Shown: positions 1-64,000, counted from the first letter of the stretch. The stretch: DNA of 64,000 nucleotides from Bacteroidales bacterium (GCA_045130275.1 JBGUPL010000081.1:1270-65269), one strand, 5' to 3'. Numbers and translations: made by a program. The notes: generated by a model from the letters alone, not told the origin.

Positions 1-352
1 CGCCGCAGAAGATGCCGTTTTCTTTGTTGCCGAAAAAGACCATTCCGCAGAGGTGAGGAATGAGGACCGCAAGTCCCATCAACGTCATAAAACCGCCGGT
101 GAGGACGTTATCTAACAGTTTCTGTTTGATGGTTTTATGTGATTTGCTCGACACATTCAGCTTCTTCATCACTTCAGCGGGGTCAAGATCGGGGTGTTTC
201 TCCATCATTGCTATCAAAATTTCCGTTTGTTTGTCGATTTCGTGGTTTTTGCGTTTATTAATCAACCATATAACCATCAAGGGCAGCACCACGCAAATGC
301 CGATTACTACGATGATTATCATTAATACTCCTAAAACTCTTACTACATACAT
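1..352 (-). CDS. hypothetical small membrane protein (partial; 3' end lies beyond window start)
   Basis: Absent from the ORF track because it runs off the window. Reverse-strand ATG at 350-352 gives MYVVRVLGVLMIIIVVIGICVVLPLMVIWLINKRKNHEIDKQTEIL..., with two hydrophobic segments and a charged linker. It is more plausible than the antisense ORF 60..368(+). Confidence 0.55.
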   Translation of the reverse strand, partial: MYVVRVLGVLMIIIVVIGICVVLPLMVIWLINKRKNHEIDKQTEILIAMMEKHPDLDPAEVMKKLNVSSKSHKTIKQKLLDNVLTGGFMTLMGLAVLIPHLCGMVFFGNKENGIFCG

Positions 353-456
353 GACTATTAATTATTAAGGTTATACATTTCCGTTCATTACCGAATCGAT
401 TCAACCGTTAAACGGATGAAGTGGGCAAAAGGTGACATTTGAGGCGAAAAAAATTG

Positions 457-464
457 TACCTTTG
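457..464 (+). promoter_or_regulatory. Bacteroidota -7 promoter box (TACCTTTG)
   Basis: Matches TAnnTTTG, 24 nt upstream of the hypB ATG. Confidence 0.55.
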
Positions 465-487
465 CACCCGAATTGGAAATAGTGTAA

Positions 488-1150
488 ATGAACGAGGTAA
501 AGGTTATCGAAATCAAAAAAAGCGTCTTTGCAGAGAATGAGAAAGATGCTGATGCTCTTAGAGTTGAATTGAAAAACAAAGGGGTGTGTCTCCTCAATTT
601 GATGTCTGCTCCCGGCAGCGGCAAGACCACCACTCTTATCCAGCTAATTAACAGGATTAAAGACAAAATCCGTGTTTCCGTGATGGAAGCCGACATCGAC
701 AGCGATGTGGATGCGGTGAAAATCAAGGAGGCCACCGGCGTGCCGTCCATCCAGTTGCACACCGGCGGCATGTGCCACCTCGACGCGGAGATGACCCGCC
801 AAGGACTCGACAACCTCGACCTCGAAGAGACCGACCTCGTCATTCTCGAGAATGTCGGCAACCTGGTCTGCCCTGCCGAGTTCGACACCGGCGCCACCTG
901 CAACGCGATGATCCTTTCCGTGCCCGAGGGCGACGACAAACCCCTCAAGTACCCCCTCATGTTCACCGTCTGCGACCTCGTCATCATCAACAAGATGGAC
1001 GTGGTGCCCTACTTCGATTTCGACATCGAACGCTGCAAGAAGAACATCCTCATGCGCAATCCCAACGCGACTATCATCCCCGTCTCCGCCAAAACTGGCG
1101 ACGGCATGGACGCACTCGCCGAATGGTTGCGGGGAAAGCTGCGCTGTTAA
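488..1150 (+). CDS. hypB: hydrogenase nickel-incorporation GTPase HypB
   Basis: P-loop SAPGSGKTT, ENVGNLVCP and NKMD GTPase motifs. Length and overall pattern are typical of HypB. Confidence 0.9.
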   Translation: MNEVKVIEIKKSVFAENEKDADALRVELKNKGVCLLNLMSAPGSGKTTTLIQLINRIKDKIRVSVMEADIDSDVDAVKIKEATGVPSIQLHTGGMCHLDAEMTRQGLDNLDLEETDLVILENVGNLVCPAEFDTGATCNAMILSVPEGDDKPLKYPLMFTVCDLVIINKMDVVPYFDFDIERCKKNILMRNPNATIIPVSAKTGDGMDALAEWLRGKLRC

Positions 1151-1218
1151 TTACTGCGTGTTGATTATTTCATGTTGATTACTGCATGTTAGTTGGTTGA
1201 AGTTAGTTAATTGATGTT
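1148..1218. repeat. left arm of inverted repeat array (units CTGCGTGTTGATTA / TTTCATGTTGATTA)
   Basis: Starts on the hypB stop codon (TAA inside GTTAATTAC). The reverse complement of 1159-1181 matches 1733-1755 at 20 of 23 positions. Confidence 0.8.
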
Positions 1219-1653
1219 ATGAAGATTTATAACTTTGAAGATTTAGTGGTTTGGCAATTGGCAAGGGAACTTGTCAAGGATATTTATGCTCAATTTGCTA
1301 CAAGTAAAGATTATGGCTTCAACAATCAGATTCAGCGAGCAGTGATTTCCATAATGAACAACATTGCAGAGGGATTTGATAGAAGTAAAAATGCAAAAGA
1401 CAATAAACAACTTTTAAGTTACCTGAATACATCTTACGGATCTTGTGGAGAAGTGAAAAGTATGTTGTATGTGGCAGAAGATTTGGAATATATAAATGCT
1501 GAAATAGCCAAATCATTACGCGAACATTGTACTGATTTGTCCATAAAAATTGCCTCATTCATGTCTCATCTCCGCAGCTATGACAGCAACAAAAATAACA
1601 AAAACAACAGCGAAGCTAACCAACAGCCGAAGGCTAACCAACAGCGAAGCTAA
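1219..1653 (+). CDS. four-helix-bundle protein (23S rRNA intervening-sequence protein family)
   Basis: LVVWQLARELVKDIY...IMNNIAEGF...GSCGEVKSMLYVAEDL pattern is typical of this family. The gene is AT-rich compared with its flanks. The last ~25 codons (NKNNKNNSEANQQPKANQQRS) are encoded by the repeat array. Confidence 0.8.
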   Translation: MKIYNFEDLVVWQLARELVKDIYAQFATSKDYGFNNQIQRAVISIMNNIAEGFDRSKNAKDNKQLLSYLNTSYGSCGEVKSMLYVAEDLEYINAEIAKSLREHCTDLSIKIASFMSHLRSYDSNKNNKNNSEANQQPKANQQRS

Positions 1654-1848
1654 TTAACAGCCGCAGGCTAACCAACAGCGAAGCTAATCAACACGAAGTA
1701 AACAACAGCCGAAGGCTAAACAACAGCAAAGCTAACTAACATGAAATAATTAACAGCCGCAGGCTAACCAACAGCGAAGCTAATCAACACGAAGTAAAAA
1801 ACAGCCGCAGGCTCACCAACACGAAGTAATAAACACGAAGTAATAACC
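1585..1848. repeat. right arm of inverted array (units TAACCAACAGCGAAGC, TAACCAACAGCCGAAGGC, TAATCAACACGAAG, TAACTAACATGAAA)
   Basis: Tandem degenerate units of 14-18 bp. Contains an exact 52-bp internal duplication (1651-1702 = 1747-1798). Ends in TAACCGTT immediately before the ATG at 1852. Confidence 0.85.
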
Positions 1849-1851
1849 GTT

Positions 1852-4671
1852 ATGCCTGAAATGTCCACCAAATTTGTCCCGAAACACAAAGGGGACAAGA
1901 ACCCGAACCCCAAGCTTCTCAAGCTGGTTCGTCACATCACCGATCGTATCCCCGGTAAAATCAAGATGGATACCGACGCCCCTGAGTATTGGGGTCTCGC
2001 CTGCATCTTCGAGGACGAGATGGATGCCGTCACCCGTGAGGCCGCTCTGGATCTGATGCTGGATATGCTGCCCGGCAATCCTTTCCGGGTGCGCAAACAT
2101 TGGACCAATGCGCAAATCCACGAGCTGAACAGCCAAAAACATTACACTCCTGACGACAAGTCTTTCGACGAACTTCTGGACCTGATGGCCCGCATGGGAG
2201 TCATGGAGTATGACTATGGCGACAAATACACCAAAGACGGGCCCGTTCCCGGATCTACCTACGAAAGGAAAGACCGCGTGTATTGGGTGCCCATGTTCGT
2301 CCCTGGCAGTGCCGAATACACCAATATGAACGAGGAACTCATGAAGAAACACCCGGAACTGGGCATGTTCTTCGAACGTATGACCTTCCTGCCGTTAGAG
2401 AAGGTCACTCCGATGGTGCCTATGGGCGGTTCCGGTATCGGCATGCACGTGATTCCGGTGGAGAAAGCCATCTCCATGGAGAATCAATCCATTGATATAG
2501 AGCATATTTCATATTGGCTTAAACGCTACGAAGGCCACCTGGCGGTGGGCATCTGCTCCTGCCGTATTGGTCGCAAAGGACTGGATGAAGGCTGCGCCGA
2601 CGATTACCACGATTGGTGTATCGGCGTGGGCGATATGGCGGAGTATCTAGCGGAGACGGGCCGAGGTCACTTCATCACCTACGATGAGTGCATGGCTATC
2701 TTGAAAAAAGCAGAGGATCATGGTTTTGTACACCAAATCACCAATATCGACGGCGAAGGCAAAATCTTCGCCATCTGTAACTGCAACGTCAAGATCTGCA
2801 ATGCGTTGCGTACTTCACAACTCTTTAATACCCCCAACATGAGCCGTAGTGCTTACGTGGCGAAGGTGGATCCGACGAACTGCGTGGCTTGCGGACGTTG
2901 CGTGGAATACTGTCCTGCGGGAGCTGTACGTCTGGGACAGAAACTCTGCACCAAACACGGCGAGCAGACCTACCCGAAACAGGAGCTGCCCGATGCCAAG
3001 AAGTGGGGACCGGAGAAGTGGGACGAGGACTACCGCGACAAGAACCGCATCAACTGCTACCCGACCGGTACGGCACCTTGTAAAACGGCCTGTCCGGCGC
3101 ATATCGCGGTGCAAGGCTATCTGAAGAAAGCGGCCGAAGGCAAATATACGGAGGCGTTGGAACTCATCAAGCGCGAGAACCCGTTCCCGGCGGTCTGCGG
3201 GCGTGTCTGCAACCGTCGCTGCGAGGATGCCTGCACGCGCGGCACCATCGACCAGCCCATCGCCATCGATGCGGTGAAGAAGTTCATTGCAGAGCAGGAT
3301 CTCAAAGCGGAGACCCGCTTCATTCCTGAGGTGAACATTTGTTCCAACGTGAAAGAATTTTGGGATGAGAAGATTGCCATCATCGGCGGCGGCCCTGCCG
3401 GTCTGAGCTGCGCCTACTACCTCGCCACGATGGGCTACAAGCCCACCGTCTTCGAGAAAGACGAGATCCCCGGCGGTATGCTGCAATACGGCATCCCCTC
3501 TTACAAGTTAGACAAAGAAGTCATCAAAGCCGAAATCGACATCATGCGCGAAATCGGTGTGGAGATCCGCACTGGCGTGGAAGTCGGCAAAGACATTACC
3601 ATACAGCAACTTAGAGATCAAGGATACAAGGGCTTTTATGTGGCCATCGGTTGCCAGGGCGGCAAATTGCCCGGCATCACCGGTGAGAATCTGCCCGGAA
3701 CCACCACGGCCATTGATTTCCTGCACAACTGCAATTGCGGCACGAAGGTCAGCGGCAAGGTCGTCGTGGTCGGCGGCGGCAACGTGGCCATCGATGCGGC
3801 GCGGGTCGCCAAGCGCGGCGGTGCCGAGTCCGTCACCATGCTCTCGTTGGAGACCGAAGACATCATGCCCGCCTCCTTGGAGGAGCGCCGCGAGGCCCGC
3901 GAGGACGGCGTGGTCATCAACCCCGGCTGGGGCCCGAAAGAGGTGCTCGGTACCGACAAAGTCACCGGCATCGTCTTCAAGAAATGCACCTCCGTGTATG
4001 ACAAAGACCACCGTTTTTCTCCGCAATATGATGAGGAAGAAACGATTACGCTGGATGCCGACTTGGTCATCTTCGCCATCGGTCAGACGGTCATCCTCAA
4101 GGATCTGCTCAAGGACACGAAAGTGGAGTTCGTGCGCGGCGTCTATCCCGTGGCCGACAAACTGACCTACCAGACCGCCGAAAAGGACATCTTCGTGGGC
4201 GGTGACTGCTTCACCGGTCCGAAGTTCGCCATTGATGCTATCGCCGCCGGCAAGGAGGGCGCCGAATCGTTGCACCGCTACGTACAGCACGGTCACCTCA
4301 CCATAGGTCGCAACCGCCGCGACTTCATCGAGCTCGACAAGGACGACATCGTGGTGGAGAGCTACGACAATTCATCCCGCCAAGTGGAGGGCGTGTCCGA
4401 GCAGGCCGACAAGTTCAAGGAATACACGCTCACGCTTACGGAGGAGCAGGTGCGCACCGAGACATCCCGCTGTCTGAGCTGCGGCGCGTCCGTAGTGGAC
4501 GAAAACCGCTGCATCGGCTGCGGCATCTGCACCACCAAGTGCGCCTTCGACGCCATCCACCTCTTCCGCGACAACCCTGACGCCAGCATCATGCGCACCT
4601 CCGAGGACAAGTTCAGCGGCATTCTGCCGTACATGCTCAAACGAGCCGCGAAGATCGTCTTTAAGAAGTAA
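1852..4671 (+). CDS. multidomain Fe-S / FAD-NAD(P) oxidoreductase (GltD-like core, two ferredoxin-type modules, Cys-rich N-terminal domain)
   Basis: IAIIGGGPAGLSCAYYL dinucleotide fold. GltD-like CPAHIAVQGY...CGRVCNRRCEDAC motif. CxxCxxCxxxCP motifs at CVACGRCVEYCP and CIGCGICTTKC. The N-terminal ~330 aa carry CSCRIG...AICNCNVKIC and belong to no family I recognise. Confidence 0.75.
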   Translation: MPEMSTKFVPKHKGDKNPNPKLLKLVRHITDRIPGKIKMDTDAPEYWGLACIFEDEMDAVTREAALDLMLDMLPGNPFRVRKHWTNAQIHELNSQKHYTPDDKSFDELLDLMARMGVMEYDYGDKYTKDGPVPGSTYERKDRVYWVPMFVPGSAEYTNMNEELMKKHPELGMFFERMTFLPLEKVTPMVPMGGSGIGMHVIPVEKAISMENQSIDIEHISYWLKRYEGHLAVGICSCRIGRKGLDEGCADDYHDWCIGVGDMAEYLAETGRGHFITYDECMAILKKAEDHGFVHQITNIDGEGKIFAICNCNVKICNALRTSQLFNTPNMSRSAYVAKVDPTNCVACGRCVEYCPAGAVRLGQKLCTKHGEQTYPKQELPDAKKWGPEKWDEDYRDKNRINCYPTGTAPCKTACPAHIAVQGYLKKAAEGKYTEALELIKRENPFPAVCGRVCNRRCEDACTRGTIDQPIAIDAVKKFIAEQDLKAETRFIPEVNICSNVKEFWDEKIAIIGGGPAGLSCAYYLATMGYKPTVFEKDEIPGGMLQYGIPSYKLDKEVIKAEIDIMREIGVEIRTGVEVGKDITIQQLRDQGYKGFYVAIGCQGGKLPGITGENLPGTTTAIDFLHNCNCGTKVSGKVVVVGGGNVAIDAARVAKRGGAESVTMLSLETEDIMPASLEERREAREDGVVINPGWGPKEVLGTDKVTGIVFKKCTSVYDKDHRFSPQYDEEETITLDADLVIFAIGQTVILKDLLKDTKVEFVRGVYPVADKLTYQTAEKDIFVGGDCFTGPKFAIDAIAAGKEGAESLHRYVQHGHLTIGRNRRDFIELDKDDIVVESYDNSSRQVEGVSEQADKFKEYTLTLTEEQVRTETSRCLSCGASVVDENRCIGCGICTTKCAFDAIHLFRDNPDASIMRTSEDKFSGILPYMLKRAAKIVFKK

Positions 4672-4678
4672 ATGTCGG

Positions 4679-4873
4679 TGACTGCGTGTTGATTACTACG
4701 TGTTGATTACTGCGTGTTGATTACTGCGTGTTAATTACTGCGTGTTAATTATTGCGTGTTACCAACAGCGAAGCTAACCAACAGCCGAAGGCTAACCAAC
4801 ATGAAATAACTAACACGAAGTAACCAACAGCCGAAGGCTCATCAACAGCCGCTGGCTCACAAACACGAAGTAA
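4679..4873. repeat. ORF-less inverted array: left arm (CTGCGTGTTGATTA)n joined directly to a right arm of TAACCAACA-hairpin units
   Basis: The arm junction is at 4760/4761 (TGCGTGTT|ACCAACAGCGAAGCTAA). The units are reverse complements of one another. Confidence 0.85.
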
Positions 4874-4875
4874 AT

Positions 4876-5223
4876 ATGCACGAATTGGGTATCGTCTTTT
4901 ACATCATCCGGGACGTCAAGAAGGTGGCGGAGGAGAACCACGTGGAGCGGGTCTCCGAAGTGGTTATGGACATCGGGGAAGTCTCCACGGTGGTACCTCA
5001 CCTTCTCACCGACTGCTGGCGCTGGGCCGCCGACAAAGAGGAGCTGCTGAAGGGTTGCGAGCTGAAATGCAACATTATCCCGGCTGTCACCTGGTGCGAC
5101 GACTGCAAACAGGAGTACGAGACGGTGAAACACGGAAAGACGTGCCCCCACTGCCACAGCGAGAATACCTGGTTGCTGCGCGGCAACGAAGTCGAGATTC
5201 GAGAGATAGTAGTTAGTAGTTAG
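4876..5223 (+). CDS. hypA: hydrogenase nickel-insertion protein HypA
   Basis: N-terminal MHELGI and the zinc site CDDC...CPHC. The 115-aa length is typical. Confidence 0.88.
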   Translation: MHELGIVFYIIRDVKKVAEENHVERVSEVVMDIGEVSTVVPHLLTDCWRWAADKEELLKGCELKCNIIPAVTWCDDCKQEYETVKHGKTCPHCHSENTWLLRGNEVEIREIVVSS

Positions 5224-5229
5224 TAGTTA
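5209..5229. repeat. heptad array (GTAGTTA)x3 across the hypA stop codon
   Basis: Three exact 7-bp units. The TAG stop at 5221-5223 lies inside the array. Confidence 0.8.
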
Positions 5230-5263
5230 TGAACGGAAAAATCACATATATTTGAAAAAAGAA

Positions 5264-5420
5264 TTCCTTGAGCAGCCTCGAAGAGGCAAGACGCACGAAG
5301 TGCAAGTAACCCCACACAAGCGACGGAGGAGCGTAGTGTGGGGTTAAGGAAACCCAGAGGCAACACGCACGAAGTGCAATTAACCCTACACAAGGTGAAG
5401 CCGCAGTGTGGGGGGCATGG
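5264..5420. repeat. TTCCTTGAGCAG half-element followed by two tandem ~74-bp hairpin-rich units
   Basis: GCCTC-GAA-GAGGC hairpin, then units starting at 5285 and 5359. Each unit has GCAC-GAA-GTGC plus an 8-bp stem (CCCCACAC...GTGTGGGG and CCCTACAC...GTGTGGGG). Confidence 0.75.
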
Positions 5421-5431
5421 AGAAAAAAATG

Positions 5432-5439
5432 TATCTTTG
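5432..5439 (+). promoter_or_regulatory. -7 promoter box TATCTTTG
   Basis: Consensus TAnnTTTG, 19 nt upstream of the ATG at 5458. Confidence 0.6.
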
Positions 5440-5457
5440 CACACGAAAGTCGAAACA

Positions 5458-6213
5458 ATGTATAAACGTATCCTCATATCAGCCATCGCAGCACTCTGCT
5501 GCCTTGCAACCTTGCCTTGCGCGGCTCAAGTTACCATAAAGTTCAAATCGCTGAAGATCAGTAACGTCACGGATAAAATATGGGAACCCGAGAAGGATCT
5601 CTTTTGTGCGTTCAGACTTCCATCCTATGATCGTGGAGACGTTTATCTCCGTATTGAAGCGGAAATCGTAAACGAGGGTGACACGGCGGTGCCCATTCCC
5701 AGCTTTGATCGCGAAAAGATGATGTTGGTGTATCACAATCCCAACCCTAGAGACAACTCTCTTGCAAACAGCATGGTTAAAAGCAGGTTAGGGGCGATAG
5801 TAAGAGTTTGTGGCATCCTTGAACCCAACTTCCCGCCACATTCGTGCAGGTACAACGATTACTGGGATTTGATCAATGTCAATAGGTTTGACGGTATGCG
5901 CCCGCTGTATTATGTCTCTGCCGCCATACCCACCATGCGTCTCTGCATGGAGGTCCCCGGCCAAGGACTGGTCTATTCCGACGCACCCGAGGAAATCATC
6001 GTCAATGGCCGGAAAATCGACCCCGACTGGCGGAACTTCGACTACTCCGACAACGCCTACCTGCTCGTGAACAACGAACTGATGCGGGAGTTCATGCTCG
6101 AAAACCCGCACCTCTTCGGCAGCACCTTCTCCGAAGACCTGCTAATGAAAGAATTTGTCAGCAATATGGCCTTCACCTACCACTGCTTCCCCATCACCAA
6201 CCCAAACAACTAA
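5458..6213 (+). CDS. secreted hypothetical protein
   Basis: Start moved to the ATG at 5458 (MYKRILISAIAALCCLATLPCAAQ signal peptide), downstream of the promoter box. The stop TAA is the first triplet of a TAACAGCGAAGC repeat unit. Confidence 0.65.
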   Translation: MYKRILISAIAALCCLATLPCAAQVTIKFKSLKISNVTDKIWEPEKDLFCAFRLPSYDRGDVYLRIEAEIVNEGDTAVPIPSFDREKMMLVYHNPNPRDNSLANSMVKSRLGAIVRVCGILEPNFPPHSCRYNDYWDLINVNRFDGMRPLYYVSAAIPTMRLCMEVPGQGLVYSDAPEEIIVNGRKIDPDWRNFDYSDNAYLLVNNELMREFMLENPHLFGSTFSEDLLMKEFVSNMAFTYHCFPITNPNN

Positions 6214-6290
6214 CAGCGAAGCTAACTAACATGAAATAACCAACACGAAGTAATCAACAGCCGAAGGCTAAAAAACACGAAGTAACAAAC
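6211..6290. repeat. right-arm-type unit array (no left arm)
   Basis: TAACAGCGAAGC TAACTAACATGAAA TAACCAACACGAAG TAATCAACAGCCGAAGGC ... Confidence 0.8.
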
Positions 6291-6305
6291 AAAAAAACAA
6301 CGAAT

Positions 6306-6641
6306 ATGTCATGCTTTATCATCCCCATGGCGCAGGCCATCGCCACAAGCGCCTACAGAAAAGCCAACGCGAAAGCGATTGAAAGTTCAGAACACGCACT
6401 CACGCGCAATATCCCGGCGTTAGAGAAGATGCTCTGGGGCGGCACCGTGATGCTCATCGTCGATCACGTCATCAACGGCGAACTCACCTGGCAGTACCCC
6501 TTCTTCACCGCCCTGGAGTCCGGCGGCTTCCCTGTCATGCTCCGCGAACTCCTCACCGTCGGCGTACCCATGTCGCTGGTCCTCACCGCCGTATGGGCTG
6601 TTTGGAGCATTGCCAAAGCCCGCAAAGTCACTGCGTGTTGA
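6306..6641 (+). CDS. small membrane protein, unknown function
   Basis: 111 aa with hydrophobic segments (GGTVMLIVDHVI and VPMSLVLTAVWAVWSI). The stop TGA lies inside the first left-arm repeat unit. Confidence 0.55.
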   Translation: MSCFIIPMAQAIATSAYRKANAKAIESSEHALTRNIPALEKMLWGGTVMLIVDHVINGELTWQYPFFTALESGGFPVMLRELLTVGVPMSLVLTAVWAVWSIAKARKVTAC

Positions 6642-6775
6642 TTACTACGTGTTGATTACTGCGTGTTGATTACTGCGTGTTACCAACAGCGAAGCTAATC
6701 AACATGAAATAACTAACAGCCGAAGGCTAACCAACAGCGAAGCTAACCAACATGAAATAACTAACTTAAATTTTA
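6629..6775. repeat. second ORF-less inverted array
   Basis: Left arm is (CTGCGTGTTGATTA)x3-4 and right arm is TAAYYAACA-hairpin units. It shares the identical 25-nt junction TGCGTGTTACCAACAGCGAAGCTAA with 4753-4777. Confidence 0.85.
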
Positions 6776-6781
6776 ACCGTT

Positions 6782-7873
6782 ATGTTTTTCCAAGTTTATG
6801 GGGCTAACGCCCTGGCCCAGTGGGGGATGTTGCTCGTTGTCCTCGTGGGTCTCATCCTGTTCAACGAGTTCGCCCGTCGCACCAAAGCCGGCGGCATCAT
6901 CACATTTTTCGTCATCCCCGTCATCCTGACGGTCTATTTCGTGGCCATCGCCATCGGAGCCCGCTCCGGAGCTGAATGGGCGGTCAACAACCAGACGCAC
7001 GTCTATATGAACGGCTGGTTCCACTACGCCAAGCTCTACGCCGCGCTCACCGGTTGTATCGGCTTCATGATGATCAAGTACAAATGGGGCATCGGCGCCA
7101 AACACTGGTTCAAACCGTTCCCGTTCATCATCGTGGCCATCAACATCCTCATTGCCGTGGCTTCCGACTTCGAATCCGCCTTTATGGGCTGGAACAAGTG
7201 GTGGCTCTCCAGCGAGGGTGTGTGGCTCTACGGCGGCTGGCACAACGTTATGAACGGCGTCGCCGGTCTGCTCAACATCCTCTGTATGACCGCTTGGTGG
7301 AACGTCTTCCCGTCCAAGGATAAGAAAGACATGATCTGGGCCGACATGACCTGGGTCTTCATCGTGGTCTATGACATCTGGAACTTCGCCTACACCTACA
7401 ACTGCTTGCCCACGCACAGCTGGTTCTGCGGTATCGCGTTGTTGCTTGCCCCGACGATTGCAGCTATTTGCTGGAACCGCGGAGGTTGGATCATGAACCG
7501 CGCCAACACGCTGGCTATCTGGTGCATGTTCGCGCAGGTGTTCCCGCTCTTCCAAGAGACCTTCAAAGACGGTTTCCAGGCCTTCAAGTGGGCTGTGCTT
7601 CCCGTGCAGTATCCCAACGGCATCGAGACCATCACGGAGATTTACGCTGCTGCCGGCGGTGAAGCTGCCGCTGTGGGCACCACCGTTGAGACCGTGGCCG
7701 GCAATCCGACCATGATGACGGTGATCAGCGCCTTGGCTCTCATCACCAACGCTGTCGCCCTGTGCTACATCATCGCCCAGGCCAAGAAGCGTCACATCAA
7801 CCCGTACAAGGAAGATGTCTTCATCAACCAGAAGTACTACAAAGATGCTATGGAGCGCGCCGATCTGGCATAA
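6782..7873 (+). CDS. polytopic Trp-rich integral membrane protein, unknown function
   Basis: 363 aa with about 9 hydrophobic helices. Preceded by the same TAACCGTTATG context as the gene at 1852. Confidence 0.7.
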   Translation: MFFQVYGANALAQWGMLLVVLVGLILFNEFARRTKAGGIITFFVIPVILTVYFVAIAIGARSGAEWAVNNQTHVYMNGWFHYAKLYAALTGCIGFMMIKYKWGIGAKHWFKPFPFIIVAINILIAVASDFESAFMGWNKWWLSSEGVWLYGGWHNVMNGVAGLLNILCMTAWWNVFPSKDKKDMIWADMTWVFIVVYDIWNFAYTYNCLPTHSWFCGIALLLAPTIAAICWNRGGWIMNRANTLAIWCMFAQVFPLFQETFKDGFQAFKWAVLPVQYPNGIETITEIYAAAGGEAAAVGTTVETVAGNPTMMTVISALALITNAVALCYIIAQAKKRHINPYKEDVFINQKYYKDAMERADLA

Positions 7874-7892
7874 TCCAAACACGAATGCTATG

Positions 7893-7928
7893 AAAAAGGT
7901 CGCAGGAAAAAAACCTGCGACCTTTTTT
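7893..7928. terminator. bidirectional intrinsic terminator
   Basis: AAAAAGGTCGCAGG-AAAAAAA-CCTGCGACCTTTTTT, located between convergent genes. Confidence 0.8.
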
Positions 7929-7950
7929 GGTTCAATAATTTCGGTAAATT

Positions 7951-9129
7951 TTACAGCGCGGCAAACGGTGCCACCGCCCGGTCGAAGATGCCGTTGACGT
8001 AGGCGAGGACCATGCCGTAGTTGCTGACCGGGATGCCTGCTTCGATGGCCGGGCGCAACCGTTCCTTCAACTGCTTGCGGGTGACCATGCAGCCACCGCA
8101 CTGGATAACCATCGCATATTGCTGGATGTCAGGGATTTGGTTGAGGCCCGACACGAAATCGAACTGCAGCTCTTTGCCCGTGAACTTGCGGATAAGACGC
8201 GGCAGCTTCACCCGCCCGATATCCTCGCAAGAGGTGAGGTGCGTGCAGGATTCCAACATCAGGATGCGGTCGCCGTCGCTAAGGTCGCGCAACTTCGGGG
8301 TCCCTTCAAGGTAAGCTCCGAACTCGCCCTTCTGGTGCGCCAATACCACGCTGAAGCCCGTCAGCGGGATGCTTTCGGGCACGGACTTCTCCACCTTGTG
8401 GAATGCCTGGCTGTCGGTGACAACCAATTTCGGGGCGCGGTGGTTTTGCAGGTAGGCCGCCACCTTGTCCTCTTTCAGCACGATGGCAACCGCCTCATTG
8501 TCAAGAATATCGCGGATGGTCTGCACTTGCGGGAGGATGAGCCGACCTTCGGGGGCTTCCGTGTCAATGGGAGTCACCAAGAGCACTTCATCGCCCTCGC
8601 CGATGAGGTCGCCGAGCAGCGAACGGGTACGGTACGCCGATTCGGGCATAATCCGCACGATTTCTTGCAGCATTTCGTCTATGCCGGAATGCGTTTTTGT
8701 ACTGACATTCAAGACTTTGCGATCATCAACATCCATCTCTCGAGGAGCGGTCAGGTCGCATTTGTTGTTGACGATGAGGTAGGGAAGTTCGAATTGGTGG
8801 AACTGTTCTATCAGCTGTCGTTCGGGGATGCCGACTTCATAATCGGTAATCACAAGGATGGCTAAATCGATGGTTTTCAACACTTCCAGTGATTTTTGGA
8901 TGCGTTTCGCCCCGACGGTGCCTTCGTCGTCGATTCCGGCGGTGTCGATGATGATGCAGGGCCCGATGCCGAAAATCTCGATGGATTTGCGCACGGGGTC
9001 GGTGGTGGTGCCGGCCGTGGCGTCCACGATGGCGACCTCCTGTCCCGTGATGGCGTTAATAAGGGAACTCTTGCCGTTGTTCCTCCGCCCAAAAATGCCG
9101 ATGTGCGGCTTGTCGTTACGTCCTTTCAT
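7951..9129 (-). CDS. hydF: [FeFe]-hydrogenase H-cluster maturation GTPase HydF
   Basis: N-terminal GTPase motifs GRRNNGKSSLINAITG, DTAG and NKCD. C-terminal cluster ligands CTH...QCGGC. Confidence 0.85.
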   Translation of the reverse strand: MKGRNDKPHIGIFGRRNNGKSSLINAITGQEVAIVDATAGTTTDPVRKSIEIFGIGPCIIIDTAGIDDEGTVGAKRIQKSLEVLKTIDLAILVITDYEVGIPERQLIEQFHQFELPYLIVNNKCDLTAPREMDVDDRKVLNVSTKTHSGIDEMLQEIVRIMPESAYRTRSLLGDLIGEGDEVLLVTPIDTEAPEGRLILPQVQTIRDILDNEAVAIVLKEDKVAAYLQNHRAPKLVVTDSQAFHKVEKSVPESIPLTGFSVVLAHQKGEFGAYLEGTPKLRDLSDGDRILMLESCTHLTSCEDIGRVKLPRLIRKFTGKELQFDFVSGLNQIPDIQQYAMVIQCGGCMVTRKQLKERLRPAIEAGIPVSNYGMVLAYVNGIFDRAVAPFAAL

Positions 9130-9132
9130 ACA

Positions 9133-10917
9133 CTAACTTATCGTTTTCGCAATCTTCTCGATATTCAAACTCCTTGCCGAGGCATCGATAATATCCTTGT
9201 AGATGCCGCCCTTCTTGTAGATTTCGTCGGGGTCGCCGTCTTCCTCCACGCGACCGTCCTTGAGGGCGTAGATGTAGTCGGCGTCGATGATCTGCGAGAT
9301 GCTGTGGGAGATGATGATGACGGTGCGGTCCTGCTTGATGGCGTCGATGCTGTTCTTGATCTGCTCGGTGGCGATGGCGTCCAAACTGGCGGTGGGCTCG
9401 TCCAAGAAGATGATGGGCGGGTTCTTGAGGAACATGCGGGCGATGGCCACGCGCTGCTGCTGCCCGCCAGAGAGGTCGGCAGCGTTGTGCGCGAATTGCT
9501 TCGGCAGCTCCATGACCTGGTCGTACAGGTGCGCCTTCTTCGCGGCCTCCACCACCTCCTCGTGCGTGGCCTCCGGGTTGCCGTAGAGGATGTTCTCCTC
9601 AATGGTGCCGTCGAAAATATGGTTCTTCTGCAAAACCAACCCGATGTTCTCGCGCAGGTAATGCGTGTCGTAGTCCTTCAAATCGACCCCGTCCAACGTG
9701 ATGGTGCCCACCTGCGGCTCGTAGAACTTGTCCAACAGGTTGACGATCGTGCTCTTGCCCGCGCCCGACAGTCCGACCAACGCCGTGATCTTGCCCGGTT
9801 CAATCTTCATGTTAACACCGAACAACGCTTGCGTGCCGTTCGGGTAGGTGAAATCGACGCCCTTCAGCTCGAAGTTGCCGTGAATGGGCTCCGGCTTGTA
9901 CTCGCCCGACGGCTCGACCTCCTTCTCGGAGTTGAGGATGCCGAAGAAGCCCTCGGCGTAGATCAGCGCGTCGTTCACGTCGTCGAAGATGCGCTGCAGC
10001 TGCGTAATGGGCGCGATGACGTTGCTGAACAACATCACGTGGTACATGATTTTACCGATGGTCATGCCGGGGTATTCGATGAGCACCAAGTAGGCGGTGA
10101 GGATGATGACCAGCACGGTACCCACCTGCCGCACGAAGCTCTTGAGTCCGTTGTAGTAGAAGGCCACCTTGCGGGTTTTCATCTGGTTCTCCGTCACTTG
10201 GTTCTGGATGTCGAGCTGTTTTTGCCCCTCAATCTGCTCGCGGTTGAAACTTTTGATGACGTTGATGGAGTCGATGATATTCTTGATACCCTGACTTTTA
10301 GTCTCCAAATGGCTACGCATCTCGCGCCGCCAACCCTTTAGCCGCCGTGCCTGCCGATAGGTAATCCAGAAATAGACCGGCACGATGCCGAGGGCGACCA
10401 AGCCGACATAGACGTTGGCCGCGAACATCAGGATAAGGGCGAGCAAGGCGCTGGTGAACAACGGCAACAGGTCGATGAAGAAGTTCTGCACCGTGCGCGA
10501 CAACGAGCTGACACCCTGGTCGATACGCGCCTGCAGCTTGCCGGTGGCGTTGTCGCCCGAGTTGAAGAAGGCCATCTTGAAGGTGAGCACCTTCTCGATA
10601 ACGCTCTGCGCCAAGTCTCGGCTCACGTAAATCCGCATCCGCTCGCCGAAGTAGTTCTGCGCGAAGGTGACCAATGCGGAGAGCAACTCCTTGCCTAACA
10701 GCACGATGGAGATAATGGTCATAATCCGTGCCGCCTGGCCCCACTGGAAGTTGGTGCCGATGAGCGCGTTGATGGCATCCACCGTCCGGTCGAGCACGAT
10801 GGCGTTGACCTGCGCCATCAAGGACCCGACCAACGTGAGGATTAAGGTGATGAGTACCAGCCATTTGTAAGGTTTCACAAACGGACGGAGGTTTTTGAAG
10901 AGTTGGAGGAGGTTCAT
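9133..10917 (-). CDS. ABC transporter, fused permease/ATPase (MsbA-like exporter)
   Basis: Six-TM N-terminal half, Walker A GLSGAGKST, signature LSGGQQQRVAIAR and Walker B IIFLDEPTASLD. Confidence 0.9.
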   Translation of the reverse strand: MNLLQLFKNLRPFVKPYKWLVLITLILTLVGSLMAQVNAIVLDRTVDAINALIGTNFQWGQAARIMTIISIVLLGKELLSALVTFAQNYFGERMRIYVSRDLAQSVIEKVLTFKMAFFNSGDNATGKLQARIDQGVSSLSRTVQNFFIDLLPLFTSALLALILMFAANVYVGLVALGIVPVYFWITYRQARRLKGWRREMRSHLETKSQGIKNIIDSINVIKSFNREQIEGQKQLDIQNQVTENQMKTRKVAFYYNGLKSFVRQVGTVLVIILTAYLVLIEYPGMTIGKIMYHVMLFSNVIAPITQLQRIFDDVNDALIYAEGFFGILNSEKEVEPSGEYKPEPIHGNFELKGVDFTYPNGTQALFGVNMKIEPGKITALVGLSGAGKSTIVNLLDKFYEPQVGTITLDGVDLKDYDTHYLRENIGLVLQKNHIFDGTIEENILYGNPEATHEEVVEAAKKAHLYDQVMELPKQFAHNAADLSGGQQQRVAIARMFLKNPPIIFLDEPTASLDAIATEQIKNSIDAIKQDRTVIIISHSISQIIDADYIYALKDGRVEEDGDPDEIYKKGGIYKDIIDASARSLNIEKIAKTIS

Positions 10918-10924
10918 TGGGAAT

Positions 10925-10952
10925 GGTTATGGGTTAGGGGTTATAGGTTATT
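10925..10952. repeat. heptad array, GGTTAKR flavour, ending GGTTATTGAAGC
   Basis: GGTTATG GGTTAGG GGTTATA GGTTATT. The same GGTTATTGAAGC end occurs at 59911-59922. Confidence 0.7.
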
Positions 10953-11053
10953 GAAGCTTTAGAGAGAGATTCATTATCTTTTTTTTGAGTTTTAGGCCGC
11001 AAAAGTACAAAATTATTTATCTAAAAACGGAATTGATTTTTTTGAAAAAAACG

Positions 11054-11061
11054 TATTTTTG
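11054..11061 (+). promoter_or_regulatory. -7 promoter box TATTTTTG
   Basis: 22 nt upstream of the hicB ATG. Confidence 0.55.
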
Positions 11062-11082
11062 CCCCGTCATTAATAAACATAT

Positions 11083-11298
11083 ATGGAATATACTGTTATA
11101 TTGGAAAAAATGGACAATGGTCAATGGTTCTGTCAATGTGAACAGGTACCAGAGGCAGTAACCCAAGGAGCCACCATTGAAGAGGCAAAAGAGAACATCA
11201 AAGATGCCATAGAGATGGTTCTGGCCGCCAAAAAAGAACTTACCAGAAAACAATTTATCGGACGTCGCATATTACGACGCAAAATAGCTATTCTTTAA
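11083..11298 (+). CDS. hicB: HicB-family antitoxin
   Basis: YTVILEKMDNGQWFCQCEQVPEAVTQGATIEEAKENIKDAIEM is a typical HicB N-terminal fold pattern. Its TAATG junction overlaps hicA. Confidence 0.8.
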   Translation: MEYTVILEKMDNGQWFCQCEQVPEAVTQGATIEEAKENIKDAIEMVLAAKKELTRKQFIGRRILRRKIAIL

Positions 11299-11486
11299 TG
11301 AAACGAACAGCCTTAATCAAATACTTATTGGAAAACAATTGCATCCTTTTCAAAGAAGGAAGTAATCATTCTGTATATATTAATAAAAATGGAAAAGGGT
11401 TATCTGCCGTTCCTCGCCATTCTGAATTAGGAGACCGCTTAGCAGTGGAAATCTGTAAGCAGCTGGGTATTCCAAAAATTAAATGA
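11298..11486 (+). CDS. hicA: HicA-family mRNA interferase toxin
   Basis: 62 aa with KEGSNHSVY...VPRHSELGDRLAVEICKQLGIP, the HicA signature. Confidence 0.8.
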   Translation: MKRTALIKYLLENNCILFKEGSNHSVYINKNGKGLSAVPRHSELGDRLAVEICKQLGIPKIK

Positions 11487-11980
11487 ATACTTTTAAAATG
11501 TGCAGACCTAAAATATTACTGATACTCTTTACACTTTGTCTTACCGCATCCTGCACAAGAGTTCGGAATAAAGTGGTGGATTTGTTGAGGACAAGTTCCA
11601 ATTTCGAAGAATACCATGTCAGGCAACTTTATCCTTCCTTGGGTCAAGATGACGATTGCGGGGTTTGCGAAGAATGGCCGCTCTACAATATGTGGTTTCG
11701 GTATCAAGGCACACCGGCGCAAGTGGAGTCTGCCATTATCGCCAAAGAATGTACCTACACAGAAATCACGCCTGACTCCGCATTTATCAGCTGTGATCGA
11801 AATTATATTTTGGAAAAACAGAGCCCTCATCAGAGAATCGACTTTTTTGACGAATGGGAAACCCTACCGGAGGATCATCTGCTATACTATCACTGCTGCA
11901 GGACGCCGCATCATCACTTTTTCGTGTTTGATACGGTTACCGGTTACGTGTATCATCACATAGTCGAATTTCGGGAATAA
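11483..11980 (+). CDS. Cys/His-rich lipoprotein, unknown function
   Basis: Lipobox LTASC. ATGA overlap with the hicA stop. Contains DDDCGVCEEW and HCCRTPHHH. The gene is AT-rich. Confidence 0.6.
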   Translation: MNTFKMCRPKILLILFTLCLTASCTRVRNKVVDLLRTSSNFEEYHVRQLYPSLGQDDDCGVCEEWPLYNMWFRYQGTPAQVESAIIAKECTYTEITPDSAFISCDRNYILEKQSPHQRIDFFDEWETLPEDHLLYYHCCRTPHHHFFVFDTVTGYVYHHIVEFRE

Positions 11981-11984
11981 AATT

Positions 11985-12190
11985 TCCCCGCACACCTAAC
12001 GGCGTGCGGAACTCATCGTGGCCGCCCATCCCTACTACCAAGCCCGGCAGACCTAACGGCCTGCCCGTGCCTGTTTTATAACTAATATGGGGAAATGCTA
12101 CGTTCGCGAACCAGCCCGTTAGGGCTGAAAGGCTCGGTAGCAAATGGGGTGTCTCGCGCGAGATTTTCGCAGGCCGTTAGGCCTGCGGGC
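11985..12190. repeat. two inverted copies of a ~90-bp two-hairpin REP-like element
   Basis: Hairpins at 11988-12009, 12046-12065, 12112-12127 and 12168-12187, all with GTTA/TAAC loops. Conserved linker YTCGGTAG. Confidence 0.8.
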
Positions 12191-13460
12191 AAACCGTTCC
12201 GAACAAATCATATTCCGCGGCGTCCGTGATTTCCACGTTGTAGAATTCGCCGACGGTGAGCGGTTGGGATTTGTCGATGAAGACGTCGTTATCGACATCG
12301 GGGGAGTCGAATTCCGTGCGGCCGATGTAGCAGTCGGGTTCCTCGCTGTCGATGAGCACCTTCATCGTGGTGCCGACGCGGGTCTGGTTGATCTCGTAGG
12401 AGATTTTCTCCTGCAGCTTCATGATCTCGTTCACCCGTTTGTTCTTTTCGGAGGCCTTGATGGGGTCGCCGAGGTCGAAGGCGGGCGTGTCTTCCTCTTG
12501 CGAGTAGGCGAAAACGCCAAGTCGCTCGAAACGGTTGCGGCGCACGAACTCCACCAGCTCCTTGTGCTGCTCGCGGGTCTCAGTCGGGTAGCCGGAGATG
12601 AGCGTGGTGCGCAGCGCGATGCCGGGAATGGTCTCGCGGATGCGGGCGATGAGGTCGTAGATGTAGGCCGAGCTGCCGCCGCGCCGCATGCTCTGCAGGA
12701 TGTCGTCGCTCACGTGCTGGAACGGAATGTCCAAATAACGGCAGTATTGCGGGTACTGCTTCATCACCTCTAAAATCTCGTAGGGGAAGTTCAGCGGGTA
12801 GGCGTAGTGCAGCCGAATCCACTGGATACCATTCACTTGCGCGAGTTTATCCATCAGGTCGGCGAGTTCGCGCTTGCCGCTGCGGTCGATGCCGTAGTAG
12901 GTGAGGTCCTGGGCAATCAACATCAGCTCCTTAACCCCTTGGTCGGCAAGACGTTGCGCTTCATCTACCAAAAGCGGGATCGGTTTGGAGACCTGCTTGT
13001 CGCGGATGAGCGGGATGGAGCAGTAGGAGCACTGGTGGTCGCAGCCCTCGGAAATCTTGAGGTAGGCATAGTGACGCGGGGTCGAGAGCATACGGTCCGC
13101 CGTGTTGAGCAGCTGGAAATCGGGGGATTCCAACAGCTTCGGCAGTTCCGCGAAGGTGAAAAAGCCATCCACCTCGGGCAGCGCCTCCTGCAGTTCCGCC
13201 ATGTTGCGTTGGACGAGGCATCCCACCACGTACAACTTCTTGATTTGGCGGCGTTTCTTGCGTTCAATTTGGTTCAGAATTTCGTTCACGGATTCTTCCC
13301 GCGCATCGTGGATGAAGCTGCATGTGTTGATGATCACGATGTCAGACTTCTGCGCGCTTTCGTAATAGAGCTCATGGCCGTTGCGGTGCAGTTGCGCAGC
13401 CATAACTTCCGAATCCACAATGTTTTTGGAACAACCTAAGGTGATGATATTGATGGTCAT
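12177..13460 (-). CDS. rimO: ribosomal protein S12 methylthiotransferase RimO
   Basis: MTTase N-domain (LGCSKN, NTCSF), radical-SAM CDHQCSYC and a C-terminal TRAM domain. Start set at MTINIITLGC (13460), downstream of the promoter box. Confidence 0.9.
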   Translation of the reverse strand: MTINIITLGCSKNIVDSEVMAAQLHRNGHELYYESAQKSDIVIINTCSFIHDAREESVNEILNQIERKKRRQIKKLYVVGCLVQRNMAELQEALPEVDGFFTFAELPKLLESPDFQLLNTADRMLSTPRHYAYLKISEGCDHQCSYCSIPLIRDKQVSKPIPLLVDEAQRLADQGVKELMLIAQDLTYYGIDRSGKRELADLMDKLAQVNGIQWIRLHYAYPLNFPYEILEVMKQYPQYCRYLDIPFQHVSDDILQSMRRGGSSAYIYDLIARIRETIPGIALRTTLISGYPTETREQHKELVEFVRRNRFERLGVFAYSQEEDTPAFDLGDPIKASEKNKRVNEIMKLQEKISYEINQTRVGTTMKVLIDSEEPDCYIGRTEFDSPDVDNDVFIDKSQPLTVGEFYNVEITDAAEYDLFGTVCPQA

Positions 13461-13478
13461 ACATTCAAATTTCAGTCG

Positions 13479-13486
13479 GCAAAGAT
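13479..13486 (-). promoter_or_regulatory. -7 promoter box TATCTTTG (reverse strand)
   Basis: 19 nt upstream of the rimO ATG at 13460. Confidence 0.6.
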
Positions 13487-13487
13487 A

Positions 13488-13518
13488 CAAAAAAAGCCGC
13501 GGCACTTACACCGCGGCT
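13488..13518 (-). terminator. intrinsic terminator after the small lipoprotein gene
   Basis: Reverse strand reads CAGCCGCGG-TGTAAGTG-CCGCGGC followed by TTTTTTT. Confidence 0.75.
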
Positions 13519-13539
13519 GAGTTTGTTTTATCAAAAGAT

Positions 13540-13758
13540 TTACTTACTTGTACACTCGAGACCGTTCTTTTTGCCGTCAATCATGACGTAAGTATTCATG
13601 TCAGAGCATTTCTTGTAGGAATCTTTATCCAATTCCACTTCTGTAGGGTTGGAAGCAACACCCATGATGTAGGTTTTGCATTCACATTTCTTGTTGCAAG
13701 AAGTTGCAACACCGGCCAGCAATAATGCGGCACCAAAAATTGCCATTACTTTTTTCAT
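13540..13758 (-). CDS. small Cys-rich lipoprotein
   Basis: Lipobox VATSC. 72 aa. Confidence 0.6.
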   Translation of the reverse strand: MKKVMAIFGAALLLAGVATSCNKKCECKTYIMGVASNPTEVELDKDSYKKCSDMNTYVMIDGKKNGLECTSK

Positions 13759-13921
13759 TTTTTTTATTTTTTAAGTGAATAATTTGGTTTATTTTTCGAC
13801 GGCAAAAATATGTTTTTTTTTAAAACAAGACGTTTTAATCTTTTTATTTGTCAACAGTCTTACGTTAGATATTTTTGTATTTTTGCAGTTTTGAAATATG
13901 TTCATTCAAAATTATATAAAA

Positions 13922-14365
13922 ATGAAAAAACTGGCTATTGTTCTTTTCGCGGCCGTTTTGGCCTTGGCATCCTGCTCCAGCACAAACCCCTACGCTGGAA
14001 AATATTCCGGCACATATACGTTTGTGACCCAAAACATCAATAAAGAGGGTAACCTGCGTATGGTTTCCAACCCTTTGACCACAGGTCTTCTCGTTTATGG
14101 TGTGATTCCCATTGACCCTGTTGCCGGCACCGCCAATATGTATGTTTCCAATGCGGATAACAGTGCCCTTGTCACGCAACTGCTCCAACAAATTCAGTTC
14201 CAGAACAACATCTACAACGCTGCCACTGAGCAAATTAAGAATGTAAAAGTGGAGGCGGTATTCTCGGGTAACACCGTGAATGTGGATATGTACTATGAGA
14301 TTGCGCTGATAGGGAATCTGCTCAACACCCGAGTAAGCATTGTCAAATTTGTCGGTACTAAGTAA
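13922..14365 (+). CDS. lipoprotein, unknown function
   Basis: Start set at MKKLAIVLFAAVLALASC (lipobox). A TATTTTTG box lies at 13878-13885. Confidence 0.6.
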   Translation: MKKLAIVLFAAVLALASCSSTNPYAGKYSGTYTFVTQNINKEGNLRMVSNPLTTGLLVYGVIPIDPVAGTANMYVSNADNSALVTQLLQQIQFQNNIYNAATEQIKNVKVEAVFSGNTVNVDMYYEIALIGNLLNTRVSIVKFVGTK

Positions 14366-14378
14366 TTTGGCATCTTTC

Positions 14379-15884
14379 ATGAATAAAAAGTGGATTCTTG
14401 GGCTTTGCATCCTTTTCGGATGGGCGTTCTGCCAGGCTCAGGACTCCACTTTTTTGCATGATTACAAAATATTTTATTATCCATCCGGCGTGAAGTCGAG
14501 CGAAGGCCGTATGGTCGATGGCAAACCCGATGGCTGGTGGAAATCTTACAATGAAAAAGGCATTCTCGTCTCCGAAGGGAACCGTAAGGATTTCCTCCTC
14601 GACAGTTTGTGGAAATTCTACAACGATGATGCTTCCTTGCGCATGACCGTGCATTACAAGGAGGATATGAAAGAAGGAGAACAGATTGTCTATCAGAAAG
14701 ATGGATACACTGTGACACGCTGGCGGCAGGACACGATTGTCGGCAGTGTGGACACTTACGATACAAACAAGACACGTCGGAAGACGATACCGTATTTTAA
14801 CGGGCTGCCGCACGGGTTGGCCAAGGAATTCAACGACACGGGGCTCGTGGTGGCTGTGACCAAGTACTATCGTGGCATCCAGAGCCGACGGGAGGTCATA
14901 AACCGTACCGACAAGTTCGGTCTCAAGCAGGGAAGCTGGAAGTATTTCTGGGATAACGGTAATTTGAAGGTCGAGGCGCAGTACCTCAACGATAAAAAGC
15001 ACGGTTTTTTCAAGTATTATGACGAGAATGGTGACTTTCTGTACGTGGAGAAATACGAAAACGATCAGTTGGTGAAGGATGCGAAGGAAACCAAGCAGAT
15101 GGAGCGGCGTCAAACCTACCATTCAAACGGGCAGGTGGCCATCGCCGCCACCTACTACAACGGACGTCCTGATGGCGTTCGGCGTGACTTCGACTCCACC
15201 GGCAAGATTATAAACGGCTATCTTTACGAGGATGGTTGGCTCCGTTACGAAGGCATCACCGATCTCAACGGACTGCGGCAGGGTATATGGAAGGAATATT
15301 ACCCTACAGGCGAACTGCGCTCCATGGGCAAATACAAGAATTCCAAGCCGGTAGGGGAGTGGAATTTCTATTTCACCGACAAAACTGTCGAGATAACAGG
15401 TGCTTACAACAACAAAGGTCAGAAAATCGGGGAATGGTTATGGTTTTACCCGACGGGTGATACTATGACGGTGGCCAACTATGAGGATGGCGAATTGGAG
15501 GGGCGTTATGTAGATTATGATGAGGAGGCACACCCGGTCACGCAGGGACAATATACGGCTGGTTATGAAGAAGGGACGTGGCTGTTTAGGAATGGTATGT
15601 CTTATGAGACAGGTCGTTATGAGGGTGGGCTTCGTGAAGGAACCTGGAAATCTTGGTTTGAGAACGGAAAGCAAGCCTCCGAAATCCAATACACAGATGA
15701 TGTCCTGGATGGAAAATATGTCTTGTATTGGGAAAACGGCAATATCCGGTTGACGGGAAAATACGAAAACGGCCTTCAGGAGGGCGTCTGGCAGTCGTAT
15801 GACGAAGAGGGGGCTCAGTCCATAACCACCTTGTTCAAAGCAGGTAAAGAATTAAAATGGAATAATTATACAATAAAAGATTAG
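14379..15884 (+). CDS. MORN-variant / YwqK-like repeat protein
   Basis: Start set at MNKKWILGLCILFGWAFCQAQ. Many G-W-K-Y repeats of about 23 aa (DGWWKSYNEKG, QGSWKYFWDNG, QGIWKEYYPTG, EGTWKSWFENG). Confidence 0.7.
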   Translation: MNKKWILGLCILFGWAFCQAQDSTFLHDYKIFYYPSGVKSSEGRMVDGKPDGWWKSYNEKGILVSEGNRKDFLLDSLWKFYNDDASLRMTVHYKEDMKEGEQIVYQKDGYTVTRWRQDTIVGSVDTYDTNKTRRKTIPYFNGLPHGLAKEFNDTGLVVAVTKYYRGIQSRREVINRTDKFGLKQGSWKYFWDNGNLKVEAQYLNDKKHGFFKYYDENGDFLYVEKYENDQLVKDAKETKQMERRQTYHSNGQVAIAATYYNGRPDGVRRDFDSTGKIINGYLYEDGWLRYEGITDLNGLRQGIWKEYYPTGELRSMGKYKNSKPVGEWNFYFTDKTVEITGAYNNKGQKIGEWLWFYPTGDTMTVANYEDGELEGRYVDYDEEAHPVTQGQYTAGYEEGTWLFRNGMSYETGRYEGGLREGTWKSWFENGKQASEIQYTDDVLDGKYVLYWENGNIRLTGKYENGLQEGVWQSYDEEGAQSITTLFKAGKELKWNNYTIKD

Positions 15885-16020
15885 GCTTCACGTTAAAAAA
15901 AATCGTATCTTTGTGGCCTTGAATTGCGGTCTGTTGATCCCTTTTATGGAAACAGATTTTTCTTTTTTGATGATAAGGATTTACAATATCCTGATCTTCA
16001 ATGTTTTATAATTTTGAAAT

Positions 16021-17652
16021 ATGAGATTTAGAATACTGATAGTTATCTTGTTATGTGGATTAATGTGGAATATGAATGCGCAGAATGGCGGTCCGGCATT
16101 GTCGGATTCTTCGGTTTCCAAGGCCGCGCAGGAGAGTTTGGAGATTTTCACCCGTAACGAGATTCGTCTGATGGATTCCTTGTTGAATGTCTGGTATGTG
16201 AAACGCGACTTGGCATCCCAAAACTCAGTGCTTTCCAAACTCACGGACGACACCACGAAATATGACAACAATGACACGTTGATTTATAAACGGTTGAGTG
16301 CTATCGAGACGCCGATTCAGGTGGCTTACAACGATAAAGTGAAGCGTTTCATCGAACTTTACTCTGTGCAACGCCAGCGTAGCTCTTCCGTGATTTTGGG
16401 TTTGGCGCAGTACTATTATCCCTGGATGAAGGCCATTTTCGACAAGTATGACTTGCCCGAGGAGTTGGTCTATATCACCATTATCGAATCTGCATTGAAC
16501 CCCACGGCTGTCTCTCCGGCGGGTGCCACTGGCATCTGGCAGTTCATGTACGGCACGGGTAAACTTTATGGGCTTGAGGTTACCTCATACGTGGATGACC
16601 GTCGTGACCCTTACAAAGCCACGGACGCTGCCGCCCGCCATTTCCGTGACCTGTACAGAATTTTCGGCGACTGGGGACTGGCCATTTCCGCCTATAACTG
16701 CGGTGCGGGTAATGTCCGGAAAGCCATACAACGCTCCGGCGGCAAAACGGATTTCTGGGGTGTCTATCCTTATCTTCCCCGTGAAACGCAAAACTATTTT
16801 CCGGCCTTTATCGGAGCTATGTATATGATGACCTACCATAACCTTTATGGCATCCAGCCGGCGACAATTTCTATTCCTTTGGATGTGGACACTATCATGG
16901 TAAACAAAGAGACTCATTTTCAACAGATTGCCAATGTGCTGAATGTCAGTTACGATGAAATCAAGTCCCTTAATCCCCAATACAAAAAGGACATTGTCCC
17001 GGCCTTTAACCAACCGATGCCTGTGCGACTCCGTTCCAAAGATATCTTGCAGTACATCGCCCTGGCCGACTCCATCCCGAATTACAACTATGACACTTAT
17101 TTCAACCCGACAAAAGATTTGAACGTAGTAGCTGCGAGTGGTTCGGCGTCCGACGATGGAATGATGATTGTCCAAAAAACACCGAACAAGTATCATACGG
17201 TCAGAAAGGGAGAAACGCTGGGAAAGATTGCCTCCAAATATCGTACAACTGTCGGTAATTTGAAAGCAATGAATCATTTGCGGAGCACGAATTTGCGTGT
17301 CGGACAAAAATTGATCGTGAAAAAAGGCACGACGGTGAAGGTTCCTAATCCGAACGCAAAGCCTACCGCACAAGATTCCACGCAGGTGATCGCCGGCAAC
17401 GTGTCTGCCGACTCCTCTTCCGCAGCGAAAAGTGATACGATAGGCGGTCCCGTGCCTGTCAAGCCGCAACCGGTAATCCAACCTGTCAAGCCGCAGCCGA
17501 GCTATACCTCCTACACGATCCGTCAAGGCGACACCCTGACCTCCATCGCCAGACGATACGGAACTACCGCCAACGATATCGCCCAATACAACAAATTGAC
17601 CAACATGGATGCTATCAAGGCGGGACAGAAAATAAGAATCCCGAAAAAGTAG
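16021..17652 (+). CDS. membrane-bound lytic transglycosylase with two LysM domains (MltD-like)
   Basis: SLT catalytic region IIESALNPTAVSPAGATGIWQFM. Two C-terminal LysM repeats (YHTVRKGETLGKIASKY and YTIRQGDTLTSIARRY). Confidence 0.85.
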   Translation: MRFRILIVILLCGLMWNMNAQNGGPALSDSSVSKAAQESLEIFTRNEIRLMDSLLNVWYVKRDLASQNSVLSKLTDDTTKYDNNDTLIYKRLSAIETPIQVAYNDKVKRFIELYSVQRQRSSSVILGLAQYYYPWMKAIFDKYDLPEELVYITIIESALNPTAVSPAGATGIWQFMYGTGKLYGLEVTSYVDDRRDPYKATDAAARHFRDLYRIFGDWGLAISAYNCGAGNVRKAIQRSGGKTDFWGVYPYLPRETQNYFPAFIGAMYMMTYHNLYGIQPATISIPLDVDTIMVNKETHFQQIANVLNVSYDEIKSLNPQYKKDIVPAFNQPMPVRLRSKDILQYIALADSIPNYNYDTYFNPTKDLNVVAASGSASDDGMMIVQKTPNKYHTVRKGETLGKIASKYRTTVGNLKAMNHLRSTNLRVGQKLIVKKGTTVKVPNPNAKPTAQDSTQVIAGNVSADSSSAAKSDTIGGPVPVKPQPVIQPVKPQPSYTSYTIRQGDTLTSIARRYGTTANDIAQYNKLTNMDAIKAGQKIRIPKK

Positions 17653-17696
17653 TTGTTTTTCGCTGTATCGTACTTGTCTGATACAAATCAGCGGCT

Positions 17697-19220
17697 ATGG
17701 GCGTAGTCATAAAACAGAGCATTAAGGGTACCCTGGTCAATTATTTGGGAATCGTCATCGGTTTCCTCACCACCTTTTTTATTGTTACTAAATATCTGAC
17801 CCAAGAGGAAATCGGCCTCAGTCGCGTGCTTATTGATGCAGGTATTCTGTTTGCCAGTTTCGCTCAACTCGGCACCAGTTCGTCCATTATCCGTTTTTTT
17901 CCCTATTTCAAAGACGAGAACGAAAAACATCACGGCTTTTTCTTTTGGACATTGATCGTCCCAATTGTCGGTTTCTTTCTCTTTTTCATTGTGGCAAAAT
18001 GTTTGGAAGGTACGATAATCCAGACATTTTCGAAGAATTCCGAACTTTTTGTCAATTATTACCGATTTGTATTCCCCTTGTCGGTGTTTATGCTTTACCA
18101 GTCGGTGTTCGAGGCAAACGCCAATGTGCTGATGCGCATCGTCGTGCCGAAATTCGTGCGCGAGGTGGGTGTGCGTGCCGGATTGCTGCTCACGTATCTT
18201 TTATACGGCTATTGGCATGTCATCGACTTGGACGGGCTTATCATAGGGATATGCATTACCTATTTCATTGCTGCGCTCGTTGACTTTTTCTATCTGCTTA
18301 CCTTAGATAAAATTTCATTCAAACCTGATTTCAAGATACTTACAAAACCGTTGTTGAAGGATTTCGGTTTTTACACGCTCTTTATGCTGTTGAATGCGGT
18401 CACAGTGAATGTGATGCCGCTGTTGAACACCTTTTTTGTCAGTGCGGGGATGGGGCTCTCTTTCACTGGTATATATGCTATTGCTAACTACATTGCTACA
18501 GTTGTGGAGATACCGAACCGCTCGCTCAATGCCATTGTGCAGCCGGAAATCTCCGAATCAATCAAGAATAACGATATTCAAAGAGCCGAAAAACTTTGTA
18601 AATCAGTGTCTTTGCACCTGATGCTTTCCAGCGCTCTTATCTTCCTCATTATATGGATTAACCTTGATGCACTGTTCTTGCTGCTGCCCAACGGCGAGAT
18701 GTATGAGGCCGGCAAGAGTGTGGTGCTGATTCTCTGTTTCGCCAAGTTCTTCAATTCCACCTTGTTTGTCAGCTCCAGTGCCCTCAACTATTCCAAATAC
18801 TACTATTGGTCATTGGCATTCACAATAATGCTCACCGCATTGGCTGTCTTGCTTAACGTGCTGTTGATCCCGCGCTTCGGTATGAATGGCGCCGCCATGT
18901 CGCATCTCCTTTCTTATCTGACATTCTACCTCTGTCTTCTGCTCATAGTTCGTCTTAAGATGAATATCAACATTTTGTCAATGGCGCAGCTTAAGGTTTT
19001 GGTTCTTGTCGCGGGGCTGTTATTGCTGAACTTCGGATGGGCAAAAAGCGTAGCTCCGCTGTTTATGAAGCTGCCGTTCTCTATGACGGTTAACGCGATA
19101 GTGGATGCAGTGGTGAAAAGTACAGTCTTGCTTGTCGTCTCCGCCGGGGTTTGTTACTTTTGGAGTATCTCGGAAGAGGTGAACCGTTTATTGCGCAAGA
19201 TGCTTAGGATTAAGCAGTAG
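17697..19220 (+). CDS. polysaccharide/oligosaccharide flippase family membrane protein
   Basis: 507 aa with about 12-14 TM helices, Wzx/MOP-like organisation. Confidence 0.7.
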   Translation: MGVVIKQSIKGTLVNYLGIVIGFLTTFFIVTKYLTQEEIGLSRVLIDAGILFASFAQLGTSSSIIRFFPYFKDENEKHHGFFFWTLIVPIVGFFLFFIVAKCLEGTIIQTFSKNSELFVNYYRFVFPLSVFMLYQSVFEANANVLMRIVVPKFVREVGVRAGLLLTYLLYGYWHVIDLDGLIIGICITYFIAALVDFFYLLTLDKISFKPDFKILTKPLLKDFGFYTLFMLLNAVTVNVMPLLNTFFVSAGMGLSFTGIYAIANYIATVVEIPNRSLNAIVQPEISESIKNNDIQRAEKLCKSVSLHLMLSSALIFLIIWINLDALFLLLPNGEMYEAGKSVVLILCFAKFFNSTLFVSSSALNYSKYYYWSLAFTIMLTALAVLLNVLLIPRFGMNGAAMSHLLSYLTFYLCLLLIVRLKMNINILSMAQLKVLVLVAGLLLLNFGWAKSVAPLFMKLPFSMTVNAIVDAVVKSTVLLVVSAGVCYFWSISEEVNRLLRKMLRIKQ

Positions 19221-19267
19221 AGCCGGGTAAACAACGGAGTCGGCATCGGCGGCACGACACTGTAAAC

Positions 19268-20620
19268 CTACACCTCAAATTTCAGCCGTTCACCTCGGGA
19301 TTCCTCGTTAATCCGCCCGTTTTCGAATACTAAATTTCCGTTGACAAACGTATGGGTCACTTTGGTGTGCGTTGTCATTCCGTCATATGGAGTCCAACCG
19401 CATTTGTAAAAGATATTCTCGTTGGAAATCAGTTCGTTGGCAGCCATATCCACAATAGCCAAGTCGGCAAAGTAGCCTTCCCGGATAAATCCTCTGCGCT
19501 TAATGTGGTACAGTGTGGCCGGATTGTGGCACATCAGTGTTACCAAATCGGCCAAAGTCAACCCGTTGCGTTTGAAATTGTCGGCCATCAGCGCGAAGTT
19601 GTGCTGAATGGAGGGAAATCCTGACTTTGCGGTGAAGTAGCTGTCCGTGAACTTTTCTTCGTGCAGATGAGGGGCGTGGTCGGAACCGATAGTGTTGATA
19701 TAGCCATCTTTCACTCCCCGCCAAAGCGCGAGTTTGTCGTTCGCCGACTTGATGGCAGGATTGCATTTGATGGCAAAGCCGAAATGGGCGTAATCACGGT
19801 CGTCAAACAGCAAGTAGTGAGGACAAGTTTCGGCAGTTATCTTTCTGTCAATCAACGGGATATTGGGGTCGAACAGCAATAGCTCCGCCCGAGTGGAGAT
19901 ATGCATGACGTGTAACCGCGCACCTGTTTTCTTTGCCAATTTCACTGCCTTTTCCGTGGAACGGTAGCAGGCTTCTTCGGTGCGCACGAACGGGTGGATG
20001 CCTGCATCGGGCACTATTTCGTGGTGGTCGGTTAATTCTTTATAATGTTGTGTGTTACGTTTGATGATAACTTCATCTTCACAGTGTGCGGCAATCAGGC
20101 ACGGCGATTCACGGAAGAGCGTTTCCAATACAGCCTCCTTGTCCACGAGCATATTGCCTGTGCTGGAACCCATGAACAGTTTAACGCCGCAAACTTTTGA
20201 GGGGTCGGTTTTCACGATTTCATCAAGATTGTCGTTTGTCGCGCCGATATAGAACGAGTAATTGGCCAACGATTTCTCGGATGCGAGGTCGAATTTTTCC
20301 TGTAAAAGGGCTTGTGTAGTGGTCTGTGGAATGGTGTTGGGCATCTCCATGAAAGAGGTCACACCGCCCGCGACCGCCGCCCGGCTCTCGCTGTAGATGT
20401 CGGCCTTGGCAGTCATCCCGGGTTCCCGAAAATGCACATGTTCGTCTATCACGCCGGGAATCAGATACTTGCCCCTGGCATCGACAACTTGCGCGTTGCC
20501 CGCATCAAAATGGTCATCGTCATGGACAATTTTGGCAATGATACCATCTTTAATATAAAGGTGAGCGCTAAATGTCTCACCTTCGTTTACTATTATTGCG
20601 TTTTTGATGAAATAGTTCAT
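19268..20620 (-). CDS. pyrC: dihydroorotase (amidohydrolase family)
   Basis: Metal site DEHVHFREPG, with CEDE and GSDHAPH. Start set at MNYFIKNAIIVNEG (20620). Confidence 0.8.
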   Translation of the reverse strand: MNYFIKNAIIVNEGETFSAHLYIKDGIIAKIVHDDDHFDAGNAQVVDARGKYLIPGVIDEHVHFREPGMTAKADIYSESRAAVAGGVTSFMEMPNTIPQTTTQALLQEKFDLASEKSLANYSFYIGATNDNLDEIVKTDPSKVCGVKLFMGSSTGNMLVDKEAVLETLFRESPCLIAAHCEDEVIIKRNTQHYKELTDHHEIVPDAGIHPFVRTEEACYRSTEKAVKLAKKTGARLHVMHISTRAELLLFDPNIPLIDRKITAETCPHYLLFDDRDYAHFGFAIKCNPAIKSANDKLALWRGVKDGYINTIGSDHAPHLHEEKFTDSYFTAKSGFPSIQHNFALMADNFKRNGLTLADLVTLMCHNPATLYHIKRRGFIREGYFADLAIVDMAANELISNENIFYKCGWTPYDGMTTHTKVTHTFVNGNLVFENGRINEESRGERLKFEV

Positions 20621-20622
20621 TA

Positions 20623-20670
20623 GTGACTTGTGAATAGTGATTATCATTCTCAATTCATAATTCATCATTA
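20623..20670. repeat. weak heptad array (TGAATAG TGATTAT CATTCTC AATTCAT AATTCAT)
   Basis: 7-bp periodicity in the spacer between the TPM stop and the pyrC start. Confidence 0.45.
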
Positions 20671-21486
20671 GAACCGTCCGCCGGCGCCGCCACCGCCGAA
20701 GCCGCCGCCACCGCCAAAACCACCAAAGCCGCCGCCGAATCCACCTCCGAAGTCGCCACCAAAGCCTCCTCCGAAGCCGCCGCGTCCGCTTCCGTAGTCG
20801 GTCCAGATGTTACCGCCATAATGGGAAGGTGGATAGAAAGTGCCGCCGCCAGTATTTCCGTTGGTGAAGCCGTTTTTGCTGTGTTTGGAGAACCAGATGA
20901 AGACAATGACGATGACGATAATGAAGAAAATAGCCAAGACAAGTTCTGCTGTATCGTCGTCATCGTCGTACAGCCGTTCCACGCTGATTTCACCCGCCGC
21001 CAGCGGCAGAATATAGGCCAATGCAGAATCAATCGCCGCATTGTAGTCGCCTTCACGCAGGGCGGGCATCATCTTCGTTTCAATGATGCGTTTCGCAATG
21101 GCGTCGGGTATGGCACCTTCCAAGTCGTAGCCGACCGAGATATAGACTTCACCGGAGGTTTCGTTTCGCGGCTTCAGCAACAGCACGACGCCATTGCGCT
21201 TGTCGGCGGAGCGCACGCCCCATTGGTCGCCTATCTCGTATGCGAACTCTGCGGCCGTGAGGTCTCCTAAGTCATTGACAGTCACCACACAGATTACGTT
21301 GGTGGTGGAATCGTTGAAGGCGACGAGACGGTACTCCTTCTCCCTGATTTCTTCCGGGGTGAGGATGCCGGCAAGGTCGTTGACCAACCGCGGCGGGTTG
21401 GGAGCAGGAGGTATGACATCCTTCCTTCCCGCCGCGCAAGTCCAAACTGCCGCTAGGGCGAATAATATGATTATCAGGCGTTTCAA
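20668..21486 (-). CDS. TPM-domain protein with TM helix and Gly/Phe-rich tail
   Basis: TPM pattern (LVNDLAGILTPEE...VVTV), a TM segment and a GGFGG-rich C-terminus. Apparent TTG start directly before the signal peptide. Confidence 0.75.
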   Translation of the reverse strand: MKRLIIILFALAAVWTCAAGRKDVIPPAPNPPRLVNDLAGILTPEEIREKEYRLVAFNDSTTNVICVVTVNDLGDLTAAEFAYEIGDQWGVRSADKRNGVVLLLKPRNETSGEVYISVGYDLEGAIPDAIAKRIIETKMMPALREGDYNAAIDSALAYILPLAAGEISVERLYDDDDDTAELVLAIFFIIVIVIVFIWFSKHSKNGFTNGNTGGGTFYPPSHYGGNIWTDYGSGRGGFGGGFGGDFGGGFGGGFGGFGGGGGFGGGGAGGRF

Positions 21487-21503
21487 GACTGTTGAGGTTT
21501 CAG

Positions 21504-22103
21504 TTAGTTGAAGTTGAATTCCACTTCGGGAGCTTTGTCAGCACCTTCGGAAGCCTTGAAATAGCCTTTCTTGTCAAAGTTGAACAGCCCGGCAATGATA
21601 TTGTTCGGGAAACTGCGGATATAGCTGTTGTAGTCGTTTACAGTTTCGTTGAATTTGCCGCGTGCCACAGCGATGCGGTTCTCCGTACCTTCCAACTGGG
21701 CCTGTAGTTCCAGAAAGTTTTGGTTAGCCTTCAGCTCAGGATAGCGTTCTACAACCACCATCAAGCGGCTCAAGGCAGAACTCAGCTGGTCTTGTGCGGC
21801 CTGGAACTTGGCGATCGATTCTTCGGTGAGGTTGCTAGGATCCACTTGTACGGACGAGGCTTTTGCGCGGGCGTTGATCACAGCCTCCAGGGTTCCTTTT
21901 TCATAGTCGGCCGCCCCTTGCACAGTCTTTACCAAGTTGTTGATCAGGTCCATACGGCGTTGGTAGGCGTTCTCTACGTCAGCCCAAGCTTGCGAGCAGC
22001 TTTCGTCTTTCGCAACCATTTTGTTGTACGGTTTCACAAGTATGGCACCCAAAACGACCAGGATACCTAAAATAATCAGGATAGTTTTTAAAATTTTTCC
22101 CAT
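21504..22103 (-). CDS. lemA: LemA family protein
   Basis: N-terminal TM helix plus NKMVAKDESCSQAWADVENAYQRRMDLINNLV, typical of LemA. It sits in the usual LemA-TPM pairing. Confidence 0.85.
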   Translation of the reverse strand: MGKILKTILIILGILVVLGAILVKPYNKMVAKDESCSQAWADVENAYQRRMDLINNLVKTVQGAADYEKGTLEAVINARAKASSVQVDPSNLTEESIAKFQAAQDQLSSALSRLMVVVERYPELKANQNFLELQAQLEGTENRIAVARGKFNETVNDYNSYIRSFPNNIIAGLFNFDKKGYFKASEGADKAPEVEFNFN

Positions 22104-22116
22104 TGTTTTTAAGATT

Positions 22117-23400
22117 TTAATGTGAATATTCTCGTTTGTTTTGTAGAGACGCCTCTGGGCGCGACTCTACGGATTGATGAATTTGTTCATATATAAGGTT
22201 CACCGCGCCCGAATTTTGCTCTACATACTCTTGGCAGATGTCACAGACGTTGTGATAATAGTCAGGATTCTTCTCATTTTCAAATTCTTCCAAAATATCG
22301 GCCATTCTATCGGCGGAATTGACAGAAAATGCCCCTCTCAGTTCCACCAACTGTACGGCTTCGTTGAAATGGTCATAGTGAGGGCCAAAGAAAATAGGTT
22401 TTCCATATACAGCCGCTTCCAGAATGTTGTGCAGCCCAGTCTTGAACGCCCCGCCGATGTAAGAAACGGTACTGTATTGGTAAAGGCGGTTCAAGATGCC
22501 AATGGTGTCGATGATAAACACTTGAGCATCAGTTAAGTTGCTCTCTTCTTTGGACGAGTACAAGGCGGTTTTATATGCGGCGAAGGTTTGCTTCACTTCT
22601 GGGGTTCTGCTGATTTCGTGGGGTGCCACAACCAGTTTATACTCAGGAAAATGCTGCAATAATTGTGCCAGCAACTGTTCGTCCGGTCCCCAAGTGCTGC
22701 CTGCCACGATGACTTTTTTGTCTTGCCGGAAAGTTTCCATAAAATCAAACGGTTGCACTTGCGCGGCAATGGCTTTCACACGATCGAAGCGGGTGTCACC
22801 GCAAACGGTAACTTGCTGTATTTTAATGCTCTCCAATAGCTGCTTCGATTTTTCCGTCTGTACGAAAAAATGCGTGGCTTGCTGCAGTTGCTTGGCAAAC
22901 CAGCGACCACAGGGTTTAAAGAAATGCTGGCTATCTCTGAAAATCGCACTAATATAGTAGAATGGTATGGACTGTTGATGCAATTGTTGCATGAAGTTGT
23001 ACCAAAACTCGTATTTCACAAAAATGGCCGTCTTGGGTTGCACGATGTCGAGGAACTTTCTTGCATTGCGAGGCAAATCCAACGGCAAATAGAAATTGTA
23101 GTCAGCAAGGGGCTTTTTTATGGCCTGCGCATAGCCTGACGGCGAAAAATAAGTTGTAATTATTTCAGTTTCAGGTTGTTCTTGCTTAATCTTCTCAATG
23201 AGCGGTTTGGCCTGTTCGTATTCTCCTAATGAAGCGCAATGCACCCACACCGGGGACTGTTTTCCGGCAAAGGTTTGCTCCAGCTCGGAGAACAAGTCCT
23301 TACGGCCGCGCACCCACTGCCGTGCCTTTTCGTTGAAAAGCGCCGCCACTCGGATGCCGAGCCCGTAAAACCAAATCCCTATGGTGTAGATTAAGCGCAT
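22117..23400 (-). CDS. waaA: 3-deoxy-D-manno-octulosonic acid transferase
   Basis: VWVHCASLGEYEQAKPLIE motif and the overall KdtA pattern. The C-terminal tail runs through a GTAGAGACG-type hairpin. Confidence 0.85.
   Translation of the reverse strand: MRLIYTIGIWFYGLGIRVAALFNEKARQWVRGRKDLFSELEQTFAGKQSPVWVHCASLGEYEQAKPLIEKIKQEQPETEIITTYFSPSGYAQAIKKPLADYNFYLPLDLPRNARKFLDIVQPKTAIFVKYEFWYNFMQQLHQQSIPFYYISAIFRDSQHFFKPCGRWFAKQLQQATHFFVQTEKSKQLLESIKIQQVTVCGDTRFDRVKAIAAQVQPFDFMETFRQDKKVIVAGSTWGPDEQLLAQLLQHFPEYKLVVAPHEISRTPEVKQTFAAYKTALYSSKEESNLTDAQVFIIDTIGILNRLYQYSTVSYIGGAFKTGLHNILEAAVYGKPIFFGPHYDHFNEAVQLVELRGAFSVNSADRMADILEEFENEKNPDYYHNVCDICQEYVEQNSGAVNLIYEQIHQSVESRPEASLQNKREYSH
22143..22170. repeat. 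GTAGAGACG...CTCTAC hairpin (family copy 1, inside the waaA 3' end)
   Basis: GTAGAGACGCCTCTGGGCGCGACTCTAC. Related to 31805-31832 and 59987-60014. Confidence 0.6.
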
Positions 23401-23451
23401 TGTTTTGATTGGTGATTGGTGAGAAATGTTCTATTAACAAAGGTTATATGT

Positions 23452-24306
23452 CTATCGATAATAGAACGTCGTTGTTGTCTTCCGTTCATAAAGCGGGATG
23501 TTCCAGCCGGCTTTGAAGCCGATCATGCCGCTGAATTTAGCTTTCATATTGTCGGTGGGACCTTCGAAAAACACGTAGTTTCGGTTCGGTTTGGTCCATA
23601 TCTCATGAAATTCGAGGCCGATGAACAAGTTCAGCATGCGGTTTTTGCGGACGAACTGGTAGCCTATGAACTGATTGAGTGCGAAACCGCCCGAACGGCG
23701 GTCGTAACCTTTGACATAATTGCCGTCAAGTTGCGGGAACTGGTTACTGTAGTCGTCGAGCCGTAGCCGGTGACTGAAATAGCCTCCACCGATGCGAAGC
23801 CAGATTCCAGAGTTTTTCCATCGGTCAACGGGGATGATTTTGCCGAAATCTGCCTGGACAGTCCAGTAGCGTCCTTCCGCCAAGATGCCACCTGGAGACA
23901 CCAGTCCGTTGCCGTCGATGACGATGCCCTCATCATTGGCCAAGGTGCCGTTGAAGAATGCCGAATCTCGCATGTTGGCGCCAAACATATAGTCGAAATG
24001 GAAACCGACCGTCCAGTTTGACTTTGATTTGAATGTGAATCCCGGCCCGACGGCGAAGTTGCTTTTGAACATTGTACGGAGGTTGCCGAGAGGGAAGTGG
24101 TAGGCGAGGTGAGCATCCAGCCAGATCATCGGGGCTGCCGTGTCAATATAGTCCTTGCTCGAGAAATCTGTCTGATAAACTGGTCTTCTCGATTGAGCGA
24201 CAGCATTCTCCGGCAAGAACAAAGCCAGCGTAACCGCGAAAAAGAGAAAAAGATGCAACAGACAGTAATCTGCCGCATCTTTCTCGGTATGCTTAAAATT
24301 AATCAT
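23452..24306 (-). CDS. predicted outer-membrane beta-barrel protein, unknown function
   Basis: Signal peptide, alternating amphipathic strands and an aromatic C-terminus (TFYYR). Confidence 0.6.
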   Translation of the reverse strand: MINFKHTEKDAADYCLLHLFLFFAVTLALFLPENAVAQSRRPVYQTDFSSKDYIDTAAPMIWLDAHLAYHFPLGNLRTMFKSNFAVGPGFTFKSKSNWTVGFHFDYMFGANMRDSAFFNGTLANDEGIVIDGNGLVSPGGILAEGRYWTVQADFGKIIPVDRWKNSGIWLRIGGGYFSHRLRLDDYSNQFPQLDGNYVKGYDRRSGGFALNQFIGYQFVRKNRMLNLFIGLEFHEIWTKPNRNYVFFEGPTDNMKAKFSGMIGFKAGWNIPLYERKTTTTFYYR

Positions 24307-24330
24307 AAATCTGATCTGAATAATAAATAC

Positions 24331-24409
24331 TTGGCTGTTGGCTTTTAGCTATTGGCTTTAAGTATGAATCACTTGCCAACAGCCAATAGCCAACAGCTAA
24401 TAGCCAAAA
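24331..24409. repeat. inverted heptad arms (TTGGCTGTTGGCTTTTAGCTATTGGC ... GCCAACAGCCAATAGCCAACAGCTAATAGCC)
   Basis: Left arm 24331-24356 and right arm 24375-24409 are reverse complements in 7-nt register. The loop is about 18 nt. Confidence 0.8.
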
Positions 24410-25609
24410 CTAGTTCGTGCGTCCTGGATAGACTTTCAGGGCTTCGCGGAGACACTCGACGGCTTTCTCCAAGTCGGAGACGTTGAGGCAATAGCTGATG
24501 CGGACTTCGTTGACGCCTTGGCCTTTCTTGGAATAGAAGCCGGTGGCGGGAGCGAACATCACGGTAGCGCCTTTGTAGCTGAAATCTTCGAGCAGCCAGC
24601 GGCAGAATTTGTCGGAGTCGTCGATGGGCAGACGTGCGACGCAGTAGAAGGCACCCTTCGGCATCGGGACGAAGCAGCCAGGGATGGCGTTCACGCCGTT
24701 GACGATGGTGTTGCGGCGGGCCACATACTCTTTGTTGACGCTGTCGAAATAGACCTTGGGGGTGTCAACGGCGGCCTCACCGAGAATCTGTCCGTAGGAC
24801 GGCGGGCTCAAACGGGCCTGCGCCATCTTCATGGCCGTGGCATAAACTTCCTTGTTATGCGTGATGAATGCACCCACACGCACGCCACATGCACTGTAAC
24901 GCTTTGATACAGAGTCTAAAAGCACTACATTGTCAGCAATGTCGGTCAGTTCCATGACGGAGAAGTGTTTCACGCCGTCATAGCAGAATTCACGATACAC
25001 CTCGTCGGCGAAGAGGAAGAGGTCGTGTTTTTTGGCGATCTCACCCAACTTCAGGATTTCCTCTTTGGAATAGAGGTAGCCGGTGGGGTTGTTGGGGTTA
25101 CAGATCATGATGGCCTTGGTCTTCGGAGTGATGACCTTCTCAAAATCCTCGATGGAGGGCAGCGCGAAGCCGTTCTCGATCGTGGAGATGATGGGTTTCA
25201 CCACCACGCCGCACATCGTGGCGAAAGCGTTGTAGTTGGCGTAGAAAGGTTCCGGGATGATGATTTCGTCGCCGGGGTCCATGCAGCTGTTGAAGGCGAA
25301 AAGGAGGCCTTCGCTGCCGCCGGTGGTGACGATGATCTCGTCAGTGGTGACCTCGATGCCCACGCTGTGGTAGTATTCCACCAGTTTCTTGCGGTAGCTG
25401 AGATTGCCGGCGGAGTGGCTGTAGGCAATCACCGGAATGTCGGCGTTGCGCACGGCGTCACGGGCTCCTTTCGGGGTCTCGATGTCGGGTTGACCGATGT
25501 TCAGATGATAAACGTGAATGCCGCGACTTTTGGCAGCATCGGAGAAGGGAACGAGCTTCCGAATAGGGGAAGACTGCATGCTTGCACCTTTTTGAGAAAT
25601 TTTCGGCAT
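24410..25609 (-). CDS. PLP-dependent aminotransferase (class I, aspartate-aminotransferase-like)
   Basis: SVSKRYSACGVRVG (PLP lysine), NPNNPTG and a typical length of 399 aa. Confidence 0.85.
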   Translation of the reverse strand: MPKISQKGASMQSSPIRKLVPFSDAAKSRGIHVYHLNIGQPDIETPKGARDAVRNADIPVIAYSHSAGNLSYRKKLVEYYHSVGIEVTTDEIIVTTGGSEGLLFAFNSCMDPGDEIIIPEPFYANYNAFATMCGVVVKPIISTIENGFALPSIEDFEKVITPKTKAIMICNPNNPTGYLYSKEEILKLGEIAKKHDLFLFADEVYREFCYDGVKHFSVMELTDIADNVVLLDSVSKRYSACGVRVGAFITHNKEVYATAMKMAQARLSPPSYGQILGEAAVDTPKVYFDSVNKEYVARRNTIVNGVNAIPGCFVPMPKGAFYCVARLPIDDSDKFCRWLLEDFSYKGATVMFAPATGFYSKKGQGVNEVRISYCLNVSDLEKAVECLREALKVYPGRTN

Positions 25610-25770
25610 AATTTTTTATGTTATTAGATTGATAATCAGTTAGATAGTTTTATCTATTTAAGTTGCAAATATACAAAATCTTTGTACTGTGCAATGATAA
25701 ATTTGATATTTATGCCGAATGAAGATCGAAGATTGGTGCAAGTCGATCTAGATGGGGATATTTCCGAACC

Positions 25771-26193
25771 CTATTCCACCACTACCTTCAGCACACGCTG
25801 GTAATCAGGACTATACACCCTAAGGCGGCACACATCGCCCGCATGATATAGCGAGTCGCTGAACCACATCCTGAACTCGGCGGAAGTGGTGAGCACCGCG
25901 CCGTTGCTGCCCCCGTTGTATCCTGTACCTTGCTGGTAGATGTGGAAATTGTCGCTCCCGTTGACCAGCGACTCCGGATAGCCCGTGGGAAGCTGCCAAT
26001 AGAAATCATAGTGTGAACGCTGGGAAACCGTCTTGATGCCAATCTCCTGGTATGAGTTCAGCGGGACCACAAGCGTATCGGAGGTAAGTTCCTCCCCTTC
26101 CACATAAAACCGCACACTCGGGTCCACCGCCGGCCGCTCGCAAGCAGCGATGACCAAGACAAACAATAGTGAAATAAAAGCTACTCTTTTCAT
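25771..26193 (-). CDS. lipoprotein, unknown function (last gene of the ECF-sigma operon)
   Basis: Lipobox VIAAC. Confidence 0.6.
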   Translation of the reverse strand: MKRVAFISLLFVLVIAACERPAVDPSVRFYVEGEELTSDTLVVPLNSYQEIGIKTVSQRSHYDFYWQLPTGYPESLVNGSDNFHIYQQGTGYNGGSNGAVLTTSAEFRMWFSDSLYHAGDVCRLRVYSPDYQRVLKVVVE

Positions 26194-26201
26194 AATTTTA
26201 A

Positions 26202-26236
26202 TAATTCTCTTAATTTCTTAGTTTCTTAATTCTTTT
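26202..26236. repeat. heptad array, TTCTTAA flavour
   Basis: TAATTCTC TTAATTTC TTAGTTTC TTAATTC, filling the spacer between two operon genes. Confidence 0.6.
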
Positions 26237-26238
26237 CA

Positions 26239-27963
26239 TTAGAACTCATATCCTATGCCAACACTTCCCAGACCCTTGTATCCGGCACCCAGTTCAATGC
26301 TGCCGAACACGTGGCGCCAGCCGGCCTTCACGCCCAACAGCGTCACGTGGAAGGTGGAGAACTGCGTGGGCGTATAGTCACCGTTTATGCCGTCGCTGAA
26401 CCACGGATGACGGTGCTCTGGGTAGGTGACATAGTAGCAATCCTCGGTGCCGAAAAATTGCGCGAACCCGACCGACAGAGCCGAATAGAGGGTGACGTGC
26501 GGACGGTTCAGATAGGAGAATCGCACCTCGGGCATCAAGGCAACCGAATAGAATTCGCGGTTGCAGGAAGCTATGAAATCTGAACCGTTTTGTATCTTTT
26601 CAGGATCCCGATAGTAGGCTGTACTGAGCGACAGGCCAAGCCAGAACCATTTAGCCACACGATAGTGGTAGCCGATGGAAAACACCGGTGTGCTGAAGAA
26701 ATCCTCGTTGCGCCAGCTGCGGTTGGGTTCCATGCTGTTCGGATAGACGAACACAAAGTAGCGGTCGAAGAGCATCACGCCCGTGGGGTCGCACACGTCA
26801 AATTTGAACTCGTGGCGATACAGCCCTTCTTCTCTCCACTTTTCACATTTCTCAGCACACCGTTTCGACTTTTGAAATGTCTGGATGAAAGTGATTTGCG
26901 TGTTGAACATATTGCTGCGCAAGCGGAAAGTACCGTTGTCGTATGAGACTGGCATTATGTGGTCAACTCCATTATAACCGTCAATCCGTACCGAATAGTT
27001 GCCGCTGGCGAAATCCCTGAACGGGAGGTCTATGCCGACGGTCCAGCGGAGCAGTCCACCGTAACCCAACCGGAAATAGAAACCCGCATTCGCCAGCAAG
27101 TCCACATGGAAGCGATTGGCATCCAGCACTTCCGGGGCCAGTCGCAGATGGTCGTAATACTCGGTGGTGTCAGGCAATATCAGGCCAGGCATGGAGTACG
27201 GACTGCTGACATCATTGTCGTAGCCAGCCACGAAGGTGTACCACGGCATACGGAGGCGCACGCCGGCAGAGAGCGTCACCCACACCTTCTGCGAAACGGG
27301 CGCGTGAAACTCGAACTTCACCGGCATTGAGAAACCGGTGCTGTAGATGCCATAGCTGGTGTTGTTAAAGGGCACTATGTTATCGTGTGTTATCCATGTC
27401 TCGTCATTGCGATTGTGGAAATGGAGTGCCCCTGTGGTGCCGTATTCGAGTCCTGCCAAGAGGCCGAGGTACTTGGCGAAGTGGTAGGCGAACTCCAACC
27501 CGACATGGCCGCCAATGGAATTTTTGGCCTTCATATGCTGTGTGTTAGACAGTTTCGCCTTGGACAAAATGTCGGCCTCCAGCACATAACCCAACTGGAA
27601 ACCCTTGAAGAACAGGGCCTCCGGCAGATCGGCATACCACTTCTTCTTCGGCTCTTTCTGATGGAGAGCCTTTTCTGAGGCGGGCGTTTGGATGGTCTGG
27701 ACGGTGGTGTCCGCCTTTGCGGGGAGCGTATTCTCCTCTCCATTCAGACTTTCGGCGGCCTTCTCGTTTCCGACGTTATGATGAAGCCGGATGGTGTCGT
27801 GCAGGAATACCGTGTCACGGGAGACGATGGTGTCATAAACCTTTTGTGTCTCAATCACGTAGATGGTGTCGCGCTGTTGCGCCGCAAGCTCGTCCATCCC
27901 CGCCAGCATCAGCACGACAACCAGCATCAGGCTATATTTCTTGAACATGAACAGATCTTTCAT
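26239..27963 (-). CDS. large predicted outer-membrane beta-barrel protein, unknown function
   Basis: Start set at the ATG at 27963 (MKDLFMFKKYSLMLVVVLMLAG). The track start at 27972 is a TTG. N-terminal DT[IV] repeats, strand-like periodicity and a C-terminal GYEF. Confidence 0.65.
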   Translation of the reverse strand: MKDLFMFKKYSLMLVVVLMLAGMDELAAQQRDTIYVIETQKVYDTIVSRDTVFLHDTIRLHHNVGNEKAAESLNGEENTLPAKADTTVQTIQTPASEKALHQKEPKKKWYADLPEALFFKGFQLGYVLEADILSKAKLSNTQHMKAKNSIGGHVGLEFAYHFAKYLGLLAGLEYGTTGALHFHNRNDETWITHDNIVPFNNTSYGIYSTGFSMPVKFEFHAPVSQKVWVTLSAGVRLRMPWYTFVAGYDNDVSSPYSMPGLILPDTTEYYDHLRLAPEVLDANRFHVDLLANAGFYFRLGYGGLLRWTVGIDLPFRDFASGNYSVRIDGYNGVDHIMPVSYDNGTFRLRSNMFNTQITFIQTFQKSKRCAEKCEKWREEGLYRHEFKFDVCDPTGVMLFDRYFVFVYPNSMEPNRSWRNEDFFSTPVFSIGYHYRVAKWFWLGLSLSTAYYRDPEKIQNGSDFIASCNREFYSVALMPEVRFSYLNRPHVTLYSALSVGFAQFFGTEDCYYVTYPEHRHPWFSDGINGDYTPTQFSTFHVTLLGVKAGWRHVFGSIELGAGYKGLGSVGIGYEF

Positions 27964-27968
27964 AATTC

Positions 27969-28547
27969 TCAATTTTCAATATACACGGTATCTTTGACAA
28001 CGACAGTTTCGTTGATTCGCACGGTGTCGCGCTGGACGACAGTCTTCTTGATGATGACGGGCTCGGATGTTGTGGATGTCGCTGTGGTTTTGGGAGTTGT
28101 CGTTTTGACGGTTTCCTCCTTTTGAGAAGAAACCTTGGAACTATTTGAAGCGGTTGATGTTTGGCTCCCCGGCTCAACAACAGCCTGCTCAGAGGATTCT
28201 TCTGTATAAAGGACAGTACTGTCTGTGAAGGGCTCTTCCGATAAGGAGTCAGCCGTCACCAAGGCGGTTTGTTCGGCGGGAAGCTTTGAGGGCGTCTCGT
28301 CTTGCAGTGCGTGCGTGACCAGCAGGGTTCCGCCCACGCCCACGGCGAATGAGACGGTCCCTATCAGGATCTCCTTGGCGTGCGACAGCAGCCAGATGCC
28401 CGCGCCGGTTTTGGAAGCGGCTGCGGCAGCGGCAACCTGGGCGTCTGTCATCGGGGCCTGCGGCATGCGGGAGACCTCGGAGACGCCCCGCTCAAACAAT
28501 CGGTCCAAATCTTTAGCACTGCTCATATGATTCTTATGTCGTGTCAT
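27969..28547 (-). CDS. single-pass membrane protein, possible anti-sigma-like component
   Basis: ~80-aa cytoplasmic head, TM helix ILIGTVSFAVGVGGTLLV, S/T/E-rich linker and a C-terminal DTV repeat motif. Confidence 0.55.
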   Translation of the reverse strand: MTRHKNHMSSAKDLDRLFERGVSEVSRMPQAPMTDAQVAAAAAASKTGAGIWLLSHAKEILIGTVSFAVGVGGTLLVTHALQDETPSKLPAEQTALVTADSLSEEPFTDSTVLYTEESSEQAVVEPGSQTSTASNSSKVSSQKEETVKTTTPKTTATSTTSEPVIIKKTVVQRDTVRINETVVVKDTVYIEN

Positions 28548-28617
28548 GAATGGAAATGAGGGATGGTTGGGTTTTGTTGAATTGTCACTATATTACGATT
28601 TTTTTGGCTGTTGGCCG

Positions 28618-29043
28618 TTAGAATGTGAGGGTGTTCTGATACCAGAAGGTACCGTCAATGTTGATAGTGATCGTGTAGGTGCCACTGCGAATGTTGTGAA
28701 GTGTATATTCCAATGTCTTGGAACACAAACAGTCCGCAGAGATGTTGTCATCCACGCTATAGTTGATGACGATGTCGTTTCCTGCTATCTGTGCATTCAC
28801 ATCCACGTTGGAAGCTGCACAGTTGAGCAACATTTCGTGGGTGACGTGCAAGACGCCGTGAGAATAGGAGAAGACAGGATCGCTTTCGCCGTCCTTCTCA
28901 CCAGCATGGCAGGATGAGAGTTCAGAATCCGATACCTGCACATCCGTGTGAATGACCGGTCTTTCACAGGCCAGCAGCAGCCATAGGCCAGCCAAGCCTA
29001 TGACAGATATTAAACTAAGGGTGATACTGATCTTTTTCATCAT
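28618..29043 (-). CDS. lipoprotein, unknown function
   Basis: Lipobox LLLAC. The stop codon lies in GGCCGTTAG next to TTGGCTGTTGG. Confidence 0.6.
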   Translation of the reverse strand: MMKKISITLSLISVIGLAGLWLLLACERPVIHTDVQVSDSELSSCHAGEKDGESDPVFSYSHGVLHVTHEMLLNCAASNVDVNAQIAGNDIVINYSVDDNISADCLCSKTLEYTLHNIRSGTYTITINIDGTFWYQNTLTF

Positions 29044-29054
29044 ATTGATTGTCT

Positions 29055-29100
29055 CTTTAACTTTGAACTCTTAATTTCAAACTCCTAATTTTTAACTTCC
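29055..29100. repeat. heptad-like array (CTTTAAC TTTGAAC TCTTAAT TTCAAAC TCCTAAT TTTTAAC TTCC)
   Basis: 7-bp period. Overlaps the stop and the last codons of the 174-aa gene. Confidence 0.6.
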
Positions 29101-29609
29101 AAGTAGTTACTTTCTTCCGTCGCTTGGTAATGCTCGTCCGTGATGGTAAAAGTGAGTTTCCCATAGGATGGATGACCGTTGAACCAGCGGCCGTAGTGGC
29201 GTGTCTCCTCATATTGATAGAGGGTGGAACTGAAATTATAGGGACTGATGCCTGTTGTGTCCCCAGCATAATACATTACTTGCGGCCCAAGTTCCCCATC
29301 GAAGCGAAAAGTCACGCTGTTACTGTAATATTGGAGAAATGCCTGTACCCCTTCTTCAAAACTGGCAGCACCGACACCGCCGGAGTGTTGTATCACCACT
29401 TCCTGCCCCGGGACAAGCGTGTAACTTTCGTTTGTCCAGGTATGGGTGGAGTCCGTTCCACTATCGTACCAGCTATATGGGGCGGGGATGACGGTCACGC
29501 TGTGCGAAGAGGCGTTACGGATGAGCATATCCTCGTTGTAGCCTGGATCGCAAGCGGTGGCCAGCACCGTTAGCAAGATAATTGCTGTGAATTGTATCGT
29601 CAATTTCAT
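29085..29609 (-). CDS. lipoprotein, unknown function
   Basis: Lipobox LATAC. Confidence 0.6.
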   Translation of the reverse strand: MKLTIQFTAIILLTVLATACDPGYNEDMLIRNASSHSVTVIPAPYSWYDSGTDSTHTWTNESYTLVPGQEVVIQHSGGVGAASFEEGVQAFLQYYSNSVTFRFDGELGPQVMYYAGDTTGISPYNFSSTLYQYEETRHYGRWFNGHPSYGKLTFTITDEHYQATEESNYLEVKN

Positions 29610-29649
29610 ATCTGTATTATTTGGAATTTACCATCATTTTTTTCTTGTT

Positions 29650-29740
29650 ACCCGCACACCTGCGGCGTGCGAATCTCTATCGACATCGTCCTTCCCTACC
29701 GAGTCTTGCAGACCTGACGTTCTGCACCGAGGTCTCATAT
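29650..29740 (-). repeat. two-hairpin REP-like element inside the ECF operon
   Basis: Hairpins at 29653-29671 and 29708-29725 with the CCCTACCGAG linker. Homologous to 11985-12075. Confidence 0.75.
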
Positions 29741-29756
29741 CCAACTTCTTAACTTC

Positions 29757-30368
29757 TCATTTCTTTAGAAAAGTATAGCAGAAACCATCATACATTCCGT
29801 CTTCGCACATCGAAAACACTTGCCCCTCTGCCTCGCTGTAACCGAGGGTGGCGAGAAACTTGTGCGGCGTGGCCAACGAAATCTTCCCGTTGAAGGCATC
29901 TGCGATTTTTTTATGTTGCGACTCGGTAAGTCGGAAGCGTATGTTGAACCAGGAATAGAAAGGTTCGTCCTGGTCTCCCTTGTTGGTGTATAACGTTTCA
30001 TCCACGTCATAATCAATGTGATAGGTTCCGGAGACAACCTTCTCGCCATCTTTAAGTAGGGTGAAACTGCTGCCGTTGAAGACGAGTTCGGCCTCGAAAC
30101 CTTCGCTCTCGGGAGTGAACCACACGCCGGCGATGCTTCCCGTAGTAGCGGTCCACCGCCAGGTACCGTCAAGTGCTTTCTTTTCGGGTTTCGTGCATGC
30201 GGTCATCAGGAAAGCGACAGCCACCAGGAGGATGGCTACGCCCCAAACTGCGCTGCGCTTGGGTGTGGTTACTTGCCCTGTCGAGCTCTTGCCCCTTGAA
30301 CTACCCCGTCCTTCGGGCACCCCTTCTAAAAGATGGGGAATGGACTGCTTAAGGAATAATGTTGCCAT
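29757..30368 (-). CDS. lipocalin-like lipoprotein with an unusual 40-aa N-terminal extension
   Basis: Lipobox FLMTAC, then LDGTWRW (lipocalin-like start). The only in-frame ATG (30368) and the first ~35 codons lie in a REP-like element. Confidence 0.55.
   Translation of the reverse strand: MATLFLKQSIPHLLEGVPEGRGSSRGKSSTGQVTTPKRSAVWGVAILLVAVAFLMTACTKPEKKALDGTWRWTATTGSIAGVWFTPESEGFEAELVFNGSSFTLLKDGEKVVSGTYHIDYDVDETLYTNKGDQDEPFYSWFNIRFRLTESQHKKIADAFNGKISLATPHKFLATLGYSEAEGQVFSMCEDGMYDGFCYTFLKK
30267..30359 (-). repeat. expanded copy of the TTCCTTRAGCAG...GGGGCAAGAGCTCGACAGGGCA element, inside the annotated coding sequence
   Basis: Reverse strand reads TTATTCCTTAAGCAG...CCCCATCTTTTAGAAGGGG...GGGGCAAGAGCTCGACAGGGCAAG. 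Compare 34280-34336 and 52458-52500. Confidence 0.65.
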
Positions 30369-30380
30369 AATATAAATTTT

Positions 30381-30899
30381 TTAGTTTCTTAATTTCTTGA
30401 TTCTCATCGCCGTCAGCATCCCTTGTAATTCCGCCCTTGCGCGGGAGAGCAGCACTTTGGAGTTGGCGATGGAGATGTCCAGTTTTTTGGCAATCTGTTT
30501 GTGCGACCAGTGTTCTACCGCATAGAGGTTGAAGACCGTGCGCTGCTTGACACCCAGTTTCTGAATCACCTCCTCGAAATCCTCCCGCGTGAACTCGAAC
30601 CCATCCATCGTTTTTTCCTCTATCTCCTCCACAATTATGTCGGGAAGATTGTCGTCCGCCGCCACCATTTCGGGGCGGTCGCGCAGGTACATCAGCGACT
30701 CGTTGACGGCTATCTTCTTTAGCCACCCCTCGAAACTGCCCCACGCGTGATACGAACTGCCCTTTTCCATCGCCTTCAAGAAAGCGTCCTGCGCCAAATC
30801 CTCCGCCACCTGCCAGTCGCCGATATAGCGATAGCATACGCCCACCATCTTGCCGATGTTGCGTCGGTACTCCTTTGCCCAGAATTCAGCTTTCTTCAT
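30381..30899 (-). CDS. ECF-type RNA polymerase sigma-70 factor
   Basis: Region 2 (DLAQDAFLKA) and region 4 HTH (SHKQIAKKLDISIANSKVLLSRAR). The C-terminal RIKKLRN and the stop codon are encoded by heptads GAATCAA GAAATTAA GAAACTAA. Confidence 0.85.
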   Translation of the reverse strand: MKKAEFWAKEYRRNIGKMVGVCYRYIGDWQVAEDLAQDAFLKAMEKGSSYHAWGSFEGWLKKIAVNESLMYLRDRPEMVAADDNLPDIIVEEIEEKTMDGFEFTREDFEEVIQKLGVKQRTVFNLYAVEHWSHKQIAKKLDISIANSKVLLSRARAELQGMLTAMRIKKLRN

Positions 30900-31004
30900 C
30901 TATTCTTGCCGTTCTAAAATGTAGATGCAAAAATACAAAATGGTTACAAAAAAAATGTATTTTCGCCGTCTATTTTGTTATGCATTGTGCATTGAGAATT
31001 GAAA

Positions 31005-31766
31005 ATGGTACGAGCAAAAAAACGTTTAGGACAACATTTTCTGAACAACCAAGCGATCGCGCAGGACATCGCCGACGCCATCCGCACGCCTGACGCGCAC
31101 GTGCTGGAAATCGGTCCCGGCATGGGCGTGCTCACGCAATATCTTCTGCAGCGCGAGTTCCCGCAGTTCGCCGTCATCGAGCTGGACGAGGAATCCGTTG
31201 AGTATCTGCAGGTTCACTATCCGGAATTAGGTAACAACCTGATTCACGGAGACTTCCTGCAGTATCCGCTGGCCTCGTTTTATGACGGCCCGAAAGTGAT
31301 TGTCGGCAATTTTCCTTACAACATCTCCTCGCAGATTCTGTTCAAGGTGTTGGACGAGAAGGAGACCGTGGTGGAGGTCGTGGGCATGTTCCAGAAGGAG
31401 GTGGCCGAGCGGGTGTGCGCGCACGCGGGCAACAAGCAATATGGCATCCTAAGCGTCTTGTTACAAGCCTATTACGATGCTGAATACTTGTTTACAGTGC
31501 AAGAGCATGAGTTCACGCCGCCGCCGCAGGTGAAGTCGGCCGTCATACGCCTCACCCGCAACTTCGACAAGAAGCTGAACTGCGACGAGAAGACCTTCCG
31601 CACGGTGGTGAAAACGGCCTTCAACTATCGCCGCAAGACCCTCCGCAACGCCCTGCAGTCGTTGCCTTTTGACAAGACATTCGTGGAAACTGAGCCGCTG
31701 TTCACGAAACGCGCCGAACAGTTGTCGTTGCAGGATTTCGAGTATTTGACGGGGAAATTGCTGTAG
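31005..31766 (+). CDS. rsmA: 16S rRNA (adenine1518/1519-N6)-dimethyltransferase
   Basis: RLGQHFL, VLEIGPGMGVLT and VGNFPYNISS. Start is the ATG at 31005. The track start at 30999 is a TTG. Confidence 0.9.
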   Translation: MVRAKKRLGQHFLNNQAIAQDIADAIRTPDAHVLEIGPGMGVLTQYLLQREFPQFAVIELDEESVEYLQVHYPELGNNLIHGDFLQYPLASFYDGPKVIVGNFPYNISSQILFKVLDEKETVVEVVGMFQKEVAERVCAHAGNKQYGILSVLLQAYYDAEYLFTVQEHEFTPPPQVKSAVIRLTRNFDKKLNCDEKTFRTVVKTAFNYRRKTLRNALQSLPFDKTFVETEPLFTKRAEQLSLQDFEYLTGKLL

Positions 31767-31767
31767 T

Positions 31768-31832
31768 GGCGTATCGCATACGCAGTATCGCATACGCCCT
31801 ATCTGTAGAGACGCGCCATGGCACGTCTCTAC
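31768..31832 (+). terminator. tandem hairpins after rsmA
   Basis: GGCGTAT...ATACGCC (31768-31798), then GTAGAGACG-CGCCATGGCA-CGTCTCTAC (31805-31832). Confidence 0.6.
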
Positions 31833-31872
31833 GACGGGAAAAACATTTCTCCCCACATATCCGTATTTTGTC

Positions 31873-31880
31873 TATCTTTG
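31873..31880 (+). promoter_or_regulatory. -7 promoter box TATCTTTG
   Basis: 20 nt upstream of the rarA ATG. Confidence 0.6.
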
Positions 31881-31899
31881 CGCGGTCAAATTCCGTGTC

Positions 31900-33171
31900 A
31901 TGCAGAAACAGCCGTTAGCAGAGATCCTTCGCCCGCACTCTATTGAGGGCTACATCGGTCAGGAGCACCTGATGGGTGAGGGGGCGGTGTTGCGCACGGC
32001 CATCGAGAGCGGCAACATCCAATCGATGATCTTCTGGGGACCGCCGGGCGTGGGCAAAACGACTCTCGCACTGTTGATTGCGCAATCCATCGACGCGGAG
32101 TTTTTCACACTCAGCGCCATCAGCAGCGGCGTGAAGGACATTCGCGAAGTCATCGACAAGGCCAAGAAGTCCGAAAAACGCTGCATCCTCTTCATCGACG
32201 AAATCCACCGCTTCTCCAAGTCGCAGCAGGACTCGCTGCTCGGCGCGGTGGAGCAGGGCGTGGTCACCCTCATCGGCGCCACCACGGAGAACCCCTCTTT
32301 CGAAGTCATCTCCCCGTTGCTCTCCCGCTGTCAGGTTTATGTTTTGAAAGAACTTTCCAAAGATAATCTTGAGCAGCTGCTGCAAACCGCTATCGGTTAT
32401 TTGGAAGGGCAGATGAACTGCAAAATCAAATTGGAGAACACGGAAGCCCTGATGCGCATTTCCGGTGGAGATGCCCGTAAACTACTGAATGCTATTGAAT
32501 TAGTGTCTTGGATGACCCCGCCTGTGGATGGCGTCATTACGCTCACCCGCGAGCAAATCATCCATGTCATTCAGCAGAATTTGGCGCTTTACGACAAGAA
32601 GGGTGAACAACACTACGACATCATTTCCGCGTTCATCAAGTCGTTGCGCGGCAGCGACCCCAACGCCGCGGTCTATTGGATGGCTCGGATGCTGGTGGCC
32701 GGAGAGGACCCGCTCTTCATCGCCCGACGCATGGTCATCCTCGCATCCGAAGACATCGGCAACGCCAACCCCAATGCGCTGTTGCTAGCCAACAACTGCT
32801 TTCAGGCAGTGAACGTCATCGGGATGCCGGAAGCGCGCATCGTGCTGTCGCAAACAGCTGTGTATCTGGCCTCTTCGCCCAAGAGCAACGCCTCCTACAT
32901 GGCCATTGAGAATGCCTACGGGCTTGTCAAGCAGACCGGCGACCTCTCCGTGCCGATGCACATCCGCAACGCCCCGACCAAGCTGATGAAGGAACTCGGC
33001 TACCACAAGGGCTACCAATACGCTCACGATTACGAACACAATTTCGTGAATCAGGAGTTCCTGCCCGAGCAGATTGCGGGTACGAAACTCTACGAACCGC
33101 AGAACAATCCTCGCGAAAACGAACTGAGACGCTATCTGAGAAGCTGTTGGAACGAGAAATACCGCTATGTG
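31900..33171 (+). CDS. rarA: replication-associated recombination protein A (AAA+ ATPase), lacking its own stop codon
   Basis: Walker A GPPGVGKTT, Walker B ILFIDEIHRF and the MgsA C-terminal helical domain. The frame continues uninterrupted into the next module. Confidence 0.85.
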
Positions 33172-34182
33172 ATGCTGTTGCTGGCAGCACTGACTTTTTT
33201 TTTTAAGATAACTTTCGCCCAAGATTATCACTTTTCCCAATTTTATGCTAACCCGACAGGTGTGAATCCCGCATTGACGGCAGCTTTCGATGGCGTGGTG
33301 CGTGGTTCTGTCATTATGCGCTCACAATGGCTGGCGGTTTCCAAGCCGTTTATGACGATGGGCGCAGAGGTCGATGGCGCGGTCTATAAGAACCATCGAC
33401 GGCAGGAATTGTTGGGCCTCGGGCTCACGTTCAACGGCGACAAGGCCGGCGATGTGAATTATCGTTCCGTGCAGGCGGTGTTGTCAATGTCGTACATCAA
33501 AAACATTGGCCGCCACAGCCGTCACAAACTCGGACTGGGACTATACGGGGGCATCATCAATAACCATTTTGATGTGGATCCCAGTACATGGGATATGCAG
33601 TTCGTGGATGGTGTTTTCTATCCCTATCTTCCTAGTGGTGAGAATTTTGAGACAATCCAACGACTGTACGCGGATTTCGGCGCGGGAGCGTTTTGGAGCT
33701 TTTTGCCCACCAAGACGGTGCTCTTGCGGGCTGCAGTCAGTGCCTCGCATATCAACCGACCATTCTATGGCTTCGGGGAGAGCAATGCGCGGCTGCCCGT
33801 GAAGTACACCGCCCATTTCTATTCGCAGATTGCTCTTAGTCGCGAAATCTCTTTGTCTCCAATGTTTTACGCTTCCTGGCAACGTTCGCTCAGCGAGTAT
33901 TTGTTCGGATGTAATGTGGAATATTTCAACAAGAAAAACAGCTATACCACGCTTTATACGTTAGGCGGCGGACTCCTTTACCGATGGAATGATGCGCTGA
34001 TTTTCAATGGATTTGTGAGTTGGCAGAATCTCCGCTTCTCCATCGCATACGATGTCAATGTGTCGCCGTTTGTGGTGGCTACGCACGGGCGCGGCGGTCT
34101 GGAAATCGCCGTGTCTTACATTTTCAAGAAGAGGACTATTACGAGGATTGGGAAGGAACCGTGTCCGTATGACATTATGTAA
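33172..34182 (+). CDS. PorP/SprF-family type IX secretion membrane protein (in frame with rarA)
   Basis: Internal ATG at 33172 opens a signal peptide MLLLAALTFFFKITFAQ, followed by the family N-terminal motif DYHFSQFYANPTGVNPALTA. Confidence 0.75.
   Translation: MLLLAALTFFFKITFAQDYHFSQFYANPTGVNPALTAAFDGVVRGSVIMRSQWLAVSKPFMTMGAEVDGAVYKNHRRQELLGLGLTFNGDKAGDVNYRSVQAVLSMSYIKNIGRHSRHKLGLGLYGGIINNHFDVDPSTWDMQFVDGVFYPYLPSGENFETIQRLYADFGAGAFWSFLPTKTVLLRAAVSASHINRPFYGFGESNARLPVKYTAHFYSQIALSREISLSPMFYASWQRSLSEYLFGCNVEYFNKKNSYTTLYTLGGGLLYRWNDALIFNGFVSWQNLRFSIAYDVNVSPFVVATHGRGGLEIAVSYIFKKRTITRIGKEPCPYDIM
33195..33204 (+). repeat. T10 homopolymer in the PorP-like signal peptide codons
   Basis: ACT TTT TTT TTT AAG. 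Either +1 or -1 slippage creates an immediate TAA stop. Confidence 0.9.
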
Positions 34183-34279
34183 TGGTTAATGGTTAAAGGT
34201 TAAAGGTTAATGGTTAAAGGTTAATGGTTAAGGGTTAAGGGTTAAGGGTTAGTGTTTAAGGGTTAATGGTTAAGGGTTA
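34183..34279. repeat. heptad array (GGTTAAW / GGTTAAG)x~13
   Basis: Begins immediately after the TAA stop. Each unit carries TTAA, which places TAA on both strands. Confidence 0.9.
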
Positions 34280-34336
34280 TTCCTTGAGCGGCCCCGGTAG
34301 GGGCAAGAGTTCGGTAGGGCAGGTCGGAGGGTTAGC
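34280..34336 (+). repeat. REP-like half element TTCCTTGAGCGGCCCCGGTAGGGGCAAGAGTTCGGTAGGGCAGG
   Basis: GCCCC-GGTA-GGGGC hairpin plus the CGGTAG linker. Paralogues at 5264, 52458, 12108 and 30267. Confidence 0.75.
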
Positions 34337-34351
34337 AAATTCAAAGAGAAA

Positions 34352-35980
34352 ATGAAGAGCAAATCGTTTATAATAAGGAATTTATGTGTTGCCGTTATGG
34401 TGCTGTCCTTGTGGAATTCTGCTGGGGCTCAGAGCGGCGATGCATCTGTTCTGCCCACAACGGATTCTATTATCGTGACGATAAAACCCTTGCCTTCAGC
34501 CATAAATTCACATTTTTCGGAGTATGCTTGTCGGTTGTTGCCGGATTCCACTTTTTTGTTCACTTCTCTGCGCAACGATGCAGCTGAAGATCTTGAACAT
34601 TTCTTTGAAACCAACTGGTACTGTTATATTTACGAATCCAAAGCGATGCCGGAAAGGAGGTTCACGCCCGCAAAACCGCTGCCGTCGAGCGTTAATCATC
34701 CCAAGTATTTCAACAGCAATTTCTGTCTGAGTGAGGATGGGCAGCGGATGATTTTGACGCGTTGTGTGCGGGTAGGGGAGGGCGATTTGCACTGCGACCT
34801 GTGGCATACGGAAAAAGGTGGAAAAGGTTGGCAAAAGCCCAAACGGTTGCCTTCGGTTGTCAATGAAAACAACAGTTCCACGATGCAACCATGGCTGGTG
34901 CAAACATCTGATTATGAGATACTTTACTTTGTGTCTGACCGCCCTGGCGGGTACGGGAAGACCGATATTTGGTATTCTATTTTCAAAAACGGACATTTTC
35001 AGGAACCGGTCAACCTCGGGCCAATCATAAATACAGAAGGTGATGAGGTTACCCCGTTTTACGACAAAACCCATAATATGCTCTATTTCAGTTCTGACGA
35101 ACATCACAGCATGGGCGACTTCGATATTTTTTGCAGTGAGGGCGCTTTGGGAGGATGGCGGCCTGTACAACACCTTGACAAACCGTTTAATTCTGTCTAT
35201 AATGATTTTTATTTTGTTGTAAATCAGGATAATACAACCGGTTTTTTCTCTTCTAACCGTCCGTATCGCGATGTGGTGAGCGATGACACTTGTTGTAACG
35301 ATATTTTCTATGTGGATTGGAAACTTCCTGAGAAAGAGACTATTGTCGCCGAAACGCTCCCTACCGTTCATGAAAAAATCGCCTCTGTGCTGCCGATCAC
35401 GCTCTATTTCCAAAACGACTGTCCCGACCCGAAGTCTGTTTCCGACACTACCGCCAAAGACTATTTGGAATTATATAACACCTATATCGGTGATATTCAG
35501 GAATATATCCACAAGTCTGGCGAAGGATTGTCAGGTGAAGAGCAGCGCCGGGCCATGTACGCAGTGGCGGGGTTCATGTGCGACTCCGTGCAAACAGGCT
35601 ATGCACGTTTACAGCTTCTGCAACAGTATCTTACAGAAGCGATGGCGAACGGCGACACTGTGGATTTGGTCATCAGTGGATTTGCCAGTCCGTTGCATAA
35701 CAGCGAATATAACAAGCATTTATCTTCCCGAAGAATTGTCAGTCTGCTGAATTATTTGAAAAAGGCCGACAATGGGGTACTGGTCCCATATATTACAGGA
35801 AAGAAATCGGGACTGCGGTTGTATGTTTATCCGGAAGGGGCTGTGAATCACTCTTTTGAGACCGATGAGGTACGCGAGACGGTTTTTGGTTTGCGTGCCG
35901 CCAAGGACCGTAAGATTATTATTGCCAGTCCTGTCAAAAACAACGCGACCAACCATCCGCAGAAGATATCGAACGGGTAA
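34352..35980 (+). CDS. periplasmic PD40/WD40-like repeat protein with OmpA-like C-terminal domain
   Basis: Signal peptide and TolB-like PD40 repeats (DIWYSIFKNGHFQEPVNLGPIINTEGDEVTPFY). OmpA-like end (ISGFASPLHNSEYNKHLSSRRIVS). The usual partner of PorP-family genes. Confidence 0.7.
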   Translation: MKSKSFIIRNLCVAVMVLSLWNSAGAQSGDASVLPTTDSIIVTIKPLPSAINSHFSEYACRLLPDSTFLFTSLRNDAAEDLEHFFETNWYCYIYESKAMPERRFTPAKPLPSSVNHPKYFNSNFCLSEDGQRMILTRCVRVGEGDLHCDLWHTEKGGKGWQKPKRLPSVVNENNSSTMQPWLVQTSDYEILYFVSDRPGGYGKTDIWYSIFKNGHFQEPVNLGPIINTEGDEVTPFYDKTHNMLYFSSDEHHSMGDFDIFCSEGALGGWRPVQHLDKPFNSVYNDFYFVVNQDNTTGFFSSNRPYRDVVSDDTCCNDIFYVDWKLPEKETIVAETLPTVHEKIASVLPITLYFQNDCPDPKSVSDTTAKDYLELYNTYIGDIQEYIHKSGEGLSGEEQRRAMYAVAGFMCDSVQTGYARLQLLQQYLTEAMANGDTVDLVISGFASPLHNSEYNKHLSSRRIVSLLNYLKKADNGVLVPYITGKKSGLRLYVYPEGAVNHSFETDEVRETVFGLRAAKDRKIIIASPVKNNATNHPQKISNG

Positions 35981-36492
35981 TGTACACCCACATAAATGCG
36001 ACTGTAGCAGGTCAGCAGGGTGACTCCGAAGACGAAAAGCGCTAACAGCCAGCGCCTTCTGACTTTCGTCCCAAGAAAGTAGAAGAAAAGCAGCGAAGAG
36101 GTCAGATAGTTGATGGCGTGGTTCGACGGACAGCTGTAACGGCCTCCGTAGTAGTAAGTTCCGTCTTTTTTCTGAAGCAGATGCACCTGATGATCGCCAT
36201 GATATTCAAAGTCGTGCGAAGGGCGTAACCGTTTTACCGTGGGCTTGAGGACACGGGCACCTATCGTGTCAGCCAGCAAGGTTACCACGGCAATGGTGAG
36301 CAAAATTTTCCATGATTGTTTCCGGTAAAACCAGACGACCAATGCAGACAGAATCAGAAAGAAAACAATCCCGAATTGTGCGCTGGTAATTACCCACATC
36401 ACTTTGTCCCAGAAAGGCGAGTTATGGCTGTTGATGAGCTGGAACAGGCTTTTGTCCCAGTCGAATGCGGAAGAGTGGAAAAGTTCAGTCAT
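35848..36492 (-). CDS. PAP2-family phosphatase
   Basis: Motifs KPTVKRLRP, CPSNH and SRIYVGVHYPFD. Confidence 0.8.
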   Translation of the reverse strand: MTELFHSSAFDWDKSLFQLINSHNSPFWDKVMWVITSAQFGIVFFLILSALVVWFYRKQSWKILLTIAVVTLLADTIGARVLKPTVKRLRPSHDFEYHGDHQVHLLQKKDGTYYYGGRYSCPSNHAINYLTSSLLFFYFLGTKVRRRWLLALFVFGVTLLTCYSRIYVGVHYPFDIFCGWLVALFLTGLAIIILRSLAARKPKTVSRTSSVSKE

Positions 36493-36500
36493 TTATGAAT

Positions 36501-36543
36501 GGTTATTGGTTGTTGAGGGTTAGAAGGTTAGAGGGTTAGAAGG
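36501..36543. repeat. heptad array, GGTTAKW/GGTTAGA flavour
   Basis: GGTTATT GGTTGTT GAGGGTTAGAA GGTTAGAG GGTTAGAAGG. Covers the GtrA stop codon. Confidence 0.7.
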
Positions 36544-36919
36544 TGAAGAAATAGTTCATCGTGAAATTCCAAATGGTGACGACGCCGATGGCGAATATTT
36601 TGGCGAGGTAGAAGTTCCATTTCAATTTTCCGTGTAATAGATAGATTGTTAAATTATTGATTATAAGTCCAATAACAGAGATTAAAAAGAATTTACCGTA
36701 TTCAATGGGAATGTTCGTGTTGGTGCTTTGGAAGGTCCAAAGCCGATTCCAAAGGTAGTTGTTGGTGGCGGCGAGGATGAATCCGAGGGAGTTGGAGATG
36801 TACTTGTTCCAGCCGAATTTCTCTTTGCAGAGCCATGTGACGCCGAAATCGACCACCATGCCCGAAAAGCCGACCACGCAGAACTTCAAAAATTTGAGTA
36901 TCAATGTTTTGTCTAACAT
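36536..36919 (-). CDS. GtrA-family membrane protein
   Basis: 127 aa with 4 TM helices. Starts FLKFCVVGFSGMVVDFG. Confidence 0.75.
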   Translation of the reverse strand: MLDKTLILKFLKFCVVGFSGMVVDFGVTWLCKEKFGWNKYISNSLGFILAATNNYLWNRLWTFQSTNTNIPIEYGKFFLISVIGLIINNLTIYLLHGKLKWNFYLAKIFAIGVVTIWNFTMNYFFTF

Positions 36920-38581
36920 CTATCTGGGTTCTTTGATCTTTAGAGGCTTGCTGTTCGCCGACCGGCATACGAGGTTGTCCACGCAGATGACTAAAGGAGC
37001 GTCGGGAATGTACGGCACTTTGGTCGCAATTTTCACACTTCCGCCAGCGGGAATCACGATGTTGTCGGGTATGGGGCAGGTGATGGCATAGGATTCGTTT
37101 TCAAGCTTGTAAACAACATGTAACGTAACGGGCAGTTCGGGATGCGCGAAAATGAACGGTTGATCGTAGGTGTTGTGCAAAGTCAGTTTCAGATTCAGCG
37201 AATCGTTTTGCAAATGGTATTCGTCAACTTCCACGTCAATTCTGTTTGCTCCCTGGAAATTGTTTATTTTCAATAAGTTATATTCTTTGTTGCTGCAGTT
37301 GTAAATAATCTTGGTTTTTTCTTCTGGATAGGGTATTTTATAATTTGCGGGTTCAAGCACATATACCGGTTTGCCTTGGTATTTTCTGTCGAACTGCCAG
37401 ATGTCGAACTGTGTGCGGCGATTGTAAACCGAGCTCAGCGCGGTTGTCTCATGGCCGGTGTGGAACCAATACACAGAGGGGATCTGAAACGAACTTGCGA
37501 ACAGCACTGGAGTGTTGTCGCCGGGAGTAATTTGGTCATAGAAAAACGAACATCCCTCCAAAATATCGTACTTCTCATCTCCGAGAAGCGGGATGAATGG
37601 ACGTGAAACAAGGAAGAGGACGGAGATGGGAATAAGGGCGAAATTCACCCATTTGACCCATCGTTCGTTGCAAAGTTCAGTGAAAAGGAGGAGAATCATG
37701 GGGACTGTCGCGGCCATGGTCCAATGCGGTTCGGCGTGCCCTTTGCCGGTCATCACCCAGAAGAAAACGAGGAATCCGATAACGGTGAAACCGCATGCGC
37801 GCAAAAACTTATCGCGCGTGTGGCGGTTTTTCCAACAAAACCAAATCGCAAGGATCAAGCATATCGGGTTGCAGACCATAAGCTGGAGCGGCAGATATTC
37901 CAGCATGTATTGGATTTTGAATGTCGTGTTCCGTTCTATCAGATGGTATTGAAAACTCGGAAAACCGTGGTGGATCTGCCACAAGATATGGGGTAAGAAC
38001 AGAACGAGCGCCAGGAAGCCCGCAACGAGAATCTTCGGGTCTTTCAGCAGACGCAGGTTGGAAAGGAGCACGAAAGACACCACCAAAACTGCCATGTATT
38101 TGCTGTAAAGCATGGCCGCTATGGTGATGGCGAGGAAGATAGCGAGCTTCCAACTCGGCCTTTTGACATATTTTTTATATAGCAGGAAGAACAGTGCGGT
38201 GAAGAAGAGCATCGGGGCGTCCGGGCTAGTGATAAAGCCGTAGATGATGAATATCGGGATGGAAGCAGCAATCGCGAAAAAGGTGACGACAGCGCGGTTG
38301 GTGGTGAGTTTTTCTTCAATGGAAATGCCTAATAGCAAGACTGTTGCACCATGTAGCAGGACGGTCAGAAACCGGATGGAGAGGTAGCCTTTGAAGAGGA
38401 GACTGCTCAAGAAGGTCATCAGGGCCACCATGGGCGGGTGGTCGTAGTAGCCCCAGTCAAGAAACTTGCCGTAGAGGGCGTAGTATGCCTCGTCGGCGTG
38501 CAGGGGGGTGACGATGGCCTGAAACAGGTCCACTAACACCCAAAGTGCCAACAAGATATAGAACAGTTTTTGCGGTTTCAT
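36920..38581 (-). CDS. ArnT/PMT-like glycosyltransferase (GT39/GT83-type, polytopic)
   Basis: HADEAYYALYGKFLDWGYYDHPPM N-terminal motif and about 11 TM helices. Confidence 0.75.
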   Translation of the reverse strand: MKPQKLFYILLALWVLVDLFQAIVTPLHADEAYYALYGKFLDWGYYDHPPMVALMTFLSSLLFKGYLSIRFLTVLLHGATVLLLGISIEEKLTTNRAVVTFFAIAASIPIFIIYGFITSPDAPMLFFTALFFLLYKKYVKRPSWKLAIFLAITIAAMLYSKYMAVLVVSFVLLSNLRLLKDPKILVAGFLALVLFLPHILWQIHHGFPSFQYHLIERNTTFKIQYMLEYLPLQLMVCNPICLILAIWFCWKNRHTRDKFLRACGFTVIGFLVFFWVMTGKGHAEPHWTMAATVPMILLLFTELCNERWVKWVNFALIPISVLFLVSRPFIPLLGDEKYDILEGCSFFYDQITPGDNTPVLFASSFQIPSVYWFHTGHETTALSSVYNRRTQFDIWQFDRKYQGKPVYVLEPANYKIPYPEEKTKIIYNCSNKEYNLLKINNFQGANRIDVEVDEYHLQNDSLNLKLTLHNTYDQPFIFAHPELPVTLHVVYKLENESYAITCPIPDNIVIPAGGSVKIATKVPYIPDAPLVICVDNLVCRSANSKPLKIKEPR

Positions 38582-38601
38582 AACGGCGGCAAAAATACAT
38601 A

Positions 38602-38639
38602 AAAAATGTGGAGACGATTAATATCATCTCCACATTTTT
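38602..38639 (-). terminator. intrinsic terminator after tRNA-Cys
   Basis: AAAAATGTGGAGA-loop-TCTCCACATTTTT, a perfect 13-bp stem flanked by A and T runs. Confidence 0.8.
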
Positions 38640-38640
38640 G

Positions 38641-38711
38641 AGGTCTCGTCCAGATTCGAACTGGAGTCAACGGTTTTGCAGACCGGTACCTAACCACTCG
38701 GCCACGAGACC
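38641..38711 (-). tRNA. tRNA-Cys (GCA)
   Basis: Hand-folded cloverleaf. Acceptor GGTCTCG/CGAGACC, anticodon loop CTGCAAA, T-arm TCCAG-TTCGAAT-CTGGA, discriminator U73 and a G13:A22 mismatch typical of tRNA-Cys. No encoded CCA. Confidence 0.9.
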
Positions 38712-38725
38712 TTGATTTTGAGCGG

Positions 38726-38733
38726 CAAAAATA
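38726..38733 (-). promoter_or_regulatory. -7 promoter box TATTTTTG (reverse strand) for tRNA-Cys
   Basis: 15 nt upstream of the mature tRNA 5' end. Confidence 0.5.
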
Positions 38734-38791
38734 CACTTTTTTTTGATACGCCAAGCAGGGTGCGAGAAATATTTTTTCTCAAGATGTATTT

Positions 38792-38850
38792 CCCGCAGAA
38801 CCTGCATATTTACGAGGGTGTATTCTGCGCAAATTTGCGAGTTCTGCGGG
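38792..38850 (-). terminator. long hairpin downstream of pyrI
   Basis: CCCGCAGAAC...GTTCTGCGGG 10-bp stem with an inner CGCAAATTTGCG palindrome. Confidence 0.55.
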
Positions 38851-38882
38851 AAAATCAATATGAGTCGGAAGATGATACGTCC

Positions 38883-39317
38883 CTATTTCACCGGGTACGG
38901 CACCACGATATCGTCGCAGTACTCACAGCGGTAGGAGCGTTTCTCCTTGTCAACGAGGTGGAATACATGCGGGAAGTAGTGCTCCACGGAGGTGACGCAG
39001 CGCGGGTTTTTGCAACGGATGATATTTTCCACGCGGTCGGGCACTTCCAGTTTCACTTTCTTGATGGTCTTCCCCTCCTCGATGATGTTCACCGTGGCGT
39101 TCGGGTCGATCAAACCGAGGAAGTCGTAGTTGATGTCGATGACATTGTTGATTTTGATGATGTCTTTCTTTCCCATCTTTTCGCTGTAGGCGTTGCAGAT
39201 GAGCGCGACATTATAATCGGCCTTGTCAAGGTTCAGATAATTGAACACTTGGATGCCGTAGCCGGCGGTAATGTGGTCGATGACAATACCTTTTTCTATA
39301 CTGGTGATTTCTAACAT
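38883..39317 (-). CDS. pyrI: aspartate carbamoyltransferase regulatory subunit
   Basis: Start set at MLEITSIEKGIVIDHI. Zinc domain CKNPRCV...CEYC. The upstream part of the track ORF (FKFKSKFKFKSKSK) is translated repeat. Confidence 0.85.
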   Translation of the reverse strand: MLEITSIEKGIVIDHITAGYGIQVFNYLNLDKADYNVALICNAYSEKMGKKDIIKINNVIDINYDFLGLIDPNATVNIIEEGKTIKKVKLEVPDRVENIIRCKNPRCVTSVEHYFPHVFHLVDKEKRSYRCEYCDDIVVPYPVK

Positions 39318-39333
39318 GATGATTTTTTCTTTT

Positions 39334-39373
39334 GACTTAGACTTAAACTTAAACTTAGACTTAAACTTAAACC
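39334..39373. repeat. hexamer array (ACTTAG ACTTAA ACTTAA)x2
   Basis: 6-bp units with an 18-bp super-period in the pyrB-pyrI spacer. Confidence 0.8.
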
Positions 39374-39414
39374 AGTGACCATTGACTATATTCCATTCCA
39401 ACAAACACACAATT

Positions 39415-39434
39415 CACTGATCACTGATCACTGA
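39415..39434. repeat. heptad array (CACTGAT)x3
   Basis: Located directly after the pyrB stop. Confidence 0.75.
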
Positions 39435-39438
39435 AAAC

Positions 39439-40362
39439 TTAATAAATGCCTAAAAGTTTCAAGATCAACGCCATACGCACATACATGCCGTTTTTGGCTT
39501 GTTGGAAGTATTGCGCTCTGGGATCGTCATCGACTTCGGTGCTGATTTCGTTGACGCGCGGCAGCGGGTGCAGGATGTAGGTGTCGGGACGGGCGTAGGA
39601 CATCTTCTCCTTGTCGAGGATGAAGCGGTCTTTCAGGCGGATGTAGTCCTCTTCGTTAAAGAAGCGTTCGCGTTGGACACGGGTCATGTAGAGGAAGTCG
39701 AGTTGGTTCATATAGGGCTCCATTTGATCAACCTCTTCGAAGGGGATGCCTTTTTTGCGGACTACTTCCTCGCGGATGTATTCCGGCACGCGCAGTTCCT
39801 CGGGGGAGATGAAGATGAAGCGGACACCCTCGTAGTTGCTGAGGAACTTGACGAGGGAGTGCACGGTGCGGCCGAACTTGAGATCACCGCAGAAACCGTA
39901 GGTTTTGTTTTCCACACTTCCACGAAGCCGTTCGATGGTGAGGATGTCGGTGAGGGTTTGTGTGGGGTGCTGGTGGCCGCCGTCGCCGGCGTTGATCAAC
40001 GGCATGTGGATGTAGTGGCTGGCCAGACGCGGGGCGCCCTCCTTGGGATGACGCATCGCCGCGATGTCGGCGTAGCATTCCACGGTGCGGAGTGTGTCAG
40101 CGATGCTCTCACCCTTCGCGGTGGACGAGGACGCGGCTTCGGAGAAACCGATGACCTGGCCGCCCAAACGCAGCATGGCCGTCTCGAAACTTAGGCGCGT
40201 ACGGGTGCTCGGCTCATAAAAAAGAGTTGCCAGGATCTTGCCTTCGCAACTCTTGCTGTACTTCGCCGGATCGGCGATGATCTGGTGACCCAAATCGAAA
40301 ATTTCGCGGAATTCCTCGCGCGTGAAATCGTTCGGGTCGATCAAACTTCTGTTTTTTAACAT
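39439..40362 (-). CDS. pyrB: aspartate carbamoyltransferase catalytic subunit
   Basis: STRTR, HPTQ and HPLPR motifs. Confidence 0.92.
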
Positions 40363-40656
40363 AATAAACCTCCTATATTTTTAATAATTAACTACTTCCA
40401 CACTTCGCATCGGCTTTTTTCTCCCCTTAATTTACCAAAACTAAAACCAATGCAAAAATAATATTTTTTTATGTTGTTGGCTGCCGGGGCAAAAAAAAAT
40501 GTTGTGCCGAGTATTGGTCGAATGAAAATAGGTAACAATGGAACAATTTTTGTCGTTTTAAGGACATTGCCATCTCACAAAAGGATGTATTTTTGCAATT
40601 TCTTTTTTTTGTATGGCTTTTTTATGAAAATACGCTTTGTCATAGATACTTACGGA

Positions 40657-41607
40657 ATGAAAATCAAGCTGATGCTGGTGTTTTCTCTACTCTCTTTTTC
40701 TCTCCTTGCGCAGGAAAAAGTAGAGTATTTGCCTTATGGAAAAATGGATTCCTGGACAGTGCGCTACATAAAGGAGTCGATTTTGCTAGGCGGCAAAACA
40801 CGTGCTTTGTATGTCATCGCTAAGACGGACACCATCCGCCAGAACAAGCCCTACCCTTATGGAAAGAACGGTTCCCCGTGGGCGACGAGTAATGCTTATG
40901 CCAGAGTTTGCGGAGTGGAGAAGGCTGCCGTGTCAGTCACTCCGGAGCGTCGGGGCAACGGCTATTGCTGCAAATTGGAAACTTCCCTGCAGACAGTCAA
41001 GGCCGTTGGCATTGATCTCAAAGCCCTTGCTACCGGAAGCTTGTTTATGGGGCGGCTTCTTGATCCGGTGACATTGGAAGGCATCAAAGTGCCGATGAAA
41101 GCCATCGATATGGGTGTGCCTTTCACGAAGCGCCCAGTTGCGCTTTTACTTGATTACAAAGCCGTTATCCAACAGGGAAAACCGATGGTCCATGCCACAG
41201 GCTCCACAAAAGTGACTACTGTCCAAGGGCAAGACTCTGGTGAAATCGTCCTGTTTCTACAGCATCGTTGGGAGGATGCCAACGGCAATATTTTCGCTTA
41301 TCGGGTGGGAACGGCGACGGAACGCATCACCAAAAGCATCCCCAACTGGGAGAACAATCACCGTCTGCCCATACGCTATGGCGACATCACCCATTCCCCA
41401 GATTTCAAGTCTTGGGAGAAATTAGCCAAGGACCGTTTCATGGCTCGCAATTCGAAAGGAAAGATGGTGCCCGTGCAAGAAGTTGGCTTCAAGGCGGATG
41501 CGACACCCACACATATCATTCTGCAAATCTCCGCAGGTTGCCAGGAACCATTCACAGGCTGTCCCGGCAACGTGGTTTGGTGCGACAATATCCGGTTGGT
41601 GTACTGA
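40657..41607 (+). CDS. PCMD-like (putative carbohydrate metabolism domain) secreted protein
   Basis: Start set at MKIKLMLVFSLLSFSLLAQ, downstream of the TATTTTTG box at 40588-40595. The family call comes from overall pattern only. Confidence 0.5.
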   Translation: MKIKLMLVFSLLSFSLLAQEKVEYLPYGKMDSWTVRYIKESILLGGKTRALYVIAKTDTIRQNKPYPYGKNGSPWATSNAYARVCGVEKAAVSVTPERRGNGYCCKLETSLQTVKAVGIDLKALATGSLFMGRLLDPVTLEGIKVPMKAIDMGVPFTKRPVALLLDYKAVIQQGKPMVHATGSTKVTTVQGQDSGEIVLFLQHRWEDANGNIFAYRVGTATERITKSIPNWENNHRLPIRYGDITHSPDFKSWEKLAKDRFMARNSKGKMVPVQEVGFKADATPTHIILQISAGCQEPFTGCPGNVVWCDNIRLVY

Positions 41608-41668
41608 TTTGCGCCTCTTTGCCAGCCAGCGATTAGCTATAACCGTAGCCCCCGACCTCAAAAAATCG

Positions 41669-41676
41669 TATCTTTG
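41669..41676 (+). promoter_or_regulatory. -7 promoter box TATCTTTG
   Basis: 25 nt upstream of the ATG at 41701. Confidence 0.6.
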
Positions 41677-41700
41677 CCGACAGATATTTAGATTCGCTAT

Positions 41701-43191
41701 ATGGATTGTTTCTTAGGCATTGATTTAGGCAGCTCGTCCGTGAAAGTTTGCGTTTTGGACGGCGAAAGTGGACAGATAATCGCTAAAAGTTTTGCCCCGG
41801 CAACTGAGGCACCGATTCTTTCCGTCCGTAGCGGATGGGCAGAGCAGAATCCCGATGATTGGTGGTCTTACATGAAAACGGCATTGCGGCAGGCAATGGT
41901 GTCAGGACATGTCCAAGCCGAAGATGTAAAAGCCATAGGCATTACGTATCAAATGCATGGATTGGTGCTGGTTAACAAGGACTTGCACGTTCTTCGTCCA
42001 TCTATTATTTGGTGTGATAGTCGTGCGGTACCCTATGGGGATAATGCTTTCAATGCCCTTGGACACGACTTTTGCCTTTCTCATCTGCTCAATTCACCCG
42101 GCAATTTCACGGTCGCGAAACTTGCTTGGGTGCGGGAGAACGAGCCCGAAATTTTCTGCCGTATATATAAATATATGTTGCCTGGTGATTATTTGGCTAT
42201 GCGTATGACTGGCGAGGTGAGAACCACTGTGCCGGGTCTTTCCGAGGGAATGAGTTGGGATTTTGTTGATAACAAGTTGTGTGACAAGTTGTTGACCTAT
42301 TTCGGAGTTCCTTCGGAAATGGTGGCTGAACAAGTTTCCACATTTGGTGAACAAGGAAGGATTACGGCATCCGCGGCTGTTGAATTGGGGCTGTGTGAAG
42401 GTACGCCGGTCTGTTATCGAGCTGGAGACCAGCCAAACAACGCTTTTTCCCTCAATGTGCTGAATCCCGGTGAGGTGGCGGCCACGGCGGGCACTTCCGG
42501 GGTGGTGTATGGCATCAGTGAGTGTGTGAATACGGATCCTCTTTCGCGTATCAATATGTTTTCGCATGTGAACTATACTGCCGGGAAACCGCGTATCGGG
42601 GTGATGCACTGCACCAATGGTGTAGGCATTCTCAATGCTTGGATGAAGCGGATGGTAGCCTCGAATCATTCTTATGACCAATTTAACGACCTGGCTGCGC
42701 AGGCTCCTGTGGGTTCCGATGGGGTGATAGTTCTGCCTTTTGGAAACGGGGCAGAACGCATTTTGGAAAATCGTCAGGTGGGGGCATCAATTCACGGTGT
42801 TAATTTCAACACTCATAATGCCAGCAATTTGGCTCGAGCTGCACAAGAGGGTGTCGCGTTCTCGTTTAAGTACGGGATGGCTGTTATGCAAGCGACAGGG
42901 ATGAATACGAAAGTGATTCGTGCGGGGCGTGCCAATTTGTTCCTGAGTCCAGTTTTCCGTACTACGTTGGCCACGATCGCTGATGTGGAAATCGAGTTGT
43001 ACGACACTGATGGTGCCCGGGGAGCGGCAACTGGCGCTGCGTTGGGAAGCGGTTTTTACGCGCATACAGATGAGGCCTTCAGCGCTTTGCATAAAATAGA
43101 AGTGGTGGCTCCGGTTAGGAACCACCACGACCAATGTTTGGAAGCTTATTCCCGCTGGGAACATGCCCTGCGGCGGGAACTTAATGCTTAG
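41701..43191 (+). CDS. FGGY-family carbohydrate kinase (xylulokinase-like)
   Basis: LGIDLGSSSVKV N-terminus, GDQPNNA, and FGGY N and C domains. Confidence 0.8.
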   Translation: MDCFLGIDLGSSSVKVCVLDGESGQIIAKSFAPATEAPILSVRSGWAEQNPDDWWSYMKTALRQAMVSGHVQAEDVKAIGITYQMHGLVLVNKDLHVLRPSIIWCDSRAVPYGDNAFNALGHDFCLSHLLNSPGNFTVAKLAWVRENEPEIFCRIYKYMLPGDYLAMRMTGEVRTTVPGLSEGMSWDFVDNKLCDKLLTYFGVPSEMVAEQVSTFGEQGRITASAAVELGLCEGTPVCYRAGDQPNNAFSLNVLNPGEVAATAGTSGVVYGISECVNTDPLSRINMFSHVNYTAGKPRIGVMHCTNGVGILNAWMKRMVASNHSYDQFNDLAAQAPVGSDGVIVLPFGNGAERILENRQVGASIHGVNFNTHNASNLARAAQEGVAFSFKYGMAVMQATGMNTKVIRAGRANLFLSPVFRTTLATIADVEIELYDTDGARGAATGAALGSGFYAHTDEAFSALHKIEVVAPVRNHHDQCLEAYSRWEHALRRELNA

Positions 43192-44591
43192 TCAGCGAAT
43201 CCGTGAAACACATCATCCACATCGTCCTTTAACTCATAGAGGACAGCGTTGTTGGCCTCTTCCACGGTGACCTGTGCCCGGTTTTGTGATGACGTAAACA
43301 GTTCAGTGCGGTTGATGGTCGGTGTGTTAACGATAGTGGAAAAAACGCTTTCATCGTTGTAATCTATAGGAGAGAATGAATCGTTGCTTGGTTGGGGAAA
43401 GCCCAGATTGTCGAAAAGGGGGACCGGCTCAGATATCATTTCAACTGCTATGTCCTTATTTTGCAGTTTCATCTCCTGTTGGGAGGGCTGGCTGTTCTGG
43501 ATTTGTTCGATTTGGGTGTCGGAAATAGTGCTTTCCGGTGAGTCTTCCACCACAGACACGATATTTTCGCCTGTGGTGTTGATTACGACACTAGGCTCCT
43601 CGTGGTTATTGGAGTTGAAGTTGGTGACCACGAGGGAGAGCTTGACGTTGTCACCGAGGGTCTCGTCCACACCGTGTCCCCAGATAACGTGCACGTTATC
43701 GGCCTGCATGTCATCGAAACGGTCTTGCAGAATCTCAAGTTCGCCCATGGTGATTTGCTTGGTGGGACCGTAGGTGACGAAGAACAGGAAGTTCTTGGCG
43801 TCGCTGATGTCGGCATTCTCGAGCAGCGGGCAGTTGAGCACGTCGTCGAGCACTTTCTGGATGCGGTCCTCGCCTTGTGCGGTGGCGATGCCGAGGAGGG
43901 CCTTGCCGCTGTGTTCCATGATGGATTTAACGTCATTGAAGTCGACGTTTTGTCCGTGGGTGACGGTGATGATTTCGGCCACGCATTTCACGGCGTTTTT
44001 GAGAATATCGTCAACCTCCCCGTAAGCCTCGTTAATGGGCAGGGAGTTGTAGTATTTCATCAGGTTTTGGTTGTTGACGATGATGAGGGAGTCCACGTAT
44101 TTGGACATTTCCTCAATGCCGGATTCAGCGGCGGCTTTGATGCGCTTGCCCTCGAACTTGAAGGGTTCGGTGACTACGCCAACGGTGAGGATGCCCATGT
44201 CTTTGGCCACTTTGGCGACCACTGGGGAAGCGCCCGTGCCCGTGCCTTTGCCCATACCCGCGGCGATGAAAAGCATCTTCGTGTTCTCACCGATGAATTC
44301 CTTGATTTTGTCCTCGCATCCGGTGGCGAAGTTGCGCGCCACTTCAGGATTGGCACCAGCTCCGAGACCGTTGCCGAGTAACAGTTTGTCTTGGATTTTG
44401 CAGGCTTCGAGATGGCATCTGTCTGTGTTGCAGACCAAGTAGTCAACGCCTTGGATGCCCTCAGCGTACATGTGTTGGACGGCATTGCTGCCGCCGCCGC
44501 CAACACCTATCACTTTGATGGAGGATGAATTTTCTTTCGCTCCGAAATCAGGTGTAAAATTGATTGATTCTTCCATATTATTTTTTGTCAT
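43188..44591 (-). CDS. ftsZ: cell division protein FtsZ
   Basis: GVGGGGSNAV and the tubulin signature GMGKGTGTGASPV. Confidence 0.95.
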   Translation of the reverse strand: MTKNNMEESINFTPDFGAKENSSSIKVIGVGGGGSNAVQHMYAEGIQGVDYLVCNTDRCHLEACKIQDKLLLGNGLGAGANPEVARNFATGCEDKIKEFIGENTKMLFIAAGMGKGTGTGASPVVAKVAKDMGILTVGVVTEPFKFEGKRIKAAAESGIEEMSKYVDSLIIVNNQNLMKYYNSLPINEAYGEVDDILKNAVKCVAEIITVTHGQNVDFNDVKSIMEHSGKALLGIATAQGEDRIQKVLDDVLNCPLLENADISDAKNFLFFVTYGPTKQITMGELEILQDRFDDMQADNVHVIWGHGVDETLGDNVKLSLVVTNFNSNNHEEPSVVINTTGENIVSVVEDSPESTISDTQIEQIQNSQPSQQEMKLQNKDIAVEMISEPVPLFDNLGFPQPSNDSFSPIDYNDESVFSTIVNTPTINRTELFTSSQNRAQVTVEEANNAVLYELKDDVDDVFHGFAD

Positions 44592-44619
44592 TACTTTCGG
44601 TTAGTGGTTTTGCCTGTGG

Positions 44620-45996
44620 TTATGAAATTGTTTCAAAAAAGTTGGACAAGGTTTTTTTGAGCTTTTCCAACAACTGTTTAGGAGGTCTCGGCGTTGTAGG
44701 TACTTTCGGTTCATCATCTTTTTCGACAAATGAGTTGGGCACTTCGTCCACATAATCGGCAATGTGGAAGTTTTTTGTTTCCTCCTCAATGCCGTATTTG
44801 AGAAGACCGAGGGCTGTGGAGTACAAAGGCTGTTTCAGTTCGTTGGAGAGGGAGTCGGCAAAGCCGATGCCGGGGATTCCGATGCGGGTGTTGAGACCGA
44901 GATCGTATTGGCAGAGTTCCACCAGATGGCGGAGTTTGGCTCCACCGCCAGTGAGCACGAGGCCAGCTCCGTTCTGGAGCATTTTCATGCAACCGGAATT
45001 TTCCAGCTCTTTCTTCACGAATCCAAGGATGTCGTTGTGGACACGGCTGTAGATGATTTTTGCCAGCTGCTCGTCCGTGATTTTCAACGGCGGAAGACCG
45101 TGAGGGCGAAGAATGGTGCTTACCCGGCTGGCACTGCTTTTTTCGGGGATACAGCTACCGTGGTTGATTTTCAGTTCTTCGGCAGTGTCTTCGGGAATGT
45201 TGCACACGTTGGCGATATCCTTGGTGATCACGGATCCTGCGAAAGGAATCACTTTGCTGAACACGGGGTGACCGTTTTGGAAAATGACCATATCGGTGGT
45301 GCCGCCACCGATGTCAATCAACACCACGCCGCGGCGCTTGTCGTCATCCGTCAGACAAGAAAGCCCGGATGCGATGGGTTCCAGAATGAGGTCTTCAGTC
45401 TTGATGTTGACATTGGATATACAAGTGTTTATCTTTTTGATCTCCTGGATGTTGCCGGTGATGATTTGATAGTAACCCGTGATCTTTGTGCCTAACTCTC
45501 CCACGGGATCGAGTGATTCGTGGCTGGCACCGTCCGCGGAATCCTCAATGATGTATTTTTGCGGGATGATGGTGATGATCTCTTGATCCGGCGGGAGGGC
45601 AATATGTTCCACGTCCTGTCTCATGGAATCAAGTTCTTCCTGTGTGATCAGCGCGTTATGGTTTGAGCGGAAGATGTAGTGTTTGCAGTTTGCTGTACGG
45701 ATGTGACGGGCGGCGATGCCTGCGTAAACGCTGTTGATGCTGTCAATCCTTGCGTGACTGGATGCCAGCTGCACGGAGGTCTTGATGCTTTCTTGGGCCT
45801 TGAGCAAGTTCATGATGAGACCGAATTCAACACCCTTGGATGCAGATTTCCCGTGACCGAGAATCTCGATTTTGCCCCGGTTGTTCAAGTATCCGACGAT
45901 CGTGGCCACCTTCGTCGTGCCGATGTCGAGACCGACCACGATGTCGCTGGCCATTTTGTTGCTTGCAAAACTGTTTGATGAGTAGTTGTTATCCAT
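44620..45996 (-). CDS. ftsA: cell division protein FtsA
   Basis: Actin-fold motifs GLDIGTTKV and DIGGGTTD. Confidence 0.92.
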   Translation of the reverse strand: MDNNYSSNSFASNKMASDIVVGLDIGTTKVATIVGYLNNRGKIEILGHGKSASKGVEFGLIMNLLKAQESIKTSVQLASSHARIDSINSVYAGIAARHIRTANCKHYIFRSNHNALITQEELDSMRQDVEHIALPPDQEIITIIPQKYIIEDSADGASHESLDPVGELGTKITGYYQIITGNIQEIKKINTCISNVNIKTEDLILEPIASGLSCLTDDDKRRGVVLIDIGGGTTDMVIFQNGHPVFSKVIPFAGSVITKDIANVCNIPEDTAEELKINHGSCIPEKSSASRVSTILRPHGLPPLKITDEQLAKIIYSRVHNDILGFVKKELENSGCMKMLQNGAGLVLTGGGAKLRHLVELCQYDLGLNTRIGIPGIGFADSLSNELKQPLYSTALGLLKYGIEEETKNFHIADYVDEVPNSFVEKDDEPKVPTTPRPPKQLLEKLKKTLSNFFETIS

Positions 45997-46006
45997 ACGC
46001 GCGGTT

Positions 46007-46759
46007 TTATTTTCTTGTTGCTATTATTCGGTTTTTGTAGCGGGCATCCAGTTGGGCGTATGTGTTGTAGCCCTTGTGGGATAGTCCGTTCTCATACACG
46101 GTCTTGAGATTTTTGAGTTTCTCTGCTGCGTTCTCTGTGGAGCCGAAAAGGATGGACTGCCCACCGACAGCACTGGTCAGTTCGATGTCATTTTGACCGT
46201 TGATGTATATTTGCCGGAACATGGCTTGGTAAAAGTCGTTCCCTTGGATGATTTTGGTCAGTTCTAGGGCGTCCTGGATTGCGTGGGAAGCTTTCTTCCC
46301 GATTTTGAAAGTGTTGGAGATGTTTCCGTTGACAATCATCAGGTAGTCTTTCATCTTGGAGGTGAAAGGCACTGTGTTGCCGTCGTTGTCAACGAAATAA
46401 TGGTCTCCGTTCGGCGTGAACACGTGTAACACGATTTCTCTAAGGGTGTAGTCGATTACCAGTTTTTTCCCGGCGAAATGGATGAAGTTCACGCTGGCGA
46501 TGTACGGGTTTGCTTTCAACCGGTTGGTGATCTCGCCCAGATCAATCTCTTTCACCGCCTTACCGATCACCTCGATCTCCGCCGATGATATGATCTGCTC
46601 CACGTCCTTGGGACTCACGGTGACACTCTCGTTTTGCGTATGAACCACTGCAGAAATACGTTCACAACGCTGTTTCGGCATGAAGACACATGCCAAAATA
46701 AATATCACCAACAAAGTGATACTCAGCAGAATACGAACTATCGGCTTGACGTATTTCAT
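46007..46759 (-). CDS. ftsQ: cell division protein FtsQ
   Basis: N-terminal TM helix plus a POTRA-like region, positioned upstream of ftsA. Start is the ATG at 46759. The track start at 46783 is a TTG. Confidence 0.75.
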   Translation of the reverse strand: MKYVKPIVRILLSITLLVIFILACVFMPKQRCERISAVVHTQNESVTVSPKDVEQIISSAEIEVIGKAVKEIDLGEITNRLKANPYIASVNFIHFAGKKLVIDYTLREIVLHVFTPNGDHYFVDNDGNTVPFTSKMKDYLMIVNGNISNTFKIGKKASHAIQDALELTKIIQGNDFYQAMFRQIYINGQNDIELTSAVGGQSILFGSTENAAEKLKNLKTVYENGLSHKGYNTYAQLDARYKNRIIATRK

Positions 46760-46925
46760 ACAAGTTTGCACAATTACTTTCAATCTGACAAAATTAAAAT
46801 TAATAATCTTTTTTTAAGATTATTTTCCGATAAAAAAATAAACACAATATTGTTGAAATATCGGCAATCCTTTCGGTCGGCTTTTGACGGGCGCCACCCG
46901 TTCCGATTTGCTGAATTTTACTTGA

Positions 46926-46970
46926 CCAACAGCCAACAGCCAATAGCCAATAGCTAATAGCCAACAGCTA
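46926..46970. repeat. heptad array, CCAAYAG flavour
   Basis: CCAACAG CCAACAG CCAATAG CCAATAG CTAATAG CCAACAG CTA. Contains the nadK stop codon. Confidence 0.85.
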
Positions 46971-47834
46971 ATCGTTCCTTTTGTCCAACCCCCACAGCAG
47001 TTTTTCGCGGATGGTGGCGTAGAAGTTGGCGTTGTCGAACAGCACCGTACGGATGGTGAACTGCTCTTTGGTGATGTGCAGTTTGACGTTGTCGTTAAGG
47101 ATAACTCGCTGCGTGTCAACACATAGGGAATATCTTCCGCCGCGCCCTTGCACGGTAATGTCCAATTCTTGCGATGCCGGGATGACTAATGGGCGGACGC
47201 TGAGCGAGTGGGACGCGATAGGGGTGAGCACTACCACGTCGGTCTGCGGGTGCAGGATGGGGCCGCCGCAGCTCATCGAGTAGGCCGTCGAGCCCGTCGG
47301 GGTGGCCACAATCAGACCGTCGGCCCAATAAGTGTTGATGTGCTGTCCGCCGGTTGAGACGGAGATGGCGTTGATGGAGTCGCTGTCGGTGGCACGGATG
47401 GTCACGTCGTTCACTACGAAGTGTGTGTCCAAGGACAGGGGCTCGCTGCCCTCGATGTGGAGCAGCGAGCGCGATTCCAAGGTGTATTGTTGATTGAGAA
47501 GCATGCGTATGCAAGCTTCAAAGTTGTCTTTTTTGATGGCTGACAAAAAGCCAACGCGCCCAGTATTGATGCCCACCAAGGGGATTCCGAGGTCGCCGAT
47601 TAAGTTGGCGGCGTCGATGAACGAGCCGTCACCCCCAATGGAAATCATAAAGTCCACATTGCCAATATGTTGCAGGTCCAAATATGACTCAAATCGCTGA
47701 ATTTCAGTGTTTTGGCATGAAATATTATTGTGCGCCATCACCCTGCAACAGTTTTTTTGCAAAAGGGCGACGACCGAGTCGATAAGGGTCTGCGGTCCGG
47801 CACCGGGACGGCTGTAGAGCGCGAACGTGAGCAT
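46968..47834 (-). CDS. nadK: NAD+ kinase
   Basis: Start set at MLTFALYS (TAATG overlap with the buk stop). Motifs GGDGSF and ATPTGSTAYSMSCGGP. Confidence 0.88.
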   Translation of the reverse strand: MLTFALYSRPGAGPQTLIDSVVALLQKNCCRVMAHNNISCQNTEIQRFESYLDLQHIGNVDFMISIGGDGSFIDAANLIGDLGIPLVGINTGRVGFLSAIKKDNFEACIRMLLNQQYTLESRSLLHIEGSEPLSLDTHFVVNDVTIRATDSDSINAISVSTGGQHINTYWADGLIVATPTGSTAYSMSCGGPILHPQTDVVVLTPIASHSLSVRPLVIPASQELDITVQGRGGRYSLCVDTQRVILNDNVKLHITKEQFTIRTVLFDNANFYATIREKLLWGLDKRND

Positions 47835-48904
47835 TACACGTATTCCTGGATTTCGATTTCCTTGTTCAGGATCATATTGGCATTCAAAGCCATAGCTGCC
47901 ATTTCGTCTTCGCCGGGATAGACGGCCACGGGGGCGATCCATTCCACGTATTTTTTGATGCGGTTGACAACGGGTTTGCCGTAAGCAATACCGCCGGTGA
48001 GGATGATGGCATCGACTTTGCCCTTCAGCACACAGGCGTTCTCGCCAATCTGCTTGGCCACTTGGTAGGCGAAAGCTTCCTCAAGGAGATCCGCTTTCGG
48101 GTCCCCGGCGATGGCTGCCTTCTCCACGGCGTAGGCGTCGTTGCTGCCGAAATAGCCCACATAACCGCCTTTGCCGACGAGCATCTTTTGCATATCCTGT
48201 TGAGTGTATTTGCCACTGAAACAAGCTTTTAAGAACTGATTCATCGGCAGTGTTCCGGAACGTTCGGGGGAGAACGGACCCTCGCCGTCCAGCGCCTGGT
48301 TCACGTCGATGACCTTGCCCTTCTCGTGTGCACCGACACTCACGCCGCCACCCATGTGGGTGATGATGAGGTTGAGATCCTCATAGCGTTTGCCATTGTC
48401 CTTTGCGTACATACGGCCGATGGCCTTGTGGTTGAGGGCGTGGAAGATGGACTGCCGTTCAAAATCGGGGTGGCCGGAGATGCGGGCGATCTCGTTCATC
48501 TCGTCAACCATCACCGGGTCGGCGATGTAGGCGCATTCCAGTCCGATGTATTTGGCGATGCTGTCGGCGATGAGGCCACCGAGGTTGCAGGCGTGCTGGC
48601 CGCTGTAGCCCATCTTAAGGTGTTCGAGCATCAAATCGTTAACTCTGTAAACACCTGATTTAAGAGGTTTTACGAGGCCGCCGCGACCCATCACGATGGA
48701 AATGTCGTGCAGGTTGATGCCTTCTGCCTCCAAAGTGGAGGTGATGATGTTCTTGCGGAATTCATACTGGTCGGCAATCGTGGCGAATTGCGACAGCTCT
48801 TCCGTAGAATGCTTGATATTTTTCAGGAAAATCTGCTCGCTGCCGTCGAAGATGGCAACTTTGGTGGAGGTGGCTCCTGGATTGATGGCAAGAATTTTCT
48901 TCAT
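47834..48904 (-). CDS. buk: butyrate kinase
   Basis: ILAINPGATSTKVAIF, with ASKHA-fold acetate/butyrate kinase motifs throughout. Confidence 0.88.
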   Translation of the reverse strand: MKKILAINPGATSTKVAIFDGSEQIFLKNIKHSTEELSQFATIADQYEFRKNIITSTLEAEGINLHDISIVMGRGGLVKPLKSGVYRVNDLMLEHLKMGYSGQHACNLGGLIADSIAKYIGLECAYIADPVMVDEMNEIARISGHPDFERQSIFHALNHKAIGRMYAKDNGKRYEDLNLIITHMGGGVSVGAHEKGKVIDVNQALDGEGPFSPERSGTLPMNQFLKACFSGKYTQQDMQKMLVGKGGYVGYFGSNDAYAVEKAAIAGDPKADLLEEAFAYQVAKQIGENACVLKGKVDAIILTGGIAYGKPVVNRIKKYVEWIAPVAVYPGEDEMAAMALNANMILNKEIEIQEYV

Positions 48905-48950
48905 ATTCTATACTATTGGGTTAATACTTAATTTTGTTCAAAAAACAATC

Positions 48951-49349
48951 TTATTCACCGCTCGGGCTGTTCCCGGTGGAAATTCTCACAGCGGGACTGT
49001 AGGAGAGACCTGCGCTGTTCTTCACGTAGGCACACACGTAGTAGGCGGTATCCACCATCGGCAGGGTGAAAGTTGCCGAGAAAGTGTCCACTTCAGAATA
49101 GCCGTTGACTTTCACTTGTGTGGTGTAGATGTCCGTGAGTGACAACGGGCAGAACAGGCTATAGCAAAAGCCCTGCTCCATATAGTAATCGCAGCCGCCA
49201 TTGTCGGTGACCAACGCGGTGACAGTCAACTGTTTGTTCTTGTAGTCCGTGTCGGTGATAGTGGATACTGCGGTGCCGAATTTGGTGCAGCCGGCAAGCA
49301 AGAGGGCGGCGCAAAAACAAAGTGTCGTTAATCTTTTCAGCTGTTTCAT
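48951..49349 (-). CDS. lipoprotein, unknown function
   Basis: Lipobox LLAGC. A TATATTTG box lies at 49372-49379 on the reverse strand. Confidence 0.6.
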   Translation of the reverse strand: MKQLKRLTTLCFCAALLLAGCTKFGTAVSTITDTDYKNKQLTVTALVTDNGGCDYYMEQGFCYSLFCPLSLTDIYTTQVKVNGYSEVDTFSATFTLPMVDTAYYVCAYVKNSAGLSYSPAVRISTGNSPSGE

Positions 49350-49397
49350 CTTCTATAAAATTTCGCGGTGGCAAATATACAAAAATTTCACACATCC

Positions 49398-49432
49398 GGC
49401 TTTTAGCTATTCGCTTTTGGCTTTTAGCTGTC
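49398..49432. repeat. heptad array, GCTNTTR flavour (complement of CCAAYAG type)
   Basis: GGCTTTTA GCTATTC GCTTTTG GCTTTTA GCTGTC. Confidence 0.7.
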
Positions 49433-49447
49433 AAACAAAAAAAAATG

Positions 49448-49455
49448 TATCTTTG
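49448..49455 (+). promoter_or_regulatory. -7 promoter box TATCTTTG
   Basis: 30 nt upstream of the trxA ATG. Confidence 0.6.
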
Positions 49456-49484
49456 CGGCTTAATATTTTAAAACCTGTAATACT

Positions 49485-49799
49485 ATGGCATTAGCAATTA
49501 ACAATGAGAATTTTGAGACCCTGATTAAGGGCGACAAATTAGTCGTCATCGATTTCTGGGCAACCTGGTGCGGCCCGTGCAGAAGCATCGCTCCCATCGT
49601 GGAGGAGGTCGCCGCCGAGTTTGAAGGCAAAGCCGTGATCGGCAAGTGCGACACCGACGAGAACGGCGACATCGCCATGCAGTTCGGCATCATGAACATC
49701 CCCACGCTGGTCTTCATCAAGAACGGCGAGCTCGTTGACCGTCACGTCGGCGTGATCAAGAAAGAGGAGCTGGTGGCGAAAATCAACCAACATCTGTAA
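49485..49799 (+). CDS. trxA: thioredoxin
   Basis: Active site WCGPC in a 104-aa protein. Confidence 0.95.
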   Translation: MALAINNENFETLIKGDKLVVIDFWATWCGPCRSIAPIVEEVAAEFEGKAVIGKCDTDENGDIAMQFGIMNIPTLVFIKNGELVDRHVGVIKKEELVAKINQHL

Positions 49800-49826
49800 T
49801 CTGTCAATTCTTTTAAATTCAACAGT

Positions 49827-51491
49827 ATGAATACAGCTTTATTAATTTGTATCATCGGAACGATTGTCATCATTCCGTTTTTGATTTACTATGTGCGTGA
49901 GGCCAAGCTGCATCACCCTAAGGGCTTGATTGCCGCTGCTTTGAGCAACATGGGCGAGCGTTTTGGTTACTACATCATGAACGCCGTGCTCCTACTCTTC
50001 CTCGTCTCCAAATTCGGCTTGCCCGACGGCACCGCTGGCGTCATCTATTCCGTCTTCTACTTCGGTATCTACGTGCTGAGCTTGGTGGGCGGTATCATCG
50101 CCGACAAGACCCAGAACTACAACAAAACCATCCAATGGGGTTTGATCATCATGGCCATCGGCTACGTGGTGATGGCTATCCCGTTGTTCAGCAAGACCGC
50201 CGAGGGCGCTATCCTCGACAGCGGCGCAGGTTGGTGGACCATCCTCATCATCACCTGTATGGCGTTGTTGTTCATCGCTTTCGGTAACGGTTTGTTCAAA
50301 GGTAACTTGCAGGCTATCGTCGGCAAATTGTACGATGAGTTTGAAGCCGAGGCTGCCAAGAAAGGCCCCGAGGCTCTCGCGGAAGCCAAGGATCGTCGCG
50401 ATTCCGGTTTCCAGATTTTCTACGTTTTCATCAACATCGGCGGTTTCTTTGCCCCGTTCATCGCCCCGTTCCTCCGCGAATGGTGGCTGAAGGCGCATCA
50501 CCTCATCTATAACGCCGACATGTCCGGTCTCTGCCACCAGTTCCTCGCTGATGGCCAAGCAACCCAGAAGTTCACTGAAACGATGGCCGCAGTACTGCAA
50601 CCCGGCTACAATTTCACTGACACTGCCGCTTTCTGCTCTGACTATATCACCGTGTTCAACCAAGGTGTGCACTTCTCCTTCATCGCTTCTGTTTTGGCAA
50701 TGGCCATTTCATTGGTTATTTTCCTGACCAACAAGTACAAACTGCCGCAGCCGGCCAAAAAACAGCAAGCTGAAGTGGTGGAATACACCGCAGAGGAGAA
50801 ACTCGCCATGGCAAAGGAAATCAAACAACGTTTGTATGCTTTGTTTGCAGTATTGGGTATTGCTGTCTTCTTCTGGTTCTCTTTCCACCAGAACGGTCAG
50901 TCTTTGTCTGTGTTCGCCCGCGACTTCGTGCAAACGGAAAAGATTGCTCCCGAGATTTGGCAAGCTTTGAACCCGTTCTTCGTGATTGTGCTCACGCCTA
51001 TCATCATGGTCGTTTTTGCGGCTCTGGCTCGCAGAGGAAAACCCATCTCCACGCCTCGCAAGATTGCCATCGGTATGGCTATCGCTGGATGTGCATATCT
51101 TTTCCTGATGATTATCTCCATCGTGAACAATTATCCGTCAGGTACAGAGTTCCGCGCTATGGATGCTGCACAGATGCTCGCCGCTGGTCTTGCCAAAGCC
51201 GCTCCTTGGGTGTTGCTTGTCACCTATTTCTTCCTGACCGTTGCTGAACTGTTCATCTCCCCGCTGGGTCTGTCGTTCGTCTCCAAGGTGGCTCCGCGCC
51301 ACATGGTAGGCTTGTGTCAGGGTTTGTGGCTTGGTGCCACCGCTCTCGGCAACCTGCTGATCTGGCTTGGCCCTGTGATGTACAATGCTTGGCCGATCAA
51401 ATACTGCTGGGCTGTGTTCGCCGTGGTCTGCTTCGTTTCCATGGCCATCATGCTCGGCATGGTGAAATGGCTGGAGCGCGTGACGAAATAG
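49827..51491 (+). CDS. proton-dependent oligopeptide transporter (POT/PTR2 family)
   Basis: GERFGYY motif in TM1 and an MFS topology of about 14 TM helices. Confidence 0.85.
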   Translation: MNTALLICIIGTIVIIPFLIYYVREAKLHHPKGLIAAALSNMGERFGYYIMNAVLLLFLVSKFGLPDGTAGVIYSVFYFGIYVLSLVGGIIADKTQNYNKTIQWGLIIMAIGYVVMAIPLFSKTAEGAILDSGAGWWTILIITCMALLFIAFGNGLFKGNLQAIVGKLYDEFEAEAAKKGPEALAEAKDRRDSGFQIFYVFINIGGFFAPFIAPFLREWWLKAHHLIYNADMSGLCHQFLADGQATQKFTETMAAVLQPGYNFTDTAAFCSDYITVFNQGVHFSFIASVLAMAISLVIFLTNKYKLPQPAKKQQAEVVEYTAEEKLAMAKEIKQRLYALFAVLGIAVFFWFSFHQNGQSLSVFARDFVQTEKIAPEIWQALNPFFVIVLTPIIMVVFAALARRGKPISTPRKIAIGMAIAGCAYLFLMIISIVNNYPSGTEFRAMDAAQMLAAGLAKAAPWVLLVTYFFLTVAELFISPLGLSFVSKVAPRHMVGLCQGLWLGATALGNLLIWLGPVMYNAWPIKYCWAVFAVVCFVSMAIMLGMVKWLERVTK

Positions 51492-51516
51492 TCTGTTCTT
51501 ACCATAAATATAAGAT

Positions 51517-51546
51517 GAGACCTGTCGGAAGATAGGTCTCTTTTTT
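51517..51546 (+). terminator. intrinsic terminator
   Basis: GAGACCT-GTCGGAAGAT-AGGTCTC followed by TTTTTT. Confidence 0.8.
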
Positions 51547-51620
51547 AATGTAGAATTAAGAATGAAGAATTAAGAATGAAGAATGAAGAATGTAGAATGA
51601 AGAGTGTAGAATATGGAGTG
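51547..51620. repeat. heptad array, GAATKAA flavour
   Basis: AATGTA GAATTAA GAATGAA GAATTAA GAATGAA GAATGAA GAATGTA GAATGAA GAGTGTA GAATATG. Confidence 0.85.
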
Positions 51621-51719
51621 TTTGGAGGAGGTTGATATTTTTCGTTGTTTGAAGGGCGTGGAGTCTCAAAAAAATATATTTTTGCTGTCGATTTTGTGAG
51701 ATAATCTAATTAATCGTAT

Positions 51720-52403
51720 ATGAGCAAAAAAGTTTTTCAGGTTTTGGGGCTGTTTGTCTTTTTGTGTATGTTGGCCCTGACCGCCAGCGCCCAGTGGTCG
51801 TTAGGCATCAAAGGCGGGTGGGATTACACCTCCATCACGCGGTCCAACGCGGGTCGAATTGATGAAACCTATTCTCCGCTAAGCGGTTACGATGTCGGCA
51901 TACAGGCCCGTTACGGTTTCACCGACTGGTTCGCCCTCCGCGCCGACCTCAGCGTGATGCGCCGCTCCCACCGCATGGACCGCCACCTCGACTACCTCGA
52001 TTCGCTCTACACCGAGCATCATAACCTCTACCTGATGCTTCCGGTGTTGGCCGACTTCTCCTTCGGAGGCGAGCATTTCCGCGGCCATGCCATGCTCGGC
52101 GGCTATGTCGGCTATTGGCTGCAAGACCATATCAAGGGCAAAACTTACTGGATGACAGACTATTGCATGTATTACAACCCCTTTGACGAAAAGCGTCTGT
52201 TCACGCAGGAGGACCGCCGTTTCAATGCCGGATTAGTTGGAGGTCTTGGCCTGAGCTACCGTTTCACCGAGCATTGGGGCCTCAACCTCGACGCACTCTA
52301 CTACTACGACCTCGTCAGCCACCGCCGCAGCTCCCCGCACCTCCGCGACCCCCGTTACCTTAGCACGTTGTCTGTCACCTTTGGCGCATCATACGTTTTC
52401 TAG
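51720..52403 (+). CDS. outer-membrane beta-barrel (porin-family) protein
   Basis: Signal peptide, alternating strands and a C-terminal SYVF. Confidence 0.7.
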   Translation: MSKKVFQVLGLFVFLCMLALTASAQWSLGIKGGWDYTSITRSNAGRIDETYSPLSGYDVGIQARYGFTDWFALRADLSVMRRSHRMDRHLDYLDSLYTEHHNLYLMLPVLADFSFGGEHFRGHAMLGGYVGYWLQDHIKGKTYWMTDYCMYYNPFDEKRLFTQEDRRFNAGLVGGLGLSYRFTEHWGLNLDALYYYDLVSHRRSSPHLRDPRYLSTLSVTFGASYVF

Positions 52404-52441
52404 GCAATAGGCAACAGGCAACAGGCAACAGATAACAGGCG
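52403..52441. repeat. heptad array, GGCAAYA flavour
   Basis: GGCAATA GGCAACA GGCAACA GGCAACA GATAACA GGCG, starting on the TAG stop. Confidence 0.85.
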
Positions 52442-52457
52442 AATGATTTAAGACATT

Positions 52458-52500
52458 TTCCTTGAGCAGCCCCGATAGGGGCAAGAGCTTGGTAGAGCAA
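52458..52500 (+). repeat. REP-like half element TTCCTTGAGCAGCCCCGATAGGGGCAAGAGCTTGGTAGAGCAA
   Basis: Near-identical to 34280-34322. Confidence 0.8.
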
Positions 52501-52553
52501 TATGTTTCAAATGGCAATTAATCACGAATTTTGATGGATAAGAATCAAATATC

Positions 52554-53819
52554 ATGAAAAAAATCATCACAATAGTAGCAATACTCGTCCTGGTATTCAC
52601 CTCCTGCCGCAAGGAGGCCGACCACATGCCCTACATCGGCGAGAACGGCAAATTAGCCTACAGCACCTACACCGAACAGTTCGACTACCTCTGGAGAGTC
52701 CTCAGCACGGGTTATGTTTTCTGGGATGTCGATACCACCGACTGGGATGCGATGTACGAACGTTATCTTCCTGCATTCCAAAAACTTGATGAAAAGTACG
52801 AACAACAGGGTTACGTGCCGACGGATGAGTTGCAGACCCTCTATACGGGCTTGGTGGGCGGTCTGGTTGACCATCATCTGACATTCAGAGTCAAGAATTT
52901 GCATCCGGCACCCAGTGATCAAAGCTCTGCGGTGAGTGTCACCCCGTACGCGTTGGAGATCCCCACCCGCGACTACTATTACGAGTCGGCTGGCGAAGAA
53001 AATCAGGGAATCCAAATTTTCCTGCAAAACATTGAGAATCAATATACTGTCGAAACGCACGAGTCGTGCGTGGCGTATGCACCCGAGTTAGGGATGACCA
53101 TCACATACCACTATATCCTTTTCCGTTTGCCTGACGGTCGGAAGATTCCCTACCTGTGGCAGTCTTCGGCGGGTATCACGCCGGTGATGCTTCAAGGGGG
53201 CGATGGGGCGCGGTTGTTGGACCACTACTTCCGGGCCATTATGGAGACTCCCCGCGAGCAGTTGGCCGGCATCATCCTCGACAACCGCTGCAACCGAGGC
53301 GGCTACCAGGACGATCTTGACTACTTGGTCGGCAGTTATCTCAACCAGAAAACGGAGATTATCAAAACGCGTTACAAAGAAGGCCCTGGTCGTTACGAAT
53401 ATTCCCCGTGGACTTCTTATTGCCAGAGCCCGATTACTCGCTACCATCGTGATATCACGGCGGAAAACATCCCATACGTTGTGCTTTGCGATATCAATTC
53501 GGTGAGTATGGGTGAAATCGAGCCGATGGTCATCAAGGCGGTGCTGCCCACGGCGCATACCATCGGCGAGCGCACGCACGGCGGCACGGGACCGCTGCAG
53601 CCTGCCAACTGCATCGACCTCAACTACGGCGGTCCGTTCGGAACTTCGAATCTGTCTGTGGGACACTACGTCTATACCTCCACCTTCGAGGCGCAGATCA
53701 GCGGCAAAGTCTGGGAGGGCATCGGCCACACCCCCGACGAGATCGTCCTCCGCAAAGACCACAACGGCGATTTCAAACCGCAATTGGACGCGGCGTTGGA
53801 ATATATTATCGGCTATTAA
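52554..53819 (+). CDS. S41-family peptidase-like lipoprotein
   Basis: Lipobox FTSC. DNRCNRGGY and a later INSVSMGE...K pattern resemble the S41 Ser/Lys region. The call is moderate. Confidence 0.55.
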   Translation: MKKIITIVAILVLVFTSCRKEADHMPYIGENGKLAYSTYTEQFDYLWRVLSTGYVFWDVDTTDWDAMYERYLPAFQKLDEKYEQQGYVPTDELQTLYTGLVGGLVDHHLTFRVKNLHPAPSDQSSAVSVTPYALEIPTRDYYYESAGEENQGIQIFLQNIENQYTVETHESCVAYAPELGMTITYHYILFRLPDGRKIPYLWQSSAGITPVMLQGGDGARLLDHYFRAIMETPREQLAGIILDNRCNRGGYQDDLDYLVGSYLNQKTEIIKTRYKEGPGRYEYSPWTSYCQSPITRYHRDITAENIPYVVLCDINSVSMGEIEPMVIKAVLPTAHTIGERTHGGTGPLQPANCIDLNYGGPFGTSNLSVGHYVYTSTFEAQISGKVWEGIGHTPDEIVLRKDHNGDFKPQLDAALEYIIGY

Positions 53820-53846
53820 CTATTAGCTTTTGGCTATTAGCCAATT
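53811..53846. repeat. heptad arm (GGCTATTAACTATTAGCTTTTGGCTATTAGCCAATT) covering the stop codon
   Basis: Complementary in type to 53892-53920. Confidence 0.7.
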
Positions 53847-53891
53847 CCCCTGGCCCTCTTAATAGGGTAGTTTGCTTTTGCATGCCAATTG

Positions 53892-53920
53892 CAAATAGCC
53901 AACAGCCAATAGCCAAAAAA
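53892..53920. repeat. heptad arm (AAATAGCCAACAGCCAATAGCCAAAAAA)
   Basis: Inverted partner of 53811-53846. Confidence 0.7.
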
Positions 53921-53923
53921 TAG

Positions 53924-53931
53924 TATCTTTG
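53924..53931 (+). promoter_or_regulatory. -7 promoter box TATCTTTG
   Basis: 43 nt upstream of the ATG at 53974. Confidence 0.6.
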
Positions 53932-53973
53932 CCGTCGCATTTTCGAAATACAGTAATAAAAACGTCAAATAAT

Positions 53974-55371
53974 ATGAACCCCTTATTCGAACCCCAGGTT
54001 TATCAGAACAGAAGAGAGAAACTGACGGCGGCTGTCAAGAACGGTATCGCCGTGTTTTTGGGCAACCATGAAGCCCCGATGAACTATCCCGACAATACCT
54101 ATAACTTCCGTCAGGACAGTGATTTCCTCTATTTCTTCGGACTTTCCATCGCCGACATCGCGGCCGTCATCGACTTCGATGCGCACCAGTCGATCATTTT
54201 CGGCAACGACTTCACCATCGACGACATCATCTGGATGGGCGATCAACCGACGATTGCCTCTTTGGCCGAGAAGGTTGGCGTGACGGAGACCCGTCCGTTC
54301 GCGCAGCTCGCTGAGTTCATCCAGCAGGCTCAGGCACAGGGTCGCAAGGTGCACTTCACCCCGCAATATCGCGGCGACAACCAGATCCTGATGGCCAACC
54401 TTACCGGCGTTGATGTCAACCACATTCGCGAGGCCGCCTCTTTGGACCTGATCATGGGCATCGTGAACCTTCGTTCCGCGAAGGAGCAGTGCGAAATCGA
54501 TGAGATGGACAAGGCCTGCGAGATTGGTGTGAAGATGCACACCGCCGTGATGCGTCGCTGCGTGGAGGGTGAGTCCGAGCGCGAACTGGCCGGCTTGGCA
54601 GAAGGCATTGCCCTGTCGTACGGCAACGGCATCTCTTTCCCCGTGATTCTGTCGCAACATGGCGAAACGCTGCACAACCACCTGCACAACGGCATCTTGA
54701 AGGCCGGTAATATGCTGCTGATGGACGCAGGTGCGGAAGGACTGATGAACTACTGCTCCGACTACACGCGCACGCTGCCTGTGAACGGCAAGTTCACCCA
54801 GAAACAGCAGGAGATATATGAAATCGTGCTGAAGGCCAACCTGGATGCCATCGACGCGGCGCACCCGGGTATGTACAATAAAGAACTGCACCGTCTCTCT
54901 TGTGAGGTTATCGCCCAGGGACTCAAAGACTTGGGTTTGATGAAAGGCGATGTAAAGGAGGCCGTGGAGTTGGGCGCACACGCTCTTTTCATGGTGCACG
55001 GCTTGGGTCACCAAATCGGTTTGGATGTGCACGATATGGAAGGTCTGGGGCAGATTTACGTCGGCTACGACGACACCGTGCGTCCGAGCAACATCTTCGG
55101 ATGGGCGTCGTTGCGCATGGCTCGCGAGCTGAGACCGGGTTTCGTGGTTTCCATTGAGCCGGGCATCTACTTCATCCCGCACCTCATCGACATCTGGAAG
55201 AAGGAGAACAAGTTCGCCGACTTCATCAACTACGATGTGGTGGAGAAATACCGCGACTTCGGCGGAATCCGCATCGAGGACGACCTGCTGATCACCGAAA
55301 CCGGTCACCGCGTATTGGGTCCGCACTTGCCGAAGGGCGTCGATGAACTGGCGGCAATCATTGGAAAATAA
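53974..55371 (+). CDS. pepP: Xaa-Pro aminopeptidase (M24B)
   Basis: Start set at MNPLFEPQVY. Metal ligands in HGLGHQIGLDVHD, EPGIY and IRIEDD. Confidence 0.88.
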   Translation: MNPLFEPQVYQNRREKLTAAVKNGIAVFLGNHEAPMNYPDNTYNFRQDSDFLYFFGLSIADIAAVIDFDAHQSIIFGNDFTIDDIIWMGDQPTIASLAEKVGVTETRPFAQLAEFIQQAQAQGRKVHFTPQYRGDNQILMANLTGVDVNHIREAASLDLIMGIVNLRSAKEQCEIDEMDKACEIGVKMHTAVMRRCVEGESERELAGLAEGIALSYGNGISFPVILSQHGETLHNHLHNGILKAGNMLLMDAGAEGLMNYCSDYTRTLPVNGKFTQKQQEIYEIVLKANLDAIDAAHPGMYNKELHRLSCEVIAQGLKDLGLMKGDVKEAVELGAHALFMVHGLGHQIGLDVHDMEGLGQIYVGYDDTVRPSNIFGWASLRMARELRPGFVVSIEPGIYFIPHLIDIWKKENKFADFINYDVVEKYRDFGGIRIEDDLLITETGHRVLGPHLPKGVDELAAIIGK

Positions 55372-55403
55372 GGCTGTCACGCAGTTGAAAACAAAGGTCA
55401 CTT

Positions 55404-55955
55404 ATGGCCTCGCTTTGGCAGCTTTTCTGGTCATTTTTTAAAATCGGCACCTTCACCATCGGTGGTGGATACGCCATGATCCCGCTGATGGAGAAGGAGC
55501 TGGTTGACCGGCATCGTTGGCTTACCGGCGAGGAGTTCTTGGACATTATCGCCTTGTCGCAGACGATGCCGGGCATCTTTGCCGCGAACATGGCTGTGCA
55601 TATTGGATGGCGGATGCGAGGCGTTCCCGGGGCGGTCATCGCGTTGCTGGGTAATATCTTGGTGCCGATTCTGATTATCCTCGCCCTTGCGATGGGATTG
55701 CACTATTTACAGGGCAATGCCGTTGTGGAGGCGGTTTTCAAAGGGGTGCGCCCCGTTGTGGTTGCGCTCATCGCCGCCCCGGTGTTTCGTATGGCTAAGA
55801 CGGCCAAAATATCTTGCTATAACTTCTGGATTCCCCTAGTGGCAGTGTTGCTTATCTGGTTGCTTGGTGTCTCCCCGATTTGGGTGATTTTGGCGGCGAG
55901 CATAGGTGGTTTCATTTATGGTAAATATCTGGAAAAGAAGGAGGTGCGGTCATGA
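55404..55955 (+). CDS. chromate transporter family protein (half-size)
   Basis: FFKIGTFTIGGGYAMIPLM is the CHR family motif. Confidence 0.8.
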   Translation: MASLWQLFWSFFKIGTFTIGGGYAMIPLMEKELVDRHRWLTGEEFLDIIALSQTMPGIFAANMAVHIGWRMRGVPGAVIALLGNILVPILIILALAMGLHYLQGNAVVEAVFKGVRPVVVALIAAPVFRMAKTAKISCYNFWIPLVAVLLIWLLGVSPIWVILAASIGGFIYGKYLEKKEVRS

Positions 55956-56533
55956 TTTTCTGGAAATTGTTCTATACATTCTGCAAAATCGGCATCTTTA
56001 ACTTCGGGGGCGGATATGCTATGTTGGCACTCATCCAGAATGAAGTGGTGGAGAAAAACGGCTGGATGACTTCAGCTGAATTCACAGACATCGTGGCCAC
56101 GAGCCAGGTCACCCCCGGACCTATTGGTATCAACGTGGCTACCTATTCAGGCTATACTGCCGTGATAAACGCGGGTTACGATCCGTTTTGGGGTGTGATG
56201 GGCGCGTTTTTGGCTTCCTTTTCTGTGGTTCTCCTTCCATTTTTGCTGATGTTGATTGTCGGTCGGTTTATTTTGAAACACAAAGACAATCCTGTCATGA
56301 AGACCGTGATGTCAGTGCTTAAACTGGCTGTCGTCGGACTTATTGCCGCCGCCGCCGCTTTGCTGGTGACCCCCGAGACCTTTGGTGTATGGACAGTAAA
56401 TCCGCTGCAGTTTATCCTTAGCATTGCTCTTTTTGCCGCTGCTTTTTTCGCTTCTTTGAAATGGAAAACCAGCCCCATCCTGTTGATTGTATTGGCGGGA
56501 TCGGTGGGGTTTGTGGTGTACTACTTAATGTAG
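55952..56533 (+). CDS. chromate transporter family protein (half-size)
   Basis: FCKIGIFNFGGGYAMLALI, with an ATGA overlap to its partner. Confidence 0.8.
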   Translation: MIFWKLFYTFCKIGIFNFGGGYAMLALIQNEVVEKNGWMTSAEFTDIVATSQVTPGPIGINVATYSGYTAVINAGYDPFWGVMGAFLASFSVVLLPFLLMLIVGRFILKHKDNPVMKTVMSVLKLAVVGLIAAAAALLVTPETFGVWTVNPLQFILSIALFAAAFFASLKWKTSPILLIVLAGSVGFVVYYLM

Positions 56534-56569
56534 AATTATGAATGATTGCGCGGAAATGTAAGTCAATCC

Positions 56570-56608
56570 TTAATTCGCAAAATTCGTAAAATTCGCCGAT
56601 AATTCGCC
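56570..56608. repeat. AATTCG-type ~8-bp array
   Basis: TAATTCGC AAAATTCG TAAAATTCGCC GATAATTCGCCG, abutting the azlD stop. Confidence 0.65.
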
Positions 56609-56609
56609 G

Positions 56610-56945
56610 TTAGAAGAGTACGGGCAGCGCCAATTCCACGATGATGGCGACCAGCACCGCGACGATGGCCACGCGCACTAGGCCGCGGTCGCGCCAGGCC
56701 ATGATGATAGCCACTGCTGTGGCGACGACGGCGGAGACCGAGATGTGCGGTTCCACCCCGGTGGCCGTGGTAGAGTAGAGCACATCGGGGAAGGTCATTG
56801 CTGAAAGCACACAAAACGGGATGTAATAGATGAAGTCCTGAATCCATTCGTTTTCCAGCTTTCGCCGCACGAACCCGATGGGGATCACGCGGATGAGGTA
56901 GGTGGTCAGGAACATTAAGAACATGCAAATAATCAGATAGCTCAT
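56610..56945 (-). CDS. azlD: branched-chain amino acid exporter small subunit AzlD
   Basis: 111 aa with 4 TM helices. Overlaps and follows azlC. Confidence 0.75.
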   Translation of the reverse strand: MSYLIICMFLMFLTTYLIRVIPIGFVRRKLENEWIQDFIYYIPFCVLSAMTFPDVLYSTTATGVEPHISVSAVVATAVAIIMAWRDRGLVRVAIVAVLVAIIVELALPVLF

Positions 56946-57682
56946 GCTTCACTCCTTTCTGCCGCGAGGGCGGCTTTGCGACGACGTTTCACTTCTTTGA
57001 TGCTTGCGCAGATGGCGGCACCGAGAATGGCTGCAGTAATGATGGACCAGCCGCCGCCACCCACTTTTGAGAGCGCGTTGATGCCGGGCACATATTTGAA
57101 AATGCATGACAAGGCAGCCGCTACCACCACCGCAAGTGCCACCTTGCGGCTCTTACGAGCCGGTGGAATGATGATGGCGATGAACATGCAGTAGAGTGCG
57201 ATGCCCATGCAGCCCTGCATCATCGGGGATAGCAGGTTTGAGGCGATGGCACCTAACAAAGTGCCTGAGGTCCAGCCTAATATGGGTGTCAGCATCAGAC
57301 CGCCGAAGAACGGGAAACTCACCTCGTCGGGTTCCATGGCCGCCAAGGCGAACACCTCGTCTGTGATGCAGTAGGCCATCACCGCCCGTTTGTAAAACGG
57401 CATCTCCGGATCCACCTTCTGTGACAGTGAAAGCGACATCAGAAAATAGCGCAAGTTGATAACGAATGTGGTGATTATCAATTCGATATAGGCAGCTCCT
57501 CCCTCAATCAGACGAATGCCGGCGAACTGACCGGCGGAGGCCATGTTGGTCAGGGAAATCAACGTCGCCTGCAACGGCGAGAACCCCATCTTAACAGCTA
57601 TCAACCCGAAGGTAAAAGACACAGGAATATACCCCAAACAGATGGGAAATCCGCGCTTTATACCTCTAACAAATTCATTCAT
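56942..57682 (-). CDS. azlC: branched-chain amino acid exporter AzlC
   Basis: GIKRGFPICLGYIPVSFTFG is the AzlC N-terminal motif. Confidence 0.8.
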   Translation of the reverse strand: MNEFVRGIKRGFPICLGYIPVSFTFGLIAVKMGFSPLQATLISLTNMASAGQFAGIRLIEGGAAYIELIITTFVINLRYFLMSLSLSQKVDPEMPFYKRAVMAYCITDEVFALAAMEPDEVSFPFFGGLMLTPILGWTSGTLLGAIASNLLSPMMQGCMGIALYCMFIAIIIPPARKSRKVALAVVVAAALSCIFKYVPGINALSKVGGGGWSIITAAILGAAICASIKEVKRRRKAALAAERSEA

Positions 57683-57765
57683 AAATGGTTAACGTTTTCT
57701 ATTCACCGCTGCAAATGTACACTTTATTCGGGAATTTTCGACATTCTTTTGATTATTCTTGAATA

Positions 57766-57831
57766 GGCAAAAGGCAAAAGGCAAAAGGCAATAGGCAACT
57801 GCCAACAGCTAACAGCCAACAGCCAATAGCC
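57766..57831. repeat. heptad array switching flavour (GGCAAAA x3 > GGCAATA > GCCAACA/GCTAACA x4)
   Basis: Continuous 7-bp register. Its right part encodes the last residues and the stop codon of dcp. Confidence 0.85.
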
Positions 57832-59851
57832 CGTCTCGTTCCAACAACGCGTCGATCTTCGGTTCGCGCCCACGGAAATTGATGAACATCTCCATCGCAT
57901 CGACGGAACCACCCTTGGACAAGATGGTTTCCAGATACTTTTGCGCGGTTTCCCGGTTCATCACACCATTTTCTTTGAACAGTGCAAATGCGTCAGCATC
58001 AAGCATTTCCGCCCATTTGTAGCCATAGTATCCTGCGGCGTATCCTCCGGAGAATAGGTGCCCGAAAGAGGTGCTCATGCATGCACCCGGCACCACAGGC
58101 AATACCTCTACCGTGTCGAAAACGGAGCGTTCTAGACGAAGGATATCGTCCACGTTGTCGGCTGGCATCGTGTGCCACATCATGTCAAGGTAGCCGAAAG
58201 AGAGCTGTCGAACACATAGGTAACCAGCCATAAAACGGTTGAGGTTCTTCAGTTGCGTGACGTATTCTTCCGGAATGGGTTCGCCGGTTTGGTAGTGTTT
58301 GGCGAAAGTTTTCAGAAATTCGGGTTCGGTGAGCCAGTTCTCGTTCAGTTGCGAGGGAAGCTCCACGAAATCGCGGGGCGAGTGCGTGCCCGACAGCGTG
58401 GCGTAGTTCACCTCCGACAACATCCCATTCAGCGCGTGTCCGAACTCGTGCAGGAAAGTGTTCACCTCGTCAACGGTCAGAAGGGACGGCTGTTCTGGAG
58501 TCGGGGGCGTGAAGTTCATCACAAGGCTCACCCACGGACGCACATCCTGACCGTCGGCATCCACATGCTGGTCCCGAAACTCTGTCATCCAGGCACCGCT
58601 GCGTTTGGTGCTGCGTGGGTGGAAATCCAAATAGAGCACGGCCATGAATTTTTCTTTCCGAAAAACTTCAAATACCTGAACGTCAGTATGATAAGGTTGT
58701 ATAGCGTCCGATTTCTCGAATCGTAGGTCGTAAAGGGTGGAGGCTAATCCGAAGACACCGTCAATCACTTGGTTCAGCGGGAAATAGACCTTCAGTTTCT
58801 CCATATCGAGACAGAATTTCTCTTGGCGGAGTTTTTCCATGTAGTAGCTGAGGTCCCAGCGTTGAAAGGTGCCTTCAAAACCTTGTTTCAGGGCGAATTG
58901 TTTCAGCTCTTCGATTTCGCGTTTGGCAGCGGGCAACGCGGCGGCCTTCAGGTCGTCCAAGAGTTGATATACGTGTTTCAGGTCCTTGGCCATACGGTTA
59001 CGCAATGCATAGTCGGCATAATGTTGATAACCAAGAAGATGCGCTATTTCTTCGCGGCATTTCAGAATGGTCTTGATATTCTCGCAGTTGTCGAATTCCC
59101 CGCCAAATGCTTTGGCGCTGGAGTGCAAATAGACCTCTTCACGCAAGGAACGGTCGTCAGCGTAAGTCAGCACGGTGTTCACATCGGGGGCGGAAAGATC
59201 GAAGACGTAGCCGTCCAGCCCTTTGTCGGCAGCTTTCCCGGAGGCTATGGCACGGGCGCTTTCGGGGATTCCGGCCAGACGCGGCGAGTCTTTCTCGAGG
59301 TGTATGAACCAGGCGTTTGTGGCTTTCAGCGCGCGTTGCCCAAAATCTAACTGCCGGTTGGCCAGTTCCATGCTCAGTTCACGATAGCGCTCTTTCTCTT
59401 TTTCCGCAAGGTTGGCGCCGCCCGACACGAATGCGTCGTAGGTTTTGTCTAACAGGATTTTTTCCGCGCCTTGCAAAGCGTTGTCCTGTTGCTGTTTTTC
59501 GTGAACGGCTTTCACCCGTGCGAAAAGTCCGGGGTGCTGATAGACTTCGTTCTCGTACTGGACTAACAGCGGCTGCACTTTCTCGGCAGTGGCCTGCATC
59601 TCGTCGTCGCCGTCGCATTCGAGGATGTTGAAGAAGAGATCGGCGATGGTGGAAAGCAGTTCGCCCGCGCGGTCTAGGGCCACCACAGTGTTTCCGAAGT
59701 CCGGCGCGGCGGGATTATTGACAATCTGTTCGATATCCTGTTTGGCTGCCGCAATAGCCTCTTCAAAGGCAGGCAGATAGTGTTCAGTTTTGATTTCGCG
59801 GAACGGCGGGGTCTGCCGCGGGGTGGTCCATTGTTTCAGTAAAGGGTTCAT
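57809..59851 (-). CDS. dcp: M3-family peptidyl-dipeptidase / oligopeptidase
   Basis: Zinc site HEFGHALNG with a downstream E. 680 aa. Confidence 0.88.
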   Translation of the reverse strand: MNPLLKQWTTPRQTPPFREIKTEHYLPAFEEAIAAAKQDIEQIVNNPAAPDFGNTVVALDRAGELLSTIADLFFNILECDGDDEMQATAEKVQPLLVQYENEVYQHPGLFARVKAVHEKQQQDNALQGAEKILLDKTYDAFVSGGANLAEKEKERYRELSMELANRQLDFGQRALKATNAWFIHLEKDSPRLAGIPESARAIASGKAADKGLDGYVFDLSAPDVNTVLTYADDRSLREEVYLHSSAKAFGGEFDNCENIKTILKCREEIAHLLGYQHYADYALRNRMAKDLKHVYQLLDDLKAAALPAAKREIEELKQFALKQGFEGTFQRWDLSYYMEKLRQEKFCLDMEKLKVYFPLNQVIDGVFGLASTLYDLRFEKSDAIQPYHTDVQVFEVFRKEKFMAVLYLDFHPRSTKRSGAWMTEFRDQHVDADGQDVRPWVSLVMNFTPPTPEQPSLLTVDEVNTFLHEFGHALNGMLSEVNYATLSGTHSPRDFVELPSQLNENWLTEPEFLKTFAKHYQTGEPIPEEYVTQLKNLNRFMAGYLCVRQLSFGYLDMMWHTMPADNVDDILRLERSVFDTVEVLPVVPGACMSTSFGHLFSGGYAAGYYGYKWAEMLDADAFALFKENGVMNRETAQKYLETILSKGGSVDAMEMFINFRGREPKIDALLERDGLLAVGC

Positions 59852-59858
59852 TTTTTAA

Positions 59859-59922
59859 AGGTTAATGGTTAATGGTTAAAGGTTAAAGGTTAATGGTTAA
59901 AGGTTAATGGTTAAAGGTTATT
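59859..59922. repeat. heptad array (GGTTAAW)x8, ending GGTTATTGAAGC
   Basis: Same flavour as 34183-34279. Confidence 0.9.
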
Positions 59923-59946
59923 GAAGCCTGATTGCTTTTCTCTTTT

Positions 59947-59980
59947 CACTGCTCACTAATCACTAATCACTAATCATCAC
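59947..59980. repeat. heptad array (CACTAAT)x3-4
   Basis: CACTGCT CACTAAT CACTAAT CACTAAT CATCAC. Confidence 0.8.
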
Positions 59981-59986
59981 AAACAA

Positions 59987-60014
59987 TATAGAGACGCCAA
60001 AACTGACGTCTCTA
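59987..60014 (-). terminator. TAGAGACG...CGTCTCTA hairpin after skp (family copy 3)
   Basis: ATAGAGACG-CCAAAACTGA-CGTCTCTAT. Confidence 0.55.
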
Positions 60015-60044
60015 TCATATATATATTACATTAACAATACGAGG

Positions 60045-60548
60045 CTATTTGATGCCTAATTCGTTGCGAACGGCGTTGGTGAGATCGTAGGAGTCGTTGT
60101 GGAAAGCGCACATGGTGATGTCAAACACATAGGTGTATTTGTCCGTTTCAGCCACTTTTTTAATGGCTTCCAGTAGTTTTTCCTGAAAAGGTTTGAGCAG
60201 TTCGATCTGCTTGGCTTGGATGTCCAGTTGGCTGGAGGAGACAAAATCTTGCAGACGTTGGTAAAGTTTCATCAGCTCGTCTTCCTTTACTTTGAGGATG
60301 GCGGTTGAGGTGGTCGTGTTGGCCAGGTTAGCATATTCCGTCTGTTTGACCTTGAATTCTTCGGCCATTTGTTGACCTACTGTTTCCAACTCCTGTTGAT
60401 ATTCCAACAGAGCGGTCTGCACGGAGTCGATGCCCGGCATCTCTTTCAAGATGGTGCCGTAGTCCACATGACCGAATTTTGCCTTTTGCGCATAACCAGT
60501 CGTGGCACAGAGTATGGCAACCGTGATTATAATAAGGAACTTTTTCAT
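60045..60548 (-). CDS. OmpH/Skp-family periplasmic chaperone
   Basis: Signal peptide, coiled-coil pattern and a C-terminal NELGIK. Confidence 0.85.
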   Translation of the reverse strand: MKKFLIIITVAILCATTGYAQKAKFGHVDYGTILKEMPGIDSVQTALLEYQQELETVGQQMAEEFKVKQTEYANLANTTTSTAILKVKEDELMKLYQRLQDFVSSSQLDIQAKQIELLKPFQEKLLEAIKKVAETDKYTYVFDITMCAFHNDSYDLTNAVRNELGIK

Positions 60549-60558
60549 CGCCCAAATG

Positions 60559-61056
60559 TTATTTAATGCCTAATTCTTTCTTGACCAGTGGAGTGATATC
60601 GTCGGACGTGCCGTAGTAAAGCAGCGTTTTTGTGTCGAAGATATACGAGTAACCGTTTGCTTTCGCCACTTTATTGATAGCTTCTTGAATGGCATCTTGG
60701 AACGGTTTGGCTAACTCGTACTGTTTGTCTTCAAGGTCATCTTGTGCGCTAGCTTGGAATTCCTGGATGCGGTTGCCGAGGTCCATGAGCTCTTTTTCGC
60801 GGACTTGACGGACGGCGGATGACATGGTGCCTACTTCGCGGTCAAATTTATCCTTCTTGGTCTGGTATTCAGACATCATATTTTCATACATAGTCTGCAA
60901 ATCTTGTTGAAAGGCCTGAAGCTTGATTTGCAGGGAGTCGATGCCGGGCATCACCTCCAGAATTTCACTTGAATTAACGTGTCCGTATTTTTGCGCGTGT
61001 GCGGCTTGTACGGAGAACAATCCGGCAATAGCCAGAATCATTAATACCTTTTTCAT
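60559..61056 (-). CDS. OmpH/Skp-family periplasmic chaperone
   Basis: Paralogue of the previous gene (KELGIK end). Confidence 0.85.
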   Translation of the reverse strand: MKKVLMILAIAGLFSVQAAHAQKYGHVNSSEILEVMPGIDSLQIKLQAFQQDLQTMYENMMSEYQTKKDKFDREVGTMSSAVRQVREKELMDLGNRIQEFQASAQDDLEDKQYELAKPFQDAIQEAINKVAKANGYSYIFDTKTLLYYGTSDDITPLVKKELGIK

Positions 61057-61088
61057 TGACTTTCTTTACTTTATGTTCTAACTAATTA

Positions 61089-61622
61089 TTAATCATCCAA
61101 ATCTCTGTTGGAGGAGATGCCCATCTTTTGGAGCACCTGCTCGTTGATGTCCCACTTCGGGTCAGCGTAAATGATGGTCAGGTCGCCAGCGGTGTCAAAC
61201 ACGAAGGCGTAGCCTTTTTCTTTGGCATAATCGTTCACGGCATTTATCACGCGGTCTTGGATAGGTTTTACCAATTCCTCGCGTTTCTTGAAGAGGTCGC
61301 CGTTCTGACCGAAACGTTTCTTTTGCAGCTCTTTAGCGGCTTTCTCTTGGTTGATGATAGCTTCTTCGCGGCTTTGTTTGATTTGTTCAGGCAGCGTGAT
61401 GGACTCCACCTGGTAACGTTTGTACATGGAATCGATGGTGGAGAATTTGGCTTCGATTTCTTTTTGCCATTGTACGGCAACACGGTCTAATTCTGCCTGA
61501 GCTTCCTTATACTCAGGGATTTGAGAAAGAAGATATTCGGAATTGATATACGCGTATTTTTGCGCGAATCCGAAAAACATGAGCAGTGTGAATAATCCTG
61601 TGAATAAGAGTTGCTTTTTCAT
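61089..61622 (-). CDS. OmpH/Skp-family periplasmic chaperone (divergent third copy)
   Basis: KYAYINSEYLLSQIPEYKEAQAELDR pattern. Confidence 0.8.
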   Translation of the reverse strand: MKKQLLFTGLFTLLMFFGFAQKYAYINSEYLLSQIPEYKEAQAELDRVAVQWQKEIEAKFSTIDSMYKRYQVESITLPEQIKQSREEAIINQEKAAKELQKKRFGQNGDLFKKREELVKPIQDRVINAVNDYAKEKGYAFVFDTAGDLTIIYADPKWDINEQVLQKMGISSNRDLDD

Positions 61623-61673
61623 ATCCTGAAATAATTTTGATGACGTTGTAAAGACTGTTATTTTGGAATAAGT

Positions 61674-64000
61674 TTAATCGATGGATTGGTTGATGGAGAT
61701 ATGGAAGTGGCTGCCAGAGCTGGTAGAGGGCATTCCGGGCACGGGGTCGAAACCGTAGCCCCAGTCGAAGCCGAGCAGGCCGAACATGGGAAGATAGACG
61801 CGTACGCCCAAACCGAGGGACTTGTACATATCGAACGGGTTGTATTGTCGTTTGTCAATCCAGCCTTTACCAGCTTCCGCGAAAGCCAGCACATAGACTG
61901 TGGCCGACGGATTCAGCGTGATAGGATAGCGCAGCTCCGCTGTGAATTTCTGGTAGATGGAGGCGCCTATGACGTTGCCGTTCACGTTGGGAGACAGCAC
62001 TTCGTCGTCGTAACCGCGCATACCGATGATTTCACGACCATCGTAGGACCAGTTGGACATGCCGTCGCCGCCCAGGTAAAAACGTCCGAACGGGGAGATG
62101 CCGATAGTCTGGTTATAACAACCCATGAATCCCATCTTCATACGCACGTTGAGGACGAGATTGTCCACAATGCGTGTAAACCACGACACATTGAACTTCC
62201 ATTTGTGGAATTCCAGGAACTTGTATTTTTCCTGGTCGGTAGCCCCGGTGTAGTCTTTGTGTCCGATGACGGAGTAGGGCGGGGTGAGTTGTAGGGAGAA
62301 TGAAATGTCAGAGCCTTCTCGCGGGTAGATGGGGGCGTTGACGGAGTTGCGCGACAACGTGAAAATATAACTGATACTGTGTGCGTAACCATTGGAGAAA
62401 ATGAATCCGCCCCAGTTCCGCACTTTGTAGTATTCGTAAGAGAGTGTGTGCGACATGTGGAAGTAATCGTCAGGCCATTTTAGCTTGTTGGCCAAAGATA
62501 GGGAGGCACCTGCGATGCTGGTGTAAGCAAATAGACTGTCTTTTCTGGAGTAGCCGTTGTTTTGGCGTTGGTAATAAACACCTAATGTCAAAGCGTTGGG
62601 TTTTTTGCCGCCGAGCCACGGTTCCGTGAAGGAGAAACTGTAGTACTGGTAATATTTGGTGCTGACGGAGGCGTTGAGGGAGATGCGCTGACCGTCACCG
62701 CCCGGGATGGGTGTCCAAGCATCTTTCTTGAAAAGTTTCCGTGTGGAGAAATTGTTGAAGGTGATGCCGGCGGTGAGCATGAACCCCGTGGCACCGTAAC
62801 CGGCAGATAGTGAGAGTTGGTCGGAACTGGTTTCCTCCACCACGTAATTGATGTCAACGGTGCCGTCAGCCTCGTTCGGCTTCGGTTGCACGTCCATCTT
62901 TTCCTGGTTGAAGTAGCCCATAGACATCAGCATTTGTTGCGAACGGATGATGTCGGCACGGTTGAACAACTGTCCTGGAATAGTGGTCAGTTCACGCAGG
63001 ATCACGTTGTCGTTGGTTTTGGTGTTACCCGAGACAGTGATCTTATTGTATTTTGCTTGTTTGCCTTCGCGGATACGGATTTCGATGTCTATGGAGTCGC
63101 CATCGATGCCCACTTCCACAGGGTTGGCACTGAAAAACAGGTAGCCGTTGTTCATGTAGAGAGAGGCGATGTCCTCGCCGTCCTCCTTCATGGTTAGGTT
63201 TTTGTTGAGCAAGGTTTGGTTGTACACGTCGCCTTTGTTGATCCCCAAAAGTTGTTTTAGCAGCGAGGTCGGATAAATGGTGTTTCCGATGAAATTGATG
63301 TTGCGGAAATAGTACTGAGGACCTTCGTTGACATCAATGTCAATGTACATTTTGTTGTTTTTCACATAGAATGTATCATTTGTGATGACGGCATCGCGGT
63401 AGCCGAGCTCGTTGTACCGGTTAATGAGGTTCACCTTGTCTTTTTCATAATTTGCCTTGATGAACTTCGAAGGTTTGAAAATCCGGAGTTTCACACGGTC
63501 GGAGAAATAGTCATCCATGTGGTCTTTGATGTCTTTGGACTCGTAGTAGCCTTTGTGTTTGAGGCAGTAGGCGATGGCGGTGTCAGCCTTGTAGAAAGGC
63601 ATAAAGCGGAAACGTTCCTTGGTTTCCTTCATGGATCGCAGCAGCACGGCATCGGTGACGCCGGAGTTGCCGTTGATATTGATCTTTTCTATTTTGACTT
63701 TCTTGGATTTTTGGATGTTGAACAACAGATTGACGGCGTTTTTGACTTTCTCGTCGGGAATCTCCTGGACATCCACTTGACAGCTATAGAAGCCTTTGTC
63801 GATGTAGTATTTGCGGATGATGTTCTGGCAGGTGATTTTCATGTTGTCGTTGACGATGTTGCCCTGAGCGATGCCCATCTTTTCGCGGAGGTCGTTTTCC
63901 TCGCTCTTGGTGGTTCCTTTAAAGCCGAAGGCGCTCAGTCGGGCGCGGTCTTCGAGGCGGATGTCGAGGAAAATGAGGTTGCCTTGCACGCGTGTGGCAG
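61674..64000 (-). CDS. bamA: outer membrane protein assembly factor BamA (partial; N-terminus beyond window end)
   Basis: POTRA repeats followed by a 16-strand barrel region. Located upstream of the skp genes. Confidence 0.9.
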   Translation of the reverse strand, partial: ATRVQGNLIFLDIRLEDRARLSAFGFKGTTKSEENDLREKMGIAQGNIVNDNMKITCQNIIRKYYIDKGFYSCQVDVQEIPDEKVKNAVNLLFNIQKSKKVKIEKININGNSGVTDAVLLRSMKETKERFRFMPFYKADTAIAYCLKHKGYYESKDIKDHMDDYFSDRVKLRIFKPSKFIKANYEKDKVNLINRYNELGYRDAVITNDTFYVKNNKMYIDIDVNEGPQYYFRNINFIGNTIYPTSLLKQLLGINKGDVYNQTLLNKNLTMKEDGEDIASLYMNNGYLFFSANPVEVGIDGDSIDIEIRIREGKQAKYNKITVSGNTKTNDNVILRELTTIPGQLFNRADIIRSQQMLMSMGYFNQEKMDVQPKPNEADGTVDINYVVEETSSDQLSLSAGYGATGFMLTAGITFNNFSTRKLFKKDAWTPIPGGDGQRISLNASVSTKYYQYYSFSFTEPWLGGKKPNALTLGVYYQRQNNGYSRKDSLFAYTSIAGASLSLANKLKWPDDYFHMSHTLSYEYYKVRNWGGFIFSNGYAHSISYIFTLSRNSVNAPIYPREGSDISFSLQLTPPYSVIGHKDYTGATDQEKYKFLEFHKWKFNVSWFTRIVDNLVLNVRMKMGFMGCYNQTIGISPFGRFYLGGDGMSNWSYDGREIIGMRGYDDEVLSPNVNGNVIGASIYQKFTAELRYPITLNPSATVYVLAFAEAGKGWIDKRQYNPFDMYKSLGLGVRVYLPMFGLLGFDWGYGFDPVPGMPSTSSGSHFHISINQSID

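Follow-up and report, generated by a model that had tools for sequence, protein, structure and literature searches.

The question raised by this locus is whether seven genes of a rumen Bacteroidales bacterium, headed by an ECF sigma factor and otherwise encoding envelope proteins, make up an undescribed system, as the initial annotation proposed, or belong to one already known. The window, by which we mean the whole stretch of 64,000 nucleotides that was analysed, carries the genes on its minus strand between positions 25771 and 30899. The seven co-directional ORFs with short spacers that had been described were found where they had been placed, and are here named g1 to g7 in the order of transcription:

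30381-30899, minus strand: g1, unfused ECF sigma factor, 172 aa (Pfam/NCBIfam matches)
29757-30368, minus strand: g2, lipoprotein, 203 aa, lipobox Cys58, GTW-W-T-GGIAG core (lipobox, alignment A3)
29085-29609, minus strand: g3, lipoprotein, 174 aa, Cys20 (lipobox)
28618-29043, minus strand: g4, Cys-rich lipoprotein, 141 aa, Cys26 (lipobox)
27969-28547, minus strand: g5, 192 aa (ORF with one hydrophobic helix)
26239-27972, minus strand: g6, 577 aa from TTG, 574 aa from ATG 27963 (ORF)
25771-26193, minus strand: g7, lipoprotein, 140 aa, Cys18 (lipobox)

The spacers measure 12, 147, 41 and 70 nt, followed by a 4-nt overlap of g5 and g6 (a 5-nt gap if g6 starts at ATG 27963) and then by 45 nt; the arrays within them, previously read as heptads, have periods of 8, 9 and 14. 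When the seven proteins were searched against Pfam and NCBIfam profiles, none was recognised as a TonB-dependent receptor, a FecR protein or an enzyme, in agreement with the earlier reading that it lacks a SusC/TonB-type transducer, a FecR-like domain and an enzyme; five of the seven were left without an assignment. The synteny check across Bacteroidales that had been proposed showed that the synteny of the seven genes reaches well beyond the strain; in one rumen genus of Bacteroidales, 12 or more species-level genomes conserve it. The view of the locus as a self-contained envelope-signalling operon holds, while its status as an undescribed system is contradicted, since the sigma/g5/g6 core maps onto the Das/Dma (EcfO/Reo) systems and single-chain homologues link g5 to g6. 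Rather than a wholly unknown system, the operon represents a divided form related to Das/Dma (EcfO/Reo), the envelope-stress switch of Bacteroidota.

The ECF sigma factor at the head of the operon was confirmed by matches of g1 to sigma-70 region 2 (PF04542 Sigma70_r2, E 1.3e-14) and region 4 (PF08281 Sigma70_r4_2, E 2.2e-14), and by a TIGR02937 score of 86 bits against a cut-off of 42.9. The protein has the composition of an ECF sigma factor (sigma-70 group 4), with regions 2 and 4 only and a length within the ~170-200 aa of that group. As a proxy for assignment to ECF21, we compared it with the sigma factor of L036, a Dma1-type locus consisting of a sigma gene, a 434-aa protein with an N-terminal helix and PF13568, and a NigD-like lipoprotein; the two sigma factors are 42% identical (E 9e-35) and have the sub-threshold NCBIfam hits TIGR02985 and NF058625 in common. 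In four paralogues of the same genome (C81:111241-112320, C42:31901-32968, C2 and C93) and in 13 of 20 regions of the genus, the sigma factor and g5-like parts (head, helix, tether and tail) make up one fusion protein. In the sigma tree, which has long branches and was rooted by outgroup and midpoint only, fused clades enclose the unfused one (support 100/99), whose sister is the fused L044 (98/98), and because of this nesting among sigma/anti-sigma fusions the phylogeny indicates that the unfused sigma/g5 pair derived by fission from a fused ancestor.

Upstream of g1 lies a candidate control element:

30924-30948, minus strand: TGTAACC-N10-TTTGCATC, predicted autoregulated ECF-type promoter, 24 nt upstream of the sigma ATG

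Across 10 orthologous loci, which cannot be aligned in the rest of their flanks, the motif does not vary, and it has a single exact copy in the 64-kb window. A scan of the genus gave 70 matches in 55 genomes, as compared to 2 for a reversed control. Of 31 copies inspected, 20 precede g1-type sigma genes, and the motif also stands before barrel and lipoprotein genes, among them a g6-type barrel and a g7-like gene that has its own copy in G312 (locus L085), and before genes for other signal-peptide proteins.

The two proteins in which the resemblance to Das/Dma resides, g5 and g6, can be divided as follows:

28374-28547, minus strand: g5 cytoplasmic head, residues 1-58, predicted to bind sigma (homology to fused paralogues)
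28305-28373, minus strand: g5 inner-membrane helix, residues 59-81 (hydrophobic; K/R on its N-terminal side)
28050-28304, minus strand: g5 periplasmic tether, residues 82-166, S/T/E/P-rich (low complexity, poorly conserved)
27972-28049, minus strand: g5 C-terminal tail of period-6 repeats, KKTVVQ, RDTVRI, NETVVV, KDTVYI, then EN (translation)
27880-27972, minus strand: g6 signal peptide, cleavage context A-A/Q32 (alignment A1)
27784-27873, minus strand: g6 N-terminal head of period-6 repeats, RDTIYV, IETQKV, YDTIVS, RDTVFL, HDTIRL (translation)
26242-27615, minus strand: g6 outer-membrane region, residues 120-577, ending in GYEF (AlphaFold2, Foldseek, PF13568)

The suggestion that the single-pass membrane protein is anti-sigma-like despite its distance from the sigma gene was upheld, with g5 as the predicted anti-sigma partner, and the length of its cytoplasmic head was corrected from ~80 to ~58 aa. 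The counterpart of this head in the fused paralogues, by alignment, is the stretch immediately after sigma region 4. In an AlphaFold2 model of the C81 fusion, the equivalent helices are ordered (pLDDT 82-94) beside the sigma2 and sigma4 domains (>90), and are followed by a membrane helix at 234-260, a tether with pLDDT <40 and a disordered tail; going by pLDDT alone, the head may dock on the sigma factor. Like the Das/Dma anti-sigma factors, g5 combines one inner-membrane helix with a long, disordered tether on the periplasmic side, and T175, D186 and T187 of its tail do not vary among 13 members of the family.

For g6, the annotated length of 574 aa stands if translation starts at ATG 27963 and becomes 577 aa from the TTG, and its description as a predicted barrel agrees with an AlphaFold2 model and with a weak Pfam match (PF13568 OMP_b-brl_2, E 1.2e-4, 22.7 bits, under the gathering cut-off of 27); many members of the family have precomputed hits to PF13568 or PF13505. 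The model places strands at 124-365 and 387-576 (pLDDT 70-89), and leaves the N-terminal head, modelled on its own, disordered (pLDDT <35). Foldseek returned OmpW and OprG as the best local matches (TM 0.51-0.58 over ~250 columns) and a global TM of ~0.2 to FadL/TodX. The outer-membrane region is most likely, according to the model, two tandem small beta-barrels; among related loci, L061/L062 have a single barrel of 308 aa and C20 has two that are separate. Across the 33 sequences of alignment A1, which are 32-91% identical, A31 is nearly invariant and Q32 invariant, as are four DT units of the head (D35/T36, D47/T48, D53/T54 and D59/T60).

The link between g5 and g6 comes from proteins in which both are found on one chain. 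P0260 matches g5 residues 9-80 (53% identity, E 1e-19) and g6 residues 45-370 (39% identity, E 2e-74), and P0270 was matched to the g5 profile by hhalign with a probability of 97.8% and to g6 residues 27-577 with 30% identity (E 3e-75), both being singletons from read-level assemblies and, like the other single-chain relatives, themselves uncharacterised. Through these two, g5 and g6 are homologous to the full single-chain architecture, and in P0261, a 600-aa protein with 14 cluster members, one chain extends from sigma through barrel. The existence of such homologues implies that a single sensor protein once comprised, or can comprise, both g5 and g6. More than 20 loci conserve the split, and tight coupling of the two genes is not required, because in L002 and L008 a TonB-dependent receptor and DUF4249 pair, absent from the window, is inserted between them.

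In the recently described Das/Dma systems, an ECF21 sigma factor is paired with a dual membrane-spanning anti-sigma protein, which binds sigma by its N-terminus, passes through the inner membrane by a helix and extends over a long disordered linker to an OMP_b-brl_2 barrel at its C-terminus, and the regulon contains lipoproteins, one of them encoded next door (PMC10927553, PMC13114119). The operon of the window shares with them an ECF sigma factor encoded together with its predicted anti-sigma, in which a short cytoplasmic head and one inner-membrane helix are followed by a periplasmic tether that is long and disordered. Also in common are an outer-membrane barrel, probably of the OMP_b-brl type, at the far end, lipoprotein genes that belong to the operon or regulon, and confinement to Bacteroidota. 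It differs in that anti-sigma and barrel are two polypeptides, g5 coming to a stop and g6 being read in a different frame, with a conserved A/Q cleavage site after a signal peptide of its own; in the period-6 DT repeats that both carry at the break; in a barrel part of ~450 aa, probably two barrels rather than one of eight strands; in the three lipoprotein genes that separate sigma from anti-sigma; and in lipoproteins that are not of the NigD family. The two-polypeptide split with matching DT repeats and the parting of sigma from anti-sigma by lipoprotein genes are new here, and so are the tandem barrel and the non-NigD lipoproteins. Neither g5 nor g6 has detectable sequence similarity to the Dma-type protein of L036, the sole bona fide Dma1-type locus retrieved.

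Dma3 (BT_2778) of B. thetaiotaomicron has a sigma domain fused to the Dma N-terminus (PMC10927553, PMC13088901). By this description, the fused paralogues and most relatives in the genus resemble it in joining sigma to head, helix and tether, as does P0261 in carrying sigma and barrel on one chain, whereas in the window the sigma factor is separate again, by the derived fission, and in nearly all relatives found the barrel is a gene of its own. With FecI/FecR/FecA, the operon has in common a division into three proteins (outer-membrane sensor, inner-membrane anti-sigma and ECF sigma factor) and, as we propose for it, signalling by protein-protein contact in the periplasm. It differs from that system in having no TonB-dependent transducer, N-terminal signalling domain or FecR domain, its outer-membrane component being a small-barrel protein and its proposed contact elements short repeats instead of folded domains.

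We therefore consider it likely that the operon encodes a switch of the Das/Dma (EcfO/Reo) kind, which controls an ECF sigma factor across the envelope and consists of two pieces. In such a switch, the ~58-aa head of g5 would hold g1, and the repeats of the g5 tail and the g6 head would associate in the periplasm, rebuilding non-covalently the connection from inner to outer membrane for which Dma proteins use one continuous chain; both the binding of sigma by g5 and its contact with g6 are what we infer. A disturbance of the outer membrane would be sensed by g6, perhaps with g7 as a partner lipoprotein, and as a result g5 would be degraded and would let go of g1, which would then fire its own promoter and thereby drive the whole operon, including g2, g3, g4 and g7, together with a few lipoprotein and outer-membrane protein genes elsewhere. 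The signal, the proteolytic trigger, glycosylation of the repeats and the roles of the lipoproteins are put forward as proposals.

The g5 tail and the g6 head are built from the same period-6 unit, x-[DE]-T-φ-x-φ, and are of the same kind rather than obviously complementary. Among 22,004 frames of the genome, in-phase arrays of at least three hexads occur five times, all five in these head/tail modules. A tail-bearing gene lies upstream of 15 of the 16 DT-headed barrels (adjacent in 14, ~2 kb away in L043), the remaining one, L053, being a deletion variant, while the three headless barrels are all without sigma or anti-sigma; the same pairing of head and tail recurs in another family, G007. 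DT[VIL] matches the Bacteroidota O-glycosylation sequon, into which each DT[IVL] unit of g6 fits (PMC8550257), and the threonines of the repeats are, judging from this motif, probably O-glycosylated. The sequon is a general one, so conservation of the repeats need not reflect pairing (PMC8550257). It permits S and six third residues (PMC8550257), compared with which the repeats have an invariant T, a strict period of 6 and an extra hydrophobic position. Similar repeats were also seen as a head on an alpha-helical membrane protein, in place of a barrel (C93), and after the membrane helix of a prophage lysis-region protein. They are absent from the covalently linked P0270 and P0326. The single-chain P0261 keeps its tail repeats, which weakens the idea that they accompany split proteins only.

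One could speculate further, and here we are tentative, that the DT[VIL] repeats are a dedicated O-glycosylated coupling element, in which a strand-forming tail zips with the barrel head in the periplasm. They would then form a non-covalent signalling wire, the integrity or glycosylation state of which is monitored by the cell, and once contact is lost, a tail-specific protease would gain access to the free C-terminus of g5, such that sigma fires. If true, this would be a new principle of trans-envelope signalling, and would solve in a natural way the difficulty of inserting one protein into two membranes.

It is less probable, and on balance unlikely, that g1 and g5 are a conventional sigma/anti-sigma pair, with g6, g7 and g2 to g4 as regulon outputs for envelope remodelling rather than a sensor, and with the arrays as O-glycosylation clusters, for instance a protease-shielding glycan collar, that do not bind each other. 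The exact match to the sequon (PMC8550257) and the promoter copies directly before barrel and g7-like genes of other genomes, which mark these as regulon members, speak for such a pair, and so do the disorder of the g6 head and of the paralogue's tail in isolation, the two genes that can intervene between g5 and g6, and the repeats retained by P0261. The single-chain homologues that join the g5 head to the g6 barrel argue against it, as do the co-occurrence of heads and tails at the facing ends of neighbouring genes (15/16 against 0/3), the regularities that go beyond the needs of a sequon, and the lack of repeats in P0270 and P0326, where the link is covalent.

We give little credence to an indirect coupling, in which tail and head both bind a third component, such as peptidoglycan, a periplasmic lectin-like protein or a lipoprotein of the operon, or else form homo-oligomers. 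Units of the same kind at both ends, the occurrences in C93 and in the prophage protein, and the strict linkage of g2 and g3 to the unfused type would fit this arrangement, though the data agree with direct contact equally well. Against it stands the finding that the fused and unfused types have no conserved candidate partner in common. That the operon is a self-contained envelope system unrelated to known signalling families is very improbable, for although five of its proteins have no family assignment and the g6 family is nearly confined to one genus (matches in 36 of 36 genus genomes and in 1 of 24 others), the architecture and the single-chain homologues tie its core to the Dma family, and g1 to the sigma factor of L036.

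The four lipoproteins are without a family assignment. A NigD-like identity was rejected for all of them, as none matches NF051862 or Pfam NigD at E <=1; the lipoprotein of L036 matches NF051862 at E 9e-7. The protein g2 is present in all type-A loci, with 42 invariant columns in alignment A3, and has no match above noise in Pfam, NCBIfam or PDB. The label of lipocalin-like given to it is reduced to sub-threshold hints of a calycin fold (TIGR03067, E 0.012; transthyretin, E 0.009; avidin family, E 0.3). No Pfam or NCBIfam match was obtained for g3, which is conserved in L001-L003, L005, L008, L009, L045 and L061. The variable member is g4, found in the window, L002 and L061 and absent from L001, L003, L005, L008 and L009; it likewise had no family match. 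The last gene, g7, follows the barrel in L001, L002, L004-L007, L012, L061 and L062 and has weak Ig-like hints only (E 0.1).

The REP-like element reported from the spacers exists as a repeat, and is located instead over the beginning of a gene:

30284-30363, minus strand: dispersed repeat of ~70-80 nt over the 5' end of the g2 ORF (blastn)

By blastn it has 38 hits in its own genome at 90-94% identity, and a tblastn search with g2 residues 1-50 hit many contigs; the hairpins of the g2-g3 spacer have one short second match in that genome. In L005 and L009, a normal lipoprotein signal peptide takes the place that the repeat element has in the g2 of the window.

The ECF sigma factor g1 heads a run of seven open reading frames that share one strand and are separated by short spacers, as the initial annotation had described:

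25771-26193, minus strand, g7, lipoprotein with a lipobox
26239-27972, minus strand, g6, secreted barrel with a weak match to OMP_b-brl_2 (E 1.2e-4)
27969-28547, minus strand, g5, predicted anti-sigma factor with one hydrophobic helix
28618-29043, minus strand, g4, lipoprotein with a lipobox
29085-29609, minus strand, g3, lipoprotein with a lipobox
29757-30368, minus strand, g2, lipoprotein with a lipobox
30284-30363, minus strand, dispersed element of about 70-80 nt
30381-30899, minus strand, g1, ECF sigma factor (Sigma70_r2 and r4_2)
30924-30948, minus strand, predicted sigma promoter with the motif TGTAACC-N10-TTTGCATC

Counted from the sigma side, the gaps between the genes measure 12, 147, 41 and 70 nt, followed by a 4-nt overlap and a gap of 45 nt. 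Profile scans of the seven proteins found no TonB-dependent receptor, FecR domain or enzyme domain, which agrees with the absence reported earlier and speaks against FecR/TonB signalling, and none of the six sigma partners reached a curated family threshold. The cytoplasmic head of g5, first put at some 80 aa, is about 58 aa long. The operon (minus) strand showed no terminator-like site, and the gene next to the operon has a housekeeping-type motif in front of it.

The closest parallel to g5 and g6 is found in the Dma and Reo anti-sigma factors, which were first described only in 2022-2024 and through which Bacteroides controls the production of outer-membrane vesicles, its tolerance of toxins and its fitness in the gut. 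Each is a single chain that binds sigma with its N-terminus, crosses the inner membrane by one helix and extends through a long disordered tether to a C-terminal OMP_b-brl_2 barrel; their partners are the ECF21 sigmas Das and EcfO, with Dma3 carrying its sigma fused on, and their regulons consist mainly of NigD lipoproteins, one of them encoded by a neighbouring gene (PMC10927553, PMC13088901, PMC13114119). How the signal passes the periplasm, and how a single chain comes to sit in two membranes, are open questions in this field (PMC10927553). A Dma-type locus in another Bacteroidales genome (L036) comprises a sigma factor 42% identical to g1, a 434-aa protein with an N-terminal helix and a PF13568 match at E 5e-18, and a NigD-like lipoprotein; we found no sequence similarity between this Dma protein and g5 or g6. 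A search with the g5 sequence alone in 300 Bacteroidales genomes gave, outside its own genome, a single marginal match to the tail (genome G007, E 6e-4), because g5 is too divergent, and a profile was therefore needed. Searched against 1.84 billion representative proteins, the g5-family profile returned 106 matches, most of them either about 160-230 aa long (unfused) or about 335-390 aa long (fused to sigma); a few longer matches are single chains. One of these, the protein representative P0260, shares 53% identity with g5 residues 9-80 (E 1e-19) and 39% with g6 residues 45-370 (E 2e-74); another, P0270, matches the g5 profile at an hhalign probability of 97.8% and g6 residues 27-577 at E 3e-75. 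P0326 runs from head to barrel with its sigma unfused, and P0261 (600 aa, with 14 cluster members from independent assemblies) runs as one chain from sigma to barrel. These chains join g5-like and g6-like parts, and by this homology g5 and g6 each correspond to one half of a Dma-type protein. Dma proteins are defined by being a single polypeptide, a trait that the window locus lacks; we regard it as a split variant, for which we propose a Dma-like way of working.

Further modules occur in the same genome, where the following ORFs (contig and positions) each fuse a sigma factor to a g5-like head, helix, tether and tail:

C2:24457-25512, sigma fused to g5-like part
C42:31901-32968, sigma fused to g5-like part
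C81:111241-112320, sigma fused to g5-like part
C93:5531-6580, sigma fused to g5-like part

Over its full length, g5 aligns with the C-terminal half of these paralogues. A separate secreted barrel gene directly follows the C81 and C42 fusions, and the head-bearing barrel of the C2 fusion is on contig C20, which probably adjoins C2 upstream of sigma. In a tree of sigma domains that included Dma1-type and other sigmas as outgroups, the unfused window-type sigmas form one clade (support 100/99) nested among the fused ones, with the fused sigma of the related locus L044 as its sister (98/98). This nesting suggests that g1 and g5 arose by fission and that lipoprotein genes were taken up between them, a reading that depends on outgroup and midpoint rooting in a tree with some long branches. 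Used as a query, a sigma-fused paralogue retrieved only fusions of 330-370 aa, all from rumen metagenomes; B. thetaiotaomicron Dma3 was not among them. That g5/g6 might be a single-chain Dma broken by a frameshift into a pseudogene can be dismissed, since relatives keep the split as well as the signal peptide with its cleavage site, and some have other genes between the two halves; at L002:4509-7870 and L008:4483-7840, a TonB-dependent receptor (CarboxypepD_reg, Plug and barrel domains) and a DUF4249 lipoprotein lie between the g5 and g6 orthologues. The locus illustrates the evolution of such modules by fusion and fission of sigma, anti-sigma and barrel and by capture of lipoprotein genes. 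In one genome (L010:7944-9701 and L053:2288-4045), a fragment of the sigma ORF (MERADTCRATGNFLAWLMRI) runs in frame into the barrel signal peptide, apparently because most of the sigma/anti-sigma fusion gene has been deleted. At C85:40872-42635 (minus strand), the own-genome sigma closest to the Dma1-type sigma of L036 (40%) lies between a separate PF13568 barrel of 197 aa on its upstream side and an anti-sigma-like protein of 178 aa with a single helix on its downstream side, possibly another split arrangement, here free of DT repeats.

These DT repeats are period-6 arrays of the form x-[DE]-T-φ-x-φ, which make up both the g5 tail (KKTVVQ, RDTVRI, NETVVV, KDTVYI-EN) and the N-terminus of mature g6 (RDTIYV, IETQKV, YDTIVS, RDTVFL, HDTIRL). 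Among 33 g6 relatives of 32-91% identity, none departs from the four DT pairs or from the Q at the signal-peptidase site, and T175, D186 and T187 are likewise invariant across 13 g5 relatives. In-phase arrays of at least three units occur five times in the 22,004 frames of the own genome, all of them within the sigma modules. We compared 20 regions drawn from 16 other genomes. Of their 16 DT-headed barrels, 15 are preceded by a gene with a repeat tail (12 sigma-fused, 3 g5-like), which is adjacent in 14 cases and about 2 kb off in L043; the sole exception is the deletion variant L053. Headless barrels have no sigma nearby (0/3), and the head/tail pairing recurs in a different family in G007. 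Among the single chains, P0270 and P0326 have no DT repeats, P0260 has one relic and P0261 keeps the tail repeats. The DT[VIL] units fit exactly the general O-glycosylation motif of Bacteroidota, D-(S/T)-(A/I/L/V/M/T) (PMC8550257), on which ground the repeats are likely glycosylated, and their conservation may in part reflect this motif. The main alternative would have the repeats be glycosylation clusters and nothing more, and g6 and g7 no more than output of the regulon; the exact motif match lends itself to this view, the pairing of heads with tails and the joined single chains argue against it, and we consider it rather unlikely. A second alternative, in which the g5 tail and g6 head both dock on a third partner, seems to us quite improbable.

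From the architecture, the homologies, the head/tail co-occurrence and the promoter conservation, all of them observed, we infer for the split Dma-type pair a chain of binding, signal and proteolytic steps, along with the glycosylation of the repeats. In this scheme, g1 would be sequestered at the inner membrane by g5, whose tail would meet the g6 head in the periplasm; a disturbance of the outer membrane at g6/g7 would lead to proteolysis of g5 and release of g1, and the freed sigma would drive autoregulated expression of the operon and of a small set of envelope proteins. The idea of an unrelated, undescribed system, with which the annotation had started, is essentially excluded by the single-chain homologues that tie g5 and g6 to Dma-type proteins.

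The predicted promoter motif is common to 10/10 window-type loci, where it ends 22-26 nt before the sigma ATG within otherwise unalignable DNA. The sigma genes of the paralogues have variants with GCGTC in place of GCATC, which fits ECF -35/-10 elements of putatively diverged specificity. A scan of 55 genus genomes yielded 70 copies of the motif, as compared to 2 for the reversed control. We inspected 31 copies: 20 stand in front of g1-type sigma genes, one in front of a g6-type barrel gene and one in front of a g7-like lipoprotein gene, and the products downstream of the other 9 begin with an apparent signal peptide or lipobox. The own genome has one further exact copy, at C59:872-896 (minus strand), 49 nt before a lipoprotein gene whose orthologue in genome G327 is 388 aa long, and a near-copy with a spacer one base longer at about C59:5930 (minus strand), about 290 nt upstream of a radical-SAM/SPASM gene; both genes are candidate members of the regulon. 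Within the operon, no second copy of the motif was found. A looser pattern, GTAACC-N13-17-GCATC, occurs at chance level in the genome (6 matches vs about 8 expected), and the strict, T-rich form alone is informative. The segment ATTTTGTAT(A/T)TTTGCA(A/T)C is present both at the sigma promoter (30923-30941) and upstream of an aminotransferase gene (25661-25679; gene at 24410-25609); it includes the Bacteroidetes housekeeping-type element TAnnTTTG, so that the sigma promoter may overlap a sigma-A type -7 box. In L045, L061 and L062, the sigma promoter is preceded by arrays of CACTGNT units.

The g6 model, built from a 33-sequence alignment (pLDDT 62, pTM 0.44), has residues 22-111, including the head, disordered and strands at 124-365 and 387-576. 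Its best local Foldseek matches are the 8-stranded OmpW and OprG (TM 0.51-0.58), and these, together with relatives that have one barrel (a single 308-aa unit in L061 and L062) or two separate ones, point to g6 as two tandem small barrels in this model. A single large FadL/TodX-like barrel, suggested by the top Foldseek E-values, is disfavoured by a global TM to larger barrels of only about 0.2 and by the same relatives. In the AlphaFold2 model of a sigma-fused paralogue (pLDDT 69, pTM 0.60), the sigma2 and sigma4 domains are confident, head helices at 187-232 (g5 residues 9-52) reach pLDDT 82-94, and the membrane helix (234-260) is followed by a disordered tether and tail. Barrels of the C81 type (C81:109514-111244 and relatives) have an extra segment between repeat head and barrel (columns 101-160 of the g6 alignment A1), which ends in a signal-peptide-like stretch (KKYGLAGLMLLGLNSLAPAQ) shared with P0261 and P0326 and missing from window g6.

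The host is an uncultured rumen Bacteroidales, and its relatives are RUG and RGIG metagenome-assembled genomes. Synteny extends beyond the strain: the order sigma-g2-g3-(g4)-g5-barrel-g7 is kept in L001, L002, L003, L005, L008, L009, L045, L061 and L062, down to 38% g6 identity, with g4 as the variable member. The g6 family is matched in all 36 genus genomes, with 2-10 matches each, and in 1/24 genomes of other families, which defines a genus-wide expanded family in rumen Bacteroidales. Among the lipoproteins, g2 and g3 are strictly tied to the unfused sigma type, and g7 always comes after the barrel. Some lipoprotein gene comes after each of the g6-like barrels examined in the own genome, and after most barrels of relatives, whether or not a sigma is present. 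Family profile scans found none of the operon lipoproteins to be NigD-like, and profile searches against the PDB gave only noise-level matches for g2 (avidin) and g7 (Ig-like). The lipoproteins may be cargo or co-sensors.

A natural two-piece Dma provides handles on the questions of signal crossing and insertion into two membranes, namely the short invariant repeats on both sides of the break, relatives that are single-chain or fused and so allow comparison, and a sharply defined promoter motif. The halves can be separately expressed, mutated and cross-linked, the repeats can be made glycosylation-null, and the promoter is a ready reporter.

DT-type repeats also occur on other proteins. Downstream of the C93 fusion (C93:4811-6580, minus strand) follows, instead of a barrel, a 236-aa secreted protein whose signal peptide and DTLY repeat head precede an alpha-helical membrane domain at the C-terminus; such a head can therefore be joined to a different output module. 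At C13:68365-68919 (plus strand), outside any sigma module, a 184-aa protein combines an N-terminal membrane helix, DT-type TVRVTTVTRTDTLHVTDTVFF repeats and a beta-rich C-terminus; it adjoins what we judge from sequence to be a putative cell-wall amidase, possibly in a prophage lysis region.

The spacers were thought to carry heptad arrays; the periods found are 8, 9 and 14, in short A/T-rich tandem arrays (unit AAGAAAYT) at 26187-26231, 29058-29097, 29743-29762 and 30375-30402, placed exactly at stop/start-codon junctions of operon genes. The REP-like element is indeed a dispersed repeat, with 38 blastn matches in the genome at 90-94% identity, but it sits across the 5' end of the g2 ORF, not in the g2-g3 spacer. 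It makes up the first ~35-45 codons of that ORF, and no alternative start codon of window g2 yields a normal signal peptide, so that the start of g2 is uncertain; in L005, L009 and L045 the same element precedes g3 or g2 and lengthens those ORFs. At 31900-34182 (plus strand), a RarA/MgsA-type AAA+ ATPase is continued, with no stop codon between, by a PorP/SprF-like type IX secretion membrane protein that has its own ATG and signal peptide; the joint ORF is 760 aa long, and its L003 orthologue covers residues 1-704, where that locus ends.

Follow-up and report, generated by a model that had tools for sequence, protein, structure and literature searches.

The focal spacer and other array-bearing sites in the window

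The focal spacer lies within a 64-kb stretch of DNA (the window) from a rumen bacterium whose assembly comprises 3.19 Mb in 134 contigs, with 50.6% GC. It holds a tandem array and an adjoining hairpin element, flanked by two genes:

31900..34182, plus strand: ORF in which MgsA/RarA AAA+ domains are fused in frame to a PorP/SprF domain
34180..34279, plus strand: focal array, 14.3 copies of TAATGGT (equivalent to GGTTAAW), sense strand G-rich and without C
34280..34336, plus strand: TTCCTTGAGC element of the short type with a central GCCCC/GGGGC hairpin, adjoining the focal array; the next gene follows 16 nt on
34352..35980, plus strand: PD40/TolB-like repeat gene downstream of the focal spacer

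The stop codon of the ORF at 31900-34182 is the first TAA of the focal array, and TTCCTTGAGCGGCCCCGGTAGGGGCAAGAGTTCGGTAG lies directly 3' of the array (34180-34279), ahead of the gene start at 34352. This agrees with the original prediction that GGTTAAW units follow the porP-like stop and are in turn followed by the element, since 14.3 copies occupy 34180-34279 and TTCCTTGAGC begins at 34280. The order of stop, array and element had also been predicted to recur, and it was found again at 5207-5345, at 52402-52495 and, on the minus strand, at 30402-30267. These sites and further arrays of the window are as follows:

5207..5229, plus strand: GTAGTTA array, 3.3 copies, overlapping the stop of hypA (4876-5223)
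5264..5345, plus strand: TTCCTTGAGC element of the long type, with additional GAAG-loop hairpins
10925..10951, minus strand: GGTTATG array, 3.9 copies (sense CATAACC, C-rich), beside the start of an ABC transporter gene (9133-10917)
24331..24407, minus strand: inverted pair of arrays, TTGGCTA (3.9 copies) and GCCAACA (4.7 copies), in which a hairpin is possible
30267..30356, minus strand: copy of the TTCCTTAAGC element whose loop contains a second, nested hairpin repeat
30375..30402, minus strand: period-8 array, 3.5 copies, at the stop of an ECF sigma gene (30381-30899)
39414..39434, minus strand: TCACTGA array, 3 copies, filling the 28-nt spacer between genes 39439-40362 and 38883-39410
46926..46972, minus strand: CCAACAG array, 6.1 copies (sense CTGTTGG), overlapping the stop of gene 46968-47834
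49399..49429, plus strand: array just upstream of the TAtcTTTG promoter-like box of gene 49485-49799
51547..51621, plus strand: AATGAAG array, 9.4 copies, 3' of gene 49827-51491
52402..52440, plus strand: AGGCAAC array, 5.6 copies, beginning at the TAG stop of an OMP beta-barrel gene (51720-52403)
52458..52495, plus strand: TTCCTTGAGC element of the short type, upstream of an S41 peptidase gene (52554-53819)
53897..53916, plus strand: AGCCAAC array, 2.9 copies, directly upstream of the TAtcTTTG box of gene 53929-55371
57765..57831, minus strand: two array blocks, sense GGCTGTT and then GCCTTTT
59855..59920, minus strand: array of 9.4 copies, sense AACCTTT/AACCATT, without G, ending about 4 nt before the start codon of an M3 peptidase gene
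59953..59976, minus strand: TCACTAA block, 3.4 copies, between the terminator hairpin of the upstream gene and the array at 59855..59920

The array blocks at 57765..57831 encode the last codons of the M3 peptidase together with its TAG stop (57809-57811). Read in sense, the inverted pair at 24331..24407 is G-rich after the stop of gene 24410-25609 and C-rich before the start of gene 23452-24306. The array at 10925..10951 terminates in a recurrent junction, GGTTATTGAAG. Most of the array flavors listed in the original prediction were present where it had placed them, but several have a period other than 7, namely, 8 (at 26202, 30381 and 36518), 14 (at 29058) or 6 (at 39335). An Rfam scan of the window matched only tRNA and returned no family for the arrays or for the TTCCTTGAGC element.

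Period 7 dominates the tandem repeats of the genome

Tandem repeats were counted as TRF rows over the whole assembly, and genes were called with our own crude codon-usage ORF caller, which gives exact stops and approximate starts. Period 7 was the dominant period, with 829 rows, while every other period reached at most 340: there were 340 rows of period 9, 246 of period 14, 234 of period 12, 197 of period 8, 149 of period 6 and 142 of period 10, and only 8 and 6 rows of periods 5 and 4. The period-7 arrays total 30 kb and fall into 165 flavors when units are made canonical for strand and rotation; their copy number has a median of 4.4 and a maximum of 27.7. By our gene calls, intergenic DNA makes up 13.4% of the genome but holds 84% of the bases in period-7 arrays. 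Counted together, arrays of periods 7, 14 and 21 make up 6.4% of the intergenic DNA, and about 40% of the spacers of 100 to 250 nt contain an array. Furthermore, the autocorrelation of intergenic DNA reached 0.305, 0.294, 0.293 and 0.279 at lags 7, 14, 21 and 28, compared to a baseline of about 0.268, and coding DNA showed period 3 alone. The 829 TRF rows and the intergenic autocorrelation peaks confirm that the period-7 enrichment extends beyond the window.

Loss of mismatch repair as the cause of this enrichment was rejected: MutS1 and MutL are intact here and in 38 of 41 congeners, regardless of array density.

Arrays abut gene ends

The arrays are related to gene ends, in particular to 3' ends. 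Overlap or direct contact was found for 36.5% of the pairs of an array and a gene 3' end, and a separation of at most 5 nt for 46%, compared to 9.5% and 21% of the pairs with a 5' end. Of 2425 genes, 251 have their stop codon within an array, and in 90 more an array begins at most 6 nt from the stop, so that about 14% of genes end at or inside an array, an extreme case. Fifty start codons are located inside an array and 103 more have one at most 6 nt away. In tandem spacers, arrays are closer to the preceding stop (median 8.5 nt) than to the following start (median 37 nt). Since period 7 is in excess genome-wide and the arrays are tied to gene ends, rather than being peculiar to the window or scattered without regard to genes, the observation made on the focal locus stands; the heptad-array pattern is confirmed as genome-wide and far beyond chance.

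The arrays are nevertheless not specific to 3' ends, as divergent spacers, which contain no gene 3' end, also bear them (21.8%, compared to 25.7% of tandem and 21.5% of convergent spacers). Per base, array coverage is 8.8% in tandem, 4.1% in convergent and 3.4% in divergent spacers. The promoter box TAnnTTTG was found in 24.5% of the tandem spacers with an array versus 38% of the others; because array-bearing tandem spacers less often have such a box, many arrays probably lie within polycistronic RNA. Where a box is present, it was downstream of the array in 60 cases, upstream in 21 and inside it in 10.

The strand polarity of the arrays follows the genes

The dominant regularity of the arrays, which had escaped the original prediction, is a G/C strand polarity of the kind already published for Xanthomonas and Nostoc. 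On the sense strand, arrays abutting a stop contain 26% G and 9.5% C, and those with more G than C outnumber the opposite class by 163:7. Arrays abutting a start contain 4.2% G and 26.6% C on the sense strand, with a ratio of G-rich to C-rich arrays of 8:92. The corresponding ratios in convergent (69:22) and divergent (38:57) spacers both fit the rule, as do those of the relatives (30:8 at stops and 5:9 at starts). On the strand read into a gene, 7 to 8% of the units contain an NTG start codon, compared to 44 to 50% on the strand read out of it, and this scarcity on the inward strand follows from the G/C polarity. Sense stops are present in 84% of the start-adjacent and 75% of the stop-adjacent arrays.

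Several origins of the polarity were rejected. Array orientation tracks gene direction (111:25) and is unrelated to the sign of the GC skew (62:74), which argues against a replication-strand bias. Repeat-free DNA after stops and before starts has no skew, so that local composition does not account for the polarity. Nor is it an artifact of gene calling, as arrays swallowed by the ends of called ORFs obey the same rule. A cause in G-quadruplexes was likewise rejected. No stop-adjacent unit contains GGG, 112 of 171 lack GG and CC and yet are polar, and among units without GG or CC the ratios remain 98:1 at stops and 4:31 at starts. Because GGG is absent and the units free of GG and CC stay polar, quadruplexes are not needed for the polarity. 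The idea of a structure-free leader was not upheld, as the arrays fold slightly better (-0.103 kcal/nt) than their shuffled copies (-0.062 kcal/nt); the value for other intergenic DNA is -0.153 kcal/nt.

Stop triplets are enriched but do not account for the period

The original prediction had suggested that the arrays act as all-frame translation stops, 7 not being a multiple of 3. This was upheld in part. Stop triplets exceed the composition nulls: per strand, 62.7% of the units contain one, versus 47.8% of letter-shuffled units and 49.3% under a first-order cyclic Markov null, and 43% of the arrays have stops on both strands versus 24 to 28% expected. Moreover, arrays provide the real stop for about 10% of genes. 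The excess is not a by-product of seeding at stop codons, since it remains more than 30 nt away from stops and in divergent spacers. However, it concerns TAA/TTA (z = 13.5) and TAG/CTA (z = 4.8), while TGA/TCA is at expectation (z = 1.6), and non-stop triplets are equally biased (GGC/GCC, for example, with z = 18).

Other parts of the idea failed. Periods 4, 5, 10 and 11 are rare although they too are not divisible by 3, and indivisibility by 3 therefore does not explain 7. Placement does not fit either, with arrays in 21.8% of divergent spacers, convergent spacers no richer than tandem ones and about 150 arrays abutting or overlapping start codons. The stop-richness is thus real, but it does not explain the period and seems to be one aspect of a more general preference or filter for sequence. 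We infer such a filter rather than a dedicated stop device.

Arrays arise and change in place among congeners

The closest genomes are uncultured rumen Bacteroidales MAGs, in which the spacers on both sides of the M3 peptidase gene and the focal spacer were followed. Upstream of the M3 peptidase gene (57809-59851, minus strand), a conserved terminator hairpin is followed by arrays up to the start codon. Among congeners this spacer holds from 0 to about 25 copies of differing C-rich units, some of period 8 or 9, and two genomes whose flanks are identical differ in copy number, 10.6 in one and 4.6 in the other. On the 3' side of this gene, compound arrays encode the last 4 to 5 codons and the stop in some species, and in others the stop lies directly beside the conserved promoter box (TAnnTTTG) of the next gene.

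In the PorP/PD40 spacer, about 15 congeners have an array that starts exactly at the stop but is built of other units. These units match the stop that is used (TAA-TGGTTAT, TAG-TTAGTAG and TGA-AGGTTAA). More distant congeners have no array in this spacer. Over these orthologous spacers, unit, copy number and period (6, 8, 9) vary, and some congeners lack an array. This is in good agreement with the second suggestion of the original prediction, slippage-prone spacers, in that the same flanks enclose 10.6 or 4.6 copies and both units and periods vary between congeners. Arrays arise and are resized in place, and copy number, unit and even period shift between congeners. Per 80 kb, we counted 20.8 period-7 TRF rows in the genome itself, 24, 28 and 13 in three close congeners, 5 to 14 in other congeners and 0 to 7 in other families.

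The TTCCTTGAGC element is a separate hairpin repeat

About 64 dispersed intergenic copies of the TTCCTTGAGC element were found, with the consensus TTCCTT(G/A)AGCAGCCCCGnnAGGGGCAAGAGCTCGGTAG. In its central 5-bp GC stem (GCCCC/GGGGC), a CG pair is replaced by UA in 4 of the 32 copies that were aligned, a single compensatory change; the outer stem showed no convincing covariation. Longer variants contain additional hairpins, or else their loop encloses a second repeat. The element is co-oriented with the downstream gene in 49 of 64 copies, 50 to 150 nt before its start. The 5' side of the element has a heptad array in 41 cases, the 3' side in 4, and arrays are present in 66 to 94% of the spacers with the element, compared to 36 to 38% of those without. 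At the focal site, just 3 of 15 close congeners have the element. The composite of stop, array and element is a real, polar co-occurrence, and the TTCCTTGAGC element is a separate and independent hairpin repeat. It may mark where the sequence upstream of the next gene becomes constrained; with the element and all that follows it lying in this constrained part, the order of array and element would be fixed, and arrays would accumulate on its 5' side only.

Like REP/BIME and BOX-type elements, the TTCCTTGAGC element is a short GC hairpin with dispersed intergenic copies and modular variants with nested hairpins; its presence varies between congeners, and the recurrent composites of arrays have a mosaic order of modules. 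Unlike them, it flanks no RAYT/Y1 gene and is strongly co-oriented with the downstream gene (49/64). Indeed, none of six PF01797 (Y1 transposase) matches has an element within 800 nt, and we rejected a RAYT link.

Recurrent composites were also found among the arrays themselves. The outer flanks of arrays of the same flavor are mostly unrelated. GGTTAT arrays terminate in GGTTATTGAAG at 13 loci, and, also at 13 loci, RGCTDTT arrays are followed by CACTGGCGAGAAA and then by GACTWW arrays, in invariant order and orientation. In addition, there are 11 inverted pairs of RGCTDTT arrays, all with the G-rich arm first. Junctions conserved at this many loci are not accounted for by in-place slippage alone.

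PF05635 genes lie between complementary arrays

The genome contains seven strong matches to PF05635 (23S_rRNA_IVP), a family regarded as Avd-like (PMC10053308), and six or all seven of these genes lie between complementary arrays. The layout is a G-rich 5' array, the gene and a complementary C-rich 3' array, the two arrays forming the arms of a hairpin. The arm units differ by gene (GGCAACA, GGCTGTT, CAGTGAA, GGTTAAA, GCAGTTA, GAATGYT and a 14-mer) and match the main array flavors of the genome. In two congeners, all 19 of 19 PF05635 genes have this layout, while among the 2494 called genes only 17 have such flanks. The window contains one such gene:

1145..1846, plus strand: PF05635 four-helix-bundle ORF (1219-1653) with repeat-built arms, 14-mers on the left and 34/48-mers on the right

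This ORF represents, within the window, the type of cassette that heptad arrays enclose elsewhere in the genome, and it matches PDB 2GSC, which is XCC0516 of Xanthomonas campestris, the species of the GGGAATC repeats. Across genomes, cassettes with the same unit are syntenic orthologs. Paralogs of 40 to 70% identity have other units, and close paralogs at non-syntenic loci have similar ones.

Among 16 related genomes, which are not phylogenetically independent, PF05635 copy number correlates with array density (Spearman 0.92). In a sample of 29 Bacteroidia genomes from different families, 18 contained PF05635, and 14 of these had arrays of at least 3 copies; of the 11 genomes lacking PF05635, 2 had such arrays (Mann-Whitney p = 0.003 for at least six PF05635 copies versus none). 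A density proportional to PF05635 copy number was not seen across the class, where presence versus absence alone holds: because Bacteroidia with 6 to 12 PF05635 genes have only about one array per 40 kb, about eightfold below this lineage, copy number does not set density.

PF05635 proteins are also encoded by the ORF-bearing intervening sequences of 23S rRNA (S23p/PF05635, for example in Coxiella burnetii, PMC4990558) and by diversity-generating retroelements (DGRs) as Avd (PMC10053308). Like the cassettes, the former consist of a long hairpin whose loop carries a small four-helix-bundle ORF, but the hairpins found here lie between protein-coding genes, none of them in rRNA, and their arms are heptad arrays. 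Unlike the DGR context of Avd, there is no reverse transcriptase next to the cassettes or in the genome; with no RVT_1 match in an assembly that is 96% complete, a reverse-transcriptase or DGR origin was rejected. Our literature search found no paper tying PF05635 to heptamer repeats.

The arrays belong to a known class of heptanucleotide repeats

Tandem heptamer families dispersed in the noncoding DNA of a single lineage have precedents. The STRR heptanucleotide repeats that Mazel et al. reportedly described in cyanobacteria in 1990 are of this kind; compared as families, they differ from the present arrays in phylum and units.

The closest parallel is provided by the repeats GGGAATC of Xanthomonas campestris and X. 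axonopodis and GGGGA(C/T)T of Nostoc PCC 7120, whose G-rich strand is sense after stops and antisense before ORFs (Rehm et al. 2015, PMC4692102). These repeats are about 90% intergenic, lie mostly between co-oriented ORFs and within 50 bp of stops or ORFs, and their polarity was read through G-quadruplexes. They share with ours the 7-nt unit, the intergenic position, the preference for co-oriented ORFs and the scarcity in divergent spacers, the same polarity, including overlap with stops, the convergent inverted pairs, and the difference in length and sequence between close relatives at the same sites. They differ in having one G-rich unit, compared to about 165 AT-rich flavors here, and our units have no GGG at stops and are stop-rich. 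The present arrays are also several-fold denser (829 in 3.2 Mb versus about 186 in Xcc), and the link to PF05635 found here is not mentioned by Rehm et al.

Long SSRs with units of 5 to 11 nt, among which heptanucleotides are the commonest class, were surveyed by Mrazek, Guo and Shah (2007), as summarized in PMC4679880. As far as that summary goes, they too are noncoding and in sporadic, lineage-specific excess, with polymerase slippage proposed as their origin, and the survey includes neither this rumen Bacteroidales lineage nor polarity or abutment to gene ends. MacGregor (2015, PMC4679880) described TAACTGA repeats in Beggiatoaceae, cyanobacteria and five Bacteroidetes. These are likewise intergenic heptamer arrays beside start codons with forward stops in three frames, in Gramella and Aequorivita their spacers contain further heptamers, and they are absent from the closest relatives. 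In contrast, the arrays described here have many units, are longer and lie mostly at stops rather than at starts, and membership in the TAACTGA family was rejected because TAACTGATAACTGA, the TAACTGA doublet, occurs on neither strand of the genome. The arrays are thus polar heptanucleotide SSRs and add a very dense new member to a known class that lacks an explanation.

Filtered turnover as the favored reading, and its alternatives

The reading that we favor, with a probability of roughly 55%, is slippage-type turnover in the free DNA between stops and the signals of the next gene, filtered by neighboring translation signals. The arrays occupy what dispensable DNA this compact genome has, from the stop codon to the next promoter or start. 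The engine would be replication slippage or unequal exchange, and selection on the neighboring genes would filter which arrays survive, although C-depletion after stops has no proven cost. Inward strands, which are G-poor, would pass such a filter with almost no NTG starts and with mostly TAA stops, and outward strands, which are G-rich, would supply stops in all frames. With G-rich outward and G-poor inward strands, arrays could therefore extend up to and over stops harmlessly. Why the period should be 7 does not follow from this reading.

Given how closely the arrays accompany PF05635 genes, a specific agent may be involved instead of generic slippage. It is conceivable, though we consider it unlikely, that the arrays are cis elements (arms, solo arms and footprints) of transposase-free, PF05635/Avd-like hairpin cassettes, whose nucleic-acid-binding protein creates, spreads or stabilizes arrays in trans, each paralog with its own unit. 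The placement of 6-7/7 and 19/19 PF05635 genes between complementary arrays with units matching the main flavors, in a genome where only 17/2494 genes are so flanked, would be expected from such an origin. The same applies to the correlation of copy number with density (Spearman 0.92 in 16 related genomes that are not independent), to the bias among 29 Bacteroidia toward arrays in genomes with PF05635 (14/18 versus 2/11; p = 0.003 for at least six copies versus none), to the similar units of close non-syntenic paralogs, to the match of the window's copy to PDB 2GSC of Xanthomonas campestris, a GGGAATC-repeat species, and to the recurrent composite "grammar" of the arrays. Yet there are hundreds of arrays and at most 11 cassettes per genome, the abundant flavors AAGAATT and AATTATC have no cassette in the assembly, and genomes of Bacteroidia with 6 to 12 PF05635 genes have about one array per 40 kb. 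No mechanism is known, the genome lacks a reverse transcriptase, and cassettes might merely settle in array hairpins that are already there. Additionally, the conservation of arms can be simple descent, because cassettes with the same unit are syntenic orthologs. We likewise consider unlikely the wider proposition that PF05635 proteins make, spread or maintain the arrays, and that the heptamer SSRs of Xanthomonas, cyanobacteria and Bacteroidota are the cis part of a widespread transposase-free protein-plus-repeat element in which each paralog is matched to its own 7-nt unit.

Improbable in our judgment is a selected function as translational insulators, with all-frame stops after genes and, before genes, a start-free leader with TAA in every frame. 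Bacteroidota start translation without Shine-Dalgarno pairing, and an insulating leader would be useful there. Stop triplets do exceed composition, also far from stops and in divergent spacers; 84% of the start-adjacent arrays have sense stops and only 7% have any NTG; the polarity is kept while units drift; and the stop is array-encoded in 10% of genes. However, TGA is not enriched and non-stop triplets are equally biased, periods 4, 5, 10 and 11 would serve equally and yet are rare, and many congeners lack an array at the same site with no visible compensation. Moreover, the Xanthomonas repeat GGGAATC has the same polarity with no stop on either strand, and AT-rich spacers are already rich in stops. 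We give still less credence to signals at the RNA level, with the G-rich outward and C-rich inward arrays and their hairpin pairs working in transcripts, be it as RNase III-type processing stems like those of rRNA intervening sequences, as 3' stabilizers, or as sites for loading or blocking a termination factor or an RNA-binding protein. Such signals would fit an orientation that tracks transcription and not replication, the lower frequency of promoter boxes in array-bearing spacers (24.5% versus 38%), which places many arrays probably in polycistronic RNA, and the 11 RGCTDTT inverted pairs with the G-rich arm first throughout. Against them, the arrays stand out neither for a lack nor for a high degree of structure (-0.103 kcal/nt), their presence is not conserved between congeners, and no Rfam family matched. 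Cyanobacteria, which to our knowledge lack Rho, share the polarity all the same. The transcription of most such repeats in the systems of Rehm et al. 2015 (PMC4692102) is in line with an RNA-level role.

Implications

Heptanucleotides are the commonest class of long SSRs in bacteria, and neither their period nor their gene-relative polarity has been explained. A polarity without G-quadruplexes removes the sole published structural rationale and points toward a start- and stop-codon filter or a specific protein partner (PF05635). The arrays break assemblies and shift predicted C termini and start codons, and they should therefore be considered when rumen Bacteroidales MAGs are annotated.

Open reading frames and RNA genes

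A single open frame (31900-34182) was found to encode a complete MgsA/RarA AAA+ ATPase (aa 1-416) followed by a PorP/SprF domain (aa 439-740), a type IX secretion membrane domain, with no stop codon between the two parts. PorP has a Met of its own at the start of its part, with a signal-peptide-like sequence (MLLLAALTFFFKITFAQ). These are probably two genes, with the rarA stop lost or missing or with PorP translated from this internal start. In the window, Rfam matched nothing but a tRNA gene:

38641-38711, minus strand, tRNA gene

Outside the window, on four contigs of the assembly (C76, C31, C85 and C13), several ORFs of very large size each contain a CAATGTA x4 array. It always precedes the ORF stop by about 160-170 nt and may be located in a C-terminal domain common to these ORFs.

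Dispersed hairpins and repeat arrays

Nested in the loop of the TTCCTTGAGC element is another dispersed hairpin repeat, CCATTCCCCTTCTTTTAGAAGGGGTGCCCGAAGGGCGGGGTAGTA, which also occurs by itself, adjoining that element (30267-30356, and many loci genome-wide). Furthermore, a terminator-like hairpin, TAGAGACGnnnnnnCGTCTCTA, followed by a T-run (59985-60040), lies 3' of the gene that precedes the M3 peptidase gene and is kept across congeners (loci L021-L032). Since its stem, GTAGAGACG, was found at further loci too, such hairpins may represent a dispersed terminator family.

The hyp operon spacers (4681-4865 and 6196-6752) harbor arrays of 14-16-nt period, ACTGCGTGTTGATT and then ACCAACAGCGAAGCTA, which form inverted arms. 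These are similar to the arms flanking the PF05635 ORF (1219-1653) but, unlike them, enclose no ORF.

At 13 loci unrelated to one another, heptad arrays of the GGTTAT type share an identical end junction, GGTTATTGAAG(C):

10940-10955, junction GGTTATTGAAG(C)
59915-59926, junction GGTTATTGAAG(C)
11 further loci, junction GGTTATTGAAG(C)

Similarly, CACTGGCGAGAAA comes after the RGCTDTT arrays of 13 loci. Such conserved array boundaries suggest that whole composites were copied between loci.
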